Part shown: one piece after another, positions 1 to 64,000 of the stretch
Numbering within the stretch: position 1 is the stretch's first letter
How the letters are laid out: every line of letters begins with the position of its first letter
NCBI GenBank assembly: GCA_045639125.1
Contig: JAZUCL010000010.1
Coordinates: 36,213 to 100,212 of the forward strand
Origin: Eubacteriales bacterium
GTDB lineage: Bacteria > Bacillota > Clostridia > Oscillospirales > QAMX01
Direction: 5' to 3'
DNA length: 64,000 bases
The notes under the pieces: generated by a model
Databases searched by the model: none
What the model was told of the DNA's origin: nothing
What the model saw: the letters and a program-made list of their open reading frames with translations, nothing else
Made by a program: the position numbers and the translations under genes

Positions 1-2445
1 CTTATTAGTGACGCACATCTTAAATACTACAAAAAACGTCCGATTATCCTAAGAGATCAGTTGGAAATATATCGTGAAGGTCTTATTGTCGGTTCTGCAT
101 GTGAGTCAGGCGAACTTTTTGAAGCAATCGTCAGAAATCGCCCGTGGGCTGAACTTAGGCGTATGGCAGAGTTTTACGATTACTTGGAAATACAGCCCCT
201 TGGCAATAACCGTTTCATGCTTGAAAAGGGTCTTGCAAAAGACGAGGACGAACTGCGTAATTTCAACGAAACTGTCATGCGTCTTGGACAAGCAACAGGT
301 AAGTTGGTCTGTGCAACAGGTGACGTACATTTCTTAAATCCGGAAGACGAAGTATACCGCCGTATACTCATGGCAGGTCAAGGCTTTGCCGACGCCGATA
401 ATCAAGCACCGCTGTACTTTAAGACTACCGATGAGATGCTTGACGAGTTTTCTTACTTGGGACAAAAACGTGCCTATGAGGTCGTTGTAGAAAACCCCAA
501 CAAAATTGCAGATATGGTTGAAAATATTCGTCCCATACCATCAGGCACATATCCCCCAAGCATTGAAGGCTCCGCTGAGGACTTACAGCGCATCTGCTAT
601 GAAGGTGCACACCGCCTTTACGGTGAACCTCTGTGTAAAGAAATTGCTGACCGTATTGAAGCGGAACTTCAGCCAATTATCAATAACGGCTTTGACGTTA
701 TGTATATGTCGGCACAAAAACTTATAAAGAAGTCAAACGATGCAGGATACTTAGTCGGTTCAAGAGGTAGTGTCGGCTCGTCTGTTGTAGCATACTTCTG
801 TGGCATTTCAGAGGTAAATCCCCTACCTCCCCACTACCATTGTGAAACATGTCACCATATAGAATTCGGTGACAGTCTTATATACGGCTGTGGTGCCGAT
901 ATGCCTGACCGTGAGTGTCCTCACTGCCATAGTAAAATGCAAAAAGACGGATTTAATATCCCCTTCTTTACATTCCTCGGCTTTAAGGCTGAGAAGGAGC
1001 CTGATATTGACTTAAACTTCTCAGGCGAGTATCAGACTCAGGCACATAAAGATTGTGTTGAACTATTTGGTGATGGACAAGTATTCAAGGCCGGTACAAT
1101 AGGTACTATTGCAGATAAAACCGCATACGGTTACGTGCGAAAATACTGTGAAGAACGTGGTCTTAACTTGTCGAAAGCCGAGATGAATAGACTAACTATC
1201 GGCTGTACAGGTGTTAAGCGTACAACTGGTCAGCATCCGGGCGGTTTGATTATCGTACCAAGAGATCGCACAATATATGAGTTTTGCCCCGTTCAGCATC
1301 CCGCTGACGATCCAAACTCTACTATTATTACAACTCATTTTGACTTCCATTCTATCCATGATAATTTGTTGAAACTCGATATGCTCGGTCACGATAACCC
1401 GACCATTATCAAACACCTTGAAGATATGACAGGTGTTAGTGCAACTACAATCCCGTTGGACGATCCTCGTACTATCGGCATTTTTACCGACATTAGAAAT
1501 CTTTACGATACTGACGGAACTCCTATGGAGCCTGATGAACTTCTTGGTGAAACAGGTGTCGCAGCAGTTCCTGAATTTGGTACTCGATTTGCAAGAGGAA
1601 TGTTGCTTGATACACAGCCTAAGAACTTTGACGGCCTTGTTCGTATTTCAGGTCTTTCTCATGGTACTGACGTATGGATGGGTAACGCCGCCGATTTAAT
1701 TAAAGACAAAGTTGCAACTCTTGAAGAGGTAATAAGTGCCCGTGACGATATTACAATGTTTCTTATCGGTAAAGGAATGGATGCTTCTTTGTCATTCAAG
1801 ACAAGCGAGGCAATCCGTAAAGGTAAGGGAATTGTTCCTGAAACTGTAGAAATCATGCAGGAAAAAGGTGTACCTCAATGGTACATCGATTCCTGTCAGA
1901 AAATTAAGTACCTATATCCAAAAGCACACGCCGTCGCATACGTTATGATGGCATTCCGTATTGCGTGGTATAAGGTACACCACCCGCTCCCCTTTTATAG
2001 TGCATACTTTTCTATTCGGGCCGTTGGTTTTGACGCAAATACCATGACAAAAGGTATTGAGCCTGTACGAAAACTGTATCATGAACTTGACTCAAAACCT
2101 GATGCAACGGCAAACGAAAAGGATACTGTAATCACTCTTGAAGTTGTGTATGAGTTCTACAAACGAGGTTTTTCTTTTCAAGGGGTAGATTTATATCGTT
2201 CCGATTCGGAAAAATATATTATTGATGGTAATACTTTAATTCCACCACTCACTTCCCTACCAGGACTCGGACTTGCCGCTGCCCAAAACATCGTAGAAGA
2301 ACGAAAAAATGGAGTCTTCTCCTCAATCGATGAAATCAGTACACGTTGCAGTAAGGTATCCCGTGCAGTTATCGATATTTTAGAAAAAAACGGTGCCCTG
2401 TCAGGCATACCAAAAAGTGATCAGGTCAGTATGTTTGACCTATAA
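1..2445 (+). CDS. polC: DNA polymerase III PolC-type catalytic subunit, C-terminal ~810 aa (5' end lies outside the window)
   Basis: Frame 1 is open from base 1, with no stop before the listed TTG at 61. The translation shows Gram-positive PolC features: a Cys/His cluster HYHCETCHH...CPHCH, GQHPGGLIIVP, KLDMLGHD, and a C-terminal helix-hairpin-helix-like tail. Confidence 0.9.
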   Translation, partial: LISDAHLKYYKKRPIILRDQLEIYREGLIVGSACESGELFEAIVRNRPWAELRRMAEFYDYLEIQPLGNNRFMLEKGLAKDEDELRNFNETVMRLGQATGKLVCATGDVHFLNPEDEVYRRILMAGQGFADADNQAPLYFKTTDEMLDEFSYLGQKRAYEVVVENPNKIADMVENIRPIPSGTYPPSIEGSAEDLQRICYEGAHRLYGEPLCKEIADRIEAELQPIINNGFDVMYMSAQKLIKKSNDAGYLVGSRGSVGSSVVAYFCGISEVNPLPPHYHCETCHHIEFGDSLIYGCGADMPDRECPHCHSKMQKDGFNIPFFTFLGFKAEKEPDIDLNFSGEYQTQAHKDCVELFGDGQVFKAGTIGTIADKTAYGYVRKYCEERGLNLSKAEMNRLTIGCTGVKRTTGQHPGGLIIVPRDRTIYEFCPVQHPADDPNSTIITTHFDFHSIHDNLLKLDMLGHDNPTIIKHLEDMTGVSATTIPLDDPRTIGIFTDIRNLYDTDGTPMEPDELLGETGVAAVPEFGTRFARGMLLDTQPKNFDGLVRISGLSHGTDVWMGNAADLIKDKVATLEEVISARDDITMFLIGKGMDASLSFKTSEAIRKGKGIVPETVEIMQEKGVPQWYIDSCQKIKYLYPKAHAVAYVMMAFRIAWYKVHHPLPFYSAYFSIRAVGFDANTMTKGIEPVRKLYHELDSKPDATANEKDTVITLEVVYEFYKRGFSFQGVDLYRSDSEKYIIDGNTLIPPLTSLPGLGLAAAQNIVEERKNGVFSSIDEISTRCSKVSRAVIDILEKNGALSGIPKSDQVSMFDL

Positions 2446-2679
2446 AATATCGGAAAGGATTGACAATTTTGGCAAATTGGTACGAGCATCTTGTGACCTC
2501 GAATTCTGAAAAATTTACGAAAGTACACGACACCCTAACTAAAATGGGTGTCGTGCATCGCATACGCATACGCTCTTATGAGCCAAAGACTGATAAAAAC
2601 TCCGCCACGCTCTACACAGTATACACCGCTACACCATTCGTTTTGAAAAATAAAAGTTAATTATTATATGAATAAATGT

Positions 2680-2708
2680 TTGACATTTCATTGGAAGTGT
2701 GGTACTAT
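2680..2708 (+). promoter_or_regulatory. Sigma-A type promoter of the his operon
   Basis: TTGACA (2680-2685), 17-nt spacer, TACTAT (2703-2708) preceded by TGG (extended -10). This leaves a ~60-nt leader before hisZ, too short for a T-box. Confidence 0.5.
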
Positions 2709-2773
2709 ATTATCATGTTATCGTATTAGCACGCTAAAGCAATAAATTTCCTGTCAGATAAGGAGCATAAATA

Positions 2774-3952
2774 ATGAAGCAATATGCAATCAGCACACCT
2801 AAAGGTACTAAGGACATACTCTTTGATGAGTGCAGGACGAAACGTGCCGTTGAGCGTAGGTTGTCGGAATTATTTTCCGCAAGAGGCTATGATGAAATAA
2901 TCACTCCTTCTCTTGAGTATTATGACGTATTTTTAGAGTCTGGTACAATCACTCAAGAGGACGTATATAAACTTGTAGATAATACAGGCAGACTTTTGGT
3001 ACTTCGTCCTGATATGACAACACCAATTGCACGTGTTGCGGCAACTCGTCTTGCCGGTGCATCTTTTCCCCAAAGACTTTACTACATACAAGATGTTTTC
3101 CGTACAGGTGGAAGTACTGCAAAGGGTAACGAGTTTACTCAGGCAGGTGTTGAACTTTTAGGTGCTGTCGGTGTTCGTGCCGATACTGAGGTTATTGCCC
3201 TGGCAATTGAGGGACTTAGCCGTGTATCAGGTAAATACAGTGTTGAAATTGGTCATGCAGAGTTTTTTAAGGCACTTGTACGTTCGTTAGGTACTGATGA
3301 TGTCTTTAACGAAGAACTTCGTACTCTTGTTGAGGGAAAGAACTTTGCCGCCCTCAATGATTTACTTGCACCTTATTCCCATCTTCCTGCTTATGAAGCA
3401 TTACGCAGACTTCCCCAGTTGTTTGGTGGTGAGGAAGTATTAGACGAGGCTCTCCAACTTGCAAGAGGTAGTGTAGGTGCAGAGGAGATTGAATATCTTC
3501 GTACTATATTTAAGGAACTTTGTGCCGCAGGATTTGGTGACAATGTTATGATTGACCTTGGTCTTGTTCAGCACATTCACTATTACACAGGTATCGTATT
3601 TAGGGGCTATGCTGACGGAATTGGCGCCAGTGTACTTGACGGTGGTCGATACGATGCGTTGACAGGTCTTTTTGGAAAAGCAATGCCTGCAACAGGTTTT
3701 GCTATCGGTGTTGACGAACTGTGTCGTACTGCTGAAAGGGAAATCCCTGTTACAAAAGACTACCTGCTCCATACAGAGCGTGGATATCTTCGCAAAGCAA
3801 TGGACTATATGGATCGTCATCGTCCTGGGCAATGCGTTCTCTCCCCATTTGAAACGATAGATGATACTATCTCTTTAGCACGTGAGCAGGGTATTCGTTA
3901 CGTTGTCGTTATTGGTGCATCAGGTGCTACTGTTACGGAGGTACAAGTATGA
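2774..3952 (+). CDS. hisZ: ATP phosphoribosyltransferase regulatory subunit (HisRS paralog)
   Basis: 392 aa with a class-II HisRS-like core (KGTKDILFDE, RPDMTTPIARV, YYTGIVFRGY). ATGA overlap with the short-form hisG that follows. AGGAG RBS. Confidence 0.85.
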   Translation: MKQYAISTPKGTKDILFDECRTKRAVERRLSELFSARGYDEIITPSLEYYDVFLESGTITQEDVYKLVDNTGRLLVLRPDMTTPIARVAATRLAGASFPQRLYYIQDVFRTGGSTAKGNEFTQAGVELLGAVGVRADTEVIALAIEGLSRVSGKYSVEIGHAEFFKALVRSLGTDDVFNEELRTLVEGKNFAALNDLLAPYSHLPAYEALRRLPQLFGGEEVLDEALQLARGSVGAEEIEYLRTIFKELCAAGFGDNVMIDLGLVQHIHYYTGIVFRGYADGIGASVLDGGRYDALTGLFGKAMPATGFAIGVDELCRTAEREIPVTKDYLLHTERGYLRKAMDYMDRHRPGQCVLSPFETIDDTISLAREQGIRYVVVIGASGATVTEVQV

Positions 3953-4605
3953 AAACACTAAAAATTGCCCTTACAAAAGGTCGTCTTGAAAAAAAGTCAA
4001 CTGAACTTTTTGAACAGATGGGCTTTGATTGTACCGAACTTCGTGAACCTGGCAGACGACTGCTTTTGACTATTCGTTCAGGTGATGTAGAAATCGAAGC
4101 ATTTTTGGCAAAAGCCCCTGATGTTATCACATACGTTGAACGTGGTGTATGCGATTTGGGTATTGTCGGCAAGGATACTATAATGGAACTTGGCCGTTCA
4201 TTTTATGAAGTTCTTGACCTTGGTTTTGGTAAGTGCCGTTTCGCTCTTGCCACAAAAAAAGGTATGGACTTTTACGCTGACGGATACCGCAACCGAGTAA
4301 TCGGTACAAAGTACCCTGAAGTCACCCGCTCATACTTTGCAAAAAAAGGTATGGATGTAGATATTGTAAAAATTGAGGGTAGTGTTGAACTTGCTCCCCT
4401 GCTCGGTCTTGCCGATGGTATCGTTGACATAGTGGAAACAGGTACGACACTTAAAGAAAACGGCTTGGAGGTTATTGAGGAAGTTGCACCTGTAAGTGCA
4501 AGACTTATCGTAAACCTTGCAAGCATGAAAATGAAGAAAAAAGAGATTTTAACCTTACTTGATGGGTTAAAAGATTGTATTGCAGAGAAAGACGGTGCGA
4601 AATGA
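3949..4605 (+). CDS. hisG: ATP phosphoribosyltransferase, short form
   Basis: 218 aa; ALTKGRL, GIVGKD, DIVETGTTLKENGL. Short HisG co-occurs with HisZ. Confidence 0.9.
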   Translation: MKTLKIALTKGRLEKKSTELFEQMGFDCTELREPGRRLLLTIRSGDVEIEAFLAKAPDVITYVERGVCDLGIVGKDTIMELGRSFYEVLDLGFGKCRFALATKKGMDFYADGYRNRVIGTKYPEVTRSYFAKKGMDVDIVKIEGSVELAPLLGLADGIVDIVETGTTLKENGLEVIEEVAPVSARLIVNLASMKMKKKEILTLLDGLKDCIAEKDGAK

Positions 4606-5885
4606 TAAATTTTGTCTATGCAAACGGCATTGACGAAGTACGTCTTATAGACTCCATGCGTAAACGTGCAACTGAAACGGGCAGTGAAATAGATGCTGCC
4701 GCCGCTTCAATTCTTGCAGATGTACGTGAAAATGGACTTGATGCCGTACAAAAGTATTCAGTAAAATTTGACGGACGTGAGGCGTTTGAGGTATCGCTCA
4801 ATGAACTAAACAGAGCATACAACTCCATTGACGTATCACTTCGTGATTCTCTTATAAATGCTGCAGAAAATATCCGTGCATACCACGAAAAGATGGTGCA
4901 ATCCTCTTGGGAGTGGGATAAGGGTGACGGCAGAATTGTAGGGCAAAAGATACGTGGACTTGCCCGTGTCGGTATCTATGTACCGGGTGGTACTGCGGCA
5001 TATCCGTCAAGTGTTCTTATGAACGCCATTCCTGCGAAAGTTGCAGGCGTTGAAGAGATTATTATGGTTACACCCCCCGGTGCATTCCTAAATGATTCTG
5101 TACTTGCAGCCGCAAAAATCGCAGGCGTTGATAGAGTTATTGCAGTTGGCGGTGTTCAAGCGATTGCCGCACTTACCTATGGTGCAGGCTTTATTCCTCG
5201 TGTTGATAAAATTGTCGGACCCGGAAATGCGTACGTTGCAGCCGCAAAACGTCAAGTTTTCGGATTGGTTGATATTGACATGGTTGCAGGGCCGTCTGAG
5301 GTTTTGATTATCGCAGACGAAACTGCTGACGCTTCAAATATTGCCGCAGACCTTCTAAGTCAAGCGGAGCATGACCGTCTTGCAAGTGCCATAATGGTAA
5401 CTACACATGAGGATCTTGCATATCACGTTACAGCGGAAATTGAACGGCAGATGGCATACCTTTCACGCCGTGATATTATGCGTTCTTCCATTGACGATTT
5501 TGGTGCTTCTATCATTTGTCCTGACATGGATACTTGTATTAGACTCGCAAACGAAATTGCTCCTGAACATCTTGAAATTCTAACTAAGAACCCTCGTCAA
5601 CTGCTACCGTCAATTAAGAATGCAGGTGCAGTTTTCCTTGGTGCTTACACGCCTGAACCTCTTGGTGACTATATGGCAGGTCCAAGCCATGTTTTGCCCA
5701 CTTCAGGAAGTGCAAGATTTTTCTCCCCTCTGTCAGTTGACAGTTTTGTAAAGAAAATGTCTGTTATAGAATACACTCGTGATGCACTTATGGCTACTGC
5801 CGACCAAATTGTTACAGTTGCAAACAACGAGCAACTTACCGCACACGCAAATTCTATTCTTGTACGACAGAATAAATCAAGATAA
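4602..5885 (+). CDS. hisD: Histidinol dehydrogenase
   Basis: Start moved to ATG 4602, which makes an ATGA overlap with the hisG stop; the 9 upstream codons of the track ORF lie inside hisG. Motifs SQAEHD and GPSHVLPTSG. Confidence 0.9.
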   Translation: MINFVYANGIDEVRLIDSMRKRATETGSEIDAAAASILADVRENGLDAVQKYSVKFDGREAFEVSLNELNRAYNSIDVSLRDSLINAAENIRAYHEKMVQSSWEWDKGDGRIVGQKIRGLARVGIYVPGGTAAYPSSVLMNAIPAKVAGVEEIIMVTPPGAFLNDSVLAAAKIAGVDRVIAVGGVQAIAALTYGAGFIPRVDKIVGPGNAYVAAAKRQVFGLVDIDMVAGPSEVLIIADETADASNIAADLLSQAEHDRLASAIMVTTHEDLAYHVTAEIERQMAYLSRRDIMRSSIDDFGASIICPDMDTCIRLANEIAPEHLEILTKNPRQLLPSIKNAGAVFLGAYTPEPLGDYMAGPSHVLPTSGSARFFSPLSVDSFVKKMSVIEYTRDALMATADQIVTVANNEQLTAHANSILVRQNKSR

Positions 5886-5899
5886 AGGATTTATATACC

Positions 5900-6955
5900 A
5901 TGAAAATTGCTCAGAAGTTAAAAAGTCTTTCTCCCTACGACCCTACTATTGATTCCTATGCGGTAAAACTTGATGCAAACGAAAGTCCATACGCTCCTGA
6001 CAGCGATAAACTGACCAAGATATTTGAGAATATATTAAGCACAAGACTCAATCGCTATCCTGACCCATCTTGTGTCGAACTTCGCAATTCGGCGGCTCGT
6101 CTATATGGTGTGTCTGCCGACCAAATTGTGTGTGGAAATGGTTCAGATGAACTTATAAGTGTCATTGTAAACTCTTTTTTGGAACGTGACAGTAAAATCC
6201 TCGTCACTTCACCTGATTTCTCCATGTATGGATTTTACGCACACATTGCAGAGTGTGAAGTCGTTACATTACCTAAAAATGATGAACTAAACTTTTCCGC
6301 TGACGATTTAATTGCTACTGCAAAGCGTGATAATGTGGATATGGTTATCTTCTCCAATCCATGTAATCCAACAGGTCAAGGTATAAAGAGAGAAGATGTG
6401 TTAAAAATTGCGAAATCACTTGACTGCCTTGTGGTAGTTGACGAAGCATACATGGATTTTTGGACTGAGTCAATCCTTGATACCGTATCTACTCTTGACA
6501 ATGTAATTGTATTAAAAACCTGTTCTAAGGCATTTGCCCTTGCAGGTATCCGCCTTGGATTTGCCATCTCCTCTACCCAATTGGCAAGTTATCTAAATCG
6601 TGCAAGATCTCCCTTTAATATAAGTACATTAACTCAGCAAGTGGCAACGGCACTACTTGAAGATGTAGATGGCTTAACTTCTGCAAGTGCAAATCTTGTG
6701 TTGTCACGAATTGAATTGGAATCACTTCTTCGTAACGTTACGGCAAAATATCCTGAACGTATCAAACTAATTGAAACGGTAACAAACTTTGCTCTTTTAT
6801 CTTGCGATGATGCCAAAACGTACTTTAACGAACTTAAAAGTGCAAGTATCTGTGTAAGACTGATACAAAACAAATATCTGCGTATTACAGCAGGAACAAA
6901 GGAAGAAAACGAAATAGTAGCGAAAGCACTTGACGCCGTTCTTTCTACACGTTAA
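5900..6955 (+). CDS. hisC: Histidinol-phosphate aminotransferase
   Basis: 351 aa; KLDANESPY, FSNPCNPTG, PLP-lysine context TCSKAFALAGIRLG. Sits inside the his operon. Confidence 0.85.
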   Translation: MKIAQKLKSLSPYDPTIDSYAVKLDANESPYAPDSDKLTKIFENILSTRLNRYPDPSCVELRNSAARLYGVSADQIVCGNGSDELISVIVNSFLERDSKILVTSPDFSMYGFYAHIAECEVVTLPKNDELNFSADDLIATAKRDNVDMVIFSNPCNPTGQGIKREDVLKIAKSLDCLVVVDEAYMDFWTESILDTVSTLDNVIVLKTCSKAFALAGIRLGFAISSTQLASYLNRARSPFNISTLTQQVATALLEDVDGLTSASANLVLSRIELESLLRNVTAKYPERIKLIETVTNFALLSCDDAKTYFNELKSASICVRLIQNKYLRITAGTKEENEIVAKALDAVLSTR

Positions 6956-6999
6956 ACTATATTCGTACAAACGATTTTAATCCGAAAGGAACAAAGATT

Positions 7000-7575
7000 A
7001 TGAGAAGTGCATCAATTACACGAACAACGAAAGAAACAGATATTGCCTTATCTATTTGCCTTGACGGCGGTGACATTTGCGTTAATACAGGCGTTGGTTT
7101 TTTCGACCACATGCTTACAGCATTTGCCGTACACGGCGGTTTTGGATTGTCTGTAACGGTAAATGGTGATTTGGACGTTGATTGCCACCACACTATTGAG
7201 GATACAGGTATTGTTCTTGGACAGGCAATTTGTAAGGCACTTGGTACGAAGTCGGGTATTGCTCGTTTTGGCACAAGTTATGTACCTATGGACGAGGCAC
7301 TTGGTTTTTGTGCATTAGACTTGTCAAATCGTCCTTATCTCGTCTTTGATGCCAACTTTACATCTCCTATGGTGGGTGCTTATGATACACAAATGAGTGA
7401 GGAGTTTTTCCGTGCAGTTGCGGTAAACGCAGGAATTACTCTGCATCTTCGTTGTGAATATGGTAAAAACGACCACCATATCACAGAAAGTCTTTATAAG
7501 GCATTTGCACGTGCATTAAAATCTGCTGTAAAGTGCGAGGGTGACAGTGTCCTGTCCTCTAAGGGCGTGCTGTAA
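7000..7575 (+). CDS. hisB: Imidazoleglycerol-phosphate dehydratase
   Basis: 191 aa with the two metal-binding motifs DCHHTIED and NDHHITES. Monofunctional; no phosphatase domain. Confidence 0.9.
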   Translation: MRSASITRTTKETDIALSICLDGGDICVNTGVGFFDHMLTAFAVHGGFGLSVTVNGDLDVDCHHTIEDTGIVLGQAICKALGTKSGIARFGTSYVPMDEALGFCALDLSNRPYLVFDANFTSPMVGAYDTQMSEEFFRAVAVNAGITLHLRCEYGKNDHHITESLYKAFARALKSAVKCEGDSVLSSKGVL

Positions 7576-7588
7576 GAAAGGTAAAACT

Positions 7589-8194
7589 ATGGCAAATATA
7601 GCAATTATCGATTATGGTGCAGGCAATCTGCAAAGTGTATCAAACGCTTTACAGTTTATCGGTGCTAAGTGTAATATTACATCATCTACTGACGAGATTC
7701 GCCGTGCTGACGCTTTAATACTGCCGGGTGTCGGTGCATTCCCTGATGCAATGAATGCTCTTAACAATTCAAATCTTATATCAATAATTTGTGAAGAAGC
7801 CACGTCAAAGCCATTTCTTGGCATCTGTCTTGGTATGCAAGTACTGTTTTCCAAGGGCTATGAAGGAACTGAAACTGCTGGTCTTAATCTTCTTAGCGGT
7901 CGTGTCGAAAAAATCAATACGGATCTTAAATTACCGCAAATTGGTTGGAATTCCTTGAATATTATAAAACCCTGTCCTTTAACTAAAGGTCTTTCAGGTG
8001 GCGAATACGTGTATTTTGTTCACAGTTATCGTGCTGTCGTTGATAATCGTGACGACTTGTGTGCTGTATGCGATTATAACGCTGAAATCACCGCAATTAC
8101 AGCAAAAGACAACTTGTTCGGTTGTCAGTTCCACCCGGAAAAAAGTGGCGATGTAGGGCTTCATATTCTTAAAAACTTCGTATCTTTAGTGTAA
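7589..8194 (+). CDS. hisH: Imidazole glycerol phosphate synthase, glutaminase subunit
   Basis: Start at ATG 7589 (MANIAIIDYG) after AAGG. ILPGVGAF, GICLGMQ (Cys nucleophile), QFHPEKS. Confidence 0.9.
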   Translation: MANIAIIDYGAGNLQSVSNALQFIGAKCNITSSTDEIRRADALILPGVGAFPDAMNALNNSNLISIICEEATSKPFLGICLGMQVLFSKGYEGTETAGLNLLSGRVEKINTDLKLPQIGWNSLNIIKPCPLTKGLSGGEYVYFVHSYRAVVDNRDDLCAVCDYNAEITAITAKDNLFGCQFHPEKSGDVGLHILKNFVSLV

Positions 8195-8216
8195 CTTTCC
8201 TTAAAGGAGAATACAA

Positions 8217-8936
8217 ATGATTATCTTACCTGCAATCGACTTAAAGGACGGCAAGTGTGTACGTCTTTATAAGGGCGATTTTGATACTGTACATACTGTT
8301 GCAGACAGTGCTGTAGATACGGCACGTTATTTCGTTTCATGTGGTGCAGAAATGATACACATGGTAGATTTAGACGGTGCAAAAACTGGTGACGGCAAGA
8401 ACTTAGAGGTTGTCCGTTCTGTCATTGATGAGGTTGGTGTAAAAGTTGAACTTGGTGGCGGTATGCGTACCATGTCAGACATTGACCGAGCAATCGAATT
8501 AGGAGTCAGCCGAGTAATTATCGGCTCTGCCGCCGTTAAGAATCCCCAATTAGTTAAAGAAGCAGTTAATAAGTACGGTGATCAAATTGCCGTTGGTATT
8601 GATGCTTTAGGCGGTAGTGTTCGTACAGAGGGTTGGATTGAAAATTCAGGTCTTGACTACATTGAATTTTCTAAGTTGATGGCATCTTTTGGTGTTAAAA
8701 CTATCATCTTCACCGACATCGACAAGGACGGATTACAAGAAGGTCCGTCATTTGACGCTCTTAAACGTCTGCGTAACGAGGTAGATTGTGCTATTGTGGC
8801 AAGCGGCGGTGTCACCACTCTTTCAGACATTGAAAGACTTCGTGATATGGGCATTGAATATGCAATTGCAGGCAAAGCAGTTTATGCAGGCACTCTCGAC
8901 TTAAAAAAAGCAGTTTTAATCGGAGGTGGGAAATAG
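8217..8936 (+). CDS. hisA: ProFAR isomerase
   Basis: [24 protein letters not shown], (beta/alpha)8 HisA pattern; AGGAG RBS. Confidence 0.9.
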
Positions 8937-9694
8937 TGCTTGCGAAACGTATTATCCCCTGCCTCGATGTTCACATGGGACGTGTCGTTAAAGGCGTAAA
9001 TTTCGTCAATCTCCGTGATGCAGGTGACCCTGTTGAACTTGCAAAGTTTTACAGTCAGCAAGGTGCAGATGAAATCGTATTTCTTGATATCACAGCGACT
9101 CATGAGGCTCGTTCAACTATGGTTGACGTTATCTCCCGTACCGCAGAAAATGTATTTGTTCCCCTTACAGTAGGTGGCGGTATTCGTACTGTTGATGATT
9201 TTAAGGAGATACTTCGTGCAGGTGCTGACAAAATATCGGTAAACTCAGCCGCTGTTCGTGATAAGTACCTTATTTTACGTGGTGCGGAGCGTTTTGGCAG
9301 TCAGTGCGTAGTTCTTGCCATCGATGCTAAACGCAATGCACAAGGACGATTTGAGGTCGTAATCAATGGCGGTCGAGTATTTACAGGTCTTGATGCAGTT
9401 GAATGGGCAGTAGAGGGTGCACGTCTTGGTGCCGGTGAAATTCTGCTTACTTCTATGGATGCTGACGGTACAAAATCAGGCTTTGATATCGAACTAACTC
9501 AGGCCATTGTAAAAGAGGTCAACGTGCCTGTAATCATGTCAGGCGGTTGTGGTTCTTTGGAGCATTTCTACGACGGATTTACTTATGGCGGAGGTGATGC
9601 GGCTCTTGCTGCAACGCTGTTCCATTACGGTGAATTGACGGTACCACAAGTCAAAGACTATCTCGCTACACGTGGTATTGATGTCAGAAAATAA
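8936..9694 (+). CDS. hisF: Imidazole glycerol phosphate synthase, cyclase subunit
   Basis: GTG start overlaps the hisA TAG by 1 nt. [26 protein letters not shown]. Confidence 0.9.
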
Positions 9695-9716
9695 CATTTT
9701 AGTAAGGATTGATAAC

Positions 9717-10031
9717 ATGGACACTTCCATATTTTTCAAAAAATCCCCCTTAATTCCTGCCATCGTACAAGACGCTGAAACAAAGCAGGTTTTAATGCTT
9801 GGTTATGTAAATGAGGAGGCACTTCGTTTAACGCTTGAAACAAAAACAGCGTGGTTCTTCTCACGAAGCCGTCAGAAACTTTGGAATAAGGGTGAAAGTT
9901 CAGGCAATTTTCTCCATATAGTTTCTGTCTATGGTGACTGCGATGATGACACTATTTTATACATAGCAAACCCTGTCGGTCCGACTTGTCACACGGGCAA
10001 AACAAGTTGTTTCTTTAATCAAATACTCTAA
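9717..10031 (+). CDS. hisI: Phosphoribosyl-AMP cyclohydrolase
   Basis: Start at ATG 9717 after AAGGA; the track start 9672 would overlap hisF. WFFSRSRQKLWNKGESSGN, CDDDT, PTCHTGKTSCF. Confidence 0.85.
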   Translation: MDTSIFFKKSPLIPAIVQDAETKQVLMLGYVNEEALRLTLETKTAWFFSRSRQKLWNKGESSGNFLHIVSVYGDCDDDTILYIANPVGPTCHTGKTSCFFNQIL

Positions 10032-10051
10032 TATTGAAAGGATGGATAAAA

Positions 10052-10378
10052 ATGGCAAATCCTATGACTGAGTTATATGAGGTAGTTTCTGACCGTAAAG
10101 TAAATCCACAAAAAGACTCTTACACTTGCTATCTATTTGAGAAAGGCATTGACAAAATATTAAAGAAGATCGGTGAGGAAGCAAGCGAAACGATCATTGC
10201 CGCAAAGAATAAGGATAATCAGGAACTAACAATGGAAATCTGCGACCTGTTATACCATCTAACCGTTTTAATGGTAAATGAGGGTGTCAAATTAGAGGAC
10301 GTTGAAGAGGAACTTACAAAGCGTAGTGCAAAGATAGGAAACCTCAAAACATTCCACGTAAGTGATCACAACACATAA
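10052..10378 (+). CDS. hisE: Phosphoribosyl-ATP pyrophosphatase
   Basis: Start at ATG 10052 after AAAGGA. MazG-like helical protein (SYTCYLFEKGIDKILKKIGEEASE). A separate gene, not fused to hisI. Confidence 0.85.
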   Translation: MANPMTELYEVVSDRKVNPQKDSYTCYLFEKGIDKILKKIGEEASETIIAAKNKDNQELTMEICDLLYHLTVLMVNEGVKLEDVEEELTKRSAKIGNLKTFHVSDHNT

Positions 10379-10385
10379 GATACAT

Positions 10386-10420
10386 TAACCCCGCCTCGGT
10401 TACATACCGAGGCGGGGTTA
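10386..10420. terminator. Bidirectional intrinsic terminator between hisE and the convergent membrane-protein gene
   Basis: Perfect GC-rich inverted repeat TAACCCCGCCTCGG / CCGAGGCGGGGTTA with a 7-nt loop. Confidence 0.7.
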
Positions 10421-10422
10421 AC

Positions 10423-10743
10423 TTATCTCTCAATCTTTCCGTTCTTCACAGTTACAATAACCAAAGTAATAATCAATACTGGAATCCACCAAAACAGACC
10501 GTAAGTTGCACCTACACCGTAATTGATATACGCACCGTTATCGTAATAGAAAAGTGCCCATGCAAAGTCAATTACAACTTCTGCAATCAGTAAGCCGATA
10601 AGCATTGTCTTTTTGCCCTGCTTTGTGCGATTTTGTTTGATTAAAAAACCAATGCCCAAATACGCAGCAACACAGATAACCCAGAACAAAAGCCAGATTT
10701 CAGCACCGTGTACATTCGATAATGAATATATAGCAGTTACCAC
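10423..10743 (-). CDS. Small integral membrane protein, unknown function
   Basis: 106 aa with three hydrophobic helices. Ends at the shared terminator. Confidence 0.5.
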   Translation of the reverse strand: MVTAIYSLSNVHGAEIWLLFWVICVAAYLGIGFLIKQNRTKQGKKTMLIGLLIAEVVIDFAWALFYYDNGAYINYGVGATYGLFWWIPVLIITLVIVTVKNGKIER

Positions 10744-10758
10744 TTAATTACACTCCCC

Positions 10759-10932
10759 TTACTTCTTTTTATACAGCACAAAGAAGATTACGCTAAACAA
10801 AAGTGGAAATATAATGCGGCCGTAATTCACACCGCCCACACCTCTTTGGGCAATCCCCTCAACAATATAGGGTATGCCTGTCAAAAAAGCAATTATGGCA
10901 ATAACAGAAACTATCAAATATACTTTTTTCAT
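10759..10932 (-). CDS. Unlisted 57-aa membrane peptide
   Basis: Not in the ORF track (<60 aa). ATG 10932 is preceded by GAAAGGAGA. Hand translation: MKKVYLIVSVIAIIAFLTGIPYIVEGIAQRGVGGVNYGRIIFPLLFSVIFFVLYKKK, with two hydrophobic helices. Stop TAA at 10759-10761. Confidence 0.45.
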   Translation of the reverse strand: MKKVYLIVSVIAIIAFLTGIPYIVEGIAQRGVGGVNYGRIIFPLLFSVIFFVLYKKK

Positions 10933-10987
10933 TGAAAATCTCCTTTCAAATTATCTTAATCGGAAATCTCACATATTTCAGATACTG

Positions 10988-11404
10988 TCAATTATTAAAA
11001 TACTTTGAAATTAAAGTAAGAATCTGCTCATTTGCTTTATAAACACCCTCATATGGAATTTCAATATATGTTTGAGCGTTTTCAGCATAAATAAAATACT
11101 GATAAGCACGATCCGGAGTCTCAACCACCACAGAATAGTACGGTCTTACTGCAGGATAATCATTTACACTCATCGTTCTCGTTGGTTGAGTGTTCTCGAT
11201 TTTCACCAAAAATTCGCTGAAATCAGCCGATTCAACCGTAGCGGAAAAATTGTCATTATCATTAAGTAAAATAGAGGTAACGGTTTCCAAATCGGGACAG
11301 ATAATCTGATCTGCTTTGGGAAATAAACGGTCAAAAACCAAATATGCACTTGGAACTGCAATAACAAACAAGGCGATTATTATAACAATGTATACTTTTT
11401 TCAC
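10988..11404 (-). CDS. Hypothetical exported or membrane-anchored protein
   Basis: 138 aa with an N-terminal signal/anchor MKKVYIVIIIALFVIAVPSAYLVF. No recognisable catalytic motif. Confidence 0.5.
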   Translation of the reverse strand: MKKVYIVIIIALFVIAVPSAYLVFDRLFPKADQIICPDLETVTSILLNDNDNFSATVESADFSEFLVKIENTQPTRTMSVNDYPAVRPYYSVVVETPDRAYQYFIYAENAQTYIEIPYEGVYKANEQILTLISKYFNN

Positions 11405-11495
11405 TGGTAATCCCCTTCACTCAATCCTCATTTTTCTAACTCAACTACATTTTACCATAAAACTCTCCAAAAATAAATACCCAATAACGAAGAAA

Positions 11496-11520
11496 GAGGT
11501 ATAGCCTTTGGCCATACCTC
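11496..11520 (-). terminator. Possible terminator downstream of rpsU
   Basis: Hairpin GAGGTATAGCC-TTT-GGCCATACCTC (one mismatch). On the minus strand it is followed by UUUCUUCGUU. Confidence 0.4.
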
Positions 11521-11574
11521 ATCCTATACATATCTTGTTTTGCATCGTCTTAACTCACGTTAAGGCAGTAGTTC

Positions 11575-11760
11575 TTAATACTTGAACTTCTTGCTCTTTG
11601 CACGTGCTGCTTCAGACTTTTTACGACGCTTAACGCTGGGGCTCTCGTAGTGCTCTCTCTTGCGGAGCTCGGAAAGCACGCCCGCTTTTGCGCAGGAACG
11701 CTTAAATCTTCTAAGCGCATTGTCCAAGGACTCGCCTTCTTTTACGCGGACTTCTGACAT
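11575..11760 (-). CDS. rpsU: 30S ribosomal protein S21
   Basis: 61 aa, very basic; LRRFKR...[14 protein letters not shown]. Strong G-rich RBS. Confidence 0.9.
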
Positions 11761-11864
11761 AATTTTCCCTCCCCCCGCGCAGCGACTATCGCTGCTGCTT
11801 GTGAATCAAATCATATTTTGTACTTAAAGCACACAATATGGATATAACAAATACGCTACAATAT

Positions 11865-11893
11865 ATTATATTAAAACAATTTCGATTTGTCAA
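11865..11893 (-). promoter_or_regulatory. Consensus sigma-A promoter for rpsU
   Basis: Minus strand: TTGACA (11893-11888), 17-nt spacer, TATAAT (11870-11865). Lies immediately after the leuS stop. Confidence 0.6.
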
Positions 11894-11901
11894 GTAAAAT
11901 A

Positions 11902-14304
11902 TTACTTTATAACAATATTTACTATCTTATTCTTGATAACAATCGTTTTTACGATTGTTTTACCCTCAATTGCCTCGCTGACTTTTGCGTCTGCGGTAGC
12001 AGTTGCGATAACTTCTGCCTCGTCTGCATCGGCAGGAACTACGATAACACCTTTAAGTTTACCGTTGACCTGAACAGCAACCTCAACAGATGCGTCAACT
12101 GTCTTTGCTTCATCGTATACAGGCCACTGTGCAACTGCACAGAGGTCTGTATTGCCTATAGACTCCCACAGTTCTTCGCAAAGGTGGGGTGCAAACGGGC
12201 AAAGGAGGCGAACGAATATGCTAAGTTCGTCACGAGTCAGTGAACCTTCGTCGTAGATAGAGTTGATAAGAGTCATAAGTGCCGCAATTGCCGTATTGAA
12301 CTTCATTTCCTCTATATCTTCTGATACTTTCTTAATTGTCTTATGGAATGCGGACTCAAGTTTTGCAGTTATGCCATCGCCGGATACCATATCACCAAGA
12401 CCTGCCACACGCTCCAAGAATCTCTTACAACCCTTAACTGAACTGTCGTTCCAGGGAGCAGCGGAAGCGTAGTCACCCATAAAGAGAATATAAACACGAA
12501 GTACGTCTGCACCGTATACGTCGATTACGTCGTTGGGGTCGATAACATTACCCTTGGACTTGGACATCTTATCGCCGTCAGGACCGAGAATAAGGCCCTG
12601 TGCGGTACGCTTTGCATACGGCTCTGCAGTATTGACAACGCCAATATCGTAGAGGAAATGATGCCAGAAACGAGAATAAATCATGTGACGAGTAACGTGT
12701 TCCATACCTCCGTTGTACCAGTCAACAGGCATCCAGTACTCAAGTGCTTCCTTGGAAGCAAGAGCGTTTTCATTCTTCGGGTCACAGTAACGCAGGAAGT
12801 ACCAAGAAGAACCTGCCCACTGAGGCATAGTATCGGTCTCACGTTTCGCCGCACCACCACATTTTGGACAAGTGCAGTTTACGAAAGAATCAATCTTTGC
12901 AAGAGGCGACTCGCCACCCTCACCGGGTACGAAATTCTCAACGTCGGGCAATCTCAAGGGAAGTTCCTCATAAGGTACACCGACCATACCGCAGGTGGGA
13001 CAATGGATAATCGGAATTGGCTCGCCCCAATATCTCTGACGGTTGAACGCCCAGTCTTTCATCTTGTACTGTACGCCCTTCTCGCCTACGCCCTTTTCCT
13101 CTAAGTAAGTAAGCATCTTGGCAATTGCCTCTTTCTTTGTGGCAATGCCGTTTAAGAAGTCGGAGTTGACCATTTCGCCGTCGCCTGTATAAGCAGTTTT
13201 GTTAATATCGCCGCCTTTGATGACCTCGATAATGTCGATACCGAACTTTTTAGCAAATTCATAGTCACGGTCGTCATGTGCAGGAACAGCCATGATTGCA
13301 CCTGTGCCGTAACCCATCATAACATAGTCGGAAATGTAAATTGGAATTTCCTTGCCGTTTGCAGGATTGATTGCAGTAAGACCGTTGATACAAACACCTG
13401 TCTTATCCTTGACAAGTTGGGTACGTTCAAACTCAGTCTTCTTTGCACATTCTTCTTTATATGCCTCAAGTGCATCCATATTGGTGATGCGGTCGCTATA
13501 CTTTTCGATGATAGGATGCTCAGGTGCGATAACCATAAATGTTACGCCGAACATCGTATCGGGACGTGTAGTATAGATACGAAGGCTATCGTCAGTGCCT
13601 GCAATCTTAAAGTTTACAAATGCACCTTCGCTTCTGCCGATCCAGTTCTCCTGCTGCATCTTAACGCTGGGCAGGTAGTCTACGTCAGCAAGACCGTTAA
13701 GAAGTTTATCTGCATACGCAGTGATACGAAGATACCATACGTCTTTTGTTTTCTGTACGATATCATTGTGGCAGATATCGCACTTACCACCCTGAGAGTC
13801 CTCGTTGGAAAGAACAACTTTACAGTGGGGGCAATAGTTTACAAGGGTAGTTGCACGGAATACAAGACCCTCATCGAACATCTTGCGGAAAATCCACTGT
13901 GTCCACTTGTAGTAGCCTTCTTCCGTGGTATCAATAACACGGTCCCAATCGAAAGAGTAGCCTACACGTTTAAGCTGGGAAGTGAATTTTTCGATATTCA
14001 TATCGGTAACTTTACGGGGATGGATACCTGTCTTAACGGCATAGTTCTCAGTAGGCAGACCATAAGCATCAAAACCTATGGGGAACAATACGTTATAGCC
14101 TTCCATACGGCGTTTACGGCCGATAACTTCCATTCCGGAGTACGCCTTGATATGACCTACGTGCATACCTGCACCACTTGGATATGGGAATTCTACAAGT
14201 CCGTAGAACTTCTTCTTTGAACGGTCTTCAGTTGCCTTGAACACCTGTTCATTATCCCAACGTGCCTGCCATTTAGGTTCAATCGCTTTGAAATCGTGTT
14301 TCAT
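11902..14304 (-). CDS. leuS: Leucyl-tRNA synthetase
   Basis: 800 aa with the class-I motifs HVGH and KMSKSKGN plus a CP1 editing insertion. No T-box; only 22 nt separate it from rsfS. Confidence 0.95.
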   Translation of the reverse strand: MKHDFKAIEPKWQARWDNEQVFKATEDRSKKKFYGLVEFPYPSGAGMHVGHIKAYSGMEVIGRKRRMEGYNVLFPIGFDAYGLPTENYAVKTGIHPRKVTDMNIEKFTSQLKRVGYSFDWDRVIDTTEEGYYKWTQWIFRKMFDEGLVFRATTLVNYCPHCKVVLSNEDSQGGKCDICHNDIVQKTKDVWYLRITAYADKLLNGLADVDYLPSVKMQQENWIGRSEGAFVNFKIAGTDDSLRIYTTRPDTMFGVTFMVIAPEHPIIEKYSDRITNMDALEAYKEECAKKTEFERTQLVKDKTGVCINGLTAINPANGKEIPIYISDYVMMGYGTGAIMAVPAHDDRDYEFAKKFGIDIIEVIKGGDINKTAYTGDGEMVNSDFLNGIATKKEAIAKMLTYLEEKGVGEKGVQYKMKDWAFNRQRYWGEPIPIIHCPTCGMVGVPYEELPLRLPDVENFVPGEGGESPLAKIDSFVNCTCPKCGGAAKRETDTMPQWAGSSWYFLRYCDPKNENALASKEALEYWMPVDWYNGGMEHVTRHMIYSRFWHHFLYDIGVVNTAEPYAKRTAQGLILGPDGDKMSKSKGNVIDPNDVIDVYGADVLRVYILFMGDYASAAPWNDSSVKGCKRFLERVAGLGDMVSGDGITAKLESAFHKTIKKVSEDIEEMKFNTAIAALMTLINSIYDEGSLTRDELSIFVRLLCPFAPHLCEELWESIGNTDLCAVAQWPVYDEAKTVDASVEVAVQVNGKLKGVIVVPADADEAEVIATATADAKVSEAIEGKTIVKTIVIKNKIVNIVIK

Positions 14305-14326
14305 ACTATATCAATCCTTTTTATGA

Positions 14327-14713
14327 TTATTTTCCCTCAGTAATTGTTTTTTTCGGTGCATCAGACCATAGACGTTCAAGAGAATAGAACTGTCTTGAAT
14401 CACGATGGAATGCGTGAACGACCATAAAGCCGTAATCAACTAAAATCCAAGTAGCAGACTCATATCCCTCAATGTGATGAGGTCTAAGTCCGTACTTTTC
14501 TTCCATAAGACGCTCCACTTCCTCTGACAACGTCTTTAAGTGGGTATTTGACGTACCTGTGCAGACGATGAAGTAGTCAGCGATAGATGTCAAATCACGC
14601 ACGTGCATTGTTTCAATATCAAGTGCACGTTTCTCCTCCAAAATACGTGTCACGTCAGCAACTATAGTTTCGATTTCCTGTTCTGTTAAATTCTTTTTGT
14701 CCATATTATTCAC
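14327..14713 (-). CDS. rsfS: Ribosomal silencing factor RsfS (iojap family)
   Basis: 128 aa; DYFIVCTGTSNTH and VDYGFMVVHAF, the typical RsfS pattern. Conserved nadD-yqeK-rsfS-leuS neighbourhood. Confidence 0.9.
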   Translation of the reverse strand: MNNMDKKNLTEQEIETIVADVTRILEEKRALDIETMHVRDLTSIADYFIVCTGTSNTHLKTLSEEVERLMEEKYGLRPHHIEGYESATWILVDYGFMVVHAFHRDSRQFYSLERLWSDAPKKTITEGK

Positions 14714-14727
14714 CTTTCAAATTGCAG

Positions 14728-15714
14728 TTATTTTGCAATATTAAGTTCGGTTATTTCTTCAATATACGGATTAAAATGCTCATTTATAAGACTCAGTACT
14801 TCGCTCTTATTTGCAACAAAGTCTGCCCCCACGCCTCTGCCGGGCAATGTATAAGTTGTTACATTTTCAAAATCAAGGGATACGGCTTTCATACCAAGCC
14901 ATAGCATCTGTGAAAAGCCGATATCAGTTTCAACATCTGACGTAACAACATTTATAAGTTGCGGAATAAGTGCGACTGCAGAGGGTGTCATAAGTTTCTG
15001 TGCCACAGCCTTATACAGTTTCTGCTGTGCACGAATCCTTCCTAAATCCTCGTCAGCATAACCGTCACGAAAACGCATATATTTTAGTGCATTTTCACCG
15101 TCAAGTGTCTGAACGCCCGCTTTTATGTCGATAACAAGGTCTTGGTCAGGGTCAAAATAGTACATATCTCTATCTACTTCCACCTCAACACCACCTATTA
15201 CATCAATAAGGCGTTCAAATACACTATAATTTAATACAACATAATTGTCTGGATAAAAACCAACAGTATTTTGTATTTCCTCAAGCATACGATCCATGCC
15301 TTTATTGTGGGCAGCGTTGATTTTATGCGTTTTCCCGTTTGCCATGTATGAGCGAGTGTCTCGTGGGATATTGAGAAGTGATATTTCGCCACTTTCCAAA
15401 TCAAGAGATACAAGTACAATAGTATCTGTACGAGTCATATCAATATCCATGCCTGCCACAAGGCAAGTATAAAAATTGTCCTTACGATTTTCCGCTGTTG
15501 TCAACGGACTTTCTCCATTCGGGATTCCGGGCATTACAAGTTCAGCAACAGTGTCTGACTTTGACAATTCGATTTTAGAAAGTGCATTTGGTGACATAGT
15601 CGCCAATGTATAGATACATATACACACAGCACACAATGATAAAAAAGTCAGTAATGTCAATAATGGACCATGACTTGCAAAGCCTTTCAAATCACGATAT
15701 TTTACATATCTCAT
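14728..15714 (-). CDS. LytR-CpsA-Psr (LCP) family cell-wall polymer transferase
   Basis: 328 aa with an N-terminal TM helix. TDTIVLVS, LNIPRDT, KINAAH and RFRDGYADEDLGR motifs. Confidence 0.8.
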   Translation of the reverse strand: MRYVKYRDLKGFASHGPLLTLLTFLSLCAVCICIYTLATMSPNALSKIELSKSDTVAELVMPGIPNGESPLTTAENRKDNFYTCLVAGMDIDMTRTDTIVLVSLDLESGEISLLNIPRDTRSYMANGKTHKINAAHNKGMDRMLEEIQNTVGFYPDNYVVLNYSVFERLIDVIGGVEVEVDRDMYYFDPDQDLVIDIKAGVQTLDGENALKYMRFRDGYADEDLGRIRAQQKLYKAVAQKLMTPSAVALIPQLINVVTSDVETDIGFSQMLWLGMKAVSLDFENVTTYTLPGRGVGADFVANKSEVLSLINEHFNPYIEEITELNIAK

Positions 15715-15717
15715 GCT

Positions 15718-17076
15718 TTAGCCGTTGACACCACCTGTCAGTTCATTATTTGGTACAGGGCGAAGCCAATCCGGCATTTCGGAATTTACATTGTCGGTTG
15801 ATGTTTGAGGCGGTGTTTCGGGAACATCTACCGGTACATTGGGATCTACTGGCACGTTTGGATCTACCGGTTCGTTTGGATCTACTGGCACGTTTGGATC
15901 TATCGGTTCGTTTGGATCTACCGGTTCGTTTGGATCCACTGGCACGTTTGGATCTATCGGTTCGTCAGGATCTACTACCGACACTGTTGGCGATGTTGCC
16001 TTTGTTGTACCAGCAGGTGCTGAAGCAAGATTTAATTTAGTAATTTCCTCAACATAAGGGTTGAAACTTTCGTTTACAAGTTTCAAAATTCCACTTTTAC
16101 TTGGAATTACAAAGGAAACGCCGTTTATATATCGTGCGGTGCTTGGAAGTGTTTCTGTCAAAATACTCTCAGTATCCATGGTGATATACGTGGCACCAAG
16201 CCAAATTATTTCGCCTAATGTCAAGTCTGTTTCAATGTTGTTGACAACGACTTCGGCAAGTGCAGGTATTTTCAAAAGAGTTGACGGTGTAGCCACCTGT
16301 TTGATAACAGTCTTATAAAACTCCTGCTGTGCGGAAATTCTGTCTAAGTCCGCATTGGAGTAGCCTTTACGAAATCTCATATAACCAAGAGCCTGCTCAC
16401 CTGTAAGTGTTTGTTCACCCGGTTGTAAGTCAATGAGAAGGTCTTGGTCAGGGTCACGATAATACATACGTCTTGGGACATTGAACTTTACGCCACCTAA
16501 AGCGTCAATAATTTCTTCAAATGCATTGAAACTTAGGATTGCGTAGCGGTCAATTTCAAAACCTAAAAGGTTTTTCAGTTCAACTTTTGTACGTTCAATA
16601 CCATAGTTAAATGCGGCATTGATTTTACCTGAACCGCCTCTCTTTGTCTTTGACATTGTATCTCGTGGTACGTTAAGCATGGAAACGGTCTTATTCTTCG
16701 TATCAAAAGTCGCAACAATAATTGTATCGGTACGGGTTCCACCTTTGTCAGTACCGGCAATTACCATTGTCAAAAAACCGTCTTTACGATTAGCGTCTGA
16801 TACGTCAATCTCCTCACCCTGTGCAAACACGTCTTCCGCAGAATTTACAACGGCGGCTGTCGTCTTTGATGGCAATGGAACAGGGTCAGTGTTAGGGCGT
16901 TGCGGACGTTGTGACGGTTGTTGAATATATAGCACAAAATAGGCAGAAATAAGTGCCGCAATTGCCAAAATCAGTGCAATAATTGCAATAAGTAACTTCA
17001 TAGATACGGACATTTTTTTCTTGTTAGGCGTTACATCAGGGTTATTCCCCTGCTTCTTTCCTCCGTATAACTTCAT
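15718..17076 (-). CDS. LCP family protein with a C-terminal proline-rich repeat tail
   Basis: 452 aa with a TM helix and an LCP core (TDTIIVAT, LNVPRDT, RFRKGYSNADLDR). The tail is (D-P-N-V/E-P-V/I)n. ATGA overlap with yqeK. Confidence 0.8.
   Translation of the reverse strand: MKLYGGKKQGNNPDVTPNKKKMSVSMKLLIAIIALILAIAALISAYFVLYIQQPSQRPQRPNTDPVPLPSKTTAAVVNSAEDVFAQGEEIDVSDANRKDGFLTMVIAGTDKGGTRTDTIIVATFDTKNKTVSMLNVPRDTMSKTKRGGSGKINAAFNYGIERTKVELKNLLGFEIDRYAILSFNAFEEIIDALGGVKFNVPRRMYYRDPDQDLLIDLQPGEQTLTGEQALGYMRFRKGYSNADLDRISAQQEFYKTVIKQVATPSTLLKIPALAEVVVNNIETDLTLGEIIWLGATYITMDTESILTETLPSTARYINGVSFVIPSKSGILKLVNESFNPYVEEITKLNLASAPAGTTKATSPTVSVVDPDEPIDPNVPVDPNEPVDPNEPIDPNVPVDPNEPVDPNVPVDPNVPVDVPETPPQTSTDNVNSEMPDWLRPVPNNELTGGVNG
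15824..15972 (-). repeat. About 8 tandem 18-bp units (GGATCTACYGGYWCGTTT on the + strand) encoding PNxPxD hexapeptides
   Basis: Units read directly at 15842, 15860, 15878, 15896, 15914, 15932 and 15950, plus degenerate flanking units. All are in frame inside the LCP gene. Confidence 0.85.
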
Positions 17077-17669
17077 TCTTGCTCAACCTTTCTATTGTGC
17101 ATAACTTCTTTTATTAACGTATTACGTGCAAGGACTGTATCTGGGTGAAGCACTCCGTTTTTTTCAAGTGTATGGAAGATTGTATATCGAAATGCCGCAA
17201 TCAAAGCATAGTCAATAGATGACTGTGCCAACTGGCGTATTTCCTCTACGCCGGGGTGCGTTCTATTTGGCTCAATACAATCTGCAAGACAGACAATTTT
17301 ATCAAATAGTGTCATATACTCACTGCCGGTGGAATGATAGCGTATAGCATTTACAATTTCATCGTCTGCACCAAATTGTCGGCGTGCAAGTTCTGCTCCT
17401 GTGACTGCATGAAGTAGTGCCGGCTCATCTAATGTGGTATCATCGACTATTATATCCCAATCTTCAATGGTTTTCAACTGTTTTTCCTTACTATATTCTT
17501 TTGTTACATCATGAAGTAGTGCTGCAATTCGTACCTTTTCCACATCAGCACCAAATCGAATTGCCAACTCCTCTGCTGCTTGAATACAGCCTCTTGTGTG
17601 TTTCATTCGCTTTTCGCTCAGTGTATCATCAACGTATTTGTATATCGCCTCGTAATTCATTGTTATCAT
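17073..17669 (-). CDS. yqeK: HD-domain bis(5'-nucleosyl)-tetraphosphatase YqeK
   Basis: Start set at ATG 17669 (or 17660), just after the nadD TAG at 17671-17673; the longer track ORF overlaps nadD. HD motif LLHDVTKE. Confidence 0.8.
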   Translation of the reverse strand: MITMNYEAIYKYVDDTLSEKRMKHTRGCIQAAEELAIRFGADVEKVRIAALLHDVTKEYSKEKQLKTIEDWDIIVDDTTLDEPALLHAVTGAELARRQFGADDEIVNAIRYHSTGSEYMTLFDKIVCLADCIEPNRTHPGVEEIRQLAQSSIDYALIAAFRYTIFHTLEKNGVLHPDTVLARNTLIKEVMHNRKVEQE

Positions 17670-17670
17670 C

Positions 17671-18279
17671 CTATATACAATTATAAAGTCCGTTTTTATG
17701 AATGTACTCATAGACATTGTCAGGCACATACAACGCACCTTCGCCATCGTCAAGTATGTTTCTAAGTTGTGTACTTGATACAGGAAGTGCATCACAGTCT
17801 ACAACATGGATTGTCGCACTGTATTCGTCATGCAGACGGTTTTTCACTTCAAGTATCTTCTGCCTGTCGTCATGGCCACGAGCGACAACGGCAACAGATG
17901 CAATACTCATTATCTCCTGTGGCTGATACCAACTGTCAAGAGTTTCAAACATATCAGTACCCATAATGAGCCATAAAGTATCCTTTGGATACTTTTCCTT
18001 TAGTTTTTTAAGAGTTTTAACTGTATAACTCTTTCCCTCACTGTACAGTTCAACAGACGAAACCTCTGCCCAAGAATAAGACGAAACGGCAAGTGAAATC
18101 ATTTCAAATCTTTGATTGGGTGTCGCACTGTTTTCAGGAAGGTTCTTGTGTGGTGGGTCTTTTGCAGGAATAAATATTACTTTATCAAGAGACAGAGATT
18201 TCTGTGCCTCACTTGCAGCATGGAGATGCCCCACATGTGGCGGGTTGAATGTACCTCCAAAAATACCGATTTGTGCCAC
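17671..18279 (-). CDS. nadD: Nicotinate-nucleotide adenylyltransferase
   Basis: IGIFGGTFNPPHVGH (HxGH nucleotidyltransferase motif); 202 aa. Confidence 0.9.
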   Translation of the reverse strand: MAQIGIFGGTFNPPHVGHLHAASEAQKSLSLDKVIFIPAKDPPHKNLPENSATPNQRFEMISLAVSSYSWAEVSSVELYSEGKSYTVKTLKKLKEKYPKDTLWLIMGTDMFETLDSWYQPQEIMSIASVAVVARGHDDRQKILEVKNRLHDEYSATIHVVDCDALPVSSTQLRNILDDGEGALYVPDNVYEYIHKNGLYNCI

Positions 18280-18296
18280 AAAATCCCACCCTTTAA

Positions 18297-18593
18297 TTAA
18301 AGTTTAATTCTTTTTTCTTTTGGAATATTACGATTTTCACGATACAGTACAAGTTTTGCACCGATTACCTGTGCTACTTCGCTGTTTGTTGCCTCACTCA
18401 ATTCTATAGCAGCCTCTGCTGCAGTCATAAATGCAGTTTCAAGCACCTTAATTTTTACGATTTCTCTTGCTTTTAACGCATCATTTACCTGTTCAATAAG
18501 GTTTTCAGAAATACCGCCTTTTCCCACTTGTAATATAGTATCAATATTTGAAGCGATTGCTCTCAAAGTTGCTCTCTGTTTACTCGTTAGCAT
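18297..18593 (-). CDS. yhbY: RNA-binding CRM-domain protein YhbY
   Basis: 98 aa; LTSKQRATLRA...VGKGGISENL...EIVKIKV. Confidence 0.85.
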   Translation of the reverse strand: MLTSKQRATLRAIASNIDTILQVGKGGISENLIEQVNDALKAREIVKIKVLETAFMTAAEAAIELSEATNSEVAQVIGAKLVLYRENRNIPKEKRIKL

Positions 18594-19191
18594 CTAATTC
18601 ACCTTTTCTATGTTTTAATTCCTCCACAAAAAGAGTAAGTGCGTTGCCTCTGTGGGAGATCCTGTTCTTCTCCTCTGCCGTAATCTCTGAGTATGTCTTA
18701 TTGAGATGTGGTACAAGGAAACATGGGTCATAGCCAAATCCACCATCTCCACGACATTCATTGATTATCTCGCCACGGCAAACACCTCGTACAGTAAATG
18801 CCGTATTGTCATCAAGTACGCAGGCAATTGCACATACAAATTGTGCACCACGACTTTTGTCATCGCTACGTTCCATTTCACGCCATACCTTTTCGATACG
18901 GTCAAGGTCAGTGGCATTATCACCTGCATATCTTGCAGAGTATACGCCCGGTGCACCATTTAGTGCATCTATTTCAAGTCCTGAGTCATCTGCCATTGCA
19001 GCAATACCGGTTGCTTCGTATACTGTACGAGCCTTTATCATGGCGTTTTCTTCAAATGTAGTTCCATTTTCCTCTATTTCCATAGATAACCCTGCATCTT
19101 TCATTGACAGGAGTGTTACTCCGCTACCTGAAAGAATTGCACGAAGTTCCGTCAATTTATGTGCATTGTTTGTTGCCGCAATCAGTTTCAT
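18580..19191 (-). CDS. rdgB: Non-canonical purine NTP (XTP/dITP) pyrophosphatase
   Basis: Ham1 family; ATNNAHKLTE, GFGYDP, SHRG. Overlaps rph by ATGA. Confidence 0.85.
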   Translation of the reverse strand: MKLIAATNNAHKLTELRAILSGSGVTLLSMKDAGLSMEIEENGTTFEENAMIKARTVYEATGIAAMADDSGLEIDALNGAPGVYSARYAGDNATDLDRIEKVWREMERSDDKSRGAQFVCAIACVLDDNTAFTVRGVCRGEIINECRGDGGFGYDPCFLVPHLNKTYSEITAEEKNRISHRGNALTLFVEELKHRKGELDANE

Positions 19192-19925
19192 ACAGACTCC
19201 TCAATAATACGTTTTTGTAGTTCGATAACTTCAAATAGTTTTGGAACTGTCAATGCAAGAATACCACTAAGTTCATCTTGTGTGTAAGCACGTCCCTCAC
19301 CTGTACCTTGAAGTTCTGCAAATGCACCTGAACCTGTCATGACTACATTAAAGTCAACCTCTGCACTGCTGTCCTCAATGTAATTCATATCAACACAGAT
19401 ACTGTCGATACCCTTTTGACGAACTATTCCTGTACTAAGGGCAGCAATAGTGTCAAAGATTGGATCGTTTGTAAGAACTCCTCTGTCATACAGTCGTTTA
19501 CAAGCAATTGCCATAGCAACATAACCGCCTGTAATTGATGCACAACGTGTACCTCCATCAGCCTGAATTACATCGCAGTCAATTGTGATAGTATTCTCTC
19601 CAAGTTTTGACAAGTCAATAACACTTCGCAGAGAACGACCGATAAGACGTTGAATTTCTGCACTTCTTCCTGAAAGTTTCAACTTGGATATGTCACGAGG
19701 AGAACGATTTTTGTTAGCACTTGGAAGCATATTGTACTCTGCTGTAACCCAGCCTGTACCTGTACCTTTAAGGTGCCGTGGTACGCCTTCCTCAAAACTT
19801 GCCGTACATATTACCCATGTATCACCCTGTTTGATAAGAACACTACCATCTGCATACTTAGTGTAATTAGGGATAATATCCAAAGGACGAAGTTCGTCAC
19901 ACGCTCTCATATCTACTCTACTCAT
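19188..19925 (-). CDS. rph: Ribonuclease PH
   Basis: 245 aa; GRSAEIQRLIGRSLR, DCDVIQADGGTR. Confidence 0.9.
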   Translation of the reverse strand: MSRVDMRACDELRPLDIIPNYTKYADGSVLIKQGDTWVICTASFEEGVPRHLKGTGTGWVTAEYNMLPSANKNRSPRDISKLKLSGRSAEIQRLIGRSLRSVIDLSKLGENTITIDCDVIQADGGTRCASITGGYVAMAIACKRLYDRGVLTNDPIFDTIAALSTGIVRQKGIDSICVDMNYIEDSSAEVDFNVVMTGSGAFAELQGTGEGRAYTQDELSGILALTVPKLFEVIELQKRIIEESV

Positions 19926-19950
19926 ATTATTACACCTTCCTAGAATTCAG

Positions 19951-20871
19951 TTAAAACAGTGCCCTCACAAACTCTTCAGGATAGAAAGGAAGTAAATCAT
20001 CAATTCCCTCACCTACACCGACAAATTTTACAGGTACACCAAGAGTACGTGTAATAGACACAACTATACCACCCTTTGCAGTACCGTCTAACTTCGTCAA
20101 TGCAATACCTGTAATTGATGCCGTTTCCTTAAAGGCTTTTGCCTGATTCATTGCATTTTGACCTGTTGTAGCATCTACAACAAGAATTGTTTCTCTGTCT
20201 GCATCAGGCAATTCACGATCAATTACTTTACTTATCTTTTCAAGTTCTTTCATCAGATTTACCTTGTTGTGAAGTCTACCTGCCGTATCACAGATAATAA
20301 CATCGGCATTTCTTGCTTTTGCGGCACGAATAGCATCAAATATGACGGCAGCAGGGTCACTGCCTTCATTTTGACGTACAATATCAACTTCGGCACGATT
20401 TGCCCAAATTTCAAGTTGTTCTGCCGCTGCTGCACGGAATGTATCACCTGCCGCAAGAATTACTTTCTTTCCTTGGCTTTTAAGCAGATGGGCAAGTTTT
20501 CCGATAGATGTAGTTTTACCAACTCCGTTGACTCCAATAACTAAAATTACAGCAGGTTTTGTATTCAAGTTCAGTCCCATAATTGAGTTGTTGTTTCTGT
20601 TGACACCGACCATTTCCGCAAGAATTTTACGCAGTGCCTCTTTAACTTGCTCTGCCTCTTTAAGTTTTCCTTCCTTAACCTCATCACGAAGGCGATCGAC
20701 TACCTCAACAGCAGTTTCTGCCCCTAAATCAGACATAATAAGTGCTTCCTCAAGTTCTTCAAGCAAGTCCTCATCGACTATACGAAAACTCTTTACTACA
20801 CTCTCTATTTTCTCTGAAAATGACGTCTTTGTCTTTTCAAGACCTTTTTTGATTTTATCAAAAAATCCCAT
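19951..20871 (-). CDS. ftsY: Signal recognition particle receptor FtsY
   Basis: 306 aa NG domain; GVNGVGKTTSIGKLA, DTAGRLH, TKLDGTAKGG. Confidence 0.9.
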   Translation of the reverse strand: MGFFDKIKKGLEKTKTSFSEKIESVVKSFRIVDEDLLEELEEALIMSDLGAETAVEVVDRLRDEVKEGKLKEAEQVKEALRKILAEMVGVNRNNNSIMGLNLNTKPAVILVIGVNGVGKTTSIGKLAHLLKSQGKKVILAAGDTFRAAAAEQLEIWANRAEVDIVRQNEGSDPAAVIFDAIRAAKARNADVIICDTAGRLHNKVNLMKELEKISKVIDRELPDADRETILVVDATTGQNAMNQAKAFKETASITGIALTKLDGTAKGGIVVSITRTLGVPVKFVGVGEGIDDLLPFYPEEFVRALF

Positions 20872-20887
20872 TACACAATTCCTTTCG

Positions 20888-23800
20888 CTATAACTTCAAA
20901 TTGAGTTCTTTCTCAACAGAGCCAATATCAAGGCTAAGCACCTTGGAGATACCCTGAACAGGCATGGCAACACCATAAAGCACATCTGCCTCCTCCATCG
21001 TTCCTCGTCTGTGTGTAATTACGATAAACTGCGTATCGGTAAATCGTTTGAGATAACGTGCGTAACGCAATACGTTGACATCGTCAAGTGCTGCTTCAAT
21101 CTCGTCCAATACGCAAAACGGAGTAGGACGAACTTTCAAAATAGCAAAGTAAAGAGCGATAGCAACAAATGCCTTTTCACCACCTGAAAGAAGGCTCAAT
21201 ACTTTAAGTGCCTTTCCGGGAGGTTGTACTTTTATTTCAATACCGCTACCAAGCACGTCATCAGGATCGCTCAACTCTAAATGAGCACGACCACCGCCAA
21301 ACAGTTCTGTGAATGTTTCACTAAATATTTCATTGATAACCTTAAACTGTGCCGAGAATAGAGTTTTCATCTCACCTGTCAACTCATCAATGATAGCATT
21401 AAGTGACTTTTGAGATACTATAATATCCTCTCTTTGTGCAGTAAGGAACCCATACTTCTCCGATACTTGTGCGTATTCCTCAATAGCACCCGGCGAGATG
21501 TTGCCGAGGGCTTTAATACTTCTGCGAAGTTCGTCTGCCCGTTTCGTTGCCTCTTTACTGTTTTCAAGTTCAATGCACAACTCACGTGCCGTAGAACGAG
21601 TCAACTCATAAGTATCCCACAGTTTTCCCGTCAGATTGTCTTGGTCACGAGTAACTGTTGCAATTGAATTTTCAAAGCGAAGTTGTTCAGTTGCCAAGTT
21701 CTTTGATTTGTCATTCAAATCTTGAATAAGTCTCTCGTTCTTATTTCGTTCGGCCTCTGTCTGAAGTTTCTGCTCTGTCAACGTGCGTGATTTCTCCTCA
21801 AGTTCTATTAGAAGGTCATCAACTGTTTTAAGACGAGCAGTAAGTTCCTCAACTTCAGTACGAAGTGTGGCGTTTCTCAATTCAAACGCATCAGCAGACG
21901 CATTTCGTGTTTCCTTATCAACACTGACAGACTCCAAATGAAGTTTTAATTCTGTCACCGCAGAACGAGCACCACTGCGTTTAAGTTCGGTTTCCTGTTG
22001 TACTGCACGGCGTTTGTCTATTTCCAACTGACTATCTCTTGACTGTGCCGACAATGTTTCAAGTTCAGCATTAAGTTTTTCAATACTATCAACAAATGTC
22101 TGCTCTTCACTTACAAGTTCCGCCTCTGTTTTCTTGTGTACTTCAAGTTGTGCCGTCAATGTATCAATGCGATTGCGAAGGTCAGTACAAAGTGCATCAG
22201 CATTGCGAAAACTCTGCTCCATAAGTGACAAATGCTCACGTCGTTGAGTCAACTGAGCCTCAAGTGCCGCTACTTCCGTATCAAGTGTACGACGTTCATT
22301 TTCTGCCGTAGACAGACTATACTGTGCGGCAGTCAGTTCTTGCTCCAATTGACGAAGTGCTGTTTCTTCTTTAAGTGCAAGGTCACGATTTTCTGCAAGT
22401 GTTGCAGTCAATCTTTCAATTTCATTTGTACGGCTCAATATGCCGTAACTCTTATTCTGACTACCACCTGTCATTGCACCGCCTGCATTGATAACTTGTC
22501 CGTCAAGTGTAACAATGCGGAATTTATAACTGTTTTTACGAGCAAGTGCAATTGCTGAATCAATGCTGTCACATACTGCAGTACGACCTAAAAGGTTTCT
22601 AAATATTCCTGAATACATAGTGTCGTAAGAAACGAGTTGAGATAAAATTCCAACAAAGCCACGTTCATTACGCAACTGCTGCCCTTCAAGTTCAGTTCCC
22701 TTTATCGCTGCAATAGGCAAAAATGTAGCACGGCCGGCATCTCGACGCTTAAGCATCTCAATCGCCGCCTTAGCGTCCTCTTCTCTATCTACAACTATAT
22801 TCTGCATACCTGCACCTAAAGCGGTTTCTGCCGCTACAACATAGCGGTCATCAACTTTCATGAGTTTAGATACAGGCCCGTGTATACCGTTAAGGGCATG
22901 GGCTGACGCATCACGCATAACCATCTTGACACTACGATTAAATCCCTCATAGTCACGTTCAAGGTCGGACAATATCTTCAAACGGCTCGTCTGCTCATCA
23001 ATCTGACGAGTGATATTTTGAACACGGGTGTTTACCTCATCAAACTTCTTACGGCGAGAGTCAAGTTTCAGTCGATAACCTGACATTACATTGTCAAGGC
23101 GGTCGCACATACCTTTCTTTTCATCAAGAAGGGCAGATACTTGCTCGACCTTTTCTTGTGCTTCACTTAAAGTCTTTTTGTTTTCTTCTTCCTGACTGCC
23201 CACATCTATAAGTTGTGAATTAAGTGCATCAACAGATGCCAATACGGACGACATTGCAATACGACACTGTGCGATACGTTCACGGCATTTGAGCATCGAC
23301 TCACGTTCTGAATAAAGTCTGCCGTCAATTTGTGAAATTTGCGATGCAAATGTAGCACCTGTATTGATACTTGTCTCGATCTCTTTTCTAAGATTTTCTA
23401 TTTCTTGTGTCAACTGTTCTATTTCCGCTTCACGTTCAGCGATTGTTTCAACAATTGCAGTTTTACGCTGTTCGTAGTCACGGGATTCGCCTCTTAAGCG
23501 TTCCATATCTTCGCAGTTTCTTGCAATTTCAGCGTTTTTAAGACCAATCTCCGCTGATACTTCACCGCTTTGTGACTCTGTATCACGAATGTTGCTACGC
23601 AACTCGTCATGAGTACGCTCAAGTTCAATCATCTTTTCACTGAGCATCTCTCTCGTTGCGTGGGCAGACTCAATTTGTGTTGTACATTCCTCACAAGCGT
23701 AAGCAATAAGGTTATGCTTGCCTGTAAGTCTGTCCAATTCAACTTTCAACTCGTCAAGGCGATTCATCCAAAGGGTAATTTCAAGCCCTTTAAGTTCACC

Positions 23801-24457
23801 AAACAATGTATTGTATCTACGCTCTTTCTCCGCTTTGATACGAAGTGGCTCAATTTGTTGTTCAAGCGTTTCTATTATATCATTGACACGTACAAGATTG
23901 TCATTTGCGGCATTGAGACGTTTTGTAGCCTCATCACGGCGGTATCTAAACTTTGTAATACCCGCCGCCTCATCAAACACTTCACGGCGGTCATCGCTTT
24001 TAACCGACAAAATCTCGTCAATTCTACCCTGTCCGATAATAGAGTAACCGTCACGGCCAAGACCTGTATCCATAAATAACTCATGGATATCCTTTAATCT
24101 AACAGTCTTTTTATTTATAAAATACTCACTTTCACCGCTACGATAGTAACGACGTGTTACCATAACCTCAGTATAATCAGTCTTTAACGTGTGCTGACTA
24201 TTATCGAGAGTCAATGAGACTTCCGCATATCCAACTGATCTGCGGCTTTGTGTACCGGCAAAAATAACATCTTCCATCTTACTGCCACGAAGTGCCTTGG
24301 TTGACTGCTCTCCAAGCACCCAACGGATAGCATCGGCAATATTAGACTTACCACTTCCGTTCGGTCCTACAATCGCAGTCATACCCTTGTGAAATTCCAA
24401 GTGGAGTTTGTCAGGGAAAGACTTAAAGCCTTGTATATCTATTGACTTGAGGTACAA
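20888..24457 (-). CDS. smc: Chromosome condensation/segregation ATPase SMC
   Basis: Walker A GPNGSGKSN, long coiled coils, hinge, LSGGEK signature and Walker B CVLDEIEAALD. Start re-set to TTG 24457 (MYLKSIDIQGFKSF), 8 nt after AAAGAGG. The track GTG at 24466 directly abuts the RBS. Confidence 0.9.
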   Translation of the reverse strand: MYLKSIDIQGFKSFPDKLHLEFHKGMTAIVGPNGSGKSNIADAIRWVLGEQSTKALRGSKMEDVIFAGTQSRRSVGYAEVSLTLDNSQHTLKTDYTEVMVTRRYYRSGESEYFINKKTVRLKDIHELFMDTGLGRDGYSIIGQGRIDEILSVKSDDRREVFDEAAGITKFRYRRDEATKRLNAANDNLVRVNDIIETLEQQIEPLRIKAEKERRYNTLFGELKGLEITLWMNRLDELKVELDRLTGKHNLIAYACEECTTQIESAHATREMLSEKMIELERTHDELRSNIRDTESQSGEVSAEIGLKNAEIARNCEDMERLRGESRDYEQRKTAIVETIAEREAEIEQLTQEIENLRKEIETSINTGATFASQISQIDGRLYSERESMLKCRERIAQCRIAMSSVLASVDALNSQLIDVGSQEEENKKTLSEAQEKVEQVSALLDEKKGMCDRLDNVMSGYRLKLDSRRKKFDEVNTRVQNITRQIDEQTSRLKILSDLERDYEGFNRSVKMVMRDASAHALNGIHGPVSKLMKVDDRYVVAAETALGAGMQNIVVDREEDAKAAIEMLKRRDAGRATFLPIAAIKGTELEGQQLRNERGFVGILSQLVSYDTMYSGIFRNLLGRTAVCDSIDSAIALARKNSYKFRIVTLDGQVINAGGAMTGGSQNKSYGILSRTNEIERLTATLAENRDLALKEETALRQLEQELTAAQYSLSTAENERRTLDTEVAALEAQLTQRREHLSLMEQSFRNADALCTDLRNRIDTLTAQLEVHKKTEAELVSEEQTFVDSIEKLNAELETLSAQSRDSQLEIDKRRAVQQETELKRSGARSAVTELKLHLESVSVDKETRNASADAFELRNATLRTEVEELTARLKTVDDLLIELEEKSRTLTEQKLQTEAERNKNERLIQDLNDKSKNLATEQLRFENSIATVTRDQDNLTGKLWDTYELTRSTARELCIELENSKEATKRADELRRSIKALGNISPGAIEEYAQVSEKYGFLTAQREDIIVSQKSLNAIIDELTGEMKTLFSAQFKVINEIFSETFTELFGGGRAHLELSDPDDVLGSGIEIKVQPPGKALKVLSLLSGGEKAFVAIALYFAILKVRPTPFCVLDEIEAALDDVNVLRYARYLKRFTDTQFIVITHRRGTMEEADVLYGVAMPVQGISKVLSLDIGSVEKELNLKL

Positions 24458-24529
24458 TATGTACACCTCTTTCTGTTGATAGGTTTCAATCCCATTGTAT
24501 CAAGTCTGCAAAACCCAATACATCATTTT

Positions 24530-24558
24530 ATTATACCATACTCACCTAAATTTTTCAA
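24530..24558 (-). promoter_or_regulatory. Sigma-A promoter for smc
   Basis: Minus strand: TTGAAA (24558-24553), 17-nt spacer, TGG-TATAAT (24535-24530). Confidence 0.5.
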
Positions 24559-24657
24559 GTTTTATATCTAAATTCAATTTTATATGATTTTCCAAAGGGT
24601 TGCAAATTTAGATATTTTCTTTTTATGAATGTACTTCCACTCCTCTTTTTAGACAAG

Positions 24658-24694
24658 AAAACTCCCCTTGTGGCTAACACCACAGGGGAGTTTT
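24658..24694 (-). terminator. Intrinsic terminator of the 1406-aa CBM-array gene
   Basis: AAAACTCCCCTTGTGG / CCACAGGGGAGTTTT inverted repeat (one bulged T) with a 6-nt loop. A U-run follows on the minus strand. Confidence 0.65.
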
Positions 24695-24719
24695 CAAAAT
24701 CTCACACGTTTTTATTTGT

Positions 24720-27700
24720 CTACTTAATAGGTGTCAAAACAATTTCAGAGAAAGCAGGATTGGTACTACCTATGGGATTTTTATCAACTACTGTAAATGA
24801 CAACTTGTTTACACCTTGATTAAGGGATACAGTACCCATAGATTTCCATTCGCATACTGCTACCCAAGTACTCGAAGGAAGATATAAGTTTTGAGTTTCA
24901 CCTTGCTTAATATCGTTAAATAACATATCAACGACACCACGGGAACGAGCCTTGTTGAATAATACATCAACTGTATATTCCGTATTGGATAATGGTACCT
25001 CAAAATCGAAATCAACCGAATCATCAAGCGAAACAAAGAAAGCACCACCTGATGGAGACTGATAATCAGGATAAAAAGTAACGCCGTTTGTAATACTACC
25101 TGCCATAGAATATGCAGGATATATGTATTTCTCAGCCTCAATACCTCTCCAAGATTCTGTCGGCAAATAAGCACTTACCATAGGTGCGGGAGAATCAACG
25201 AACTCAGATGCCATCTCACGGTCAAATCTAAACTCAAGTTGTGAGCCGTATGACAGACAGTTTCTTGAATTGATTGTCGTATCATAAGCAATAGGCTTTG
25301 TAGCACCGTTTTCACTCAACAAAATTGAATTACCTGTTGTAAGGTTAACAAATGTTGCATTGTTTTCCTCGTCAATCCTCCATGCGGTAACTTCAGAGTT
25401 AGTATCCTCAACATCTTCACGATTGAAACGAGGATCATCGATTACCTTCAATTCGTAAGTTGCTCTGTATATTTCGCCACACTTAACATCAAACGGAAAT
25501 TCTATACCCTTTGCAAGTTGAGCAGGAGTAACTGTGTAGACAACATCTTTGTCAGGGTCTACGTGCCAATCATCTGTCATACTGTCAGGAGGTGTAACAC
25601 GAGAGAAACGAATATTCAACTCTGTCGGAATCTCAAATCCGTACTCAGGTATTGTGTCAGAGAAACGAACTGCTGTCAAATCTCCACTTGTTGGTGTAAA
25701 GAATGTAGTGAATGGAAGAACTGCACCTGCTGCAGGTGTTCCGTCATAAACCTTAACCATTCTGAGGAACATTGTATTTTGGAAATTGCCAAAAGTGAAA
25801 GGATATTCTCTGTAAATATCTTCCCATGCCTCAAGTGCTGCACTAATGTCAACACCTGCTTTGTAGAGATATGCCGCATTGAGTGCACCCTCACCGATAC
25901 AACTAGCTTCATGGGAAACATTCTTACGCCAATTCTCCGCCACAAACTCTGCGCTGTCATACCAAAATCTTCTGTCAAATGAATACTCACGAACAAGGAA
26001 CCACAGACAACCACGACCAAATTCAAGTAATTGTTCACGAAGTACAGGATCTTTCTCGTAGTAGCCTACCATCGTTGCTGCTGAACCACAGTGTGCAACA
26101 ACATTGTCAACTGCGTCAGTTACATTGTTGCCAACAGATAGACCTGTGGGGCTATACTCTGTCCAGTAGTACTTTTGACCATTCCATTCACCTGTATGGA
26201 AACCGTAACGTGGGAACTGGTAGTAAACAAACTCTCGAGCCATGTCAAGGTATTTTTCATCACCGAACAATTCATAGGCTCTTACAAGGGATGTAACATT
26301 CAAAGAATTGGTATGGTGATCGCCTTCATGGTATGTCCACGTATATCCCGGCACGTCTTTCCATATCCAGTCAAAGATAGTGAACGCACCACGCCATTCA
26401 AGGCGAGGAACATATTTGTTTTCAGCATTTGGATCGCTCGTGTAATAGTCTTCAACGAAGGCATTTCTTCCGCCCTCTTTCCACTGTGAGTAATCCAAAT
26501 AGGTGAGAAGTTCTTTTGCTCTCGTTGAAAAATACTCATTACCGGTCATAACGTAATTGGGTAGATAATTGAGTCGAACATAGTCAAACTCTCTACGTGG
26601 AGCATACGTATCGGTATAGCCTGTGTGAGGAGACATTATCGGTCTGCCTACGATTGATGGGTCAATAACTTTTGCAGGCATGCCGGTAGCTGACATACCA
26701 AGAGAGCCTTCAATTACAGGCAATGCTTCATCATCTTTAATAACCGTTGGAGCAGCATTAAGTGCAAAGCCTCTTTCCTGACCGCCTGTATTTCCAAAGA
26801 ACGCTGTGCGGAAGAAAGGTTCTGTCCAAAGGTTAGGTACTTCAGTTGCACGTTCCTTAGCAGGAACGAACAGATTCCAGAACTCCTGCGGATCGTCATT
26901 TGTGGGATCATCATCTTCCGGAGCGTAAAAACTTTCAGTAATATCAACTACATTTGTTACGTAGTGCTTATGACCATCAGCATCAGTAAGATACTGACCT
27001 AAAGTCATATCGTCAAACCATACTGTGCCGGCACCATTTTCAATGCCAAGGATAATAGCACACTTTACGGCTCCCATAGGAGTAGATTCTATCTCCATTT
27101 GTCCTTTTGTCCATTCAGTAGATGGAACTAAAGTCTTGCTGAAGGAAGAAATGAAGTTGTCATTTTTGTCATACCACATAAACTTCAAGTATGGATTTCC
27201 TACCATATTTGCTGTCTTGTAGTTAACCGCTAGTTCTACTGTTCTTGCCCCAGTAGCAGCAACATTAAATTGAGTAGCAGTAACCTTCTGCGTGTCATCA
27301 GATACGGACAAACGAAGTGACTGATTTCCACCGCACTTTTCATTCCTATCATATCTAGCACTACTTCCAACACCTGAAGCGGAAAATGTCCATGCGGAAC
27401 TGTTTTCAAAATCAAAGTTGTAAGGGGTACGAACGCTGCCGGTCATTGTCATAGGAACAGTAACCGGTCCAAAAGTTATGTCATCGAACCATAATGTACC
27501 GGAAGTTGCTTCAATGTCAGGATAGATGGTTACAGATTCTGCACCATCAGGGGGCATTACCTCATAAGTCAAACGAACCCACTTAGGCTCATCTTTTTCG
27601 ACATATACACTTGTACTTGCAATACCAGCACCATCAGCGTCATTCCAGTTGACACGAATGTAAGGTGATTCGTCAACATCTACTGCACGATACCATGCAC

Positions 27701-28940
27701 TCAAACGATATACTAACTTATCCTCAGAATTAAGTTGCAAACGTGCCTGCTGTGCAAAGGCTCTACCTTTTGATGTCAAGGAGAGTTTTGCACTGCGATT
27801 ACCAGTATGTGCTTCGGTTGTGTCGTAGGTGGCACTTCCTCCACCCTCTCCATACAATCTCCAGTTCGCATCGGACTCAAAACTTGAGTTATTAACAATA
27901 TTTATTCCGGTTTCAAAACTACTATCAGTCTTTTCGCAAACAGAAATGTCATCAAACCAAACGCTTGTGCCTCTGTCGGCAAGTGTGGTTATGAATAACT
28001 TCATGGCAGGTACATATTGAGGTACTGTATACTCTACCTTATACTCACTCCACTGACTTGCTACTGTTCCTGTCTCGGCAGTCATGCTCTCAATTTCTGT
28101 GCCTATTTCGCCGCCACCTAAATATGTAAGGCCCTTAATTACAGGACGAGCATTTGCGGAAGTCGACATATAATTAAGACTAATTTCATAAGTCTTGCCA
28201 GGCGTTACAAAAATACCATCTTGGGAAAATCCTACATTATTCTCGCTTGGATTACCATTTGTGGCTGTAATCTTCATTGAACCATTGCCGACAGTTGAGT
28301 CGTACGATACAGTACCATAGCCATTAGAACTCAGTGCCCACATGGAAGCATCTGAATCAAATTCGCCATTCTTTATATGGTTGCCTTCTACCAATGTAGG
28401 ACCTTGTATAGAAATAGAATCTATCCATACAGTTGCGTCAACATTACCGCTTGAGAAAGCAACTTCAATGAATGTGGCGGTAGGTGCGGCAGTGTATACG
28501 AGCGTCAATTCATTCCAAGTATTAATTGAAAACGACTGGTTAGCACTTGCACTCATAGTTGCATCAAGACAAGTTGCTCCGTTATAAGACGTTGCTGAAA
28601 TCATTGGATTTGCCGATGAATCGCTCACCTTAACATTTGCACGGATGGTGTATGTCTCACCACCAATGGCAGGAATATACCTTTGACGTACTACAGAAGA
28701 AACACCCTCCAATTTAAGTGAAGCAGTACCTGAATAAGTTACGCTGTCATCAAGAGACGCATTGCCCGACACTTTTATCCAACCCACTGGCATACCATCT
28801 CCTACACCCTCAAAACTTGAGTTTGCAGGTGTTGTTGAGTTGAACATTGACGATATTGTAACTATACCAAGTGATAATGCTGCCAACATTAGTACAATTA
28901 GTGCCGTTTTTGTAATTCTCTTTTTGAAAATTTTCATCAT
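24720..28940 (-). CDS. Secreted multidomain glycan-binding or glycan-active protein with no SLH anchor. Signal peptide, 4 CBM4/9/22-like jelly-roll modules, a ~615-aa aromatic-rich central domain of unassigned family, and a C-terminal CBM-like module.
   Basis: The N-terminus MMKIFKKRITKTALIVLMLAALSLG is signal-like. Modules start with N-[GS]-x-F-E...W and end with (V/L)W(I/F)DD(I/M)(S/T), as in CBM_4_9-type domains. The central region is rich in W/Y and is near-identical to its paralog. Confidence 0.7.
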   Translation of the reverse strand: MMKIFKKRITKTALIVLMLAALSLGIVTISSMFNSTTPANSSFEGVGDGMPVGWIKVSGNASLDDSVTYSGTASLKLEGVSSVVRQRYIPAIGGETYTIRANVKVSDSSANPMISATSYNGATCLDATMSASANQSFSINTWNELTLVYTAAPTATFIEVAFSSGNVDATVWIDSISIQGPTLVEGNHIKNGEFDSDASMWALSSNGYGTVSYDSTVGNGSMKITATNGNPSENNVGFSQDGIFVTPGKTYEISLNYMSTSANARPVIKGLTYLGGGEIGTEIESMTAETGTVASQWSEYKVEYTVPQYVPAMKLFITTLADRGTSVWFDDISVCEKTDSSFETGINIVNNSSFESDANWRLYGEGGGSATYDTTEAHTGNRSAKLSLTSKGRAFAQQARLQLNSEDKLVYRLSAWYRAVDVDESPYIRVNWNDADGAGIASTSVYVEKDEPKWVRLTYEVMPPDGAESVTIYPDIEATSGTLWFDDITFGPVTVPMTMTGSVRTPYNFDFENSSAWTFSASGVGSSARYDRNEKCGGNQSLRLSVSDDTQKVTATQFNVAATGARTVELAVNYKTANMVGNPYLKFMWYDKNDNFISSFSKTLVPSTEWTKGQMEIESTPMGAVKCAIILGIENGAGTVWFDDMTLGQYLTDADGHKHYVTNVVDITESFYAPEDDDPTNDDPQEFWNLFVPAKERATEVPNLWTEPFFRTAFFGNTGGQERGFALNAAPTVIKDDEALPVIEGSLGMSATGMPAKVIDPSIVGRPIMSPHTGYTDTYAPRREFDYVRLNYLPNYVMTGNEYFSTRAKELLTYLDYSQWKEGGRNAFVEDYYTSDPNAENKYVPRLEWRGAFTIFDWIWKDVPGYTWTYHEGDHHTNSLNVTSLVRAYELFGDEKYLDMAREFVYYQFPRYGFHTGEWNGQKYYWTEYSPTGLSVGNNVTDAVDNVVAHCGSAATMVGYYEKDPVLREQLLEFGRGCLWFLVREYSFDRRFWYDSAEFVAENWRKNVSHEASCIGEGALNAAYLYKAGVDISAALEAWEDIYREYPFTFGNFQNTMFLRMVKVYDGTPAAGAVLPFTTFFTPTSGDLTAVRFSDTIPEYGFEIPTELNIRFSRVTPPDSMTDDWHVDPDKDVVYTVTPAQLAKGIEFPFDVKCGEIYRATYELKVIDDPRFNREDVEDTNSEVTAWRIDEENNATFVNLTTGNSILLSENGATKPIAYDTTINSRNCLSYGSQLEFRFDREMASEFVDSPAPMVSAYLPTESWRGIEAEKYIYPAYSMAGSITNGVTFYPDYQSPSGGAFFVSLDDSVDFDFEVPLSNTEYTVDVLFNKARSRGVVDMLFNDIKQGETQNLYLPSSTWVAVCEWKSMGTVSLNQGVNKLSFTVVDKNPIGSTNPAFSEIVLTPIK
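24730..27236. repeat. Copy A of a ~2.5-kb high-identity direct repeat (partner 30237-32737)
   Basis: Base-by-base comparison shows long identical runs. Shadow ORFs recur at offset +5507 (24860/30367, 25549/31056) and then +5501 (26300/31801, 26714/32215, 27025/32526), which implies an in-frame 6-nt indel. Confidence 0.85.
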
Positions 28941-28991
28941 GTAATATCATTTCCTTCTCACAAAATAAAAAGTTAATCTTTCACTTAATAT

Positions 28992-29020
28992 ATTATAACT
29001 TAAAATAATGATAATTACAA
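28992..29020 (-). promoter_or_regulatory. Candidate promoter of the 1406-aa gene
   Basis: Minus strand: TTGTAA (29020-29015), 17-nt spacer, TATAAT (28997-28992). The -35 lies inside the proximal copy of a 21-bp tandem repeat. Confidence 0.45.
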
Positions 29021-29050
29021 TGTGTTTTTTGATAATTACAATGTGTTTTT
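29010..29050. repeat. Two tandem copies of GATAATTACAATGTGTTTTT(T)
   Basis: Read directly: 29010-29030 and 29031-29050, period 21 bp, identical over 20 nt. Confidence 0.9.
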
Positions 29051-29263
29051 ATTTTTTTCAAAACAATTGGTTAATCCGGTTATTTGCCCTAAAACTATAT
29101 GTGTTTGTTACTACCTATTTATACCTACTTTATTGATATTCTTTTATATCCCCTACTTCGTTACTCTCGTGATTGACTCGACTTTCCTTGCATTAGGAGA
29201 TATTTTGTAGAGTGTCAAAAAGACTCTTTTGAACTAACATTTTACAGGAGGCTTCATTATGCA

Positions 29264-29298
29264 GAAACTCCTCTGCGGCTGACACCGCAGAGGAGTTC
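29264..29298 (-). terminator. Hairpin downstream of the 1997-aa gene (weak U-tract)
   Basis: AACTCCTCTGCGG-CTGACA-CCGCAGAGGAGTT. Its architecture resembles the hairpin at 24658-24694. Confidence 0.45.
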
Positions 29299-29341
29299 TA
29301 AATAAAAATGAGAGAGAAAAAAGGAAGTTTGCTATTATATA

Positions 29342-32300
29342 CTATCTGCCAAGCAGAGTACAGATATTATGGAATACATTTGCTACTTCGCCACGAGAAG
29401 CATTTACACGTGGTGCAACAGAAGCCAAGTCGCTTAACTGCATTACGCCCTGTCCAAGTGCCCAGTTAAGAGCGGGCTTAGCGTAATCAGATACGGAGGA
29501 TGCATCGGTGTAGCCTGAAAGGTTACTGCTTGCATTTGCCTTTGATGCAAGTCCGCAATGGATTGCGTAGCGGTACATAATTGCCGCCAACTGCTCACGA
29601 GAAATTGGCTCATTTGGCATAAACTTGCCGTTTGTATATCCCTCTACAATGCCGTTTGCAGATGCCCATTTGGTAGCGGTTGCATACCATGCGTCATTTG
29701 CTACATCGCTAAAGGATATTCCCTGTGATACAGTAGGTTGACCTGCAAGACGATAAAGGATTGTTACTATCATTCCACGTGTGATTGTTGCGTCAGGACT
29801 AAACATATTGTTGCCTGTGCCATTCATCAGACCTGTAGATGATACGTAAACTACATCGTCAAAGTAACGGTAGGTTGAGTCTACATCATAGAATGTAGGT
29901 GCAAATACATCTACATCAGCCAAATTTGGTTTATCCTCTTCCTCGTTAAGACGTACTGTTACTTCAACAGAATCTCTGAAACTTTCATCGAAAGATGTTG
30001 CTGTAATTACTGTCTTACCGTTTGAAATTGCAGTTACAACACCTAAATCATTTACAGTTGCAACACTTGGGTTGCTACTTGTCCAAGTTATTGGATAAAC
30101 GTATGGATTATCAGTAACAATATAGGTGTCAAGACGCAACTTTGTATTTGTAGAACGCATTACTCTGTCGTGTTCTGCTATTACAAACTCATCATCATTT
30201 ATAGTTTCAATCTTTTCATCAGTCGTTTGGCCAACAGGTGTCAAAACAATTTCAGAAAAACCAGGATTGGTATTGCCTAAAGGATTTTTACCAACTACTG
30301 CAAATGATAACTTATTTATACCTTGGATAAGGGATACAGTACCCATAGATTTCCATTCGCATACTGCTACCCAAGTACTCGAAGGACGATACAAGTTTTG
30401 GGTTTCGCCTTGCTTAACATCGTTAATATACATATCAACGACACCACGGGAACGAGCCTTGTTGAATAATACATCAACTGTATATTCCGTATTGGATGAC
30501 GGTATCTCAAAATCGAAATCAGCCGAAGCACCAAGTGAAACAAATAAAGCACCACCTGATGGGGACTGATAATCAGGATAATAAGTAACGCCGTTTGTAA
30601 TACTACCTGCCATAGAATATGCAGGATATATGTATTTCTCAGCCTCAATACCTCTCCAAGATTCTGTCGGCAAATAAGCACTTACCATAGGTGCAGGAGA
30701 ATCAACGAACTCAGATGCCATCTCACGGTCAAATCTAAACTCAAGTTGTGAGCCGTATGACAGACAGTTTCTTGTATTGATTGTCGTATCATAAGCAATA
30801 GGCTTTGTAGCACCGTTTTCACTCAACAAAATTGAATTACCTGATGTAAGGTTAACAAATGTTGCATTGTTTTCCTCATCAATTCTCCATGCGGTAACTT
30901 CAGAGTTAGTATCCTCAACATCTTCACGATTGAAACTAGGATCATCGATTACCTTCAGTTCGTAAGTTGCCCTGAATATTTCACCACACTTAACATCAAA
31001 TGGAATTTCAACACCCGCTGCAAGTTGGGCAGGAGTAACTGTGTAGACAACATCTTTGTCAGGATCTACGTGCCAATCATCTGTCGTATTGTCAGGAGGT
31101 GTAACACGAGAGAAACGAATATTCAACTCTGTGGGAATCTCAAATCCGTACTCAGGTATTGTGTCAGAGAAACGAACTGCCGTCAAATCTGCAGTTGTTG
31201 GTGTGAAGAATGTAGTGAATGGAAGAACTGCACCTGCTGCAGGTGTTCCGTCATAAACCTTAACCATTCTGAGGTACATTGCACATTGCATACTGCCAAA
31301 AGTGAAAGGATATTCTTTGTAAATATCTTCCCATACCTCAAGTGCTGCACTAATGTCAACACCTGCTTTGTAGAGATATGCCGCCATGAGTGCACCCTCA
31401 CCTAAACAACTGTTTTCATGGGAAACAGCCTTACGCTTATTCTGCTCCACGTACTCAGCGCCGTCATACCAAAATCTTCTGTCAAATGAATACTCACGAA
31501 CAAGGTACCACAGACAACCACGACCAAATTCAAGTAATTGTTCACGAAGTACAGGATCTTTCTCGTAGTAGCCTACCATTGTTGCTGCTGAAGCGCAGTG
31601 TGCAATAGCATTGTCAATTGCGTCAGTAGTTGGGTTGCCATCACCTGTGGGGTTATACTCTGTCCAGTAGTACTTTTGACCATTCCATTCACCTGAATGG
31701 AAACCGTAACGTGGGAACTGGTAGTAAACAAACTCTCGAGCCATTTCAAAGTATTTTTCATCACCGAACAATTCATAGGCTCTTATAAGGGATGTAACAT
31801 TCAAAGAGTTGGTATGGTGATCGCCTTCATGGTATGTCCACGTATATCCCGGCACGTCTTTCCATATCCAGTCAAAGATAGTGAACGCACCACGCCATTC
31901 AAGGCGAGGAACATATTTGTTTGCAGCATTTGGATCGCTCGTGTAATAGTCTTCAACGAAGGCATTTCTACCGCCCTCTTTCCACTGTGAGTAATCCAAA
32001 TATGTGAGAAGTTCTTTTGCTCTCGTTGAAAAATACTCATTACCGGTCATAACGTAATTGGGCAGATAATTGAGTCTAATATAGTCAAACTCTCTACGTG
32101 GAGCATACGTATCGGTATAGCTTCCATGAGGAGACATTATCGGTCTGCCTACGATTGATGGGTCAATAACTTTTGTAGCCTTGCCGGTAGATGACATACC
32201 AAGAGATCCAATAACTACAGGCATCGTTTCATCATCTTTAATAACTGATGGAGCAGCATTAAGTGCAAAGCCTCTTTCCTGACCGCCTGTATTTCCAAAG

Positions 32301-35300
32301 AACGCTGTGCGGAAGAAAGGTTCTGTCCAGATGTTGGGGACTTCAGTTGCAAGAGGCTTAGCAGGAACAAACATAGCCCAGTACGCTTGTGGATCGTCGT
32401 ATGTGGGATCATCATCTTCCGGAGCGTAAAAACTTTCGGTAATATCAACTACATTTGTTACGTAGTGCTTATGACCATCAGCATCAGTAAGATACTGACC
32501 TAAAGTCATATCGTCAAACCATACTGTGCCGGCACCATTTTCAACGCCAAGGATAATAGCACACTTTGCAGTACCCTTAGGAGATAATGTCTCAATTTGT
32601 CCCTCTGTCCATTCATCAGATGGAGCTAAAGTCTTGCTGAAAGAAGAAATGAAGTTGTCATTTTTATCATACCACATAAACTTCAAGTATGGATTTCCTA
32701 CCATATTTGCTGTCTTGTAGTTAACTATAAGTTTAATTGTATTATTCTCAGTAGAATTAATATTAAACTGAGTAGCAGTTGCAGAATCTGTTTCAGATGC
32801 CGTAGTCAACTTAAGAGACTTGTTGCCCTTGTATGCATCTGAATCAAATGACGCTTCACTGCCATCACCACGTGTTTCAAGTTCCCAATAAGAACTTGCA
32901 TTTGTACTTTCTTCAAAATCTATGTCGTTGAATGGGTGACTCTTGCCGGTCATTGTCATAGGAACAGTAACCGTTCCAAAAGTTATGTCATCGAACCATA
33001 ATGTACCGGAAGTTGCTTCAATGTCGGGATAGACCTGTACGGTTTTTGCACCAACAGGAGACATTGCTTCCCAAGTTACACGAACCCACTCAGGCTCATC
33101 TTTTTCTATATATACACTTGTACCACCAAGGCTAGCATTATTATCGCCATACCAGTTGACACGAATCTGTGGTTTTGCGTCACCGGGAATTGCACGATAC
33201 CATGCACTCAAGCGATATACTGACTGATCATCAGAATTAAGTTGCATGCCTGATTGCTGTGCAAAGGCTCTACCTTTTGATGTCAAGGAGAGTTTTGCAC
33301 TGCGTTTGCCTGTATGTGCTTGGGTTGTGTCGTAGGTAGCAGTTCCTCCAGCGTTGCTGTACATTCTCCAGATCGAATTGGACTCAAAACTTGAGTTCAT
33401 AACAATATTTTCAAGTTTTTCTTTTACACTAATTGAGTCGATCCAAATTTCCTTATCCGCTGTTGAATTACCAACAAATTCTACTTTTAATGCAGTTGCA
33501 TTTACAGGGGCAGATTCAACTACCGCCAAACTCGTCCATTCTGTTTCAGATGATGTTTTTAGATTTGCATTAAAAGCATCACCAACGGGAGTATCACCAC
33601 AGTACCACCTAAGTTGCATATATGGTGCTGTGTCGGAGGAAAGAACAAATGCCTTTATCTCATAGTCTTTGCCGCCGATTACAGGAATACCACTTTGTGT
33701 AATAGATGCATTGCCTGCAAGTTTTGCACTGCTTGTGCCTTTTTGTGCCTTTGTTGTGTCAATAGTAGCGTTGCCACTCCAACCGGAAACATCTCCTTCA
33801 AAATCACCGTTTACAGTAAGGTTTTTGGAAATGTCAAGAACAAGTGGTGCTCCAGACACAGATACTTCGTCAATCCAAGTAGACTTTCCGGATTCTGCTG
33901 CACCTACAAATGAAAGGGACATTGCGGTTGCATCGGAAGGTGCTGATAATTTACCGGAAATTTTCTGCCATTCATTAGATGCTGATTTTGCTGCGATCTG
34001 GAAAGTATCCTTTCCGCCAATACTAAGTAATGTGTCGCCTTTGTACCACTGTACGTTTACAGAAGGTACATCTGTGCTGTCAGTACAAACATACGCACTG
34101 ATATTATACTCATAACCGCCAAGAATTGTAATTCTTGACTGTTTTGCAATAACAGCATTATTTCCGCTTGCTGTCATTTTAAGGGATGCTATTCCCTTAC
34201 GGTAAGAATTAGTAACTGCTGTGCCTGTTCCGTTTTCAATATTCCAGCCGATTGCACTTGCAGAATCTGTGGGGTTAATCTCTGTCTTTGGCTCAAAAGA
34301 ACCATTTGCAACGAGATTCTTTTCATTCAAAGCAACAAGACTTACAGAGTCAATCCATAATGCCTTGCCACTTTCCGTGCAGTTGGTAGGAATAGAGAAT
34401 CTCATTTCCACTATACCTGCAGGAATTTCGAGTACACCTGAAAATTTTGTCCAACTTGTAGGTGCAGCATCAAACTTAACAAGGACACCACCAGTTTGCT
34501 TACCATTGGAATCATAATAGTAGTAGTCAATTTCAGGTGCTGCTCCGGGATCGTCTGTAAAGAAGTAAGCAGAAACTTCATACTGCTTGCCGGCCTCAAC
34601 AGGTATTCTTGCATTATTTGCTGTCTGAACTGTAGCATTACCTGTCGCTTTAAGGGCTTTTCCACCGCTGTGTACATTGGTACTGTCAGCGGAGATTGCA
34701 CCTAAAGCCGCTTTAGTCCAGCCAAGAGTGCCGTCCTCGAAATTACCGTTAAATACACGGTTGCTGTCTGTGTATTCTTCCACCAAAACAGAGTCAAGCC
34801 ATACTGCCTTATCACTTGCTGTGTTGTTGGAAGGAATAGATAATCTCACTGCAACTGTACCTTCAGGAATTTCGATTAAACCTGACAGTTTTGTCCAACC
34901 ACTTGTCGGTGCAGTCTCAAACTTAACAACGGTACCACCACCAGCAGAAGTTCCATCGCTCTTATAACGGTAGTAGTCAATTTGAGGTTTTGATTCGGGG
35001 TTGTCTGTATAGAAGTATGCAGAAAATTCATACTTCTTGCCAGCCACAACAGATATTTTTGCATCCATCGCTGTCTGCGCTATAGCATTACCTGTCATCT
35101 TAAGGGATTTTTCACCGCTGTGTACATAGGTATTATCAGCGGTGGTTTTACCATTAGCCGCTTTAGTCCAACCCGTAGTTCCGTTCTCAAAACCGGGGTT
35201 TGTAACAGATGGTTCTACATCAGTTGCATACGCCGTAAGCGGAGCAAAAGACGAAAACGCATCGAGTGGTAGCATTGTAATTGTCATAGCAACACAAAGC

Positions 35301-35335
35301 ACCATTGCAAGTACGCGAGTGAGTGTTTTTTTCAT
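29342..35335 (-). CDS. S-layer-homology-anchored surface paralog. Signal peptide, 6 CBM4/9/22-like modules, the same central domain, a CBM-like module, a Big_2 Ig-like domain, and 3 SLH repeats.
   Basis: 1997 aa with signal-like MKKTLTRVLAMVLCVAMTITMLP. Big_2-like ITWTSSNPSVATVNDLGVVTAISNGKTVITAT. Three SLH repeats (FYDVD...TRGMIVTILYRLAG; FSDVANDAWY...SREQLAAIMYRYA; YTDASSVSDYAKPALNW...SRGEVANVFHNI). Confidence 0.8.
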   Translation of the reverse strand: MKKTLTRVLAMVLCVAMTITMLPLDAFSSFAPLTAYATDVEPSVTNPGFENGTTGWTKAANGKTTADNTYVHSGEKSLKMTGNAIAQTAMDAKISVVAGKKYEFSAYFYTDNPESKPQIDYYRYKSDGTSAGGGTVVKFETAPTSGWTKLSGLIEIPEGTVAVRLSIPSNNTASDKAVWLDSVLVEEYTDSNRVFNGNFEDGTLGWTKAALGAISADSTNVHSGGKALKATGNATVQTANNARIPVEAGKQYEVSAYFFTDDPGAAPEIDYYYYDSNGKQTGGVLVKFDAAPTSWTKFSGVLEIPAGIVEMRFSIPTNCTESGKALWIDSVSLVALNEKNLVANGSFEPKTEINPTDSASAIGWNIENGTGTAVTNSYRKGIASLKMTASGNNAVIAKQSRITILGGYEYNISAYVCTDSTDVPSVNVQWYKGDTLLSIGGKDTFQIAAKSASNEWQKISGKLSAPSDATAMSLSFVGAAESGKSTWIDEVSVSGAPLVLDISKNLTVNGDFEGDVSGWSGNATIDTTKAQKGTSSAKLAGNASITQSGIPVIGGKDYEIKAFVLSSDTAPYMQLRWYCGDTPVGDAFNANLKTSSETEWTSLAVVESAPVNATALKVEFVGNSTADKEIWIDSISVKEKLENIVMNSSFESNSIWRMYSNAGGTATYDTTQAHTGKRSAKLSLTSKGRAFAQQSGMQLNSDDQSVYRLSAWYRAIPGDAKPQIRVNWYGDNNASLGGTSVYIEKDEPEWVRVTWEAMSPVGAKTVQVYPDIEATSGTLWFDDITFGTVTVPMTMTGKSHPFNDIDFEESTNASSYWELETRGDGSEASFDSDAYKGNKSLKLTTASETDSATATQFNINSTENNTIKLIVNYKTANMVGNPYLKFMWYDKNDNFISSFSKTLAPSDEWTEGQIETLSPKGTAKCAIILGVENGAGTVWFDDMTLGQYLTDADGHKHYVTNVVDITESFYAPEDDDPTYDDPQAYWAMFVPAKPLATEVPNIWTEPFFRTAFFGNTGGQERGFALNAAPSVIKDDETMPVVIGSLGMSSTGKATKVIDPSIVGRPIMSPHGSYTDTYAPRREFDYIRLNYLPNYVMTGNEYFSTRAKELLTYLDYSQWKEGGRNAFVEDYYTSDPNAANKYVPRLEWRGAFTIFDWIWKDVPGYTWTYHEGDHHTNSLNVTSLIRAYELFGDEKYFEMAREFVYYQFPRYGFHSGEWNGQKYYWTEYNPTGDGNPTTDAIDNAIAHCASAATMVGYYEKDPVLREQLLEFGRGCLWYLVREYSFDRRFWYDGAEYVEQNKRKAVSHENSCLGEGALMAAYLYKAGVDISAALEVWEDIYKEYPFTFGSMQCAMYLRMVKVYDGTPAAGAVLPFTTFFTPTTADLTAVRFSDTIPEYGFEIPTELNIRFSRVTPPDNTTDDWHVDPDKDVVYTVTPAQLAAGVEIPFDVKCGEIFRATYELKVIDDPSFNREDVEDTNSEVTAWRIDEENNATFVNLTSGNSILLSENGATKPIAYDTTINTRNCLSYGSQLEFRFDREMASEFVDSPAPMVSAYLPTESWRGIEAEKYIYPAYSMAGSITNGVTYYPDYQSPSGGALFVSLGASADFDFEIPSSNTEYTVDVLFNKARSRGVVDMYINDVKQGETQNLYRPSSTWVAVCEWKSMGTVSLIQGINKLSFAVVGKNPLGNTNPGFSEIVLTPVGQTTDEKIETINDDEFVIAEHDRVMRSTNTKLRLDTYIVTDNPYVYPITWTSSNPSVATVNDLGVVTAISNGKTVITATSFDESFRDSVEVTVRLNEEEDKPNLADVDVFAPTFYDVDSTYRYFDDVVYVSSTGLMNGTGNNMFSPDATITRGMIVTILYRLAGQPTVSQGISFSDVANDAWYATATKWASANGIVEGYTNGKFMPNEPISREQLAAIMYRYAIHCGLASKANASSNLSGYTDASSVSDYAKPALNWALGQGVMQLSDLASVAPRVNASRGEVANVFHNICTLLGR
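30237..32737. repeat. Copy B of the ~2.5-kb direct repeat (partner 24730-27236)
   Basis: See copy A. A second, more diverged block of similarity lies at about 32946-33405 versus 27441-27905. Confidence 0.85.
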
Positions 35336-35525
35336 TCGAAACTCTCCTTACCATAGATTTTATATATATATTCAAAAACATATAGGTTTTTGAATTTATA
35401 TATCTATAAATTAAATGTATTTGTAACCTTACAAACTACATAAATTCTGCCAAGTAAATTGTTTATAATATTACGTCTTTTGTGGCAATTAAAATATAAA
35501 TTTCTCGCCATGTATACACCTAATT

Positions 35526-35554
35526 ATATTACACTATTTTGGGAATATTGTCAA
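35526..35554 (-). promoter_or_regulatory. Candidate promoter of the 1997-aa SLH gene
   Basis: Minus strand: TTGACA (35554-35549), 17-nt spacer, TGT-TAATAT (35531-35526). Implies a ~185-nt AT-rich 5' UTR containing a perfect 10-bp hairpin (35370-35395). Confidence 0.45.
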
Positions 35555-35571
35555 TAGATTCTTGGGTTATT

Positions 35572-35617
35572 CTAAAAAATAAAAGTCCCCTGTGGTTCAA
35601 CTATTCTCACAGGGAAC
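35572..35617 (-). terminator. Intrinsic terminator ending the aspS-gat operon
   Basis: Hairpin GTCCCCTGTG / CACAGGGAAC (one mismatch). On the minus strand it is followed by UUUUAUUUUUU. Confidence 0.65.
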
Positions 35618-35627
35618 TCGTTTAGTT

Positions 35628-36713
35628 TCAGGCATGAATTATTTCAAAATTCTGCTCGTTATAGATATAATTCATACGCTCATTTGTATTTTCAAATATT
35701 GAGTATGCAAGAAGCAATTTTGCATAGGTGGTTTCCATTGTGTATCCGTATACAAAATTTATCTTTTTCCCGTTTGCTTCATGCTTTGCTATTATATCAG
35801 AAGTTTCGTATATCTCACCCTTTAGTATTGCCGGTGCAATAAAAGCATCTGTCTTTCTTTTCGATTTGGCACAAGCGTCTATCATGGCAAGAATTGAGTC
35901 ACTGCTATAGTGTGAGTTGTCCTTCGTTTTTTCACAGCAAGCAGTACCTGAATGATATGTGCCGTGGAGGACGGCTGAATATTTATCGTAATTAAATGAC
36001 TCGTAATTTATACCCACATAGGGAAAAATCATTAACACGCATTGAGAAAGTGTCCAATCTGCAAATATATCAATTCCAGTTTTAATCTTTTGCGGTGGGT
36101 ACATTATATTTATTTTGGCAAAGATGTCCTTGTAGTTTTTATTTGAAATGTCAGTAATATTGATTGCTCCGACACTTGTAAAGTCCTCAGAATAGATTTT
36201 GCATTGTTCAAGTCGTGATGCAAGATGCAGATACATCTGCTTATCAGATACATTTTCGTATACCGCGTATACATTAGCAGGGATTTTTCTGCAAATACAT
36301 TCTACCGCACATTTGAAATTTGCATCACCATTTGATTTTTGTGACTGTAATCTGTCGTTGGCAGATACAAAAAACACAGGAATTTTCGTGCCGCTCAAAA
36401 TCATTGAAAACAGTGCAGCAGAATACGCCAATGTATCTGTTCCGTGGGCAAAAATTATACCGTCAAAATTTTCATTCGCCACTTCTTTGCGATACACTCG
36501 AATTATCTCGTTTAGATTTTCTATCGTCATGTTTTCGCTCAATATATTTAGGTTTTCACTCAACTTTATATCTACCTTGTTGGCGTATACTGAATTTGAG
36601 TTGTAGAAGTTTTCCGTTAGCAGTGTGCCTGCATTTTCGTCTATTGATTTTGTACCGTCTTTATTCAGTTTACAGCAAATAGTCCCACCGACTAAAATCA
36701 ACAATATCCGCAT
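35628..36713 (-). CDS. Asparaginase/glutaminase-family (type I asparaginase / GatD-like) amidohydrolase
   Basis: 361 aa. N-terminal nucleophile motif ILVGGTICC (GGT), second motif IFAHGTDTLAYSAA (HGTDT), candidate Lys in EQCKIYSEDFTS. AGGAGG RBS. Last gene of the gat operon. Confidence 0.7.
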   Translation of the reverse strand: MRILLILVGGTICCKLNKDGTKSIDENAGTLLTENFYNSNSVYANKVDIKLSENLNILSENMTIENLNEIIRVYRKEVANENFDGIIFAHGTDTLAYSAALFSMILSGTKIPVFFVSANDRLQSQKSNGDANFKCAVECICRKIPANVYAVYENVSDKQMYLHLASRLEQCKIYSEDFTSVGAINITDISNKNYKDIFAKINIMYPPQKIKTGIDIFADWTLSQCVLMIFPYVGINYESFNYDKYSAVLHGTYHSGTACCEKTKDNSHYSSDSILAMIDACAKSKRKTDAFIAPAILKGEIYETSDIIAKHEANGKKINFVYGYTMETTYAKLLLAYSIFENTNERMNYIYNEQNFEIIHA

Positions 36714-36732
36714 ATAGTCCTCCTATTGACTA

Positions 36733-36763
36733 CTGCCGAAAGAGAGCAGTTCTCCTTCGGCAG
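36733..36763 (-). other. Strong stem-loop between gatB and the asparaginase-family gene
   Basis: 13-bp stem with one mismatch (CTGCCGAAAGAGA / TCTCCTTCGGCAG) and a 5-nt loop. No U-tract. The RBS AGGAGG follows 8 nt later on the minus strand. Confidence 0.6.
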
Positions 36764-36771
36764 TTATACGT

Positions 36772-38193
36772 TTACAAATTAACTTTTTTTTCCAAGATTT
36801 CCTTAATAACGGATGGTTCGCCAACACCTTTAAGTTCTTTCATGCAAGCACCAAATAATGCCTGTATAGCCTTGACTTTACCATTTTTGTAGTCCTCAAC
36901 CGCCTGTGCATTGTCTAAAAGCACCTTGTCTATGACATTTTCAATGGTAGATAAGTCTACCTTCTTGTCAAAGCCCTGCTCCTTACAATATGCGATTGGG
37001 TCAACTCCGTTTTCAACTACGGCAATTAAAATCTTCTTACCTGCACCACGGTTAATTTCTCCGCTATCCACCATTTTAATGACAGATGCAAGTTCCTGTG
37101 CTGTAATTTTAAGGTCGTTGAATGTCTTTTTGTCCTTACGAAGAATACCTGCACAGTCGGTCAGTATCCAGCCGGCAGCATCCTTTGCATTACAGCCCAG
37201 AGATACTGTATCATCAAGGAGTTTGCTAATATTTTGGTTTGCAATAAGCATATCAATTTCCTTATCGGATATGCCTGCCATTCGATACTCCTCTGCCTTC
37301 TCATCTACTGCAACAGGTTTATTTGCACGGATTTCTTCAAGCCATTCATCGTCAATTATAATAGGCATTAAGTTTGCGTCAGGGAAGTATCGGTAGTCTG
37401 CCTCTGTTTCCTTGTTTCGCATAGCGAATGTCTTGCCGCTCACATCGTCAAAACGTCTTGTTTCTTGAACAAGTTCTTCCGTTTCGTACTCAATAGCGTC
37501 AATGTGTCGCTGTGCCTCGTAGCGAATTGCACGTTCAATAGCCTCAAATGAACTCATGTTCTTAATCTCTGTACGAACACCATATTCACTACTGCCCTGT
37601 GGTCGAACAGAAAGGTTTACGTCACAACGCATTGCTCCCTCTTCACATTCGGAAATACCGCCTGAGCGGAACATATTCTTTAGTTTGTTAAGGTATGATA
37701 ACACTTCTTCTGCACTGCGGAAGTCAGGCTGTGTAACAATTTCAATCAGAGGTACACTTGTGCGGTTGAAGTCAACAAGAGAGTGTTTTCCAACGTGTAC
37801 AAGTTTACCAGCGTCTTCCTCCATGTGAATTTGCTTTATGCGAATATCTCGTGGGCCGTCAGATGTTTTAAGAGAAACGCAACCGTCTGTGCATATAGGG
37901 TGGTTTAACTGTGTAATCTGATACGCACAAGGAAGGTCGGGATAGTAGTAGTTCTTCTTGTCAAATGTAGTATACTTGTTGATGTTACAGTTGAGCATAA
38001 GACCTGCCGTAACTGCAAGTTCAACTACACGCTTGTTCATAACAGGAAGCATACCGGGCATACCGCTACAAGCAGGACAAACACAATCGTTTGGTTCATT
38101 TGCAGAGGAGTGACCACCGCAAGAACAGAAAATTTTCGATTTGGTATCTAACTCAACATGAGTTTCAAGACCTATAACTAATTCATAGTTCAT
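36772..38193 (-). CDS. gatB: Asp/Glu-tRNA amidotransferase subunit B
   Basis: 473 aa; IGLETHVELDTKSKIFC, YPDLP, C-terminal YqeY-like tail. Canonical length. Confidence 0.9.
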   Translation of the reverse strand: MNYELVIGLETHVELDTKSKIFCSCGGHSSANEPNDCVCPACSGMPGMLPVMNKRVVELAVTAGLMLNCNINKYTTFDKKNYYYPDLPCAYQITQLNHPICTDGCVSLKTSDGPRDIRIKQIHMEEDAGKLVHVGKHSLVDFNRTSVPLIEIVTQPDFRSAEEVLSYLNKLKNMFRSGGISECEEGAMRCDVNLSVRPQGSSEYGVRTEIKNMSSFEAIERAIRYEAQRHIDAIEYETEELVQETRRFDDVSGKTFAMRNKETEADYRYFPDANLMPIIIDDEWLEEIRANKPVAVDEKAEEYRMAGISDKEIDMLIANQNISKLLDDTVSLGCNAKDAAGWILTDCAGILRKDKKTFNDLKITAQELASVIKMVDSGEINRGAGKKILIAVVENGVDPIAYCKEQGFDKKVDLSTIENVIDKVLLDNAQAVEDYKNGKVKAIQALFGACMKELKGVGEPSVIKEILEKKVNL

Positions 38194-38206
38194 ATTTATC
38201 TAAACC

Positions 38207-39391
38207 TCACTTTTCTAAACTTGCGGCAAGACTTAGAAGTGTGCTTTCGGAAAAATGCTTACCCAACAACTGTACTCCACCACTTACGAGTGCCGGAACA
38301 CCGATAAGGTTTGCAACTGCCGTAAAGACGCTCTCGTCAAACACCTTACTAAATGCTGTGTGAATGTCGTATGCCTCGTATTTCGTATGACTACTGCACG
38401 GCATTAAAACAGCATCGTACTTACTCATCAGTTTTTCAAAGTTCTCCGCAATAACACGACGGACTTTAAGAGATTTCTGATAGCAATCTTTATAACGATT
38501 TTTCGACAACACATCTGAGCCGTATAAAATAACTGCTTTTGTCAGGAAGTTAAAGCCCTCGGTTCTTGTATTTACGTAAAGTTCGTCAATATTTCTGTAA
38601 TTTGCGGTACGATATCCAAACTTTACTCCGTCATAACGAGAGATATTGTTACACGTTTCAGCAGTCATAAGAATTTGCCAAGCGGTATTTGCATTGTCAA
38701 AGAAATCACATGAAATTTCTTCCACTACTACGCCTTTTTCTGCAAGACTCTTAGCATAAGCGGCAATTTTTTTCTTTGTTTCTTCGTCTGCTTTCTCTAC
38801 TAATTCTTTTACAATACAAACTCTCTTTTTGGAAATATCATTAGATATGGAGTAATCGTAAGACTCTGCCTTAAGGCTTGTGCCATCCTTATCGTCATGT
38901 CCTGCAATTACTGTCATTATCTTACTTATTTCCTGTGCATTTTTTGCATATACGCCAACTTGCTCACCGGAAGCCGCACAAGAGATAACTCCGTATCGAG
39001 AAACGGTACCATAGGTGGGCTTTAAGAAATCTACATTGGAGATAGCGGCCGCACGTCTTGGTGCACCATTCATATCTACGCCAAGTGCTCCCTCGACTTC
39101 GCCACTTGATACTAACTCGGCAGCCGCACCTTTAAGGTCATTTTCCTTTTCGCTATAGTAGGAGAACTCACCTACAAGGTCAAGACCAAACTCGCCTACG
39201 TCTGTTTTTCCGGAAATAGTGTAACCGCTGTTTTCAAGACGCACAACTGCCTCTGCACTAAACAGAGGTTTATAACCCTCTAAAATTCGTGAACCTGCAG
39301 TTGCAGTAACACCTTTAACGAGTAAAGTGTCGTCTACTGCAATATTACCTTTATCATTTAATTTTACTGTATAATATTTCACTTCAAACAC
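38207..39391 (-). CDS. GatA-like amidase-signature protein, shortened and lacking both catalytic serines (predicted pseudo-glutaminase)
   Basis: 394 aa versus ~485 for GatA. It aligns by eye to the AS signature: canonical GGSSGGS...GSDTGGSIRQPAA..KPTYG corresponds here to NDLKGAA...GVDMNGAPRRAAA..KPTYG. GTG start 1 nt after the aspS-gatC stop. Confidence 0.75.
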   Translation of the reverse strand: MFEVKYYTVKLNDKGNIAVDDTLLVKGVTATAGSRILEGYKPLFSAEAVVRLENSGYTISGKTDVGEFGLDLVGEFSYYSEKENDLKGAAAELVSSGEVEGALGVDMNGAPRRAAAISNVDFLKPTYGTVSRYGVISCAASGEQVGVYAKNAQEISKIMTVIAGHDDKDGTSLKAESYDYSISNDISKKRVCIVKELVEKADEETKKKIAAYAKSLAEKGVVVEEISCDFFDNANTAWQILMTAETCNNISRYDGVKFGYRTANYRNIDELYVNTRTEGFNFLTKAVILYGSDVLSKNRYKDCYQKSLKVRRVIAENFEKLMSKYDAVLMPCSSHTKYEAYDIHTAFSKVFDESVFTAVANLIGVPALVSGGVQLLGKHFSESTLLSLAASLEK

Positions 39392-39392
39392 C

Positions 39393-41462
39393 TCACTTTA
39401 CGAGTCTTGGAACCTGCCAACTGTCCTCACTGCGTTCAGGAGCACCTTCAAGAAGACTGTCACGGCTGAAAGGCTGTTTACGCTCATCTTCACGCAGTAC
39501 GTTGGTCATAGGCATAACGTGTACCATTTCTTCCACGTTTTCCGTATCTATACTCTTAAGTTTAGACTCGTGTTCACTCATAGTCTTGAAAATATCCTGC
39601 ATAACAGTCTCCTCACTCTCTGTTAAAGAGATTTGGTTTAACTGTTGGTCGTTGGAGAATGTTGCACGTTTCATCTGTGCCTTAGTTGCATTTGGAGTTG
39701 AACGACCTGCCAATGCATTCGTATTACCAAGAAGATGGACGTCCTCAAGTTGTTGGTTTGTAACTTCACTCGGTGCACCAAGAAGCAAGTCTTGTGCGTT
39801 ACCGTTGAGTGGGAATGCGATTATTTCGAGAATTTTTTCCTCATCGGTAAGAAGCATTACCATTCTGTCGATACCAGGTGCCATACCTGCGTGAGGCGGT
39901 GCACCAAACTGGAATGCAGTATAAAGAGCGTTGAATCGAGCCTTTAATTCGTCCTCGTTATATCCTGCAATAGCAAATGCCTTCTTCATAATATCAATGC
40001 TATGGTTTCTTACAGCACCAGATGCCAACTCAATACCATTACAAACAAGGTCATACTGGTACGCCAAAACTTCCGTAGGATCCTTTGTCAGAAGTGCTTC
40101 CATACCGCCTTGTGGCATTGAGAATGGGTTGTGGGTGAAAATCGTTTCACCTGTCTCCTCGTCAATCTCATACATTGGGAAATCTACCACGAAGCAGAAC
40201 TCAAAAGCATCATCTGTGATTAGGTTAAGTTGTTCTTTCCTTGCAAGCCATGTGCGGATAAGTCCTGCCTTTTTCTCTGTATCGTTTTTCTTATCGTCGC
40301 AGATGAAGAACAGAGTTTCCCCTTCCTTAACACCTGTAATCTCTTGAATTTCTATCTTTTGAGCATCAGTTAAAAACTTTGCAATAGGTCCTGCAAACAC
40401 ACCTTCTTTAAGAGTGATGTATCCAAGACCGCCAAGACCAACATCCTGAGATGTTGCATACTTGAGAGAGTCCTCAAAAAACTTCTTGGACTTACCTGTA
40501 CAATCAGCAACGATACCTCTTACAGGCTTTCCCTTAAACGCAGGGAATGCAACACCTGAGAAAAAGTCAGTAAGGTCGCAAATGAGAAGTGGGTTTCTAA
40601 GGTCAGGCTTATCTGAGCCGTATGTCATCATCGCATCTGCATAAGTGATACGGCGGAAAGGCTTTGGGGTTATCTTCTTATCTGAGAACGTCTTGAATGT
40701 GTCATAAATAACGTCCTCACATATATCAAGAACTTCTTCCTGAGTTGCAAATGCCATTTCAAAGTCAAGTTGATAGAACTCACCGGGTGAACGGTCAGCA
40801 CGTGCATCTTCATCTCTAAAGCATGGTGCAACTTGGAAATATCTGTCAAATCCAGACACCATAAGAAGTTGCTTAAACTGCTGAGGTGCTTGGGGCAACG
40901 CATAGAATTTTCCCGGATGTTTACGGCTTGGTACAAGGAAATCTCTTGCACCCTCCGGAGATGATGCAGACAAAATAGGTGTTTGCATTTCAAGGAAATT
41001 CTTATCCTCCATCTTATTACGAAGATGACGGATAATCTTTGAACGCATTACAAGATTGTTATGGTTTTTCGGGTTTCTAAGGTCAAGATAACGATACTTA
41101 AGACGAAGTTCGTCTTTGTTTGCTCTTGACGTTCTCACATCAAAAGGAAGCATATTGAGGCTCTTACCCAACACTTCAAGTTCAGTTGCCACAAGTTCAA
41201 CATTACCTGTATCAATTTTTGTGTTTACAGTTTCCTCGTCTCTTTTTTCAACAACACCGCTTACAGATATAACTGTTTCACGGTTTACATTTTTCAAAAG
41301 TTCTTCATTGTGTACAACAACCTGCGTTACACCTGTATAGTCACGCAAGTCGATGAATATGACACCGCCATGGTCACGAACAACTTCAACCCAACCTGCA
41401 AGTTGGACAGTTTTTCCGATATGCTCATCACGGATGTCATTGCAGAATAAAGTTCTATACAT
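39393..41462 (-). CDS. aspS: Aspartyl-tRNA synthetase (bacterial type with GAD insertion) fused in frame to a C-terminal GatC domain
   Basis: Start at ATG 41462 (MYRTLFCNDIRDEHIGK) after AGGAGG. Class-II motifs FRDED and GAPPHAGMAPGIDR. The last ~93 aa (39396-39674) read as GatC (VHVMPMTNVLREDE...APERSEDSWQVPRLV). No stop between the two parts. Confidence 0.85.
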   Translation of the reverse strand: MYRTLFCNDIRDEHIGKTVQLAGWVEVVRDHGGVIFIDLRDYTGVTQVVVHNEELLKNVNRETVISVSGVVEKRDEETVNTKIDTGNVELVATELEVLGKSLNMLPFDVRTSRANKDELRLKYRYLDLRNPKNHNNLVMRSKIIRHLRNKMEDKNFLEMQTPILSASSPEGARDFLVPSRKHPGKFYALPQAPQQFKQLLMVSGFDRYFQVAPCFRDEDARADRSPGEFYQLDFEMAFATQEEVLDICEDVIYDTFKTFSDKKITPKPFRRITYADAMMTYGSDKPDLRNPLLICDLTDFFSGVAFPAFKGKPVRGIVADCTGKSKKFFEDSLKYATSQDVGLGGLGYITLKEGVFAGPIAKFLTDAQKIEIQEITGVKEGETLFFICDDKKNDTEKKAGLIRTWLARKEQLNLITDDAFEFCFVVDFPMYEIDEETGETIFTHNPFSMPQGGMEALLTKDPTEVLAYQYDLVCNGIELASGAVRNHSIDIMKKAFAIAGYNEDELKARFNALYTAFQFGAPPHAGMAPGIDRMVMLLTDEEKILEIIAFPLNGNAQDLLLGAPSEVTNQQLEDVHLLGNTNALAGRSTPNATKAQMKRATFSNDQQLNQISLTESEETVMQDIFKTMSEHESKLKSIDTENVEEMVHVMPMTNVLREDERKQPFSRDSLLEGAPERSEDSWQVPRLVK

Positions 41463-41750
41463 ACCAAGTCCTCCTAAATATGCCAAAAAATATAAAAATC
41501 CCGAGAATACAAAACATATTCTCGGGACGAGCAAACAAAAATAAGCCCGCGGTGCCACCCGCATTGATACTTCAAAAGTATCCTCTTTAACTGTTTAATT
41601 GTTGATTATCGGAGTGTTGTCAAACTTACTACTCATCTCAAATGTGCTTTCAGTCCATGGCACATTCTCCCTAACAGACTTTCCAAAAAAGTTGAGTCTC
41701 CAACTACAAATAATACTAAAAGGATAACACTAATCGCTCTATTTGTCAAT
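41463..41750 (-). promoter_or_regulatory. T-box riboswitch leader of the aspS-gat operon
   Basis: Minus strand: T-box sequence AAUGCGGGUGGCACCGCGGG (41565-41547), then a terminator CCCGAGAAUA-7 nt-UAUUCUCGGG + U-run (41526-41490). The terminator's 5' arm can alternatively pair into the antiterminator. Upstream lie AGGGAGA and CUGAAAGC elements resembling the stem-I AG bulge and distal loop. Candidate promoter TTGACA 41749-41744. Confidence 0.8.
41490..41526 (-). terminator. T-box attenuator terminator
   Basis: 10-bp perfect stem (41500-41509 / 41517-41526) followed on the minus strand by AUUUUUAUAUUUUUU. Confidence 0.8.
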
Positions 41751-41979
41751 ATATTTGCAAATATTTTTGTTTGGTTGTTTTGTAAAAAATCGTAGCAGTT
41801 AAAGGAACATAATCCATTTTTCTTATATAGTATTCTGTTTACTATTATTCCTTTCAATGCAGGAACTATACTAAAAATACACCTTTACTCTAACAAAACA
41901 AAAAAATTAGTAAACACCCTATATGCAGTATTGTTGAAAAACAATTTCCTATATTTTGTGTTTTTATATGAAAAAACTC

Positions 41980-42008
41980 TTGTATAAACGGATGTGTTGT
42001 GGTAAAAT
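41980..42008 (+). promoter_or_regulatory. Candidate promoter for the TIM-barrel/SLH gene pair
   Basis: TTGTAT (41980-41985), 17-nt spacer, TGG-TAAAAT (42003-42008). Confidence 0.45.
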
Positions 42009-42052
42009 ATGAAATGTGTTTAGGAAGGTACGTATTAAGAAAGGATAATGAA

Positions 42053-42772
42053 ATGTATAAATTCAGTATTGCACCATCGGACTATCTTGCTCCGAGTTTT
42101 GAGAACAAACTCAATATGTGTGACCGACTTGGCTGTGTCTATGTAGAGATTTTGGATCATATAAAAGGTCGTTTTCTCGGTGATATGAGCGGTGACGAAG
42201 TTGAGGATATGCGTAATCTTTTAATTGACTACGGTAAGTCAATCTCCCTTATCACATACGCTTCTCCCCTTGCCGATGAGGAAAGATTCGAAAAACTTTT
42301 GCGTGTTGCCCACACACTTCATACAAAAGCAATCAAACTTAATTGCGACGGATACAACGATATGTCTCTGCTCTGTACAGACATCAATCGTTGTGCATCG
42401 TTGGCACAAAAATACGGCATCTGTGTCTGTGCAGAGAATAAGCACAACTCTCTTCTTTCCGATTTGGAATCTGTTGTTACCCCGCAAATTGCCGCAATAC
42501 TCAATCCCTTTGAGTATATTCTGGCATCTGAAAACCCGCTCTCCCACAAGTTAAATAACACGATGTTTCTTCGTGTAAATGACGGCTTATATTTGGAAAA
42601 AGAGCCGACAATGCCGGGAAAAGGTAATGGTGAGGTCAAAATACTCACATCACGACTTCTTGAAGACTCCTATGACGGATTTTTCTCATTCACCGATTAT
42701 GTGGGTACTATGTGCTGGGCAGACCTTATGGAGTATGTGTCATTATTCCGTGATATGCTTAAAAGTATGTAG
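42053..42772 (+). CDS. Putative sugar-phosphate isomerase/epimerase (xylose-isomerase-like TIM barrel)
   Basis: Start at ATG 42053 after AAAGGA. The pattern ...KAIKLNC..., ICVCAENKHNS, GKGNGEVKILTSRLLEDSYDGFFSF resembles the AP_endonuc_2 / TIM-barrel family. Assignment is tentative. Confidence 0.5.
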   Translation: MYKFSIAPSDYLAPSFENKLNMCDRLGCVYVEILDHIKGRFLGDMSGDEVEDMRNLLIDYGKSISLITYASPLADEERFEKLLRVAHTLHTKAIKLNCDGYNDMSLLCTDINRCASLAQKYGICVCAENKHNSLLSDLESVVTPQIAAILNPFEYILASENPLSHKLNNTMFLRVNDGLYLEKEPTMPGKGNGEVKILTSRLLEDSYDGFFSFTDYVGTMCWADLMEYVSLFRDMLKSM

Positions 42773-42775
42773 GGG

Positions 42776-43690
42776 GTGAATGTAACGAACAATTCAAAAA
42801 ACTTCTCATTTACTGATATTTCTAACCACCCACTTGCTACACATATTACGCAAGCGGCTTCCCTTTCATTACTAAACGGCTATCCCGACAAAACATTTCG
42901 TCCTGACAATGCGGTTACAAGAGCCGAATTTGTCGCTATGACAAATCGTTGTCTTGGTATAAGTGGTTGTGCTACAGTACCATTTACCGATGTTCCCGAA
43001 GACGCATGGTATCACATCGAAGTTGAAAAGGCTTTGTCTATTGGATATATCCACGGCACTTCCAATACGACATTTTCACCCAACGATTATATAACTCGTG
43101 GTCAGGTAGCAACAATTCTTTGTCGTATAGTCGGCGGTAAATATACATTCTGTGGCTACCATGACGCAGAAAATGTACCTGCATGGATGAAAGATGGTCT
43201 ATGCTATGCGTGGACAAGTGGCGTGTTTTCCTCAATTTGCCAAACTGACAACCTGTTTTCCATTGATAAAATTATGACTCGTGGTGAGTGTGCGGCTGTC
43301 ATTACGGCATTTTATAAGTCCCTAAATCGCTTCCCTATCTTCTTGACGTTATGTGAAAAAAGTGATAAGGAGATATCTTTCGATTCCCCCTTTTATATCT
43401 ACTTTACCATTTCAGGTAAGAATCTTTTTTCTCACCTTCTTAAAAAATGTCAAGAGGATGTAGCCTTTAGCGAATTATCAGAGAGTGTACGTGTTGACTT
43501 ATGTGTATCAAATGACTTGACAGTTACCGACAAAGAGGTTTTTGAGGCCGACGAGAATTACGTCTATATTCGTCTTACTCTACGTCAGGTGTCAAAGGGA
43601 GATGCTTCTTTGGTCATTTCAATTAAGCCGACAGACACTAATACCTACAACGTATCCGACTCTCATCAAGCGTTAAACTTCAAATTCTAA
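42776..43690 (+). CDS. Protein with three N-terminal SLH repeats, no signal peptide, and a ~130-aa unknown C-terminal domain
   Basis: GTG start 4 nt after the upstream stop. The frame is closed by TAG at 42770-42772, so no longer N-terminus is possible. SLH repeats FTDISNHPLATH...TRAEFVAM, FTDVPEDAWYH...TRGQVATILCRIVG, YHDAENVPAWM...TRGECAAVITAFY. Confidence 0.7.
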   Translation: MNVTNNSKNFSFTDISNHPLATHITQAASLSLLNGYPDKTFRPDNAVTRAEFVAMTNRCLGISGCATVPFTDVPEDAWYHIEVEKALSIGYIHGTSNTTFSPNDYITRGQVATILCRIVGGKYTFCGYHDAENVPAWMKDGLCYAWTSGVFSSICQTDNLFSIDKIMTRGECAAVITAFYKSLNRFPIFLTLCEKSDKEISFDSPFYIYFTISGKNLFSHLLKKCQEDVAFSELSESVRVDLCVSNDLTVTDKEVFEADENYVYIRLTLRQVSKGDASLVISIKPTDTNTYNVSDSHQALNFKF

Positions 43691-43700
43691 TTTATAACAG

Positions 43701-43734
43701 ACAAACGGAGATGTGACTTCACATCTCCGTTTGT
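43701..43734. terminator. Bidirectional terminator
   Basis: 15-bp perfect inverted repeat ACAAACGGAGATGTG / CACATCTCCGTTTGT with a 4-nt loop, between convergent genes. Confidence 0.7.
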
Positions 43735-43782
43735 TATCTTCAAAAGCATTCTCTTTATTATAGAATATTTTACCAAAACCAA

Positions 43783-44055
43783 TTAAATTAAAAATTTAAT
43801 ATGTACCCAAAATATAAGAGCAGTTTCAATAATGACTATGGCAGGTATTCCCCACGTGAAACTGCGGTGTTTCGTCTTGTGATGCCAACAATACATTCCT
43901 GCAAGACAGCCTAATCCTCCCCCTAAATATGCCAAAGTAAATAATGTTCTTTCAGGAATACGTCGTTTGTTACACTTGGCATAAGATTTATCCACACCAA
44001 ACATAACAAATGATAAAAAATTTATCGCTACCAAATAAATAAAAACATTCTTCAT
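43783..44055 (-). CDS. DUF1294-family small membrane protein
   Basis: 90 aa; GVDKSYAK...RRIPERTLF..LGGGLGCLAGMYCWHHKTKHRSF pattern. Confidence 0.6.
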   Translation of the reverse strand: MKNVFIYLVAINFLSFVMFGVDKSYAKCNKRRIPERTLFTLAYLGGGLGCLAGMYCWHHKTKHRSFTWGIPAIVIIETALIFWVHIKFLI

Positions 44056-44147
44056 TTACGCTGCCTCCGAAACATTATGTCAACAATAGTTTACCATAGC
44101 CTAAAATAATGTCAAGTGGCTTAAAATTACAATTTATGTTTTTCCCA

Positions 44148-44176
44148 TTGAATTTTTAAGAGTATTGTATTATAAT
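44148..44176 (+). promoter_or_regulatory. Promoter for the DAHP synthase gene
   Basis: TTGAAT (44148-44153), 17-nt spacer, TATAAT (44171-44176). Confidence 0.5.
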
Positions 44177-44211
44177 TACTGCGGATACCCGTGAAGAAAG
44201 GCGATATAACT

Positions 44212-45246
44212 ATGGATATGAATATGAATTTAATTCGCCAACTCCCAAGCCCTGAAATGATTAAGGCAGCATATCCGCTACCCAAGTCACTTGTAACTGT
44301 AAAAAAGGAGCGGGACGAGGCTATAAAGGCAATTTTGTCTGGAAATGACAACCGTATGCTGTTAATTATTGGCCCATGCTCTGCAGACCGTGAAGATGCG
44401 GTACTTGAATATATTTCCAAACTTGTGCCTGTACAGGAAAAGGTGTCGGATAAATTTCTCATCATTCCTCGTATTTATACTAATAAGCCACGTACTACCG
44501 GTGACGGATACAAGGGAATTGCTACTCAACCTGACCCAACGGAGCAAGCGGATATGGTTAAGGGCATGATGTCTGTGCGTGAACTTCATACAAAAGCATT
44601 CACTGAAACAGGTTTCACATGTGCTGACGAAATGCTTTATCCTGAAAATCACAGTTATTTAAGTGACTTGTTGGCATACGTAACTGTCGGTGCACGTTCT
44701 GTTGAAAATCAGCAACACCGTCTTGTAGCAAGCGGCATCAATATTCCTGTTGGTATGAAAAATCCTACATCAGGCGACTACGGCGTTATGCTCAACTCAA
44801 TTACCGCCGCACAGCACCCCCATACTTTTTCATATCGAGGCTGGGAAGTAGAAACTCCCGGCAATCCCCTCACCCACGCAATTTTACGAGGATACGTAAA
44901 TAAGCATGGTCAGTCACATCCTAACTATCATTATGAAGATTTGGAACTTCTCCGTAAGATGTATGCCGAGCGAAATCTCAACAACTGTTGTGTCATTTGC
45001 GATACAAACCACTCAAATTCAGGCAAGGACTACTTAGCACAAATACGTATAGCAAAAGAAATACTTCACAGTTGCCGTATAGCAAGTGAAATCCGTACAC
45101 TTGTGAAAGGTCTGATGGTTGAAAGTTATTTGGAAGATGGTGCACAGAAAATCGGTGACGGAATTTACGGAAAATCAATCACCGACCCTTGTCTTGGTTG
45201 GGATAAAACTGAGCGTCTAATTTACGAACTTGCAGATTTATTGTAA
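44212..45246 (+). CDS. 3-deoxy-7-phosphoheptulonate (DAHP) synthase, class I
   Basis: LLIIGPCSADREDAVLEY, IPRIYTNKPRTT, KNPTSGD. Start set at ATG 44212, since the track GTG 44191 would sit ~8 nt from the predicted transcription start. Confidence 0.8.
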   Translation: MDMNMNLIRQLPSPEMIKAAYPLPKSLVTVKKERDEAIKAILSGNDNRMLLIIGPCSADREDAVLEYISKLVPVQEKVSDKFLIIPRIYTNKPRTTGDGYKGIATQPDPTEQADMVKGMMSVRELHTKAFTETGFTCADEMLYPENHSYLSDLLAYVTVGARSVENQQHRLVASGINIPVGMKNPTSGDYGVMLNSITAAQHPHTFSYRGWEVETPGNPLTHAILRGYVNKHGQSHPNYHYEDLELLRKMYAERNLNNCCVICDTNHSNSGKDYLAQIRIAKEILHSCRIASEIRTLVKGLMVESYLEDGAQKIGDGIYGKSITDPCLGWDKTERLIYELADLL

Positions 45247-45281
45247 AATTATAAGAAAAGATAATTTAGTTGCACTAAAAA

Positions 45282-45317
45282 GCGATGCGTTTTTTAAGAA
45301 AAACGTATCGTTTTTTT
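45282..45317 (+). terminator. Intrinsic terminator after the DAHP synthase gene
   Basis: Hairpin CGATGCGTTTTT / AAAAACGTATCG (one G-U pair) followed by TTTTTTT. Confidence 0.6.
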
Positions 45318-45442
45318 AATCATTATTACATAGCAAATACAAGTACTACTCATTTTTGCCAAAAAAGCAACCATAAAGGGTATTTTTAGACAATCTTCCT
45401 ACTTTTTGCACCTCAAAACTGTTGATTACAGCAAATCGACAC

Positions 45443-45471
45443 TTGACATAAGGATAAACTTTCTGTATAAT
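45443..45471 (+). promoter_or_regulatory. Perfect-consensus sigma-A promoter for the PHP histidinol phosphatase gene
   Basis: TTGACA (45443-45448), 17-nt spacer, TATAAT (45466-45471). Confidence 0.65.
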
Positions 45472-45514
45472 ACTTTAAGTAATATTAACACAAATATTTT
45501 TGTAAAAGGAGGTT

Positions 45515-46342
45515 ATGGTATTGTTTTTCTCGGATCTTCACACTCATACGCAGTTTTCTTTTGACAGCAAAGCCGATATCGACCAGATGTGTGAAAAAGC
45601 CATTAAAATGGGACTTCATTCCATAGCCTTTACAGAACATTGGGATTGTCTGCCTGAAAACTTTTCGCTTCCCTATGAGGACAGCAAAAAGTATTATAAT
45701 AACTGTCATGCTATAGCACGACAAAGCGTTATAGATGCTAAAGAGCGTTATAAAGGCCGCTTAAACATACTTTATGCAATTGAACTCGGTCAACCAAACG
45801 TTACTGCCGAAGAATCCCGAAATTTTCTTGCTACCCATGATTTTGACTTCGTGTTAGGCTCTATACATAACAGTTCACACGGTTTTGACTACTATGAACT
45901 TGACTATAAAAACGAGGATACAGAAAAGTTGCTTGAGGACTATTATCATTCCCATTTTGATATGCTCAAATTTGGAGATTTTGATTCCCTTGGGCACTTG
46001 GACTATCCAATAAGAGTTATGAAGGACTATATTGCCACATCGAACATGATACGTTTCCGTGACACAGTCGCTGAAATTGTGCGTATCATGGCAAATCAGG
46101 GAATTGCACTTGAAATAAATACCAACGGCTTACGTAACTGGTTTTCTCGTCTGTCACCTGAGCCGTGGGTACTTGAATTATACCGTTCTTTCGGTGGTGA
46201 GTTTGTCACTGTCGGAAGTGATGCTCATACACCTGATTATGTCGGTTTTGGCATAAAAGAGGCTTGTGACCTTGCAGCACAATATGACCTTGGAGTAGCG
46301 GTATCTTACGATAAACGCCAACCTTTTGTTGTGCGTCCATAA
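45515..46342 (+). CDS. hisJ: Histidinol-phosphatase, PHP family
   Basis: 275 aa; DLHTHTQFSFDS, FTEHWD, GSIHN, HLDY and GSDAH metal-ligand pattern of the PHP HisJ/HisK family. AAAGGAGG RBS. Confidence 0.75.
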   Translation: MVLFFSDLHTHTQFSFDSKADIDQMCEKAIKMGLHSIAFTEHWDCLPENFSLPYEDSKKYYNNCHAIARQSVIDAKERYKGRLNILYAIELGQPNVTAEESRNFLATHDFDFVLGSIHNSSHGFDYYELDYKNEDTEKLLEDYYHSHFDMLKFGDFDSLGHLDYPIRVMKDYIATSNMIRFRDTVAEIVRIMANQGIALEINTNGLRNWFSRLSPEPWVLELYRSFGGEFVTVGSDAHTPDYVGFGIKEACDLAAQYDLGVAVSYDKRQPFVVRP

Positions 46343-46416
46343 AGTAAACGGCGTCCTTACGTTTATCCATTCGATGCCTTGGCAGACAGCGGATATAATT
46401 GAAAGGACGTTTTTAT

Positions 46417-47586
46417 ATGATGAACTATTCTTCACTTTTTAATAACGGAATCCATGATATAAAACCATCAGGCATAAGAAAATTATTTGACCTTCTCGAC
46501 CACATGGACGATATAATTACTCTCGGTGTTGGACAGCCTGACTTCCCAACACCACGTCATATTATGGACGCCGGTATTGACTCTCTAAATCGTGGTATTA
46601 CAAGTTACACTTCAAATGCAGGTATAATTGATCTTCGTATTGAGATTTCAAAGTATCTTGAACGCAGATTTGATTTAAGTTACGATCCGGTATCTGAAAT
46701 TCTCGTTACTGTCGGTGGTAGTGAAGCAATCGACCTTATGCTTCGCACATTGTTAAACCCGGGTGACGAGGTTATTATCCCTGAACCCACTTTTGTATGC
46801 TACGGACCATTGACACAACTTATGGGTGGCGTACCTGTACCACTCGTCACAACGGCCGAGGAGCATTTCAAACTAACTGCTGAGGCACTTCGTGCAAAGA
46901 TTACACCTAAGACAAAAATACTCGTTCTCCCCTATCCTACTAACCCCACAGGCGGTATTATGACTCGTGAGGATTTAGAGGAAATTGCAAAGGTACTTCG
47001 TGAACGTGACGATATTATTGTCCTGTCTGATGAGGTATACGCAGAACTGACTTTTGGACGTAAGCACGTTTCTATTGCATCTTTGCCTGGCATGTGGGAA
47101 CGCACTGTTGTAATAAGCAGTATGAGTAAGGCACACGCTATGACCGGTTGGCGACTTGGTTATGCTTGCGGACCTAAAGAAATCATTTCCGTTATGACAA
47201 AAGTTCACCAGTTTGGTATTATGAGTGCACCAACTGCCGCACAGTATGCATCTATTACGGCATTTGCAAATGGTGATTCTCATATTGAGTATATGCGTGA
47301 CGACTACGATCGACGTCGTAGGCTCATGGTAGACGGGCTTCGCCGTATTGGTCTTGATTGCTATGAACCGGAGGGTGCTTTCTATCTGTTCCCATCTATT
47401 CGTTCAACAGGCATGACAAGTGAAGAATTCTGCGAACGACTTTTACTTGAAAGTAAAGTTGCGGTCGTTGCAGGTAACTCATTTGGTGACTGTGGAGAAG
47501 GATACATTCGTATTTGCTACGCATACAGCGAGGCAAACTTGAAAGAAGCCCTTGTTCGTATGGAGAAATTTTTGAATACGCTTTAA
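46417..47586 (+). CDS. Class I/II PLP-dependent aminotransferase (aspartate/aromatic type)
   Basis: Start at ATG 46417 after GAAAGGA. SGIRKLFD, LGVGQPDFPTP, YPTNPTG, SSMSKAHAMTGWRLGY (PLP Lys). Confidence 0.8.
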   Translation: MMNYSSLFNNGIHDIKPSGIRKLFDLLDHMDDIITLGVGQPDFPTPRHIMDAGIDSLNRGITSYTSNAGIIDLRIEISKYLERRFDLSYDPVSEILVTVGGSEAIDLMLRTLLNPGDEVIIPEPTFVCYGPLTQLMGGVPVPLVTTAEEHFKLTAEALRAKITPKTKILVLPYPTNPTGGIMTREDLEEIAKVLRERDDIIVLSDEVYAELTFGRKHVSIASLPGMWERTVVISSMSKAHAMTGWRLGYACGPKEIISVMTKVHQFGIMSAPTAAQYASITAFANGDSHIEYMRDDYDRRRRLMVDGLRRIGLDCYEPEGAFYLFPSIRSTGMTSEEFCERLLLESKVAVVAGNSFGDCGEGYIRICYAYSEANLKEALVRMEKFLNTL

Positions 47587-47597
47587 GGAGTATTGTC

Positions 47598-48719
47598 ATG
47601 ATTTACACTGCACGTTGCCAAACTTATAACCAAGATGTTATAGATACCGAGATACACGATTGTCTAAAAGCCTTTGGCGGTGCAAATACAATTCTTGAAA
47701 AAGGTAAACGAGGCAAAGACTCCAAAACTGTTCTTATAAAAGCAAATCTTGTCAAGTCAGCACGAATTGACGAGGCGGCAACCACTCACCCTGCCGTCAT
47801 TGAGGCAGTTGCACGAGAGTTTAGTAAATTAGGTGCAACCGTACTTATTGGTGACTGTCCTGCTATAAATCAAACTACGTCTTCTATGCACGGACTATAT
47901 CGTGTTACAGGCATGGCACAAGCAGCAGAAAGAACTAATTCCACACTTATTTATGACTTTAACTCTCAACAAACAATTTGTCAATACACTAAGAATAAAC
48001 GCACATTTCCTATATGGACACCTGTTTTCGATGCAGATATTATAATAAACTGTGCAAAACTAAAAACTCACTCTTTTGCGGTTATGACAGGTGCTGTAAA
48101 AAATCTGTTTGGTGTAATACCCGGACTTATGAAATCGGCAAAACACGCAGAGAATATGAGTATCACCGATTTTTCACAAATGATAGTTGACTTGTGTGAG
48201 TGTGTACAGAGTATAACTCCTGTTTTTTCAATTATAGATGGCATCGTTGGAATGGAGGGGAAAGGACCCACAGGAGGTACTCCAAAAGTTGCAAATGCAC
48301 TTATTGCCTCTGACTCACCATATACTGCCGACCTTGCAGGCATTGAAATAATGGGACTTAAACCTGACCTCGTTCCGATTATACATTGTGCCATCAAAAG
48401 AGGGCTTATGCCGTCATCTCTTAATGAGTGTGAATGTAACGGCACTTTAGTTAAAGATTTAGTGACACCTTTCAAGACACCACGAAAAACAAATCTTCTT
48501 TCGATGGCTCTATCAGCATTGTCTTTATCCAATCTGTTTGGCGGAGGCGGGGCATATCCTCACATTGACAAAAAGCGTTGTATCGCTTGCGGAAAGTGTG
48601 TAGAGATTTGTCCGGTTCATGCCGCTACTAATACCGATGGGATTTTAATTGACCGTAAAAAGTGTATACGTTGTTACTGTTGTCACGAAGTTTGTCCTGC
48701 ACGTGCTATTGATATATAA
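47598..48719 (+). CDS. DUF362-domain protein with a C-terminal 2x[4Fe-4S] ferredoxin domain
   Basis: Start at ATG 47598 after AAGGAG. The C-terminus CIACGKCVEICP...CIRCYCCHEVCP carries two CxxCxxCxxxCP motifs. Confidence 0.65.
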   Translation: MIYTARCQTYNQDVIDTEIHDCLKAFGGANTILEKGKRGKDSKTVLIKANLVKSARIDEAATTHPAVIEAVAREFSKLGATVLIGDCPAINQTTSSMHGLYRVTGMAQAAERTNSTLIYDFNSQQTICQYTKNKRTFPIWTPVFDADIIINCAKLKTHSFAVMTGAVKNLFGVIPGLMKSAKHAENMSITDFSQMIVDLCECVQSITPVFSIIDGIVGMEGKGPTGGTPKVANALIASDSPYTADLAGIEIMGLKPDLVPIIHCAIKRGLMPSSLNECECNGTLVKDLVTPFKTPRKTNLLSMALSALSLSNLFGGGGAYPHIDKKRCIACGKCVEICPVHAATNTDGILIDRKKCIRCYCCHEVCPARAIDI

Positions 48720-48730
48720 GGAGTGAAACT

Positions 48731-49615
48731 ATGCAAAAGGTATCATTACCCGCATACGCAAAAATAAATCTAACTTTGGATATACTTGGAAAGCGTCCTG
48801 ACGGCTATCATGATATGCGTATGATAATGCAGTCTGTCGCACTCTATGATAAACTGACTGTAGAAAAGACAGAAAGTGGAATACATCTTGACAGTGACTT
48901 GCGTTTTCTTCCTAAAAACGGAAAAAATCTCGCACAACGTGCAGCAGAACTGTTTTTTAGTGAATTAAAAATTTCTGCAGGTGCGTCAATTTGTCTACGC
49001 AAAAGTATTCCTGTTTCTGCAGGGCTTGCAGGTGGAAGTACAGATGCAGCCGCAGTATTCAAAGCACTTGATATGCTATATGAAACACATCTTACCCAAA
49101 ATGAGTTGTGTACTTTAGGTAAGAAACTTGGTGCAGACATTCCTTTTTGTCTCACAGGCGGCACAGCACTTGTTGAGGGTATCGGTGAAAAAATCACTCC
49201 GCTGTCCCCTATACCACATTGTCATATTGTGCTGTGTAAGCCACACTTTGGCGTATCAACAGCATACGTTTTCTCGAAAATCAACTGCTCAAAATTGAAA
49301 GAACACCCTGATACAAAGGGTATAATAAATGCAATAGATACAGGTGACTTGTCTGCCCTTGCTCACAGACTCTATAACGTAATGGAAACAGTTACGGCAG
49401 AAGAACACTGTGAAATTGCAGAGATAAAAACCATGTTACTTGACAACGGAGCAATCGGTTGTGCAATGAGTGGAAGCGGTCCTACCGTTTTTGGTATATT
49501 TGATAACTTGGATAACGCTCGTAAGGCAAAAGAGAGTCTAAATAAGAGTTATTCAGAAGTGTATATCACCGAGCCATGTGTCGGTTGGCAGGAAAAAGAT
49601 TTTATAATTTCATAA
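48731..49615 (+). CDS. ispE: 4-diphosphocytidyl-2-C-methyl-D-erythritol kinase
   Basis: PAYAKINLTLDILGKRPDGYH, PVSAGLAGGSTDAAA (GHMP kinase motif). Confidence 0.9.
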   Translation: MQKVSLPAYAKINLTLDILGKRPDGYHDMRMIMQSVALYDKLTVEKTESGIHLDSDLRFLPKNGKNLAQRAAELFFSELKISAGASICLRKSIPVSAGLAGGSTDAAAVFKALDMLYETHLTQNELCTLGKKLGADIPFCLTGGTALVEGIGEKITPLSPIPHCHIVLCKPHFGVSTAYVFSKINCSKLKEHPDTKGIINAIDTGDLSALAHRLYNVMETVTAEEHCEIAEIKTMLLDNGAIGCAMSGSGPTVFGIFDNLDNARKAKESLNKSYSEVYITEPCVGWQEKDFIIS

Positions 49616-49620
49616 AAACT

Positions 49621-49655
49621 AAGCCTCATAGACACTAAAGGTATCTATGAGGCTT
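49621..49655. terminator. Bidirectional terminator
   Basis: AAGCCTCATAGA / TCTATGAGGCTT, a 12-bp perfect inverted repeat between convergent genes. Confidence 0.65.
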
Positions 49656-49662
49656 TCTAAAT

Positions 49663-49959
49663 CTATACATCACACGACTGTGATGTTTTACTTCCCTTTT
49701 TCGACATATATAATCGGCACAGTCTGTACACGGCAAGCATAACACCACAGGGAATAAATCCAACTGTAAATGCAAGAAGTGCCGACCATATATTTGCAGC
49801 AAAAGATGCGAAGGCAATATCACCGATAAAATAACATGCCGGAAGTATAAGTCCCACATATTTATTCTTTCTTAAAGACAGTGTAATTTGCACCCACAGC
49901 CACAATGCTATGAATAAAACTATAGTCAAAACTGTCCATACCGACGGCACACAAAACAC
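49663..49959 (-). CDS. Small membrane protein, unknown function
   Basis: 98 aa with three hydrophobic helices. Confidence 0.45.
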   Translation of the reverse strand: MFCVPSVWTVLTIVLFIALWLWVQITLSLRKNKYVGLILPACYFIGDIAFASFAANIWSALLAFTVGFIPCGVMLAVYRLCRLYMSKKGSKTSQSCDV

Positions 49960-49989
49960 TTCCTCTCATTTCAAATTGCTATGCTACTA

Positions 49990-51657
49990 TTATTTGCCTT
50001 TTGCGTAACTATCCTTCAAAGATACGCTTCTGTTAAATGTATTTTCATTCTTCGTATCCTTACAGAAGTATCCAAGTCGTACAAACTGGAATCTGTCTCC
50101 TGCATTTGCCTGTGCAAGTGCCGGCTCTGCTTTACAGTTTGTCAGATGAATAACAGAGTCAGGGTTAAGGAAATCGTCATACGTCTTATCCTCAGGAATA
50201 TCATTGACATTTTCAAGAGTAAAGAGTTTGTCGTACAAATCCACGTTAATATCAATAGCATGGGAAGCACTAACCCAATGAATTGTGCCCTTTACTTTTC
50301 TGCCGTCAGATGGCATACCACAACCTGATACAAGGTCAGCAGTACATATAATCTGTGCAATAGATCCGTCGGCGTTTTTCTCAACTCGCTGGCAATTAAC
50401 AATATACGAACCCATAAGACGTACTTCCTTACCGGGAGTCATTCGTTGGAATTTAGGTGGCGGTACTTCGGCAAAGTCGTCCTCCTCAATCCAAAGTTCT
50501 CTTGTAAATGGAAGTTCACGCACACCTGCATCAGGGTTTTCAGGATTGTTCGTTACGGAGAAATATTCTGTTTTATCCTCCGGGAAGTTTTCAATAACAA
50601 CCTTTATGGGTTTTGTAACTGCAATACGACGTAAAGCCGTTTTATTAAGTTCCTCACGGAGACAATGCTCAAGCAAACGAATATCAACGAGATTTTCACT
50701 TTTCGCAACGCCAACACGTCCCATAAAGTCGATAATAGACTCGGCAGTATAACCACGGCGGCGTAACGCACATAAGGTAGGCATACGAGGATCGTCCCAA
50801 CCGCTTACAAGTCCTGTTTCAACGAGTTTACGCAAGAAACGCTTTGACATTACAGTATGCGTCAAGTTAAGTCTTGCAAACTCAATCTGACGTGGGTGTG
50901 CATCTATACCACAGTAGGAACTGACTTTCTCAACAACCCAGTTATAAAGAGGTCTGTGATTTTCATATTCCAAAGAACACATCGAATGGGAGATGCCTTC
51001 AAGCATATCCTGTACAGGGTGTGCGTAGTCGTACATTGGGAAAATGCACCACTTCGTTCCCTGACGATGATGTTCAATATATCTGATACGATAAAATACC
51101 GGGTCACGCATATTGAAGTTGCCTGACGCAAGGTCAATTTTTGCACGGAGAGTATACTTACCCTCCGGAAACTCTCCCGCACGCATACGGCGGAATAAGT
51201 CAAGGGATTCTTCAATAGGACGGTCACGATAGGGAGAAATTGCAGGGTGAGTCAAGTCGCCACGATATTCACGAAACTGCTCAGGTGCAAGTTCACATAC
51301 ATACGCATCACCGTGGAGAATAAGTTGTTCTGCAAACTTGTAAGTTTCCTCAAAATAGTCAGAACCATAGAAAAATCTGTCGTCCCAGTCAAAGCCAAGC
51401 CAATGGATATCCTCTTTAATTGCATCTACAAACTCTGTGTCCTCTTTTGCAGGGTTTGTATCGTCCATACGCAAATTACATACACCACCGTACTTCTTGG
51501 CGGTCAAAAAGTCGATGAGCAATGCCTTGCAATGTCCGATATGGAGGTAGCCGTTAGGCTCAGGCGGAAAACGGGTGTGTATCTTCTTTACTCTACCCTC
51601 AGCAATATCCTCATCTATTAACTCATATATAAAATTAGAATTCATTTCTTCAGACAT
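49990..51657 (-). CDS. glnS: Glutaminyl-tRNA synthetase
   Basis: Start at ATG 51657 after AAAGGA. TRFPPEPNGYLHIGH (HIGH) and VMSKR (KMSKS-type). The overall GlnRS pattern includes a C-terminal beta-barrel anticodon domain. Confidence 0.85.
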   Translation of the reverse strand: MSEEMNSNFIYELIDEDIAEGRVKKIHTRFPPEPNGYLHIGHCKALLIDFLTAKKYGGVCNLRMDDTNPAKEDTEFVDAIKEDIHWLGFDWDDRFFYGSDYFEETYKFAEQLILHGDAYVCELAPEQFREYRGDLTHPAISPYRDRPIEESLDLFRRMRAGEFPEGKYTLRAKIDLASGNFNMRDPVFYRIRYIEHHRQGTKWCIFPMYDYAHPVQDMLEGISHSMCSLEYENHRPLYNWVVEKVSSYCGIDAHPRQIEFARLNLTHTVMSKRFLRKLVETGLVSGWDDPRMPTLCALRRRGYTAESIIDFMGRVGVAKSENLVDIRLLEHCLREELNKTALRRIAVTKPIKVVIENFPEDKTEYFSVTNNPENPDAGVRELPFTRELWIEEDDFAEVPPPKFQRMTPGKEVRLMGSYIVNCQRVEKNADGSIAQIICTADLVSGCGMPSDGRKVKGTIHWVSASHAIDINVDLYDKLFTLENVNDIPEDKTYDDFLNPDSVIHLTNCKAEPALAQANAGDRFQFVRLGYFCKDTKNENTFNRSVSLKDSYAKGK

Positions 51658-51690
51658 AATAATACATCCTTTCACCAATTAAACTGGCAC

Positions 51691-53328
51691 TTATATTGCA
51701 TCTTTCAAGCGAGCAAGTACCCGCTCTCTTCCTAAAATACGCATAACATCATACATATCGGGAGAGTTAAGTTTACCTGTAATTGCCACACGCAAGAACA
51801 TACTAATATCGGCTACACTGCCCTTAAATTTTTCCGGTTCAGCACGATACGCCTTCATATCTGCCGTATAGCCCATGCTCTCACCAATAGCCTTAATTTT
51901 ATCAAACCACACGTTTTGCTCATCGTCAGGATTGTAAGTTTCCATAAATGCAGTAATCGCTTTTGAAACGTCAGCAGTATCAAACTTTGAGTCAATAGAG
52001 TCCTCTCTTGTAAAAAACTCATCAAAGAAAAAGCCCATATAGTTCTTTGCCTCTGACCATACTGCCAAATCCTTACGAGGTTTCTTGCCGCCACGACCAA
52101 TGGCAAATGCCGCCTTTGCAAGTTTAGGATTGTTTTCAAGTGCTATGGAAAAATCTGTGTCAAACTCTTTTGACCAGTCAAGTACCTCGTCATAAACTTC
52201 CTCGGCTGTCATTCGAGAAATGACGTTTTTAGATACATCACGAAGTTTGTCCACGTCAAACAAAGAACCTGCAGGATTCATCTTCTTGTAGGAGAACTTA
52301 AACTCTGTCATTGGTGCGTCGGGATTTGCACGACGCCAATCTTCAAAGTTTGAGTTTAGTATAGTCATAACGTATTCACTGACCGCCTTTACAGGATAGC
52401 CCTGTGAACGATAATATGTCAATGCAAGTTCAGGGTCCTTACGCTTTGACAGTTTACGCTTGGAGTTTCCGTCCATCTTCATAAGAGGCCCGATATGTGC
52501 GTACTTAGGTTGCTTAAATCCAAGTGCTCTAAACAGTTGGACATGAAATGGCAATGTAGGAAGCCATTCATCACCACGCACAACATGGGTTGTACGCATT
52601 AAGTGGTCATCAACTGCATGAGCAAAATGATATGTTGGTATGCCATCTGACTTGAGAAGTACATGGTCAATGTCGTTTTCCGTCAGTTCGAGGTTACCCT
52701 TAATAAGATCTGTAAACTTAATTTTATTCTCAATAGAACCGGTTGAACGGAAACGAAGTACCCACGGCTTTCCTTCTGAAATGGCAGTTTCAATATCCTC
52801 AATGGATCGGTCACGCCATACCGCATAATCGCCGTAGTAACCAAAATTGTGCTTTCTCTCTTCCTGTCGAGCACGCATCTCGGAAAGTTCCTCTTCAGTA
52901 CAAAAACATGGGTACGCATAGCCTTGCTCTACAAGAACTTTTGCAAAGACATGATATATACTTGCTCGTTGCTGTTGGCGGTACGGTCCGTAAATACCAT
53001 TGTCACCGTCAACTGTAGCACCCTCATCAAAGAAAATGCCGTAGTGTTTAAGAGACTCTATAAGGATTTCAACTGCACCCTCAACCTCACGCTTTGCATC
53101 GGTATCTTCAACACGAAGATACAAAACACCGTCTGACTGGTGGCAAAGTCGTTCTGACGTAAAGCCCTGTACAAGATTTCCTAAATGGATAAAACCCGTA
53201 GGTGATGGTGCCATACGTGACACAACTGCACCCTCAGGAAGTGTACGAGCAGGGAAACGCTTTTCTAAATCTTCCGGCGTTTCGGTAACGTCAGGAAACA
53301 ATAGCGTTGCAAGTTTCATATAATCCAT
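51691..53328 (-). CDS. gltX: Glutamyl-tRNA synthetase
   Basis: Start at ATG 53328 after GGAGGG. SRMAPSPTGFIHLGN (HIGH-type), KLSKRK (KMSKS). Confidence 0.85.
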   Translation of the reverse strand: MDYMKLATLLFPDVTETPEDLEKRFPARTLPEGAVVSRMAPSPTGFIHLGNLVQGFTSERLCHQSDGVLYLRVEDTDAKREVEGAVEILIESLKHYGIFFDEGATVDGDNGIYGPYRQQQRASIYHVFAKVLVEQGYAYPCFCTEEELSEMRARQEERKHNFGYYGDYAVWRDRSIEDIETAISEGKPWVLRFRSTGSIENKIKFTDLIKGNLELTENDIDHVLLKSDGIPTYHFAHAVDDHLMRTTHVVRGDEWLPTLPFHVQLFRALGFKQPKYAHIGPLMKMDGNSKRKLSKRKDPELALTYYRSQGYPVKAVSEYVMTILNSNFEDWRRANPDAPMTEFKFSYKKMNPAGSLFDVDKLRDVSKNVISRMTAEEVYDEVLDWSKEFDTDFSIALENNPKLAKAAFAIGRGGKKPRKDLAVWSEAKNYMGFFFDEFFTREDSIDSKFDTADVSKAITAFMETYNPDDEQNVWFDKIKAIGESMGYTADMKAYRAEPEKFKGSVADISMFLRVAITGKLNSPDMYDVMRILGRERVLARLKDAI

Positions 53329-53368
53329 AAAATACCCTCCGAGCAAATATTCTTATATCTGAATTTTT

Positions 53369-53397
53369 ATTTTATCATACTCTACCTAAAATTTCAA
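53369..53397 (-). promoter_or_regulatory. Promoter for gltX-glnS
   Basis: Minus strand: TTGAAA (53397-53392), 17-nt spacer, TGA-TAAAAT (53374-53369). The leader is short, so there is no T-box. Confidence 0.5.
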
Positions 53398-53421
53398 GAT
53401 TTATATAATTATTTTGGTTTG

Positions 53422-53450
53422 TTGACGCATCTCTGCCTTTGGGGTATAAT
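53422..53450 (+). promoter_or_regulatory. Promoter for the TraX-family gene
   Basis: TTGACG (53422-53427), 17-nt spacer, TATAAT (53445-53450). Confidence 0.55.
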
Positions 53451-53488
53451 TACAAATACTGATAAAGATTTTTGAAAGGGAAAATATT

Positions 53489-54394
53489 ATGACAGCCTTT
53501 ACATTAAAACTAATTGCCCTTATTACAATGGCTATAGATCATATTGGATATGTTTTTGGTAGGGGTGCGTGGAAAATTATCCCTTTTAACTCTGCGTATC
53601 TTCGTTATATTGGCAGAATATCGTTTCCTCTTTTTGCCTTTTCCATTGTCAATGGTTGGAAATACACTAAAAATCGCAGTAAGTATTTTACAAATCTCTG
53701 CCTATTTGCAATTATATCCCAAATTCCTTTTACTCTTGCATTTTTCTCCACAAATAAATCTGTAATACTTCCCGACAGTATTCCATTTGAATTTCACTTT
53801 AGTGTAAAATTCTTTCTTGTAGCGGCAGTATGCACACTTACATATTGGTACTTTGGCTGTCAAAAGAAAATTAACAAATCTCTCCTTGTGGTTTTTGTTG
53901 CAACAGTCTTGCCGACTATCAGTTTGAAAATCGGTCATGTGTGGATAATTGCAGGATCTCTCAATGTACTTTATACCTTTGCCACCACACTTACTTTACT
54001 TTTCGCTTATGAGAAGATTATGGAAAAAAAGTATCGTCTGTGGGAGTTAGCATGGATTTTAGGCGGTATTTGTATTGTGTTAATTACTTATGGCAGAATG
54101 GCAGACTACGGCAAGTATTTTGGTGGTATTATATTGATATTCGTCCTCTACGCTTTACGTAACAACAAGTTATGGCAAGGTGTAGCGGTATTTTGTTGGT
54201 GTATGGCTCGATATGGCTTTCTCGATGGCAACTGGTATACTGCGTCAGCCGCTGCCCTTTCAACATTGTTCGTTCTTGCATATAACAACAAAAAAGGGGT
54301 CGATAACAAATGGGCTAAATGGCTGTTTTACATATTCTACCCACTCCACCTTTTTATCTTGGGAATTGTCAATGTATGTTTCAAATTTATATAA
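53489..54394 (+). CDS. TraX-family polytopic membrane protein
   Basis: 301 aa. N-terminal LKLIALITMAIDHIGYVF is typical of the TraX family. Multiple TM helices. Confidence 0.6.
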   Translation: MTAFTLKLIALITMAIDHIGYVFGRGAWKIIPFNSAYLRYIGRISFPLFAFSIVNGWKYTKNRSKYFTNLCLFAIISQIPFTLAFFSTNKSVILPDSIPFEFHFSVKFFLVAAVCTLTYWYFGCQKKINKSLLVVFVATVLPTISLKIGHVWIIAGSLNVLYTFATTLTLLFAYEKIMEKKYRLWELAWILGGICIVLITYGRMADYGKYFGGIILIFVLYALRNNKLWQGVAVFCWCMARYGFLDGNWYTASAAALSTLFVLAYNNKKGVDNKWAKWLFYIFYPLHLFILGIVNVCFKFI

Positions 54395-54534
54395 CTAAAA
54401 CTCCATCAAAACACTTTTAGTTGCAACATACTAAAAAAAATAGTATAATAAATTATCAACCGTATTTAAGTTGATAATATTTTGGCTTAACAGCCTACTA
54501 TAACTGTGTCGGTATTTTGCAAGGAGGATTACAC

Positions 54535-55089
54535 ATGACAGTACAAGAGGCAATATTTGCTCGCCGCACAATACGTAAGTTTAGGCAAACTCCAATTCCA
54601 ATGGATATACTTGTAAAATTATGTGAGGCAGGTCGTGTGGCACCAAGCGGTGCAAATCTTCAGCCTGTAAAGTTCAAAATAATTGTAGGCGATGACTGCG
54701 AAAAGGTGTTTCCACACACTCGTTGGGCAGGTTATCTTTCCGATGGTGCACCAAAAGACGGTGAGAAACCTACTGCGTACATACTTTTACTCGCCGATAC
54801 AGAAATTCGTAACAATGGTTGGGAATACGACATCGGTGCGGCGGCACAGAATATTCAACTTGCCGCATGGGCAGAAGGTATTGGTGCTTGTTGGATGGGT
54901 TCTATTGACAGAGAAAAGATACTTGAGATTGGAAAAATAGACCCGGACCGCTATGTGCTGTCTACTCTTCTTGCTCTTGGTTATCGTGGTGAGGAGTCTG
55001 TCAGTGAAGACTATATTGATTCCGTTAAATACTATTATGATGAAAATTCCACTCTCCACGTACCAAAACGTACAGATATAATTTTATAG
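54535..55089 (+). CDS. Nitroreductase-family flavoprotein
   Basis: Start at ATG 54535 after AAGGAGG. RRTIRKF and PSGANLQP motifs. Confidence 0.75.
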   Translation: MTVQEAIFARRTIRKFRQTPIPMDILVKLCEAGRVAPSGANLQPVKFKIIVGDDCEKVFPHTRWAGYLSDGAPKDGEKPTAYILLLADTEIRNNGWEYDIGAAAQNIQLAAWAEGIGACWMGSIDREKILEIGKIDPDRYVLSTLLALGYRGEESVSEDYIDSVKYYYDENSTLHVPKRTDIIL

Positions 55090-55093
55090 AAGT

Positions 55094-55127
55094 AAAAATC
55101 TCCGTTTATATAAACGGAGATTTTTGT
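55094..55127. terminator. Intrinsic terminator after the nitroreductase gene
   Basis: Palindrome AAAAATCTCCGTTTATA / TAAACGGAGATTTTT followed by a T-run. Confidence 0.7.
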
Positions 55128-55146
55128 TTTGGCACTGATATTTTAG

Positions 55147-55184
55147 TTTAGGCACAGTATAGTTTACACCATACTGTGCCTAAA
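55147..55184 (-). terminator. Terminator hairpin downstream of nfnB
   Basis: 14-bp perfect inverted repeat TTTAGGCACAGTAT / ATACTGTGCCTAAA. Confidence 0.55.
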
Positions 55185-55208
55185 TTAGTCCATTTTTATT
55201 TCGATGTG

Positions 55209-56600
55209 TTAGTTCTTGCCCTTGATGTATTCATCAATAGCGGCAGCAGCACCCTTACCTGCACCCATTGCAAGAATAACTGTTGCAGCACCTGTAACAG
55301 CATCACCACCGGCGAATACGCCCTCACGAGATGTCTTGCCTGTATCTTCGCTTTCAACAATGATACAACCATGCTTATTCGTATCAAGACCGGGAGTAGT
55401 GGTACGAATCAAGGGGTTGGGAGAAGTACCGATAGCAATAATAACCGTGTCCATCTCAAGTTCAAACTCGCTGCCTTCCTTAACGACAGGACGGCGGCGG
55501 CCTGATGCATCAGGCTCACCAAGTTCCATCTCAACGCACTTAATACCCTTTACCCAACCATCTTCACCGATAATCTCTACAGGGTTTGTAAGAAGTTTGA
55601 ATACAATGCCTTCTTCCATAGCGTGGTGCACTTCTTCTGCACGAGCAGGAAGTTCGTCCATACTTCTTCTGTAAATGATATATACGTTTTCAGCACCCAT
55701 ACGCATTGCACAACGTGCTGCGTCCATTGCTACGTTACCACCACCGACAACTGCTACATTCTTAGACTTCATGATAGGTGTATCGGAACCTTCAACGTAT
55801 GCCTTCATTAAGTTGATACGTGTAAGATACTCGTTTGCAGAGTAAACACCGTTGAGGTTCTCACCAGGCAAACGCATGAAACTAGGCAGACCAGCACCGC
55901 TTCCTACGAATACAGCCTCAAAGCCTTCCTCAAACAATTCGTCAATAGTCTCTGTTCTACCAACTACGAAGTTTGAAACGACTTCAACACCCATAGCCTT
56001 CAAAGACTCAATTTCTCTTGCAACAATAGCCTTAGGCAGACGGAATTCAGGAATACCGTATACCAAAACACCACCTGCTGTATGGAATGCTTCAAAAATT
56101 GTAACCTGATAACCAAGTTTTGCAAGGTCACCTGCACAAGTAAGACCGGAAGGACCTGAACCTACAATAGCCACTTTATGACCATTGGAAACAGGCTTTT
56201 CAGGCTTGTCCTCTACATTTGCCATGTGCCAGTCAGCAACAAAACGCTCAAGACGTCCAATAGCAACAGGCTCACCTTTGATACCACGAACACACTTTGA
56301 CTCACACTGTGTTTCCTGTGGGCATACACGACCACAAACAGCGGGAAGTGCGTTTGTTTCACGGATTTTCTGATATGCTTCTTCGAACTTACCTTCCTTA
56401 ACAAAAGCGATAAATTCGGGAATCGGTACATTTACAGGACAACCTGCAACACAGGGACGATGCTTACAGCCGAGGCACCGATTTGCCTCATCAATTGCCT
56501 GCTCAGGCGTATAGCCCAAGGCAACTTCCTTAAAGTTACGTGCTCTGACCTTTGCGTCCTGCTCCGGCATAGCATTTTTCTTCGGTGCCATATTAGCCAT
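55209..56600 (-). CDS. nfnB: GltD-like NADPH-binding FAD/2x[4Fe-4S] subunit (NfnB / SudA / glutamate synthase small-chain family)
   Basis: 463 aa. N-terminal Cys clusters (CLGCKHRPCVAGCP, CGRVCP), two GxGxxG folds (VAIVGSGPSG, VAVVGGGNVAMD). Overlaps its FNR-like partner. Confidence 0.7.
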   Translation of the reverse strand: MANMAPKKNAMPEQDAKVRARNFKEVALGYTPEQAIDEANRCLGCKHRPCVAGCPVNVPIPEFIAFVKEGKFEEAYQKIRETNALPAVCGRVCPQETQCESKCVRGIKGEPVAIGRLERFVADWHMANVEDKPEKPVSNGHKVAIVGSGPSGLTCAGDLAKLGYQVTIFEAFHTAGGVLVYGIPEFRLPKAIVAREIESLKAMGVEVVSNFVVGRTETIDELFEEGFEAVFVGSGAGLPSFMRLPGENLNGVYSANEYLTRINLMKAYVEGSDTPIMKSKNVAVVGGGNVAMDAARCAMRMGAENVYIIYRRSMDELPARAEEVHHAMEEGIVFKLLTNPVEIIGEDGWVKGIKCVEMELGEPDASGRRRPVVKEGSEFELEMDTVIIAIGTSPNPLIRTTTPGLDTNKHGCIIVESEDTGKTSREGVFAGGDAVTGAATVILAMGAGKGAAAAIDEYIKGKN

Positions 56601-57441
56601 TTTCCTTACCTCCTGTTAGACGGCAGATGTGTGCATCAAGTGATGCCTTTTCCATTTCCTTATACATTCCACCTCGACGCATTGCCTCATCAAAATCAAC
56701 AAGATGTCCGTCAAATTCAGGACCATCTACACAAGCAAACTTTGTTTCTCCACCTACTGTAAGACGGCAACCGCCACACATTCCTGTACCATCAATCATA
56801 ACGGGGTTCATGCTGACAATTGTAGGTACGTTGTAGGGCTTTGTGGTAGCACATACGAACTTCATCATAATCAGCGGACCGATTGCAATTACTTCATCGT
56901 ACTGTACACCTGCGTCAAGTTTCTCTTTGAGGAAGTTGGTGACAAGACCCTTATTTCCGTTGGAGCCGTCATCGGTACAGATGATGAGTTCATCGCATAC
57001 TGCACGCATTTCGTCCTCAAGCATAATAAGTTCTTCATTTCTAAAACCTGCAATAATATCAACCTTTGCACCCATTTCGTGAAGTGCCTTTGCCTGTGGG
57101 TATGCAATAGCACAGCCGAGGCCGCCACCGATAACACAAGCACGCTTTATGCCCTCAAGATGAGAAGGCTTACCAAGAGGTCCTGCAAAATCATGCAGAC
57201 TGTCTCCTACATTAAGTTCACCAAGTGCCTTTGTTGTCTTGCCGACTTCCTGATAAATAATAGTTACAAGGCCCTTTTCTCTATCTGTTTCTGCAATGGT
57301 AAGGGGAATACGTTCTCCGTTCTCATCGACTCTCAGGATAATGAACTGACCTGCAAGTGCCTTTCTTGCAACGAAAGGTGCTTCAATCTTCATCAGTTTT
57401 ACCTGTGGATTGAGAACTCTTTTTTCTACGATTTTGTACAT
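56593..57441 (-). CDS. nfnA: FNR-like FAD/[2Fe-2S] subunit (NfnA / SudB)
   Basis: 282 aa; RIPLTIA, GPLG, C-terminal Cys cluster CGGCRLTVGGETKFACVDGPEF. The 8-nt overlap with nfnB is the typical pairing. Confidence 0.7.
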   Translation of the reverse strand: MYKIVEKRVLNPQVKLMKIEAPFVARKALAGQFIILRVDENGERIPLTIAETDREKGLVTIIYQEVGKTTKALGELNVGDSLHDFAGPLGKPSHLEGIKRACVIGGGLGCAIAYPQAKALHEMGAKVDIIAGFRNEELIMLEDEMRAVCDELIICTDDGSNGNKGLVTNFLKEKLDAGVQYDEVIAIGPLIMMKFVCATTKPYNVPTIVSMNPVMIDGTGMCGGCRLTVGGETKFACVDGPEFDGHLVDFDEAMRRGGMYKEMEKASLDAHICRLTGGKENG

Positions 57442-57492
57442 TTCTCCACCAAACCTTTCTTTAGAATTTGAACTCTTTTAAGTGAGAATATT

Positions 57493-58860
57493 TTAATTGT
57501 TTTCTTTTTCAAGAAGTTCTACTGCTTTCATGTATATAGCACATTCTACACGTTTTCTTTCAAGTTCACAACCTACAAAATATGGTTTTGCAATATCTCC
57601 GTTTGTGAAAAAGTTAGATGCACTGCAACCTCCACTACAATAGAACTTTGCCCAACAGTTTCCGCAATCCTCTCTCGTATAGACATTTAACGCTCCAAAA
57701 CGATCTGACAATTCAAAGTTAAATGTATTGTCATAGAGATTTCCCAACTTATAATCAGACTGTCCAACAAACTGATGGCATGGGTATATGTCACCCTCAG
57801 GAGTAATTGCCGTATACTCATAGCCTGCACCACAACCACGAAGTCTTTTTATGATACAAGGGCCTTGCTCCAAGTCAATCATAAAGTGGAAGAAGTTAAA
57901 GCCTTTTCCCTCACGCTTGCGTTTGAGAAGTTCATCTGCAAGAATGTCGTATCGTGAATAAATTTCTTCCAAATCGCTTTCTTGTAATGCCCAGGGAAGT
58001 TTTGGATCACTTACAACAGGCTCAACAGATACCTGTTCAAAGCCAAGATCTGCCATGTGAAGCACATCACGGTCAAAGTCTAAGTTATGATGGGTAAATG
58101 TACCACGCACATAGTAATCCTTATCGCCTCGTGATGCTACAAGTTTCTGAAACTTTGGCACAATGGTATCGTAACTGCCTGAACCATCTACACGAATACG
58201 GAGATTATCGTTTACATCTTTACGTCCGTCAAGGGACAGTACGGCATTTGACATTTCTCTGTTGATGTACTCAATTTTCTCATCGTCAAGAAGCACACCG
58301 TTTGTAGTAATAGTAAACCGGAAATTTTTGTTGTGTTTTGCCTCGATTGAGCGAGCATACTCAACTGTCTTTTTAACAGTTTCCCATGCCATCAAAGGCT
58401 CGCCGCCAAAAAAATCCACTTCAAGATTTCGCCGTGTGCCTGAACGCTCGATAACGAAGTCAATAGCACGTTTTGCCGTTTCAAAATCCATGATTTTTCT
58501 ACCCGTGTGGAAGTCACCTGTTGCTGCAAAGCAGTATTTACACCGCAAATTGCAGTCATGGGATACGTGCAAACAGAGCGCCTTAATCGGTGCGCTCTGT
58601 CGTACCTGCTTTGGAATATAACTGTCGTCCGAAAACAGTGCACCGTCCTTATAGAGTTTGTAAAGTTCTGAATATGCTTCAACTACATCTTTTCCGTCAA
58701 AACCATCAAAACCGCAAGCAAACTCTGCGGGACATTCCTCACTTAAAGGCGTAGAAAGTTTACCGCACAACGCATAACTCACGTCGTCTAAGATGTGAAC
58801 TGCACCGCTGTCGGTGTCACATACGATATTAACGCCATTGCGAGAAAATGCATGTATCAT
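57493..58860 (-). CDS. scfB: Radical SAM/SPASM maturase of the SCIFF peptide
   Basis: 455 aa with the radical-SAM motif CNLRCKYC and a Cys-rich SPASM C-terminus (CGAGYEY, CHQF, CGNCWAKFYCSGGC). Sits immediately downstream of a SCIFF-type peptide gene. Confidence 0.85.
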   Translation of the reverse strand: MIHAFSRNGVNIVCDTDSGAVHILDDVSYALCGKLSTPLSEECPAEFACGFDGFDGKDVVEAYSELYKLYKDGALFSDDSYIPKQVRQSAPIKALCLHVSHDCNLRCKYCFAATGDFHTGRKIMDFETAKRAIDFVIERSGTRRNLEVDFFGGEPLMAWETVKKTVEYARSIEAKHNKNFRFTITTNGVLLDDEKIEYINREMSNAVLSLDGRKDVNDNLRIRVDGSGSYDTIVPKFQKLVASRGDKDYYVRGTFTHHNLDFDRDVLHMADLGFEQVSVEPVVSDPKLPWALQESDLEEIYSRYDILADELLKRKREGKGFNFFHFMIDLEQGPCIIKRLRGCGAGYEYTAITPEGDIYPCHQFVGQSDYKLGNLYDNTFNFELSDRFGALNVYTREDCGNCWAKFYCSGGCSASNFFTNGDIAKPYFVGCELERKRVECAIYMKAVELLEKENN

Positions 58861-59003
58861 TATTTCTTATTCTCGCACTTCTGATTTGCTACTGTGCAGG
58901 AAGTCTTACAAGCAGACTGGCAGGAAGCCTGGCATTCGCCACAGCCGCCCTTTGCAACGGAATTCTTGAGAACTGTCGTATTAAGAGTCTTTACGTGTGT
59001 CAT
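58860..59003 (-). CDS. scfA: SCIFF precursor peptide (six cysteines in ~45 residues)
   Basis: Not in the ORF track (<60 aa). Hand translation: MTHVKTLNTTVLKNSVAKGGCGECQASCQSACKTSCTVANQKCENKK (47 aa, 6 Cys). GGAGGA RBS 8 nt upstream. The stop TAA overlaps the scfB ATG (TAATG). Confidence 0.85.
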   Translation of the reverse strand: MTHVKTLNTTVLKNSVAKGGCGECQASCQSACKTSCTVANQKCENKK

Positions 59004-59030
59004 AATAATATCCTCCAAATATTTTTTAAT

Positions 59031-59432
59031 TTATTTAAGCATCGCACCTGCGACACTACCAAGCGTACCACCTAAAACACTGGATATGAGTATAGGCAAC
59101 ACGCCATTTTGTGGAAATAATCCCTCTAAAAAGAGAGCGCCAAGTACCACAAGGATAATAAACAGGAACGACCCTGTTACAATCCCCGTCAACAATGCAC
59201 GTCTACCGATTACACGTGCGGAGAAAAAGCCTGCTGATACTGCACCAACAGCACATATACCGACTGACATTCCGTCAATTAATGACTCGGACATATTGCC
59301 AGATACCACAAGCAAAGCACATATAAACGGTATTGCCAACGTAATAACTACACCTATTACAGCAGAAATACCAATCAGCGCTATTTCTTGCGTCAGCCGC
59401 AACTGTGTGTTGATAGAATGGTCTTTACGCAA
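59031..59432 (-). CDS. Small integral membrane protein (possibly YrzE/TIGR04086-like; tentative)
   Basis: 133 aa with 3-4 Gly/Ala-rich TM helices. The TTG start is uncertain. Confidence 0.45.
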   Translation of the reverse strand: MRKDHSINTQLRLTQEIALIGISAVIGVVITLAIPFICALLVVSGNMSESLIDGMSVGICAVGAVSAGFFSARVIGRRALLTGIVTGSFLFIILVVLGALFLEGLFPQNGVLPILISSVLGGTLGSVAGAMLK

Positions 59433-59441
59433 AATCCATCA

Positions 59442-59480
59442 CTCCCGAATATGAATTGATGGTTCTATCCTATTCGGGAG
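59442..59480 (-). other. Stem-loop between yajC and the membrane-protein gene
   Basis: CTCCCGAATA / TATTCGGGAG, a 10-bp perfect stem with a 19-nt loop and no clear U-tract. Confidence 0.4.
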
Positions 59481-59509
59481 AGAGTGGATTCATTACCTAA
59501 AGCATACGT

Positions 59510-59857
59510 TTAGTCGGAGATTTTTGTTTCCTTTGCGCCGATTGCCCAACGCTGTACAGTAATACGAACCTTATTTGCACCACTTTCGATGGTAATAAGA
59601 TCGTCTTTAATGTTGCAGACACGACCAACTATACCGCCACGAGTGATTACATCATCACCAACTTCAAGACCTCTACGCATATCGTTTTCCTGTTTCTCTT
59701 TTTTACGCTGTGGGCGAATAAGGAAGAAATAGAAAACAACGAAAACAATTACGATAGGCAGAATTTGTGGAATAAGAGCCGTCATATCTCCTTGAGGAGT
59801 GGCGGTGTTTGCTGCTGTCAGTGGGAATGTCGACATAGAACCGAATAATCCTGTCAT
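59510..59857 (-). CDS. yajC: Preprotein translocase subunit YajC
   Basis: Start at ATG 59857 after GGAGG. A TM helix followed by FFLIRPQRKKEKQ...GDDVITRGGIVGRV. Confidence 0.85.
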   Translation of the reverse strand: MTGLFGSMSTFPLTAANTATPQGDMTALIPQILPIVIVFVVFYFFLIRPQRKKEKQENDMRRGLEVGDDVITRGGIVGRVCNIKDDLITIESGANKVRITVQRWAIGAKETKISD

Positions 59858-60036
59858 TGATACACCTCCAAATGTGTTGTAAGCCGTATTTCCTCTGCCA
59901 AATCGGCAAAGAATAAAACCATCTACAGACTCCAAACTACATTATACAATTATTTTTTCAATATTACAAGTAGTTTCAGTAAATTTTAAGTCTTTGTGTG
60001 AAAAATTTTATTATTACATCATAAGGAGCCGTCATT

Positions 60037-60741
60037 ATGATTATTTCCCTTGTTAGAACTCTCATTCTCTATGGACTCATTGTTTTATTTATGCGTCTTA
60101 TGGGAAAAAGGCAGTTAGGTCAACTTGAACCATCAGAACTTGTTGTTTCAATTATGATTTCCGACCTTGCCGCCGTTCCCATGCAAAACCCGGGTATACC
60201 ACTTATTGCAGGTGTTGTACCTATTGTCACTCTATACTGTGCAGAGATGATTTTAAGTATATTGTGCAAAAAATCTATGTCGATACGAAAACTACTTTGC
60301 GGACACCCAAGTATTATCATTTTAGACGGTGTTATAAATCAAGATGAACTTAAACGACTTCGTATAAGTGTTACGGAACTTTTAGAGGAACTGCGTCTAA
60401 AAGACGTATTTGACATTTCAGAAGTCAGTTGCGGATATTTGGAAACAAACGGGCAGTTAAGCGTACTTCTAAAGCCCAATGCTCGTAATGTTACTGTCGG
60501 TGATATGAATATACCAACTGAAAACAAAGCAACAAATTATATTACAGTCATTGCCTGTGGTAAACTTATCAAGGAAAACTTATATGCTTGTGGGCGTGAT
60601 GAAAAGTGGCTTGAAAAACGACTAAAAAAAGAGAAAGTACGATCATATCGTGACGTATTTCTTCTGATTGTTGATGACGTTGGTAATAGTGTTTTAATAC
60701 CCAAAGCACCTGACAGAAAGCCTACCGAGAAAGATGCTTAA
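60037..60741 (+). CDS. DUF421 (YetF-like) membrane protein
   Basis: 234 aa; LFMRLMGKRQLGQLEPSELVVSIMISD and the C-terminal YetF-type domain. Confidence 0.7.
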   Translation: MIISLVRTLILYGLIVLFMRLMGKRQLGQLEPSELVVSIMISDLAAVPMQNPGIPLIAGVVPIVTLYCAEMILSILCKKSMSIRKLLCGHPSIIILDGVINQDELKRLRISVTELLEELRLKDVFDISEVSCGYLETNGQLSVLLKPNARNVTVGDMNIPTENKATNYITVIACGKLIKENLYACGRDEKWLEKRLKKEKVRSYRDVFLLIVDDVGNSVLIPKAPDRKPTEKDA

Positions 60742-60761
60742 CTATAAAACGGAGAGTTAAA

Positions 60762-61160
60762 ATGAAAATTGACAGAAATATCCTTAACTTAATAATCACA
60801 TTGGCAGTATTTGTTGCCCTTATTTTTGCAGGAGTTGCAAATTTATCCTCTGCACAAAAGCGGTGTGACGCCTTTTTAGAGTATGCCGACAGTTGTATGA
60901 CGGCCTGTGCAAATGACGACAGTGTGACAGCCCTTGAAACCCTTGACGAGTTTCGCAAATCTTGGGACAGTCAAAGTCTGTATTTAGCGGCAATATTTGA
61001 GCATACAAAATTTGAAAGCGTCGAAGTTTCACTTTCCCTTGCAAAGGCTTCTCTTATTTACAACGACACCCGAAGTGCATATACACATCTCACATCGCTA
61101 CGGCAGATGATAGAACAACTTAAAGATGTCGAGGCATTTGAACTTGAAAATATCTTGTGA
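60762..61160 (+). CDS. DUF4363-like small protein (usual partner of DUF421)
   Basis: 132 aa with an N-terminal TM helix and a helical remainder. The adjacency to DUF421 is typical of Clostridia. Confidence 0.55.
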   Translation: MKIDRNILNLIITLAVFVALIFAGVANLSSAQKRCDAFLEYADSCMTACANDDSVTALETLDEFRKSWDSQSLYLAAIFEHTKFESVEVSLSLAKASLIYNDTRSAYTHLTSLRQMIEQLKDVEAFELENIL

Positions 61161-61213
61161 TTTTTATAATTTCCGTGTATACTGTAATTACATTCTATTA
61201 CACGGAGGCTTAT

Positions 61214-61804
61214 ATGAACTTTGCAAAAATATGCACAACCTTACAAGATAATAATAAACTGATAGAATTTTCCTTTGATTTAACGAAAGATATTCCAAAT
61301 GATATTGATTTTACAAATGATACCATTCCTCTTTTTACAAACTTTGGAACAGATATTTTAAGTAACCAATATGTTCTTTTCTACGAAAACGCATTATCCA
61401 ATATATGTAACTTGTGCGACAAATCGAACACTGTCGTAATTTCACCGTCACGACACAGTATTCTTCGTAGCGGAAAGGCAATCTCTGACTTTTTGGTTCG
61501 TGCAGACAGAGATAATCTTTTTGTACTTCTCTCACCTGCCCAACTTCTGACAAACTCTTCAGAGGACGAAATGTTTTACGCTCTTGACGGACATATATAC
61601 GGTATTTACGCCACAGATATTGATTTGACAACTGACAAAATCGTTACATTAGGTGAAGGCGACGTGTCGTGGACAACAGTCTTAACACTTCTTTCCGACC
61701 ATTGCCCTGACGGCACAATATATCTGCCCGATACAGACAGATATACAGTTGACTGCGATTTTTTAAGAAAACTTGACGAAGTCGCTTGTCGTATGCTCGG
61801 TTAA
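61214..61804 (+). CDS. Hypothetical protein
   Basis: Start at ATG 61214 after GGAGG; 196 aa with no recognisable motif. Confidence 0.45.
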   Translation: MNFAKICTTLQDNNKLIEFSFDLTKDIPNDIDFTNDTIPLFTNFGTDILSNQYVLFYENALSNICNLCDKSNTVVISPSRHSILRSGKAISDFLVRADRDNLFVLLSPAQLLTNSSEDEMFYALDGHIYGIYATDIDLTTDKIVTLGEGDVSWTTVLTLLSDHCPDGTIYLPDTDRYTVDCDFLRKLDEVACRMLG

Positions 61805-61829
61805 GCCTATATATTTTGTCACTTTGCCA

Positions 61830-61859
61830 TTGAAAAATGAATAGCATTTGTGATATACT
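61830..61859 (+). promoter_or_regulatory. Promoter for icd
   Basis: TTGAAA (61830-61835), 18-nt spacer, TGA-TATACT (61854-61859). Confidence 0.45.
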
Positions 61860-61901
61860 GTGGTTTGTATGGAAAAGAAACGAAATTCGGAGGAATTACG
61901 A

Positions 61902-63113
61902 ATGGAAAAAATTAAAATGACTACCCCTCTCGTTGAGATGGACGGCGACGAAATGACTCGTGTTTTGTGGAAGATGATTAAGGATATCTTAATTCTTCCT
62001 TATGTAGACTTAAAAAGCGAATACTACGATTTAGGTCTTAAATATCGTGATGAAACGAATGATCAAGTAACAATTGACTCTGCTCTTGCAACCAAGAAAT
62101 ACGGCGTTGCAGTTAAGTGTGCTACCATTACACCAAACGCAGCCCGTGTTAAAGAGTATAACTTGCGTCAAATGTGGAAAAGCCCCAACGGTACTATTCG
62201 TGCGATTTTGGACGGAACGTGTTTCCGTAAGCCAATTATTGTAAAGGGAATTGAGCCGTACATAAAAAATTGGAAATCTCCCATTACAATCGCAAGACAC
62301 GCCTATGGTGATATATACAAGGCTACTGAGTTAAAAGCACCTGCAAATTCCAAGGCTGAACTTGTTGTTACTGACAGCGATGGCAAGGAAACTCGTGCTT
62401 TAATTCACGATTTCAAAACTGATGGTATTTTGATGGGTATGCACAACATAGACGACAGTATCGCAAGTTTTGCCCATTCATGTTTTAAGTTTGCACTTGA
62501 TGAAAAGCAAGACCTGTGGTTCTGTGCAAAAGATACTATATCCAAAACATACGACCACCGTTTCAAAGACATTTTCCAAGAGATTTACGATAATAATTAC
62601 AAGGCAAAGTTTGAGGCTTGTGGCATTACCTACTTCTACACCTTGATAGATGATGCCATTGCTCGTGTTATCAGAAGTGAAGGCGGATTTATCTGGGCGT
62701 GTAAGAACTACGACGGAGACGTTATGAGTGATATGATTGCCACCGCTTTCGGAAGTCTTGGCATGATGAGTTCTGTACTCGTTTCTCCTGATGGCACATA
62801 CGAATTTGAGGCTGCACATGGTACTGTAACACGTCACTACTACAAGTACTTAAAGGGTGAGCCTACTTCTACGAACTCTGTTGCTACTTTGTACGCATGG
62901 TCAGGTGCTCTCCGCAAGAGAGGCGAACTTGACAATTTACCCGCTCTCTGCGAATTTGCAGAACGTCTTGAAAAGGCAACTGTTGCAACTATTGAAGATG
63001 GTGTTATGACAGGAGATTTGTATGCACTTTCTACACTTGCAAATAAAAAGACAGTTGACAGCGAAACATTCCTTCGTGAAATTGCTTTAAGACTTGACAA
63101 AATGTACGCATAG
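61902..63113 (+). CDS. icd: NADP-dependent isocitrate dehydrogenase (eukaryote-like subfamily II)
   Basis: Start at ATG 61902 after [38 protein letters not shown]. Confidence 0.9.
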
Positions 63114-63127
63114 CCAAAAATTAGAAC

Positions 63128-63156
63128 GCCGCCATACAGATATTTCTGTGTGGCGG
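63128..63156 (+). terminator. Intrinsic terminator after icd
   Basis: CCGCCATACAGA / TCTGTGTGGCGG (one G-U pair) followed by TTCTTTT. Confidence 0.65.
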
Positions 63157-63250
63157 TTCTTTTATCTAAAAATTCACAGAAAAATCACTTGTTCTTTTAA
63201 TTCTTTGTGGTATACTAAACTTGTAATACTTGGAAAGAAGGTAATTTGCC

Positions 63251-64000
63251 GTGCTTACCATTCACAACTTAAATGATCGCAAAGATGCCTTTGATACTGT
63301 ATGTCGTTGGATTTATGACGAATTTATTGTAGGACAACGAGAGAGTATGTCATACGCCGATGTTGAAAAACTGTTTCGTGAAAGACTTGATACTAATTAT
63401 CCACAGACTCTTGTCGCCGAATATGACGGCAAATATGTTGGTACAGTATCTCTTGTCAAAGACGACAAAATTGAAGATTGCACATACACACCATGGCTTG
63501 CGTCCCTCTTTGTACTTCCTGAATACAGAAATCTTGGAATAGCACGTTTACTTATAGACCGCTGTGCAAACGAGGCACGAAAGTTAGGTTTTAACGAACT
63601 TTATCTTCATACTGAGAAAACTGACGGCTACTACGTTTCTCTCGGTTGGGATAAAGTTGAGGAACGTGTTGACTGCTATGGTCTTGACACTCGAATTTAC
63701 AAGATGCCTCTAAAGCCTGAACGGCTCAATATCGGCTGTCATCTGTCTGTAAGTCGAGGTTTTGCCCACATGGGTAAAGAGGCATTGTCTATCAATGCAA
63801 ATACATTCCAATTCTTTAGCAGAAATCCTCGTGGCGGTGCGGTAAAGAAAGCAGACCCAACAGATGTGGCAGCATTAAGAGCGTTATGCAAAGAGAATAA
63901 ATTTGCAAAACTTCTCGTTCATGCACCTTATACCTTAAATCCATGTTCAATAGACGAAAAAGTACGAGACTTTGCATATCGTGCTATGTCTGAAGATTTG
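63251..64000 (+). CDS. GNAT N-acetyltransferase domain fused in frame to endonuclease IV (Nfo), 3' end outside the window
   Basis: Absent from the ORF track because it has no stop in the window. Hand translation from GTG 63251 is open to base 64000. Residues 1-150 are GNAT-like ([34 protein letters not shown]). From residue 152 (ATG 63704) the sequence [20 protein letters not shown]...[11 protein letters not shown]...[12 protein letters not shown] reads as endonuclease IV. Confidence 0.65.

Follow-up and report, generated by a model that had tools for sequence, protein, structure and literature searches.

Two adjacent genes of a 64-kb stretch of Eubacteriales DNA (the window; 64,000 nt), here called A and B, are mosaics whose parts have incongruent phylogenies and different ages. 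They share a 3.2-kb segment which we consider likely (probability of about 0.8) to have been copied between already distinct genes, by gene conversion or segment replacement, after the split from the related species used for comparison. Coordinates are collected in Table 1.

Both ORFs were found on the minus strand with the lengths given in an earlier note on this locus, and Pfam and phmmer recover the four and six CBM modules counted there. The pair sits, as also described, flanked by AT-rich intergenic DNA (34–36% GC, versus 41–44% in genes), between smc (20888–24466) on one side and gatB/gatA/aspS-gatC on the other, an asparaginase-like gene lying between gatB and B. CBM_4_9 (PF02018) scores 97.7 bits in A (9e-28) and 149.3 bits in B (1e-43), above the Pfam gathering threshold of 25.9, and phmmer delimits four CBM4_9-like modules in A and six in B. 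Modules B1 and B2 represent an intragenic tandem duplication (55% amino acid identity), and the corresponding head includes repeats at 34486–34742 and 34936–35192 that are 77% identical in nucleotide sequence. SLH (PF00395; 86.3 bits, 1e-24, cut-off 20.8) and Big_2 (PF02368; 31.2 bits, 2e-7, cut-off 22.8) domains are present in B; a Pfam scan at gathering thresholds detects neither in A, which ends without such a tail. Judging from this architecture, A would be the free secreted form and B the cell-wall SLH-anchored form of one machine, and the locus would offer one enzyme in two formats, each with its own carbohydrate-binding array. Within the window, a terminator motif is common to the A and B terminators only, and the predicted terminator of B would place the two genes in separate transcription units.

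Table 1. Features of genes A and B and of their surroundings (positions in the window).
Feature	Position	Strand	Description
Terminator hairpin downstream of A	24662..24690	(-)	Intrinsic; fold -28.7 kcal/mol, z -7.8
Gene A	24720..28940	(-)	1406 aa; own signal peptide differing from that of B, four CBM4_9-like modules (A1–A4), core, beta region, CBM84-like module
Shared (converted) block in A	24726..27915	(-)	aa 345–1405; A3, A4, core, beta region, CBM84-like module
CBM84-like (xanthan-binding-module-like) domain of A	24726..25160	(-)	B counterpart 30233–30667
Unclassified core in A	25641..26981	(-)	aa 654–1100; B counterpart 31148–32482
Divergent patch in A	27228..27437	(-)	aa 502–571; N-terminal half of the CBM module preceding the core
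Head of A	27909..28940	(-)	Signal peptide, A1, A2; orthologue of R4 head, no nucleotide relation to B
Promoter-like site for A	29020–28992	(-)	TTGTAA-17-TATAAT; consensus match only, putative
Exact 20-nt direct repeats over A promoter-like site	29010–29029, 29031–29050 (region 28992..29050)		
Terminator hairpin downstream of B	29268..29295	(-)	Intrinsic; fold -29.7 kcal/mol, z -7.6
Gene B	29342..35335	(-)	1997 aa; signal peptide, six CBM4_9-like modules (B1–B6), unclassified core, beta region, CBM84-like module, Big_2, SLH repeats
B-only tail	29345..30232	(-)	Linker, Big_2, SLH repeats; orthologous to tails of the relative's paralogs
Shared block in B	30233..33420	(-)	aa 642–1701; B5, B6, core, beta region, CBM84-like module
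Head of B	33413..35335	(-)	Signal peptide, B1–B4; signal peptide 59–68% identical to those of R1/R2/R3/R5
Promoter-like site for B	35526..35554	(-)	TTGACA-17-TAATAT; consensus match only, putative

When A and B were compared by blastn, a single HSP was obtained (24726–27903 versus 30233–33410; 89.2% identity over 3195 columns), a similarity far beyond chance. The block is co-linear over ~3.2 kb and contains an internal divergent patch of ~210 nt. Its segment 24726–27230 is 93% identical to the B copy (180 differences in 2532 nt) and corresponds to the ~2.5-kb high-identity block recognized earlier, but the true extent is ~0.7 kb longer. The sharp fall at ~27230/32730 matches the drop that had been placed at 27236/32737. 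As to the rise at 27441/32946, said to be followed by decay, identity does recover abruptly at 27440/32946, but it is then kept at 77–90% for ~470 nt, spanning an entire CBM module, and ends sharply. The offset between both copies takes the reported values of 5507 and 5501, then a further step of 5498, and returns to 5507 past the patch, all indels being in frame. At its sharp 5′ outer edge (27903–27915/33410–33420) the block passes, at a module start, from ~85% identity to no detectable similarity, and its 3′ edge coincides with the stop of A; the edges of the internal patch lie within homologous sequence, with older homologous divergence alongside. That these repeats were collapsed, expanded or chimerically joined during assembly has a practically negligible probability: the assembly of the related genome does break inside near-identical tails, but the two copies differ at ~340 positions in total, their longest identical run is 114 nt, both ORFs are intact with their own signals, and swapping segments between the copies leaves the pairwise profile as it is, so that the pattern is robust to repeat mis-assembly.

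Comparison with other genomes rests on a single relative, GCA_054277315.1, which is distant (dS above 1). Scans of genomes and metagenome contigs provided no relative closer than 39%, and A and B are each the sole member of their own 90% cluster. At the equivalent locus of the relative, aspS-gatC, gatA, gatB and asparaginase are followed by at least five tandem giant paralogs (R1–R5); the array is split over two contigs, broken inside the repeated tails, and its order is partly inferred. R4 is tail-less like A, and R1, R2, R3 and R5 are of the SLH-anchored type. Copy number and module content had been proposed earlier as points of comparison with related strains; R4 has six modules and its orthologue A four.

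The first 340 residues of A are 61% identical to the R4 head (67% in nucleotide sequence over 845 nt; 69% of amino acids for A1 and 58% for A2), both heads being co-linear up to the linker between modules 2 and 3, and neighbour-joining trees of the head group A with R4 in 200/200 bootstrap replicates. For the block, the same procedure recovers (A,B) in 200/200 and (R1–R5) in 200/200 replicates: inside the block, A and B are more alike within their genome than either is to the orthologues R1–R5, with cores that are 88% identical to each other in amino acid sequence, versus 45–49% to any of R1–R5. A and R4 also share the stop context TAGACA, and R4 retains a remnant of the last 10 codons of the tail. 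The signal peptide and SLH tail of B match those of the relative's tailed paralogs, the tail being 69% identical to that of R1 at a dS of 1.45; GatB, AspRS and GatA orthologues give a species-level dS of 1.2–1.4. The orthology of the A and R4 heads, their tail-less end, the species-level dS of the B and R1 tails and the gat-asparaginase synteny all indicate that the paralogs predate the split.

Silent divergence between A and B in the block is far lower, with a dS of 0.10–0.21 outside the patch and 0.16 when the patch is included; taken as 0.10–0.16, it contrasts with the 1.2–1.4 of the housekeeping genes and with the heads, where silent sites are saturated. As the head of A goes with R4, the block goes with B and the dS of the block is low, the block most likely moved between distinct genes after the split, in strong support of the recombination or gene conversion between paralogs that the earlier note proposed. 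Although the heads of A and R4 are 61% identical, the cores of both A and B are unexpectedly distant from every R core (45–49% of amino acids), which requires that the block evolved rapidly or that its donor lineage has not been sampled.

The species-specific clades formed by the cores would also be expected from independent, lineage-specific whole-gene duplications followed by rapid N-terminal divergence, without any transfer between paralogs, and the family is recurrently tandem-duplicated, as in a 63%-identical pair in the Clostridia MAG L009. We regard such a history as very improbable, since the head of A groups with R4 and not with B, and A and R4 have in common both their stop context and the lack of a tail. 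In addition, nucleotide similarity between A and B is absent from the head of A right beside a block of 89% identity; the step at silent sites, from 62% to 7%, is one that divergence of any kind would not create.

Along the block, ~5–9% of conserved codons are silently changed, compared with 33% in the patch and 62% in the N-terminal arrays; set against flanking or orthologous sequence, the tract has 7% versus 40–62%. Once the patch is removed, no heterogeneity is left among silent differences (max-chi2 permutation p = 0.33), in keeping with one event and subsequent divergence. Neither multiple tracts of differing age nor long identical runs were detected (p 0.33 without the patch; longest run 114 nt), and conversion described as 'ongoing' is therefore not what these data suggest. 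The idea that the core itself is pieced together from several conversion tracts was rejected as well: differences cluster when all sites are counted, but not when silent sites are taken alone, the clustering being due to amino acid replacements. The earlier equation of the tract with the enzymatic core was too narrow, since two N-terminal CBM modules, the beta region and the CBM84-like module at the C-terminus lie within the tract as well.

Selection on its own, i.e. a constrained core together with diversifying selection or DGR-like hypermutation in the CBMs, could in principle generate a mosaic, and it would agree with the raised dN/dS of the CBMs inside the block (0.77–0.81) and with the clustering of core amino acid replacements (index of dispersion 3.8, p 3e-15). 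As a source of the mosaic it is nevertheless scarcely plausible: the contrast is seen at silent sites too, and silent sites are saturated between the A and R4 blocks, so that the block is not intrinsically slow. Selection may contribute to the clustered replacements. Since the event, dN/dS in the block has been ~0.56, amino acid change being relatively fast and clustered. The diversification of binding modules suggested earlier is not supported for the N-terminal arrays, which differ mainly through their descent from two gene lineages older than the split and not through diversification following a duplication; the CBMs inside the block do show the raised dN/dS mentioned above. Replacements between A and B affect 4% of family-conserved columns versus 14% of variable ones; as family-conserved residues are spared, both copies are probably functional. 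A relative-rate test shows no asymmetry between A and B (19 versus 27 derived sites, p 0.30).

The patch (B counterpart 32726–32944) has a very sharp 5′ edge and only 38% amino acid identity between A and B. Silent changes affect 8 of its 24 conserved codons, versus 6–9% in the flanks (Fisher p 0.002–0.005), and in the max-chi2 scan no segment other than the patch (p 0.007) reaches significance. Within it, B is equally close to R1 and to A; identity to R4 is only 29% in amino acid sequence, no matching sequence exists in the 64-kb window, and no other A or B module qualifies as donor, all being at most 28% identical. Its history appears older or foreign, and at least one more recombination step is needed. 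With its short hypervariable stretch in a ligand-binding beta-sandwich module the patch resembles the target of a DGR, but an origin by DGR or hypermutation was rejected, as the mismatches involve all bases and are not adenine-specific. A Pfam scan of the 20 larger flanking ORFs, where the genes identified are mostly housekeeping, gave no domain indicative of a reverse transcriptase or a mobile element, and no template repeat is among the repeats reported.

The outer edges of the block step from high identity to none, as duplication junctions do, and uniform silent divergence likewise fits one copying event if A was built by a recent partial tandem duplication of the 3′ part of B, from module 5 to the terminator, which illegitimate recombination then joined to an R4-type head already present. 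The similar terminator hairpins of A and B appear to point in the same direction. This last argument is weakened by the presence of related terminator-like hairpins in all array members of both genomes, which makes the similarity unspecific. Moreover, R4 is complete, with its own block and an equally tail-less end, so a block of its own, later replaced, was most likely present in the ancestor of A. We consider assembly of A by duplication and fusion unlikely; its outcome would in any case be identical, B-type sequence having been copied non-reciprocally into the A gene.

For the preferred reading, copying into a pre-existing A, the following history can be proposed. A and B would belong to an ancient family of tandem genes whose secreted products are giant and modular, and in which the tail-less (A, R4) and SLH-anchored (B, R1/R2/R3/R5) types were probably distinct before the split from the relative. 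Well after the split, a segment of ~3.2 kb (two CBMs, core, beta region and CBM84-like module) would have been copied by a non-reciprocal, ectopic event, perhaps from B into A. The end of homology at the stop of A would have set the 3′ end of the tract. The 5′ end falls exactly at a module start motif, where the third module of A probably paired with the fifth of B; such out-of-register pairing would explain the four modules of A versus the six of R4. Older homology, which classically flanks tracts formed through RecA, is not seen beside this edge. Both copies would then have diverged evenly to a dS of ~0.1, the patch requiring at least one additional recombination step.

Bacillota such as Paenibacillus and clostridia have multi-modular, SLH-anchored polysaccharide-degrading enzymes. 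These combine a signal peptide and CBM4_9/CBM22-type arrays with a catalytic domain, Ig-like modules and, at the C-terminus, an SLH triplet, and one organism can have both free and anchored variants. The presumed catalytic region of A and B differs in that no sequence family of Pfam, NCBIfam or PDB matches it above threshold. We know of no activity for this core family, which to our knowledge is uncharacterized. Searches with the core or a 13-sequence profile retrieved two distant proteins only; the family becomes visible by exhaustive search, with 65 matches among 1.84 billion representative proteins. Without exception the core sits among CBM arrays, and the motifs HE(P/G)DHH, PRYGFH, YYWTEY and SH(D/E) are invariant. 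A Paenibacillus homologue lies among AraC regulators, GFO/IDH/MocA oxidoreductases and GH3, a context that suggests sugar metabolism but is unspecific.

An (alpha/alpha)-barrel-like fold is predicted for the core. The AF2 model (306 residues, pLDDT 68, pTM 0.74, from a 4-sequence alignment) has (alpha/alpha)6 carbohydrate enzymes as its top Foldseek matches without exception (best 6I01, probability 1.0), although with E-values of ~6e-3 and TM-scores of 0.37–0.49; D-glucuronyl C5-epimerase, AGE-type, GH76, GH88/GH105 and GH127 proteins are the sole structural neighbours of its helical-hairpin domain. In sequence, C5-epim_C (PF06662) reaches 17 bits for A, below its gathering threshold of 23.3, with weak matches in 5 of 13 family members (at most E 0.003), and GH127 (PF07944) reaches 13.2 bits, below 24.9, with weak matches in 3 of 13. 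All such matches fall under the curated cut-offs, and the modelled resemblance to D-glucuronyl C5-epimerase would be one of fold only. A lead from the literature on gellan lyase (PL33) showed no link to the core family. Profiles of the C-terminal ~105 residues match MiXBM (7EHG, E 8e-7) and the C-terminal region of a Paenibacillus xanthan lyase (6F2P, E 7e-6), alignments that suggest a distant likeness to CBM84. Xanthan lyases and xanthanases typically carry CBM84 modules (PMC10881899), and the matched region of 6F2P may correspond to the terminal module that the same review leaves unclassified. CBM84 enzymes pair this module with PL8 or GH9 catalytic domains; A and B pair it with the unclassified core.

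Gene conversion and concerted evolution of bacterial paralogs are known from tufA/tufB and rRNA operons, among others, and a survey in prokaryotes reports that, apart from rRNA operons and a handful of housekeeping genes, well-supported cases are rare (PMC6053082). The A/B event is a new example of this known kind, well supported and with precedents: as in those systems, the paralogs are closer to each other than to their orthologues, tract ends are discrete and the flanks keep an older phylogeny. Unlike in tufA/tufB, the tract is a multi-domain cassette in giant modular secreted proteins and not a whole housekeeping gene. It further differs from both systems in that one junction is seemingly out of register at a module boundary, and in that the evidence is for one event and not for continuous homogenization. 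In the relative a different segment is homogenized, namely the SLH tail (dS 0.47, versus 1.54 for the cores), which means that conversion recurs in the array.

The A/B pair likely shows how module-level and probably out-of-register conversion reshapes giant secreted enzymes, and the tract that was converted and the scaffolds that were not can both be read directly in it. Phylogenies or orthology calls made from the core of A and B would mislead. The rare core family is a reasonable target for CAZyme discovery. More tentatively, and with what we see as a modest chance of being right, the array may serve as a set of exchangeable cassettes, in which the core and proximal CBMs are exchanged among scaffolds, the core founding an unclassified carbohydrate-active family, possibly of lyases or epimerases acting on uronic-acid exopolysaccharides. 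If so, candidate substrates would be uronic-acid-containing exopolysaccharides such as xanthan-like polymers, the scaffolds would set localization (free or SLH-anchored) and the distal binding arrays, and a newly evolved specificity would spread to all display formats.

The earlier note had described A and B as two giant genes on the same strand; both were found, as intact ORFs on the minus strand. A starts with a signal peptide, followed by four CBM4_9-like modules (A1, aa 38-184; A2, 185-344; A3, 345-498; A4, 499-653), a region of about 450 aa without family assignment (the core), a beta-rich region (1101-1260) and a C-terminal module (1261-1405). B includes six modules (B1-B6), then core, beta region and C-terminal module as in A, and ends in Big_2 and SLH repeats. 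The signal peptides of A and B differ. A3 corresponds to B5 (71% aa identity) and A4 to B6 (65%). B1 and B2 result from a tandem duplication inside the gene (77% nt, 55% aa), and it is by unequal recombination of this kind that the CBM array grows. Taking into account their domain content, A would be the free and B the cell-wall-anchored form of the same machinery.

The pair is flanked on one side by smc and ftsY and on the other by an asparaginase-like gene, gatB, gatA and an aspS-gatC fusion. GC content is 34-36% between genes, compared with 41-44% within genes. Each paralog has its own promoter-like site and is followed by a strong terminator hairpin (-28.7 kcal/mol for A, -29.7 kcal/mol for B, z about -7.7); the differences between the two hairpins are paired, compensatory changes. 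As related hairpins are found after every array member in the related genome GCA_054277315.1 (the relative; gene ends on its contigs L045 and L046), the terminator was apparently already part of the ancestral repeat unit. Two 20-nt repeats, for which the chance expectation is none, overlap the A promoter-like site at its -35 region; they may be a regulator-binding site.

Coordinates of the features described (window positions unless a contig is named)
Feature	Position	Strand	Remark
A	24720-28940	minus	intact ORF, 1406 aa
B	29342-35335	minus	intact ORF, 1997 aa
Block (single blastn HSP)	24726-27903 vs 30233-33410		89.2% identity, 3195 columns
Patch	27228-27437	minus	A aa 502-571, N-terminal half of core-adjoining CBM
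B1/B2 duplication	34486-34742 vs 34936-35192	minus	
Terminator hairpin of A	24662-24690	minus	
Terminator hairpin of B	29268-29295	minus	
Exact 20-nt direct repeats, AAAAACACATTGTAATTATC, two copies	29010-29050	minus	1 base between copies
Asparaginase-N-domain gene	35628-36713	minus	relative, L045 8658-9734
aspS-gatC fusion	39393-41564	minus	723 aa; relative, L045 3915-5984
SLH-domain protein	42776-43690	plus	304 aa
Glu/Gln-type synthetase genes	49990-53346	minus	two, adjoining
Giant paralogs of the relative	L045 10001-20016; L046 1-16573		GCA_054277315.1
SLH-tail remnant TTCCATAACATCGGTACTATGCTTGGCAGATAG	L046 11922-12060		downstream of R4
Tandem pair of an uncultured Clostridia MAG	L009 2876-7274		730 + 733 aa

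The aspS-gatC ORF encodes an entire aspartyl-tRNA synthetase (anticodon OB, class II core, GAD) with a GatC domain at its C-terminus (aa 647-717); gatA and gatB follow directly downstream, and the fusion is kept in the relative (92% aa). Both genomes have the asparaginase-N-domain gene right after gatB (68% aa between them), a place that recalls GatD-like amidotransferase partners. The window holds, together with the GatCAB operon, two class I Glu/Gln-type tRNA synthetase genes, one with GlnRS-type anticodon-binding domains and the other GluRS-type. A separate SLH-domain protein is encoded just past the gat operon (60% aa to the relative).

For the core, no above-threshold sequence match was obtained in Pfam, NCBIfam or PDB; weak sub-threshold matches to C5-epim_C, GH127 and alginate lyase recur. 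An AF2 model of A aa 770-1075, built on an alignment of only four sequences, shows helical hairpins at low to moderate confidence (pLDDT 68, pTM 0.74). All its neighbours in Foldseek are (alpha/alpha)6 carbohydrate enzymes, the top one being D-glucuronyl C5-epimerase (E 6e-3, probability 1.0, TM 0.37-0.49). The core is likely of the (alpha/alpha)6 class, as a predicted fold that leaves the chemistry aside. The C-terminal module aligns with the xanthan-binding module MiXBM (7EHG, E 8e-7) and with the C-terminal part of a Paenibacillus xanthan lyase (6F2P, E 7e-6). Enzymes that act on xanthan characteristically carry CBM84 modules (PMC10881899). As a reasonable guess, and only a guess, the substrate would be an acidic, branched exopolysaccharide.

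The core family is very rare: an exhaustive HMMER search gave 65 family matches among 1.84 billion representative proteins, compared with 2 homologues in a word-indexed protein search with A aa 631-1406 as query. Members come from Paenibacillus, clostridial MAGs, Actinomycetota, Bacteroidota and others; they usually carry CBM arrays and are without annotation. The family's closest relations, in Paenibacillus and clostridial MAGs, point together with the SLH domains and the gene content to a member of the Bacillota as the source of the window. Tandem duplication recurs in the family, as the uncultured Clostridia MAG has another pair (63% protein and 72% nt identity along the full length), in which no mosaic was found along that length. 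The closest members, P0004 and P0005 (43-45% core identity), both belong to the relative. Its contig 19 encodes, in the order of the window, an SLH protein, aspS-gatC, gatA, gatB and the asparaginase-like gene, and continues with P0004 (R1) and the giant R2, which is cut inside its tail by the contig end. On contig 28, the end of an SLH tail comes first, followed by P0005 (R3), R4 (1720 aa, tail-less) and the giant R5. Giant tandem paralogs at this syntenic locus number at least five in the relative (1424+ to 2020 aa) and two in the window.

In a direct-repeat analysis of A and B, the repeat starts lie 5507, 5501, 5498 and once more 5507 nt apart, the steps being in-frame indels of 2, 1 and, within a divergent piece of the block of about 210 nt (the patch), net 3 codons. 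In a sliding window of 30 codons, nucleotide identity is about 40% (background) over A aa 1-325, 77-90% over ~340-500, 51-62% over ~500-560 and 81-100% from ~560 to the last codons. This profile reproduces the limits that the earlier note had set for the high-identity part, its drop near 27236 and its recovery near 27441; the decay described after a further ~90 nt is wrong, as similarity runs on for ~470 nt, over a whole module, before an abrupt stop at 27903-27915. At this 5' end of the block, A tracks R4 over the motif that ends a module and over an R4-like linker (TDSSFETGI); its switch to B-like sequence falls exactly on the module-start motif NIV.NSSFE. Similarity at the 3' end ceases 3-6 nt ahead of the A stop codon, and there is no A/B likeness past it because the tail was lost in A-type genes. 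That the block is an assembly artefact is unlikely, given ~340 differences between A and B and a longest identical run of 114 nt.

Nei-Gojobori estimates of dS between A and B, obtained region by region, are saturated in the N-terminal arrays, 0.21 in A3/B5, 1.16 in the patch, 0.10 in the core, 0.11 in the beta region and 0.14 in the C-terminal module; dN/dS is 0.56 over A aa 558-1406, the stretch past the patch, and 0.77-0.81 for the CBMs. In a pathway-free count, codons with a conserved amino acid differ silently in 62% of cases in the arrays, 9% in A3/B5, 33% (8/24) in the patch and 5-9% elsewhere (patch against flanks, Fisher p 0.002-0.005). Selection alone as origin of the mosaic is contradicted by this contrast at silent sites. 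A max-chi-square scan of the 834 conserved-aa codons singled out aa 515-541 alone as anomalous (permutation p 0.007), and nothing further upon its removal (p 0.33). Over the core, differences at all sites show strong clustering, with an index of dispersion of 3.8 (p 3e-15), but for silent differences the index is 1.28 (p 0.20), which is no clustering, so the clusters are amino-acid replacement patches rather than multiple tracts. Within this genome there is one block of uniform age and one older patch. As A/B replacements affect 6/147 family-conserved columns compared with 27/193 variable ones, and every invariant family residue is retained in both, the two genes look functional.

Comparison with the relative rests on this one distant genome, its array split over contigs. 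Housekeeping orthologues share 84-92% protein identity (dS 1.2-1.4). The A head (signal peptide, A1 and A2) is co-linear with that of R4 (A1 69%, A2 58%, overall 61% aa; 67% nt over 845 nt), second-best matches being at most 36%. R4 ends directly after the C-terminal module, as A does, with the same TAGACA stop context. The remnant downstream of R4, outside the gene, encodes FHNIGTMLGR*, the last ten SLH-tail codons, so the R4 anchor was lost by internal deletion. The B signal peptide resembles those of R1, R2, R3 and R5 (59-68% identity), and the B and R1 tails diverge at species level (69% identity, dS 1.45). In the core, A is 88% identical to B and only 45-49% to any R gene; silent sites are saturated between the A and R4 blocks. 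Neighbour-joining trees (200 bootstraps) join A with R4 for the head (200/200), but A with B (200/200) and R1-R5 with one another (200/200) for the block. This incongruence indicates that A-type and B-type genes predate the species split, and it contradicts independent duplications within each lineage. The 3.2-kb block appears to have been copied between A-type and B-type genes long after the split, its silent divergence being about 1/10 of that at species level.

The patch has an abrupt 5' edge, where one difference in 16 codons is followed by 8 changed codons in succession. Its identity is 38% between A and B and 37% between B and R1; the outlier is A, which shares 23-30% with every R gene (29% with R4). 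The patch is not left over from an R4-like ancestor, and no donor was found within the window. A DGR origin is excluded: the mismatch spectrum is not adenine-specific, and the 20 flanking ORFs scanned, whose identified genes are mostly housekeeping, gave no Pfam domain suggestive of a reverse transcriptase or mobile element. The patch could come from a paralog or allele outside the sampled set, or from very fast local divergence.

The pattern of A and B is the one that defines concerted evolution by gene conversion (PMC6053082). Recombination or gene conversion, the main idea of the earlier note, is upheld by the comparative evidence; that it is ongoing, confined to the core and accompanied by diversifying modules is not. 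In the relative, the SLH tail and not the block is the most recently homogenised segment: tails are ~85-90% identical in protein and cores only 55-68%, dS for R1-R3 is 0.47 in tails against 1.54 in cores, and the assembly breaks within the tails, where two contigs end. Over evolutionary time, exchange has thus recurred within the array, even if the window shows only one event. In one economical scenario, the start of the third A module would have paired out of register with that of the fifth B module, by way of the short motif that all module starts have in common; R4 contains six modules, A four. A relative-rate test found no asymmetry between A and B (19 vs 27 derived sites, p 0.30) and so favours neither direction of transfer. 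Duplication plus fusion, the main rival, is a possible route to A that would leave the same product as out-of-register conversion, and with it the biological conclusion would be essentially unchanged. Gene conversion between tandem bacterial paralogs is already known; what A and B add is its module-level, probably out-of-register geometry, in a rare and unclassified enzyme family.

Follow-up and report, generated by a model that had tools for sequence, protein, structure and literature searches.

Heparan-sulfate glucuronyl C5-epimerase (GlcE; PF06662; PDB 6hzz, 6i01 and 4pw2) is an animal Golgi enzyme with a helical-hairpin toroid as its catalytic domain. Its chain runs from a beta-hairpin through a beta-sandwich to the C-terminal alpha domain, and its catalytic residues are E499, Y500, N510, Y560 and Y578 (PMC13308652). 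This residue numbering was verified on PDB 6hzz/6i01. In the toroid lyases and DS-epimerase 1 (PL5/PL15/PL17, heparinase II/III, DSepi1), a beta-sandwich comes after an alpha/alpha toroid; these enzymes use a catalytic Asn/His and Tyr set, with a His-to-Tyr spacing of about 54–56 residues in PL5, PL15, PL17, HepII and DSepi1. The six-hairpin fold also occurs in the GH76 alpha-1,6-mannanases and in GH127 (PF07944), where the beta-L-arabinofuranosidases carry the barrel ahead of a beta-sandwich and depend for catalysis on a Cys nucleophile together with a Cys3-Glu zinc site. Enzymes of the AGE superfamily, such as YihS (7ag4/2zbl) and cellobiose 2-epimerase (3vw5, 4z4l), are single-domain cytoplasmic proteins with mono- or disaccharide substrates. 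Glycan-processing enzymes, for example AlgL (PL5) and BcsZ (GH8), are commonly encoded within polysaccharide-biosynthesis clusters, and toroid enzymes can trim a polymer under export.

The window, i.e., the whole stretch of 64,000 nucleotides that was analysed, encodes among its housekeeping genes two proteins, A and B, which are 69% identical overall (BLASTP) and share a central unit. This unit is probably a catalytic module of the six-hairpin class that acts on glycans and represents a new family. The features are as follows:

24720..28940, minus strand: gene of protein A, 1406 aa (ORF and translation)
29342..35335, minus strand: gene of protein B, 1997 aa (ORF and translation)
25146..26993, minus strand: central unit of protein A, aa 650-1265 (BLASTP; covered end to end by the family profile)
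30653..32494, minus strand: the same unit in protein B, aa 948-1561, sharing 90% identity with the A unit
26712..26993, minus strand: N-terminal extension of the A unit, aa 650-743 (model secondary structure)
25764..26711, minus strand: helical-hairpin toroid of the A unit, aa 744-1059, predicted catalytic domain (AlphaFold2, Foldseek)
31271-32212: toroid of protein B
25146..25763, minus strand: beta-sandwich and tail of the A unit, aa 1060-1265 (AlphaFold2 model)
24723..25145, minus strand: C-terminal 141-aa module of protein A, starting GIEAEKYIYPAY (A/B comparison)
30230-30652: C-terminal module, protein B copy
29345..29902, minus strand: three SLH modules of protein B, cell-wall anchor (Pfam)

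Protein A, the sequence of which is 100% identical to database protein P0011, an NCBI singleton, consists, in order, of a signal peptide or TM segment (its N-terminus is hydrophobic), a CBM_4_9-like array, the central unit and the C-terminal module; in protein B, a signal peptide and six CBM_4_9 stretches precede the central unit, and the C-terminal module, a Big_2 module and three SLH modules follow it. The CBM type ascribed earlier to the N-terminal arrays was confirmed by Pfam (PF02018, CBM_4_9; cutoff 25.9 bits, exceeded by both proteins), with three stretches in A (E = 9e-28, 97.7 bits) and six in B (1e-43, 149.3 bits). The SLH anchor that had been placed beside the unit is present in protein B (SLH 1e-24, Big_2 2e-07), but protein A has neither SLH nor Big_2 in the Pfam scan and ends after the C-terminal module. 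The latter, which also lies C-terminal to the unit in Paenibacillus P0001 (a short protein of Paenibacillus qinlingensis) and P0002, had been termed CBM-like, and this is still a guess: it had zero Pfam matches, and its best PDB sequence match was marginal (MiXBM 7ehg, E = 0.04). Nothing relevant was returned by the Rfam and promoter/terminator scans.

The original prediction had placed a domain of about 615 aa, shared by both proteins, at 25146-26990. The region was right, but it lies on the minus strand and its start was given one codon short: the first residue, Y650, occupies 26991-26993, so the true start is 26993. A plus-strand reading at these coordinates was rejected because the frame is full of stops; the earlier reader had thus implicitly read the reverse strand. 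The presence of the same domain in both proteins was borne out by the 90% identity of the two units and by the motifs found in both copies, i.e., YLTDADGHKHYVTNVVDITESFYAPEDDDPT, FFGNTGGQERGFALNAAP, NYLPNYVMTGNEYFSTRAKELL, WTYHEGDHHTNSLNVTSL, YYQFPRYGFH, YYWTEY and FDRRFWYD, which include all those quoted earlier. The sharing is far beyond chance, and a search with the central unit gave 10 database homologs at E-values of 1e-126 to 3e-35. The shared unit is real, but it is not one domain: in the AlphaFold2 model it is a composite of an N-terminal extension of short strands and helices with weak conservation (family mean 0.27), the toroid (mean family conservation 0.51), and a beta-sandwich with tail, which has its strands at domain residues 410–552 and no Pfam match.

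No Pfam-A or NCBIfam model reached its cutoff for the central unit, and no PDB sequence was significant with phmmer or with two profiles. The top Pfam signal of the window domain was C5-epim_C with 17.9 bits (E = 0.0023; 15.3 bits for the full protein), below the PF06662 gathering score of 23.3 bits, and the earlier description as an unassigned family therefore held after the Pfam check. When the family profile was run by hmmsearch against 1.84 billion representatives, 71 were obtained at E <= 1e-3, with no spill-over into known families and no C5-epim_C protein among them. The family was equally sparse elsewhere: about 185,000 species genomes yielded 23 loci, 241 million metagenome records contained 16 matches, and one member was gained by a second word-indexed homolog search with alignment. 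All homologs bear the NCBI name "hypothetical protein", and no matching family was found in the literature; a lead to the gellan lyases was dropped, as the literature puts these in PL33, with no link to the window family. Judged by comparison with Pfam, NCBIfam and the PDB, the central unit belongs to a very rare family set apart from those catalogued there. Its members are scattered over Bacillota, Actinomycetota, Verrucomicrobiota, Aminicenantes, Armatimonadota and Bdellovibrionales. Eleven multidomain relatives carry CBM_4_9, CBM_X2, SLH, Big_2, Laminin_G_3, fn3 or FIMAH; binding or anchoring modules occur in all of these long relatives and a known catalytic domain in 0 of the 11.

The full unit was predicted by AlphaFold2 with a pLDDT of 80.8 and a pTM of 0.88, its parts following in the order N-terminal extension, helical-hairpin toroid and beta-sandwich, and the toroid alone with a pLDDT of 77 and a pTM of 0.83. 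The toroid models contain four long helix pairs and shorter N-terminal helices, with turns of 2–5 residues within the pairs and long loops of 21–56 residues between them. In a toroid-only Foldseek search against the PDB, the top 50 matches all had a probability of 0.94–1.00, and nearly all were carbohydrate enzymes of the six-hairpin (alpha/alpha)6 type or uncharacterised proteins related to them, including YihS, cellobiose and glucose 2-epimerases, GH76, GlcE (4pxq/4pw2), GH88/GH105 and PL27; the best TMq was about 0.5 at 11–16% identity, so none of them is close. These models and matches agree with the weak earlier guess of an (alpha/alpha)-toroid, and the toroid, as modelled, is of the six-hairpin (alpha/alpha) fold class. 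The sole polysaccharide lyase in the top 50 was PL27 5noa, at rank 50; the classical toroid lyases PL5/8/12/15/17/21 were absent from the top matches, and neither heparinase II/III nor DSepi1 was matched significantly by sequence or by Foldseek. In the Pfam scan of 30 members, Alginate_lyase (PF05426) was matched in three (best E = 0.0015, below the cutoff) and Hepar_II_III (PF07940) in none.

Conservation was scored over a 51-member family alignment. The residues W211, H227, G264, Y280, N297, Y345 and Y375 are invariant (51/51), and the following positions are those proposed for the active site:

26313..26318, minus strand: His875-His876 (domain H226/H227) of HEGDHH, at a toroid helix N-terminus (alignment)
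26154..26156, minus strand: Tyr929 (domain Y280) of YYWTEY, an invariant residue proposed to correspond to GlcE Tyr500
26115-26117: D293; D293 or N297 is proposed as the counterpart of GlcE Asn510
26103..26105, minus strand: Asn946 (domain N297), invariant and placed at the N-terminus of a helix
25959..25961, minus strand: Tyr994 (domain Y345) of FWYD, invariant, hhalign partner of GlcE Tyr560
25911..25913, minus strand: His1010 (domain H361), located at the N-terminus of a helix; may correspond to GlcE Tyr578

Among the acidic and His residues, singled out earlier with HEGDHH as the example, these two histidines are kept (H227 in 51/51, H226 in 47/51), and no Asp or Glu is invariant in the alignment, the best-kept being E349 (49/51), D293 (48/51), E336 (47/51) and D340 (46/51). 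At position 361, 41 members have His and nine have Tyr. Nearly all the conserved residues map either to the long loops or to the N-terminal end of the leading helix in a pair; a conserved loop of 40 residues carrying W211...HE.DHH precedes the toroid, and in the models the invariant polar residues should share one barrel face. The spacing from H226/H227 to Y280 is 53–54 residues, compared with the 54–56 or so of the toroid lyases and DSepi1.

Of the described systems, GlcE has the best sequence-profile affinity for the window family, and the motifs LVRAYxLT.D..YL..A and W-Y/T-E-Y-P-T are common to both. C5-epim_C was matched in 10 of the 30 members scanned with Pfam, P0044 being the sole member past the cutoff; its 35.2 bits are the sum of two partial stretches, both on profile positions 32–86. 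This match was rejected as proof of C5-epim_C membership, since the GlcE hairpin aligns to different hairpins of P0044. When single members were scanned with the GlcE HMM, the matches were confined to local hairpins, in two registers and with a second hairpin also matched; part of the similarity is therefore the generic toroid-repeat motif "LVRAYxLTGDxKYLxxA", which is also present in LanC-like, GH76 and GH127 proteins. Alignment by hhalign of the 51-member profile with a 120-sequence GlcE C-domain alignment gave 171 collinear columns with a Prob of 52.8% and E = 1.4e-4, compared with 0.1% for the reversed control, at most 1.9% for the column-shuffled and at most 8.7% for the block-shuffled controls. 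The similarity of the two profiles appears moderate, a Prob of 53% being no proof; with one GlcE sequence as the template the Prob was 4%, a value made uninformative by the template Neff of 1.

In the profile alignment, GlcE Y560 is placed on the invariant Y345, and E499/Y500 are aligned to Y280/S281, with E279/Y280 as the alternative register; in two members, EY is aligned exactly to the GlcE EY. N510 is aligned to D293, four residues ahead of the invariant N297, and Y578 lies opposite a gap just ahead of S360/H361, a site occupied by His or Tyr in the family. By structure, GlcE is a lower match (TMq 0.34 over 175 columns) than YihS and GH76 (about 0.5). The domain order is reversed relative to GlcE, the toroid preceding the sandwich in the window unit, and no GlcE counterpart of the W211...HE.DHH loop was found beyond "EPGWY". 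In contrast to the animal Golgi enzyme, the proteins of the window family come from bacteria and are in many cases exported, with CBM and SLH modules fused to them.

Homologs were found in sugar-uptake loci or polysaccharide-biosynthesis clusters. In two related lineages, L028 and L036, the family gene lies within a Wzx/Wzy cluster with GFO/IDH/MocA, DegT and acetyltransferase genes, a trio typical of the diacetamido-uronic-acid pathway, and the family proteins of these lineages carry a signal peptide or TM segment. Their location inside a polysaccharide-biosynthesis operon suggests a functional analogy with AlgL and BcsZ, but there is no sequence relationship to these enzymes, and the window genes lie outside such clusters. 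A GH88 unsaturated-glucuronyl hydrolase gene is located 2 kb upstream of P0002; across the family loci, neither GH88 nor EamA recurred beyond closely related genomes, and a GT4 cassette was found in two related lineages only. Other homolog neighbours include GH130, MGH1-like GH, GH127, GH3 and sugar ABC transporters. Several members are short, lack a signal and occur in sugar-utilisation loci; from their sequences, these are probably cytoplasmic.

The earlier view of the unit as the catalytic core of a glycan-active enzyme is supported indirectly, namely by its being the sole catalytic candidate in the 11 multidomain relatives, by the invariant polar residues in loops and at helix N-termini, and by the homologs in sugar loci. 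The unit would be exported, with the protein B copy tethered to the cell wall via SLH, and the adjoining CBM_4_9 arrays would point to action on an extracellular polysaccharide. General acid/base catalysis could be provided by the Tyr/His/Asn set (H226/H227, Y280, N297 or D293, Y345, and His or Tyr at 361), by the same chemistry as in heparan-sulfate glucuronyl C5-epimerase and the toroid polysaccharide lyases: the uronate carboxylate would be neutralised and the C5 proton abstracted, after which either the 4-O-glycosidic bond would be beta-eliminated, as in a lyase, or C5 would be reprotonated from the opposite face, as in an epimerase. Uronate lyase/epimerase chemistry, which draws on the GlcE alignment, the conservation pattern and the genomic contexts, including the GH88 gene near P0002, is a serious possibility that stops somewhat short of being probable; the lyase route would be favoured over the epimerase route because of the CBM-rich surface architecture. 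Bacterial uronic-acid or aminouronic-acid polysaccharides are suggested as substrates by the L028 and L036 Wzx/Wzy clusters with their GFO/IDH/MocA-DegT-acetyltransferase genes. The most far-reaching version, in which a new family of lyases or polymer-level C5-epimerases for such polysaccharides would bridge animal GlcE and bacterial surface enzymes, both window copies targeting a foreign or self exopolysaccharide, is speculative and, taken as a whole, unlikely.

The unit might instead be a new six-hairpin glycoside hydrolase, in which two of the near-invariant carboxylates D293, E349, E336 and D340 would serve as acid and base or nucleophile and the Tyr/His/Trp residues would bind the substrate, a neutral or mixed polysaccharide being depolymerised at the cell surface. 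Most six-hairpin folds returned by Foldseek are indeed glycoside hydrolases (GH76, GH88, GH105, GH127, GH48 and GH9), with TMq of about 0.5 to the toroid for the GH76 structures; GH127 is the Pfam model matched by most members (11/30) and has the barrel-then-sandwich order in common with the window unit, the full-length model having been aligned to HypBA1 over 581 columns. A layout of CBM_4_9, CBM_X2 and SLH is classic for Firmicute glycanases, and the GH and sugar-transporter neighbours named above would suit such an enzyme. However, every GH Pfam match is below its cutoff and limited to one helix pair (GH127: best member 22.6 bits, window 13.5 bits, cutoff 24.9 bits), and no acidic residue is invariant, while three Tyr, one His, one Asn and one Trp are. 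Neither the catalytic Asp-Asp pair of GH76 nor the Cys/Zn site of GH127 has a conserved equivalent in the window family; the latter is ruled out by the alignment, in which the Cys frequency of a column is 0.35 at most. A hydrolase of this kind is thus a credible candidate but a rather unlikely one. An isomerase or epimerase of the AGE type, with H227 and H361 de- and reprotonating C2 of a reducing-end sugar, would account for the nearest matches of the predicted toroid structure (prob 1.0, TMq about 0.5, about 315 aligned columns), headed by the sulfoquinovose isomerase YihS (7ag4, E = 7.7e-4) and including the cellobiose or glucose 2-epimerases. Conserved His residues at inner-helix N-termini are a shared trait, and consecutive helix pairs carry H227, N297 and H361 at their N-termini, with about 65–70 residues from one to the next; AGE enzymes have a catalytic His/Glu/His in a similar pattern. 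Nevertheless, the identity is only 12–16%, the E-values are marginal (>= 7.7e-4) and there is no Pfam-level relationship, GlcNAc_2-epim (PF07221) being matched in 1/30 members (E = 0.0034, 17.1 bits, below the 23.4 cutoff). The window family has, in addition, a beta-sandwich and invariant Tyr residues, and Tyr replaces His at position 361 in nine members. We know of no precedent for a reducing-end isomerase fused to 4–6 CBMs and an S-layer anchor, or encoded beside a Wzx flippase, and this assignment is very improbable.

A toroid without catalytic function, serving ligand binding or structure in the manner of a TED or lectin and aiding adhesion to a polymer, would fit the remaining modules of the window proteins, all of which are binding or anchoring. 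The TED of C3b is an alpha/alpha toroid between beta-sandwiches, and C3b is among the nominal best Foldseek matches of the full-length model. These alignments are artefacts (TM 0.14–0.21, rmsd above 30 Å) and hence meaningless, and the CxEQ thioester motif of the alpha-2-macroglobulin/complement TED was looked for in both copies and is absent, as is any conserved Cys. The high dN/dS between the A and B toroids (0.89, against 0.26 for the beta-sandwich) could be read in the same sense, but the A/B substitutions steer clear of the conserved sites. Moreover, a cluster of invariant His, Tyr and Asn in long loops and at the N-terminal ends of helices is what active sites typically show, and an adhesin would make no sense for the short signal-less members in sugar-utilisation loci. 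A purely binding or structural role is accordingly improbable, and a catalytic glycan-active module is the preferred reading.

If the unit is catalytic, it would found a new carbohydrate-active enzyme family of known fold with distinct sequences and a distinct conserved-residue set. The sparseness of the family, about 70 clusters among 1.8 billion in scattered phyla, points to an uncommon substrate, for which a particular bacterial exopolysaccharide is plausible; enzymes of this kind are in demand as glycan-analysis tools and for degrading biofilms. A GlcE-like active site, if true, would make the family a bacterial outgroup for the divergence of C5-epimerases and lyases. The two window copies form a natural pair for specificity studies: one paralogue, SLH-anchored, keeps the family consensus, and the other, anchorless, is derived at several conserved positions.

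Two adjacent minus-strand genes, encoding the paralogous proteins A and B, carry the central domain of about 615 residues (the unit), and all motifs quoted for it in the original prediction were found in both products. The predicted end of the unit in A at 25146 was exact, while its start was placed at 26990, one codon short of Y650 at 26993; a plus-strand reading at these coordinates was rejected, its frame being full of stops. The features compared were as follows.

24720..28940, minus strand: protein A, 1406 aa (ORF and translation)
29342..35335, minus strand: protein B, 1997 aa, adjacent to A (ORF and translation)
26993 (Y650) to 25146 (residue 1265), minus strand: unit in A
30653-32494, minus strand: unit in B
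25764-26711, minus strand: toroid copy of A used for dN/dS
31271-32212, minus strand: toroid copy of B used for dN/dS

Overall identity between the two proteins is 69%, rising to 90% within the unit, and hydrophobic signal or TM segments begin both; protein A is identical to the NCBI singleton P0011. The carbohydrate-binding modules expected to flank the unit were recovered in Pfam as CBM_4_9 repeats preceding it (three stretches in A, six in B), and the expected SLH anchor was present in B, where Big_2 and three SLH modules were detected, and absent from A. The repeats of the N-terminal array of B (32495-35224, minus strand) also match the NCBIfam "NTTRR-F1 domain" in five stretches (97.6 bits, against a cutoff of 70), as well as the C-terminal portion of the Mep72 metzincin model. 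At the other end, a C-terminal module of 141 aa (GIEAEKYIYPAY...; 24723-25145 in A and 30230-30652 in B, minus strand), which also comes after the unit in P0001 and P0002 of Paenibacillus qinlingensis, had no Pfam match when scanned separately and a marginal PDB match alone ("MiXBM" 7ehg, E = 0.04). Possibly it represents a binding module, as yet unclassified, that travels with the family.

Synonymous divergence between A and B over the shared region was low (dS 0.07–0.20), which places the duplication, or else a gene conversion, in the recent past. The dN/dS ratio was 0.89 for the toroid (dS 0.07) against 0.26 for the adjacent beta-sandwich. The 39 differences within the toroid tend to spare conserved sites, affecting 3.6% of the positions conserved at 0.9 or more against 19% of the variable ones, and at five well-conserved differing positions (S281, N290, G303, F332, and S347, numbered from Y650 of protein A as 1) B has the family consensus and A a derived residue. 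Every invariant residue is kept in both copies. The pattern is compatible with relaxed constraint or with a shift of specificity in the anchor-less copy A, and not with pseudogenisation. Identical terminator-like hairpins lie antisense within both coding regions (27186-27211 and 32684-32709, plus strand), where they are most simply explained by the duplication itself rather than by a terminator function.

The family to which the unit belongs is small and sharply bounded. A word-indexed search of 5.8 billion proteins gave 10 homologs, all annotated as hypothetical and without Pfam domains, and exhaustive searching with the family profile across 1.84 billion cluster representatives gave 71 members (53 with E < 1e-30) with no spill into other families. 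Scanning of about 185,000 species genomes yielded 23 loci, in Paenibacillus, in MAGs of Clostridia and Bacillota, in Nonomuraea, in a Propionibacteriaceae isolate, and in MAGs of Actinomycetota, Verrucomicrobiia, Aminicenantes, Armatimonadota, and Bdellovibrionales; a further scan of 241 million metagenome records yielded 16. Signal peptides, TM segments, or TAT-like leaders were seen in about half of the members, including every long one, and in several short Paenibacillus and actinobacterial forms the unit starts the protein directly, giving these a cytoplasmic appearance. Among 11 long relatives scanned for domains (922–2323 aa), the unit was fused to CBM_4_9, CBM_X2, SLH, Big_2, fn3, Laminin_G_3, or FIMAH in 10 and accompanied by no Pfam match in one, and a recognised catalytic domain was found in none.

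The (alpha/alpha)-toroid that had been guessed for the unit was borne out by structure prediction. The AlphaFold2 model from a 12-sequence alignment (pLDDT 80.8, pTM 0.88) shows short strands and helices at residues 1–95, four long helix pairs (135–150/153–169, 226–243/246–263, 296–312/316–340, and 362–378/384–400) with turns of 2–5 residues within pairs and loops of 56, 32, and 21 residues between them, and a beta-sandwich at 410–552; the toroid modelled separately (A aa 744–1059) reached pTM 0.83. The toroid is also the best conserved part, with a mean column conservation of 0.51 against 0.27–0.28 for the flanks. In an alignment of 51 members, seven residues are invariant (W211, H227, G264, Y280, N297, Y345, and Y375), and H226, Y217, D293, E336, D340, E349, R158, and several Pro and Gly are conserved in at least 90%; position 361 is His in 41 and Tyr in nine. 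Of the acidic and His residues originally proposed for conservation mapping, H227 was invariant and no acidic residue was. Apart from R158 and Y375, the conserved residues are located either within the three long loops or where the leading helix of a pair begins (H226/H227, N297, and H361). In a six-hairpin barrel, the long loops and first-helix N-termini make up one face, the usual active-site funnel, and by this topology the conserved residues would lie together on that face.

The view that the unit belongs to no named family was upheld for Pfam-A and NCBIfam, where it scored below every cutoff; its only Pfam signals were C5-epim_C, the C-terminal domain of heparan-sulfate D-glucuronyl C5-epimerase (GlcE), at 17.9 bits (cutoff 23.3), and GH127 at 13.5 bits over one helix pair. 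The beta-sandwich and N-terminal extension, scanned separately, had no Pfam match. PDB searches with the single sequence and two family profiles gave only matches with E > 0.03 (LanC-like proteins, GH76-like proteins, and one GH127), all running through the generic toroid helix motif xxYELTGDxKYLxxA. Thirty members scanned singly gave consistent weak matches to the six-hairpin clan only: GH127 in 11, C5-epim_C in 10, Pec_lyase in four, Alginate_lyase in three, and GlcNAc_2-epim, GH88, GH65m, and GH76 in one each. The C5-epim_C score of one clear member, P0044, passes the gathering score (35.2 bits) as two partial stretches over one profile region.

Comparison of the family with 120 aligned GLCE orthologs by hhalign (human C-terminal sequence and numbering checked against PDB 6hzz and 6i01, with the Y578F mutant as register check) gave Prob 52.8% and E = 1.4e-4 over 171 collinear columns (GLCE 420–610), against 0.1% for the reversed control and at most 1.9% and 8.7% for 20 column and 20 block shuffles. 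Part of this signal is generic repeat similarity, because the GLCE hairpin also aligns to a second hairpin of P0044, and a probability of 53% is not proof. The catalytic residues of GlcE are listed as E499, Y500, N510, Y560, and Y578 in a passage of PMC13308652 citing Debarnot et al. 2019. In the hhalign alignment, Y560 (TIYDL) falls on invariant Y345 (FWYDS), E499/Y500 (WYEEYP) on Y280/S281 (YWTEYSP), with an alternative EY-onto-EY register in individual HMM alignments, N510 on D293, four residues ahead of N297 at its helix N-terminus, and Y578 in a gap just before S360/H361. GlcE is not the best structural match, and the domain order is reversed relative to it.

On balance, the unit is probably a catalytic module that works on a glycan and belongs to a new six-hairpin family; a non-catalytic toroid, set against the invariant residues of the predicted funnel face, is improbable. 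For the chemistry, acid-base catalysis by Tyr, His, and Asn at a uronate residue, of the kind used by GlcE and toroid lyases, is a tentative proposal, favoured because Tyr, His, and Asn are strictly invariant and carboxylates are not, because the GlcE similarity is collinear, and because position 361 alternates between His and Tyr; in the CBM-rich surface proteins of the window, beta-elimination would be the more probable result. The main rival, a new glycoside hydrolase family, would accord with the frequent GH127 matches and has the non-invariant carboxylates against it, and appears somewhat less likely than uronate chemistry; an AGE-like isomerase is the least probable reading. Tests of membership in C5-epim_C, GH127, AGE, and the Pfam-covered PL families did not establish it for any of them. 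Judged from its sequence, the unit represents a new family whose fold class is well known and whose set of conserved residues is distinct. A candidate new CAZyme family is no rarity as such; the interest of this one is raised somewhat by its extreme sparsity, the possible GlcE link, and its embedding in biosynthesis clusters.

The genomic contexts of the relatives support a role in glycan metabolism without naming the substrate, and form three classes. Short forms from Paenibacillus and actinobacteria occur in sugar-uptake neighbourhoods (ABC transporters, AraC regulators, GH130, MGH1-like GH, and DUF4838), one with a GH88 unsaturated-glucuronyl hydrolase 2 kb upstream. At two loci, L028 and L036 (the latter identical to L045), whose family proteins are 63% identical, the gene sits inside a Wzx/Wzy-type cluster for polysaccharide biosynthesis with all genes in one direction, which in L036 runs Wzz/GNVR, UDP-GlcNAc 2-epimerase, a weakly GH88-like protein, an ADH-GFO/IDH/MocA fusion, the family gene, a Wzx-type flippase, a hexapeptide acetyltransferase, an unknown 493-aa protein, GT4, GT4, DegT, and an acetyltransferase. 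The GH88-like protein (L036:6116-7351, 411 aa, two genes upstream of the family gene; E = 1.4e-5, sub-cutoff) is possibly a second six-hairpin protein in the operon. The third class comprises long forms with CBM and SLH modules, of the type seen in the window, where no polysaccharide-utilisation locus was found and the genes on either side have housekeeping roles (smc, ftsY, rph, a Ham1-family gene, gatB, gatA-like, and aspS-gatC).

When 418 ORFs neighbouring the family gene at 41 loci were clustered without bias, no universal partner gene emerged and GH88 did not recur; the commonest neighbours were GFO/IDH/MocA oxidoreductases (eight loci), AraC regulators and ABC permeases (six each), a GntR-HTH fused to an SBP-like sensor (five), and RidA (four). 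The GntR-type fusion, with its periplasmic-binding-protein-like part, is encoded next to the family gene at five loci, four from Paenibacillus and one from a Verrucomicrobiia MAG (L001:8506-9885, L029:6477-7892, L004:4632-6026, L007:343-1740, and L018:8158-9531); it could be a dedicated sensor, and its ligand could reveal the pathway substrate. Tandem duplication of the family is not unique to the window, since an uncultured Clostridia MAG (L011:2876-7274) has two members of the family in tandem (products of 730 and 733 aa, with 63% identity), with RidA and a PGA_cap-domain protein upstream.

Directly upstream of protein B lies an unusual tRNA-amidotransferase gene set (35628-41564, minus strand), comprising an AspRS of 723 aa to which a GatC domain is fused at the C-terminus, a GatA-like amidase lacking about 60 N-terminal residues (267 bits against the gatA cutoff of 481), GatB, and an asparaginase-like protein of 361 aa with sub-cutoff similarity to archaeal GatD. 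An ORF of 257 aa without a Pfam or NCBIfam match and, immediately after it, an SLH-domain protein of 304 aa (41999-43690, plus strand) make up a further small cell-wall-anchored gene pair of unassigned function.

Follow-up and report, generated by a model that had tools for sequence, protein, structure and literature searches.

A GatA homologue without the catalytic triad is maintained in an aspS-gatC/gatA/gatB operon of gut Clostridia

Introduction

In the textbook view, the bacterial amidotransferase GatCAB couples a glutaminase to a kinase/amidase that depends on tRNA, and a tunnel carries ammonia from one to the other. Transamidation is described as needing a glutaminase subunit, either GatA or GatD, and all known chemistry of the amidase signature superfamily rests on a Ser-cisSer-Lys triad (PMC2330236).

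GatCAB genes can stand in one operon with the gene for AspRS. Saad et al. (2012, J Biol Chem 287:20382; cited in PMC4206432) reportedly described such an aspS-gatCAB operon of Clostridium acetobutylicum behind a T-box that reads tRNAAsn. Outside GatCAB, the plant protein Toc64 contains an inactive amidase domain, Tse8 of P. aeruginosa is a GatA mimic that engages the transamidosome, and the small partner of AtzE is GatC-like. Tse8 is reported to target bacterial protein synthesis (bioRxiv 10.1101/733030), and AtzE to carry a vestigial small partner subunit (AtzE/AtzG, PDB 6c62).

Here we analyze a GatA homologue, termed pseudo-GatA, encoded in a 64-kb stretch of DNA from a Eubacteriales bacterium (the window; 64,000 nucleotides). 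Pseudo-GatA resembles the GatA subunits of bacterial GatCAB (S. aureus 2df4, A. aeolicus 3h0l, T. maritima 3al0) in its predicted fold and in its position between gatC and gatB. In contrast to these, it lacks Lys79, cis-Ser154, Ser178, Arg358, Asp425 and ~55 N-terminal residues. As reported for C. acetobutylicum, an AspRS gene and gatCAB share one operon behind a probable tRNAAsn T-box, in a pathway dedicated to tRNA-dependent Asn synthesis. Here, GatC forms the C-terminal part of a fusion with AspRS, and GatA is predicted to be dead. Toc64, Tse8 and AtzE share the amidase-signature fold with pseudo-GatA, but none of the three is known to be a resident subunit encoded between gatC and gatB. 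The literature searched contained no account of a gatCAB operon whose GatA is triad-less.

Sequence and fold of pseudo-GatA

The coordinates of the locus are collected in Table 1. The probable true start of pseudo-GatA is the second GTG of the ORF (V4, 39380-39382), with GAGG 8 nt before it, giving a protein of 391 residues; the NCBI-sourced protein P0001, also 391 residues long, is identical. As a previous reading of the sequence alone (the sequence-only reading) had stated, the aspS-gatC stop codon (TGA, 39393-39395) lies one base 5' of the ORF. The Pfam profile PF01425 matched residues 17-386 with 187.8 bits (cut-off 27), covering positions 52-445 of its 445 positions. Thus, the first ~51 positions of the profile have no counterpart in pseudo-GatA, and its N-terminus is shorter by about 55 residues than that of canonical GatA, in agreement with the ~50 residues that had been reported missing. 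The score against the GatA equivalog TIGR00132 was 267.4 bits, below the cut-off of 481.1.

Table 1. Positions of genes, leader elements and altered codons in the window
Feature	Position	Strand	Basis or remark
Divergent asparaginase/GatD-superfamily gene	35628..36713	-	58 nt past gatB; candidate accessory ammonia source
gatB, full-length canonical	36772..38193	-	GatB_N and GatB_Yqey domains
GatA homologue predicted to be catalytically dead (pseudo-GatA)	38207..39391	-	394 aa; alignments, conservation, selection, fold
Ser354 codon at Gln-binding Asp425 position	38330..38332	-	Alignment to 2df4_A
Val287 codon at Gln-binding Arg358 position	38531..38533	-	Gap-free alignment block with 2df4_A
Ala110 codon (GCA) at nucleophile Ser178 position	39062..39064	-	HMMER alignment; codon checked
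K87/G88 junction, site of 7-residue deletion	39128..39133	-	Alignments to solved GatA chains
Asp20 codon (GAC) at catalytic Lys79 position	39332..39334	-	HMMER alignment to 2df4_A; codon checked
AspRS-GatC fusion gene	39393..41462	-	True start ATG 41462, Met35 of longest ORF 39393..41564
Terminator hairpin of T-box leader	41498..41528	-	14-bp stem, then T run; terminator scan; overlaps 3' end of T-box match
T-box leader with Asn (AAC) specifier	41520..41715	-	5' of aspS-gatC; RF00230 match below gathering score

Pseudo-GatA is ~30% identical to solved GatA over the amidase core and retains the core fold residues, including KPTYG...SRYG. Its AF2 model has a pLDDT of 96, and the comparison with known GatA structures that the sequence-only reading had suggested was favorable: the top Foldseek matches were GatA chains of GatCAB (TMq 0.91-0.92, rmsd 2.2-2.9 Å). 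The model thus indicates that pseudo-GatA keeps the three-dimensional fold of GatA. Within its operon the gene takes the place of gatA; that it is a paralog, as had been proposed, is unproven.

Operon and T-box leader

The gene order aspS-gatC, pseudo-GatA, gatB was present in the window and in 80/80 fetched loci. Pfam domains of the AspRS-GatC fusion are tRNA_anti-codon, tRNA-synt_2, GAD and GatC (residues 647-717; about 39414-39626). The NCBIfam aspS profile NF001750 matched with 741 bits from residue 35, and both the ribosome binding site and the T-box leader are located 5' of Met35. NCBIfam NF009460, the 'bifunctional aspartyl-tRNA synthetase / amidotransferase subunit C' of about 723 residues, is likewise an AspRS-GatC fusion. 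The window protein scored 457 bits against this profile (cut-off 1379), which places it outside that equivalog, and it may be an independent fusion. Note that aspS and gatC are separate genes at L081, a relative with 50% identity, and at L084. The product of gatB matched NCBIfam NF004012 with 562 bits (cut-off 338).

A search at the Rfam gathering threshold gave no T-box match. The leader surfaced with an E-value threshold applied to the short intergenic stretch, where RF00230 scored 47.3 bits (E 2.9e-9; gathering score 93 not reached) with full model coverage. The leader contains the T-box sequence GGGUGGCACCGCG and the terminator hairpin. The T-box motif was found in 63/64 orthologous leaders, and the orthologous leader in L081 scored 124.5 bits against RF00230. 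In the listed aligned leaders, two misaligned rows excepted, the specifier is AAC followed by a purine (A or G), right before the closing stem. T-boxes with an AAC specifier also occur at distant loci; AAC plus a purine was seen at L081, L088 and L097.

GlnRS is encoded 10 kb from the operon, and GluRS is also encoded within the window. This suggests that the amidotransferase is needed for Asn only and that the module serves Asn-tRNAAsn synthesis.

Loss of catalytic and glutamine-binding residues

Residues were assigned from HMMER alignments of pseudo-GatA with five GatA chains of known structure, including 2df4_A, and canonical positions follow S. aureus numbering. The replacement of the nucleophile Ser178 by Ala110, already noted in the sequence-only reading, was upheld by these alignments and by codon checks. 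So was the loss of GGSSGGS: relative to the five solved chains, seven residues are deleted at the K87/G88 junction, and with them the GGSS of this motif, cis-Ser154 included. The flanking KPTYG, D106 and R112 are present, as had been claimed. In contrast, the Lys of LLVKGV (K26), put forward as a possible catalytic Lys, was rejected, since its column in the alignments is variable (Glu in A. aeolicus). Lys79 itself aligns with Asp20, the motif IAVKDN having changed to IAVDDT, and no Lys is retained. Thus, the loss extends beyond the two serines, and the Ser-cisSer-Lys triad of the amidase signature superfamily is entirely absent.

We next consider Arg358 and Asp425 of S. aureus GatA, reportedly the glutamine-binding residues (Nakamura et al. 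2006), which are Val287 and Ser354 in pseudo-GatA. The first position is Arg in 97% of canonical representatives and Val in 79/81 orthologues of pseudo-GatA; the second is Asp in 98% of canonical representatives and Ser in 72/81 orthologues. HisH, encoded within the window, retains its Cys-His-Glu triad, indicating that the loss is specific to GatA.

Orthologues and selection

The orthologue set comprised 81 sequences from distinct species, with 80 loci fetched. All 81 are intact, without internal stops or frameshifts and of near-equal length; the gene is therefore neither strain-specific nor degraded, outcomes that the sequence-only reading had named as grounds for dropping its view. The catalytic Lys is absent from 81/81 orthologues, with Asp in its place in 80/81, and the GGSS deletion is present in every one. 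The former nucleophile position drifts (Ala in 45, Ser in 28 and Thr in 8). Of the two changes expected to recur in orthologues, the loss of GGSSGGS is thus universal, whereas Ala at the nucleophile position is found only in part of the set (45/81).

The dN/dS of pseudo-GatA is 0.11-0.14, compared with 0.06-0.08 for its neighbours aspS-gatC and gatB. The rate at which pseudo-GatA evolves is ~1.8 times that of the other genes of the operon, which fits a relaxed structural role and fits reduced importance too. Former pocket positions have been re-fixed to new residues (D20, G66, D71, N108, F122, W238, L283 and V287), and near-full-length homologues of pseudo-GatA form > 120 clusters. Pseudo-GatA is under purifying selection and is no decaying gene. 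Together with the kept gene order, the intact orthologues and the low dN/dS support the earlier suggestion of a conserved non-catalytic role over decay, the role itself being the part that we infer.

Related clusters

Both the catalytic Lys and the GGSSGG motif are missing in 58 of 132 full-length representatives of 50%-identity clusters. At this identity level, at least 58 clusters of predicted dead GatA-like proteins thus exist beyond that of pseudo-GatA, and eight of them were looked up. The GatA gene directly follows gatC at every locus of the eight clusters; at L166, the gene before it is a GatC-sized ORF of 89 residues without a Pfam hit. On the 3' side, gatB follows at L081, L082, L084/85 and L168/169, and mnmA at L167, while the downstream gene is cut off at L083 and L166. 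No neighbouring amidohydrolase was found at the looked-up loci of these eight distant clusters. The genes upstream were considered as candidate partners and set aside; they offered only a glycosyltransferase (L168) and LigA (L166).

Proposed function

We propose, with a probability of about 0.5, that pseudo-GatA serves as a pseudoenzyme scaffold within an amidotransferase that depends on ammonia. It would be a folded subunit devoid of glutaminase activity, in a GatCAB-type complex whose nitrogen source is probably free ammonia or else a further helper enzyme. Assembly of GatB may require the GatA-GatC scaffold, which would explain why pseudo-GatA has been retained. The AspRS-GatC fusion, pseudo-GatA and GatB would together form an asparagine transamidosome. 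In the proposed mechanism, the T-box riboswitch would sense uncharged tRNAAsn and turn the operon on, AspRS would mischarge tRNAAsn with Asp, and GatB would phosphorylate and then amidate the Asp side chain. With a GatA unable to hydrolyse glutamine, the amide nitrogen would most likely come from free ammonia, abundant in hindgut and rumen, which could enter via the remodelled former active site and the tunnel. Both the scaffold role and ammonia as the amide donor are what we infer.

Carbamoyl-phosphate synthetase I of ureotelic vertebrates keeps a glutaminase domain without its nucleophile as a structural part and runs on free ammonia. The parallel is confined to the evolutionary route; both the class I GATase fold and the reaction are unrelated to those of pseudo-GatA. 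For GatFAB, 20 mM NH4Cl allows transamidation with the glutaminase bypassed (PMC4027206).

An asparaginase-like gene as a possible ammonia source

The main rival to free ammonia is the asparaginase-like gene next to gatB, which is found in about half of the close orthologous operons and could be the real ammonia source. Its product would then be the working ammonia-producing subunit, an analogue of archaeal GatD, with pseudo-GatA holding the complex together. We consider this unlikely. The protein passes the cut-off for the PF00710 N-terminal domain (88 bits, cut-off 22.5) and stays below those of TIGR00519 (99 versus 260 bits), TIGR02153 (75 versus 324) and NF003217 (81 versus 310). An argument for a GatD-like function is that its best PDB sequence match is GatD 2d6f (9e-13), with which it has the 'LSENM' and HGTDT motifs in common. 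In addition, the catalytic motifs with Thr11 and HGTDT (Thr92, Asp93) are invariant in the family, and the dN/dS is about 0.12-0.14. However, the Thr-Lys-Asp triad is incomplete: where asparaginases and GatD have their catalytic Lys, the window protein has Arg167, and almost all relatives in the family have Arg, His or some other residue that is not Lys (30 homologues and metagenome loci). The extra N-terminal region of GatD is also absent, the match starting at position 77 of NF003217 or 65 of TIGR02153. The fold search gave no preference for GatD (TMq 0.65) over archaeal asparaginases (0.70).

The distribution of the gene likewise cuts both ways. It adjoins the operon in 34/66 evaluable species (23 on the same strand, 11 inverted), and relatives with 31-39% identity lie beside aspS/gatCAB operons in three further gene orders, upstream at L088/89 and at L097 and after aspS at L144. 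In contrast, it was missing from the fetched flanks (~2-6.6 kb downstream of gatB) in 32/66 evaluable species and from every sampled distant operon with a predicted dead GatA. The GatA found with it at L097 and L144 is fully canonical; thus its association with the operon is independent of a dead GatA, to which it is not confined. At L088 and L097 it lies 5' of the T-box, outside the Asn-regulated unit. Nor is the family exclusive to gat operons: gat genes are missing from the neighbourhood of most metagenome relatives with 28-38% identity (the wider 'LSEN...YHSGT' family). For operons lacking the asparaginase-like gene, a different amidohydrolase following gatB was also considered and rejected: in 13 species the next gene appears by motif inspection to encode an AlaX-like tRNA-editing protein and no amidase.

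Were the asparaginase-like protein to feed GatB, the logic would be that of archaeal GatDE, an asparaginase-fold generator combined with a GatB/GatE-type kinase. Unlike in GatDE, the GatA-like subunit and GatC remain here, and the neighbour protein has neither the GatD N-terminal region nor the catalytic Lys. A four-part bacterial amidotransferase, in which the GatA glutaminase site is dead and a Lys-less protein of the asparaginase superfamily makes ammonia for GatB, seems doubtful to us. If true, bacteria would have re-invented the archaeal GatD-GatE logic independently, on a GatCAB chassis.

Other explanations

A canonical gatA or a full gatCAB elsewhere in the genome might do the glutaminase or the real work, leaving the predicted dead GatA as a spare, regulatory or competing copy. 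Clostridia can indeed have extra, redundant copies of GatCAB and AspRS (PMC4206432). The control of AspRS by a T-box reading only tRNAAsn hints at another, housekeeping AspRS, and the genome may encode a further, active GatA, an AsnRS or an Asn synthetase elsewhere. However, no second amidase-signature gene was found among the window ORFs (>=150 aa, and all >=60 aa in 34-44 kb) or in the flanks of the 80 loci (tblastn, E 1e-10, best hits only). The strong purifying selection across the operon, and its predicted induction by uncharged tRNAAsn through the T-box, speak for synthesis of Asn-tRNAAsn by the module itself. Moreover, ligA followed by gatCAB is the gene order of the housekeeping locus in Firmicutes, and at L166 the predicted dead GatA directly follows ligA and the GatC-sized ORF in just this order. 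We regard this explanation as rather improbable.

It is very unlikely that the remodelled pocket has acquired a new catalytic activity with different residues. This idea could draw on the invariance of the re-fixed D20, D71, N108, F122 and W238 and on the retention of R112, R113, S131 and R132. It conflicts with the dependence of known amidase-signature chemistry on the triad and with the free variation at the former nucleophile position. Furthermore, the replaced residues differ among the lineages of predicted dead GatA, giving no sign of one new conserved active site. Finally, a plain pseudogene caught before decay, as the lost catalytic residues, truncated N-terminus and faster evolution might suggest, is refuted by the 81 intact species-level orthologues and their dN/dS, and is further contradicted by the number of near-full-length homologue clusters and the confident predicted fold.

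Implications

More than 80 species of a clade of gut Clostridia, along with dozens of further clusters, retain under selection a GatA that is predicted to be without its glutaminase machinery. This implies an amidotransferase that would work in vivo on free ammonia or with a different ammonia-generating partner. Predicted dead GatA proteins thus offer a natural experiment on the other roles of GatA, namely scaffolding, tunnel formation and tRNA gating. They also pose a systematic annotation problem, as their labels range from 'GatA' and 'amidase family protein' to 'hypothetical protein'. Reconstructions of the metabolism of gut and rumen bacteria would be affected where they deal with the synthesis of asparagine and the use of nitrogen.

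A GatA-like protein lacking the catalytic residues

The flagged gene is the second of four consecutive ORFs on the minus strand: aspS-gatC, the flagged gene, gatB and an asparaginase-family gene (table). Its product matched PF01425 with 187.8 bits, from profile position 52 onwards (Pfam), and its closest NCBIfam model was GatA (267 bits versus an equivalog cut-off of 481). Residues were assigned by aligning the protein with five solved GatA chains in HMMER, and the alignments were mutually consistent (S. aureus numbering). The nucleophile Ser178 is replaced by Ala110 (GCA, 39062-39064), the catalytic Lys79 by Asp20 (IAVKDN to IAVDDT), and seven residues are deleted between K87 and G88, which takes out GGSS of GGSSGGS, including cis-Ser154. 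The catalytic triad is wholly absent. Both serine losses had been proposed by a sequence-only reading and were borne out by the alignments and, for Ala110, by a codon check; the alignments place a serine at neither catalytic position. Its suggestion that K26, in LLVKGV, may be the catalytic Lys is wrong, since Lys79 aligns with Asp20. Arg358 and Asp425, which we take to be the ligands of the glutamine alpha-carboxylate and alpha-amino groups in the S. aureus structure, are replaced by Val287 and Ser354, both positions being aligned unambiguously.

Relative to canonical GatA, the protein is about 55 residues shorter at its N-terminus (~50 had been proposed). As also proposed, the ORF cannot extend N-terminally, because an upstream TGA lies one base away. 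Translation likely starts at the second GTG (V4), 8 nt after GAGG; the resulting 391 aa agree in length with P0001, an identical protein sourced from NCBI.

A high-confidence AlphaFold2 model (pLDDT 96, pTM 0.94) most closely resembles GatA chains of GatCAB complexes (TMq 0.91-0.92), a comparison of the kind that the sequence-only reading had recommended. We compared 64 canonical with 58 dead GatA representatives column by column. The columns lost are those of the active site (K; GGSSGGS; T, G and S of DTGGS; P of RQP; R358; D425), while core-fold columns are kept (e.g. KPTYG, SRYG, D166, D169, E245, R252, D254, R276, G291). In the clade of the flagged gene, many pocket positions have become fixed again, for other residues (G66, D71, N108, F122, W238, L283, V287).

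Features of the window discussed in the text
Feature	Position	Strand	Remarks
AspRS with C-terminal GatC domain	39393..41564	minus	723-codon ORF; Pfam and NCBIfam
Amidase-signature protein (flagged)	38207..39391	minus	394-codon ORF; Pfam and NCBIfam
GatB, full-scoring	36772..38193	minus	473-codon ORF; Pfam and NCBIfam
Asparaginase-family protein	35628..36713	minus	361-codon ORF; Pfam and NCBIfam
T-box leader	41715-41520	minus	upstream of aspS-gatC; 47 bits, E 2.9e-9, below gathering score, full-model match
GluRS	51691-53346	minus	tandem with GlnRS
GlnRS	49990-51678	minus	tandem with GluRS
LeuRS	11902-14304
HisRS-like protein, probably HisZ	2774-3952		head of his operon running to 9694
Giant protein, 1406 aa	24720-28940	minus	CBM_4_9 carbohydrate-binding modules
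Giant protein, 1997 aa	29342-35335	minus	read by eye: similar internal repeats, SLH-like C-terminus
SLH-domain protein	42776-43690	plus	upstream of operon
SCIFF radical-SAM maturase and precursor peptide	57493-59018	minus	TIGR03974, 686 bits

Conservation and spread of dead GatA

A protein search returned >120 clusters of about 394 aa with 73-83% identity. A genome scan yielded 80 loci from distinct species-level MAGs; the majority originate in the guts of ruminants or other animals and carry the labels Acutalibacteraceae, Oscillospiraceae or Clostridia. The order aspS-gatC, dead gatA, gatB was kept in 80/80 fetched loci, and no internal stop occurred across 81 sequences. Of the losses whose recurrence in orthologues was in question, the GGSS deletion recurred in 81/81. 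The Ala recurred in part: the former nucleophile position holds Ala in 45, Ser in 28 and Thr in 8 sequences, behaviour that would be expected once the site does no chemistry. The catalytic Lys position is Asp in 80/81 and Glu in 1/81. Pairwise Nei-Gojobori dN/dS was 0.11-0.14 for dead gatA, 0.06-0.07 for aspS-gatC and 0.06-0.08 for gatB, figures that are rough because synonymous sites are near saturation. Dead gatA is clearly under purifying selection. The stop-free orthologues, the dN/dS values and the kept gene order support the earlier proposal that the protein may have a conserved non-catalytic role rather than being in decay.

Searching the 50%-identity representatives exhaustively with HMMER gave a list of 150 matches, of which the 132 longer than 340 aa were classified by motifs: 64 have all three, 58 lack both Lys and GGSSGG, and 10 are mixed. 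The dead representatives comprise N-truncated forms like the flagged protein and full-length forms; their source annotations read 'hypothetical', 'amidase family protein' or 'GatA'. In a rough NJ tree, with motif columns left out, about 39 dead sequences group together, including nearly all truncated ones, and others lie dispersed between canonical GatAs. The pattern points to several independent inactivations without proving them.

Dead gatA lies directly 3' of gatC in every locus of eight dead clusters checked (in L166, of a GatC-sized ORF). The order is aspS, gatC, dead gatA, gatB in L081 and L084/85; gatC, dead gatA, gatB in L082 and L168/169; and gatC, dead gatA, mnmA in L167. L083 has gatC, dead gatA, and L166 has ligA, the GatC-sized ORF without Pfam match, dead gatA; in both, the downstream gene is beyond the locus end. 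Note that L166 (Logan SRR33769981 contig) encodes at 1600-3033 a full-length GatA with Lys to Ala and Ser to Ala changes. Its order, ligA, GatC-sized ORF, gatA, is presumably the housekeeping gatCAB position in Firmicutes, a hint that the only GatCAB of some lineages has a dead GatA.

A probable T-box-controlled Asn-tRNAAsn operon

The leader match contains the T-box sequence GGGUGGCACCGCG, and its 3' end is a terminator hairpin with a 14-bp stem, after which come an RBS and ATG 41462. This puts the true start of AspRS at Met35 of the long ORF, whose first 34 codons belong to the leader RNA. Leader and hairpin (41498-41715, minus) lie within the 5' end of that longest aspS-gatC ORF. AAC (Asn) is the specifier codon, with a purine after it. 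Of the orthologous leaders, 63/64 have the T-box motif, and in the aligned leaders listed AAC is constant and the preceding triplet variable. The specifier region reads GACAAC in the window and GGGAAC in most orthologues, the latter comprising overlapping GAA and AAC, an arrangement presumably shared with the C. acetobutylicum 'two-codon' T-box. T-box(AAC) also precedes aspS in the distant loci L081, L084, L088 and L097, with that of L081 scoring above the gathering score (124.5 bits).

A bona fide GlnRS (TIGR00440, 655 bits), adjoining GluRS, is encoded in the window, so Gln-tRNAGln does not require the amidotransferase. By sequence, the operon is a dedicated Asn-tRNAAsn module. In 2012, Saad et al. 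reportedly described a T-box-controlled tRNA-dependent amidation operon (aspS-gatCAB) in C. acetobutylicum (cited in PMC4206432), which the window operon resembles in its T-box control and its aspS and gat genes.

Aminoacyl-tRNA synthetase genes are abundant in the window. Both giant-protein genes lie directly downstream of the operon; their products and the SLH-domain protein are probably cell-surface glycan-binding proteins. The six-Cys SCIFF precursor ORF (58860-59018; ...GGCGECQASCQSACKTSCTVANQKCENKK) adjoins its maturase. In 13 related species (L012, L018, L022, L027, L030, L034, L036, L040, L041, L046, L054, L062, L065), gatB is directly followed by a gene for a protein of 384-395 aa that resembles AlaX-type tRNA-editing proteins (motifs H..EH and CCACCAPH), which suggests a tRNA-quality-control neighbourhood.

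Nitrogen source

Free ammonia is the most likely nitrogen source (probability about 0.5). We infer an ammonia-dependent transamidosome in which GatA would be a scaffold without glutaminase. AdTs can bypass the glutaminase when given NH4Cl (20 mM in the case of yeast GatFAB), and certain mutants with an impaired glutaminase do better with NH4Cl (PMC4027206). In the neighbourhood of many dead-GatA operons there is no further amidohydrolase. Record titles place dead-GatA organisms in guts, which are ammonia-rich. HisH in the window has its Cys-His-Glu triad intact, so the loss does not extend to glutamine amidotransfer in general.

It is unlikely that the neighbouring asparaginase-like protein supplies the nitrogen instead. 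Its gene lies 3' of gatB in 34/66 evaluable species (23 same strand, 11 inverted), and relatives with 31-39% identity adjoin aspS/gat operons in different arrangements (L088/89, L097, L144). However, within the fetched flanks it is absent from half of the close operons and all sampled distant ones; it accompanies canonical GatA in L097 and L144, and in L088 and L097 it is not part of the T-box unit. LSENM and HGTDT are common to this protein and GatD, its best PDB sequence match, but it has Arg or His in place of the catalytic Lys, in fold it matches GatD no better than archaeal asparaginases, and in the wider family most members show no linkage to gat genes. A second, active GatA elsewhere in the genome, for which there is precedent in the redundancy known in Clostridia (PMC4206432), is somewhat less likely still.

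The asparaginase-like protein (also L086-L144) falls in a large branch of the asparaginase/GatD superfamily that appears to be uncharacterised and has the motifs GGTIC, LSEN(M/L), HGTDT and (L/I)H..YHSGT. The catalytic Lys position is Arg, His or another non-Lys residue in nearly all members. The branch occurs in metagenomes from guts, freshwater and elsewhere, and its genes mostly have no gat genes as neighbours. The 58 nt that separate gatB from the asparaginase-like gene (36714-36771, minus) contain an 8-bp hairpin without a T run, CTGCCGAA...TTCGGCAG, and after it AGGAGG and ATG; the hairpin may serve RNA processing or stability rather than termination.

In conclusion, the analysis confirms and extends the dead-GatA observation. 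Both the pathway and its components are already known; a triad-less GatA resident in gatCAB operons was not found in the full-text literature searched, whose incomplete coverage makes this no proof. As far as found, GatCAB with a conserved pseudoenzyme GatA is an undescribed variant, which by analogy may be compared in evolutionary logic to carbamoyl-phosphate synthetase I (CPS I).
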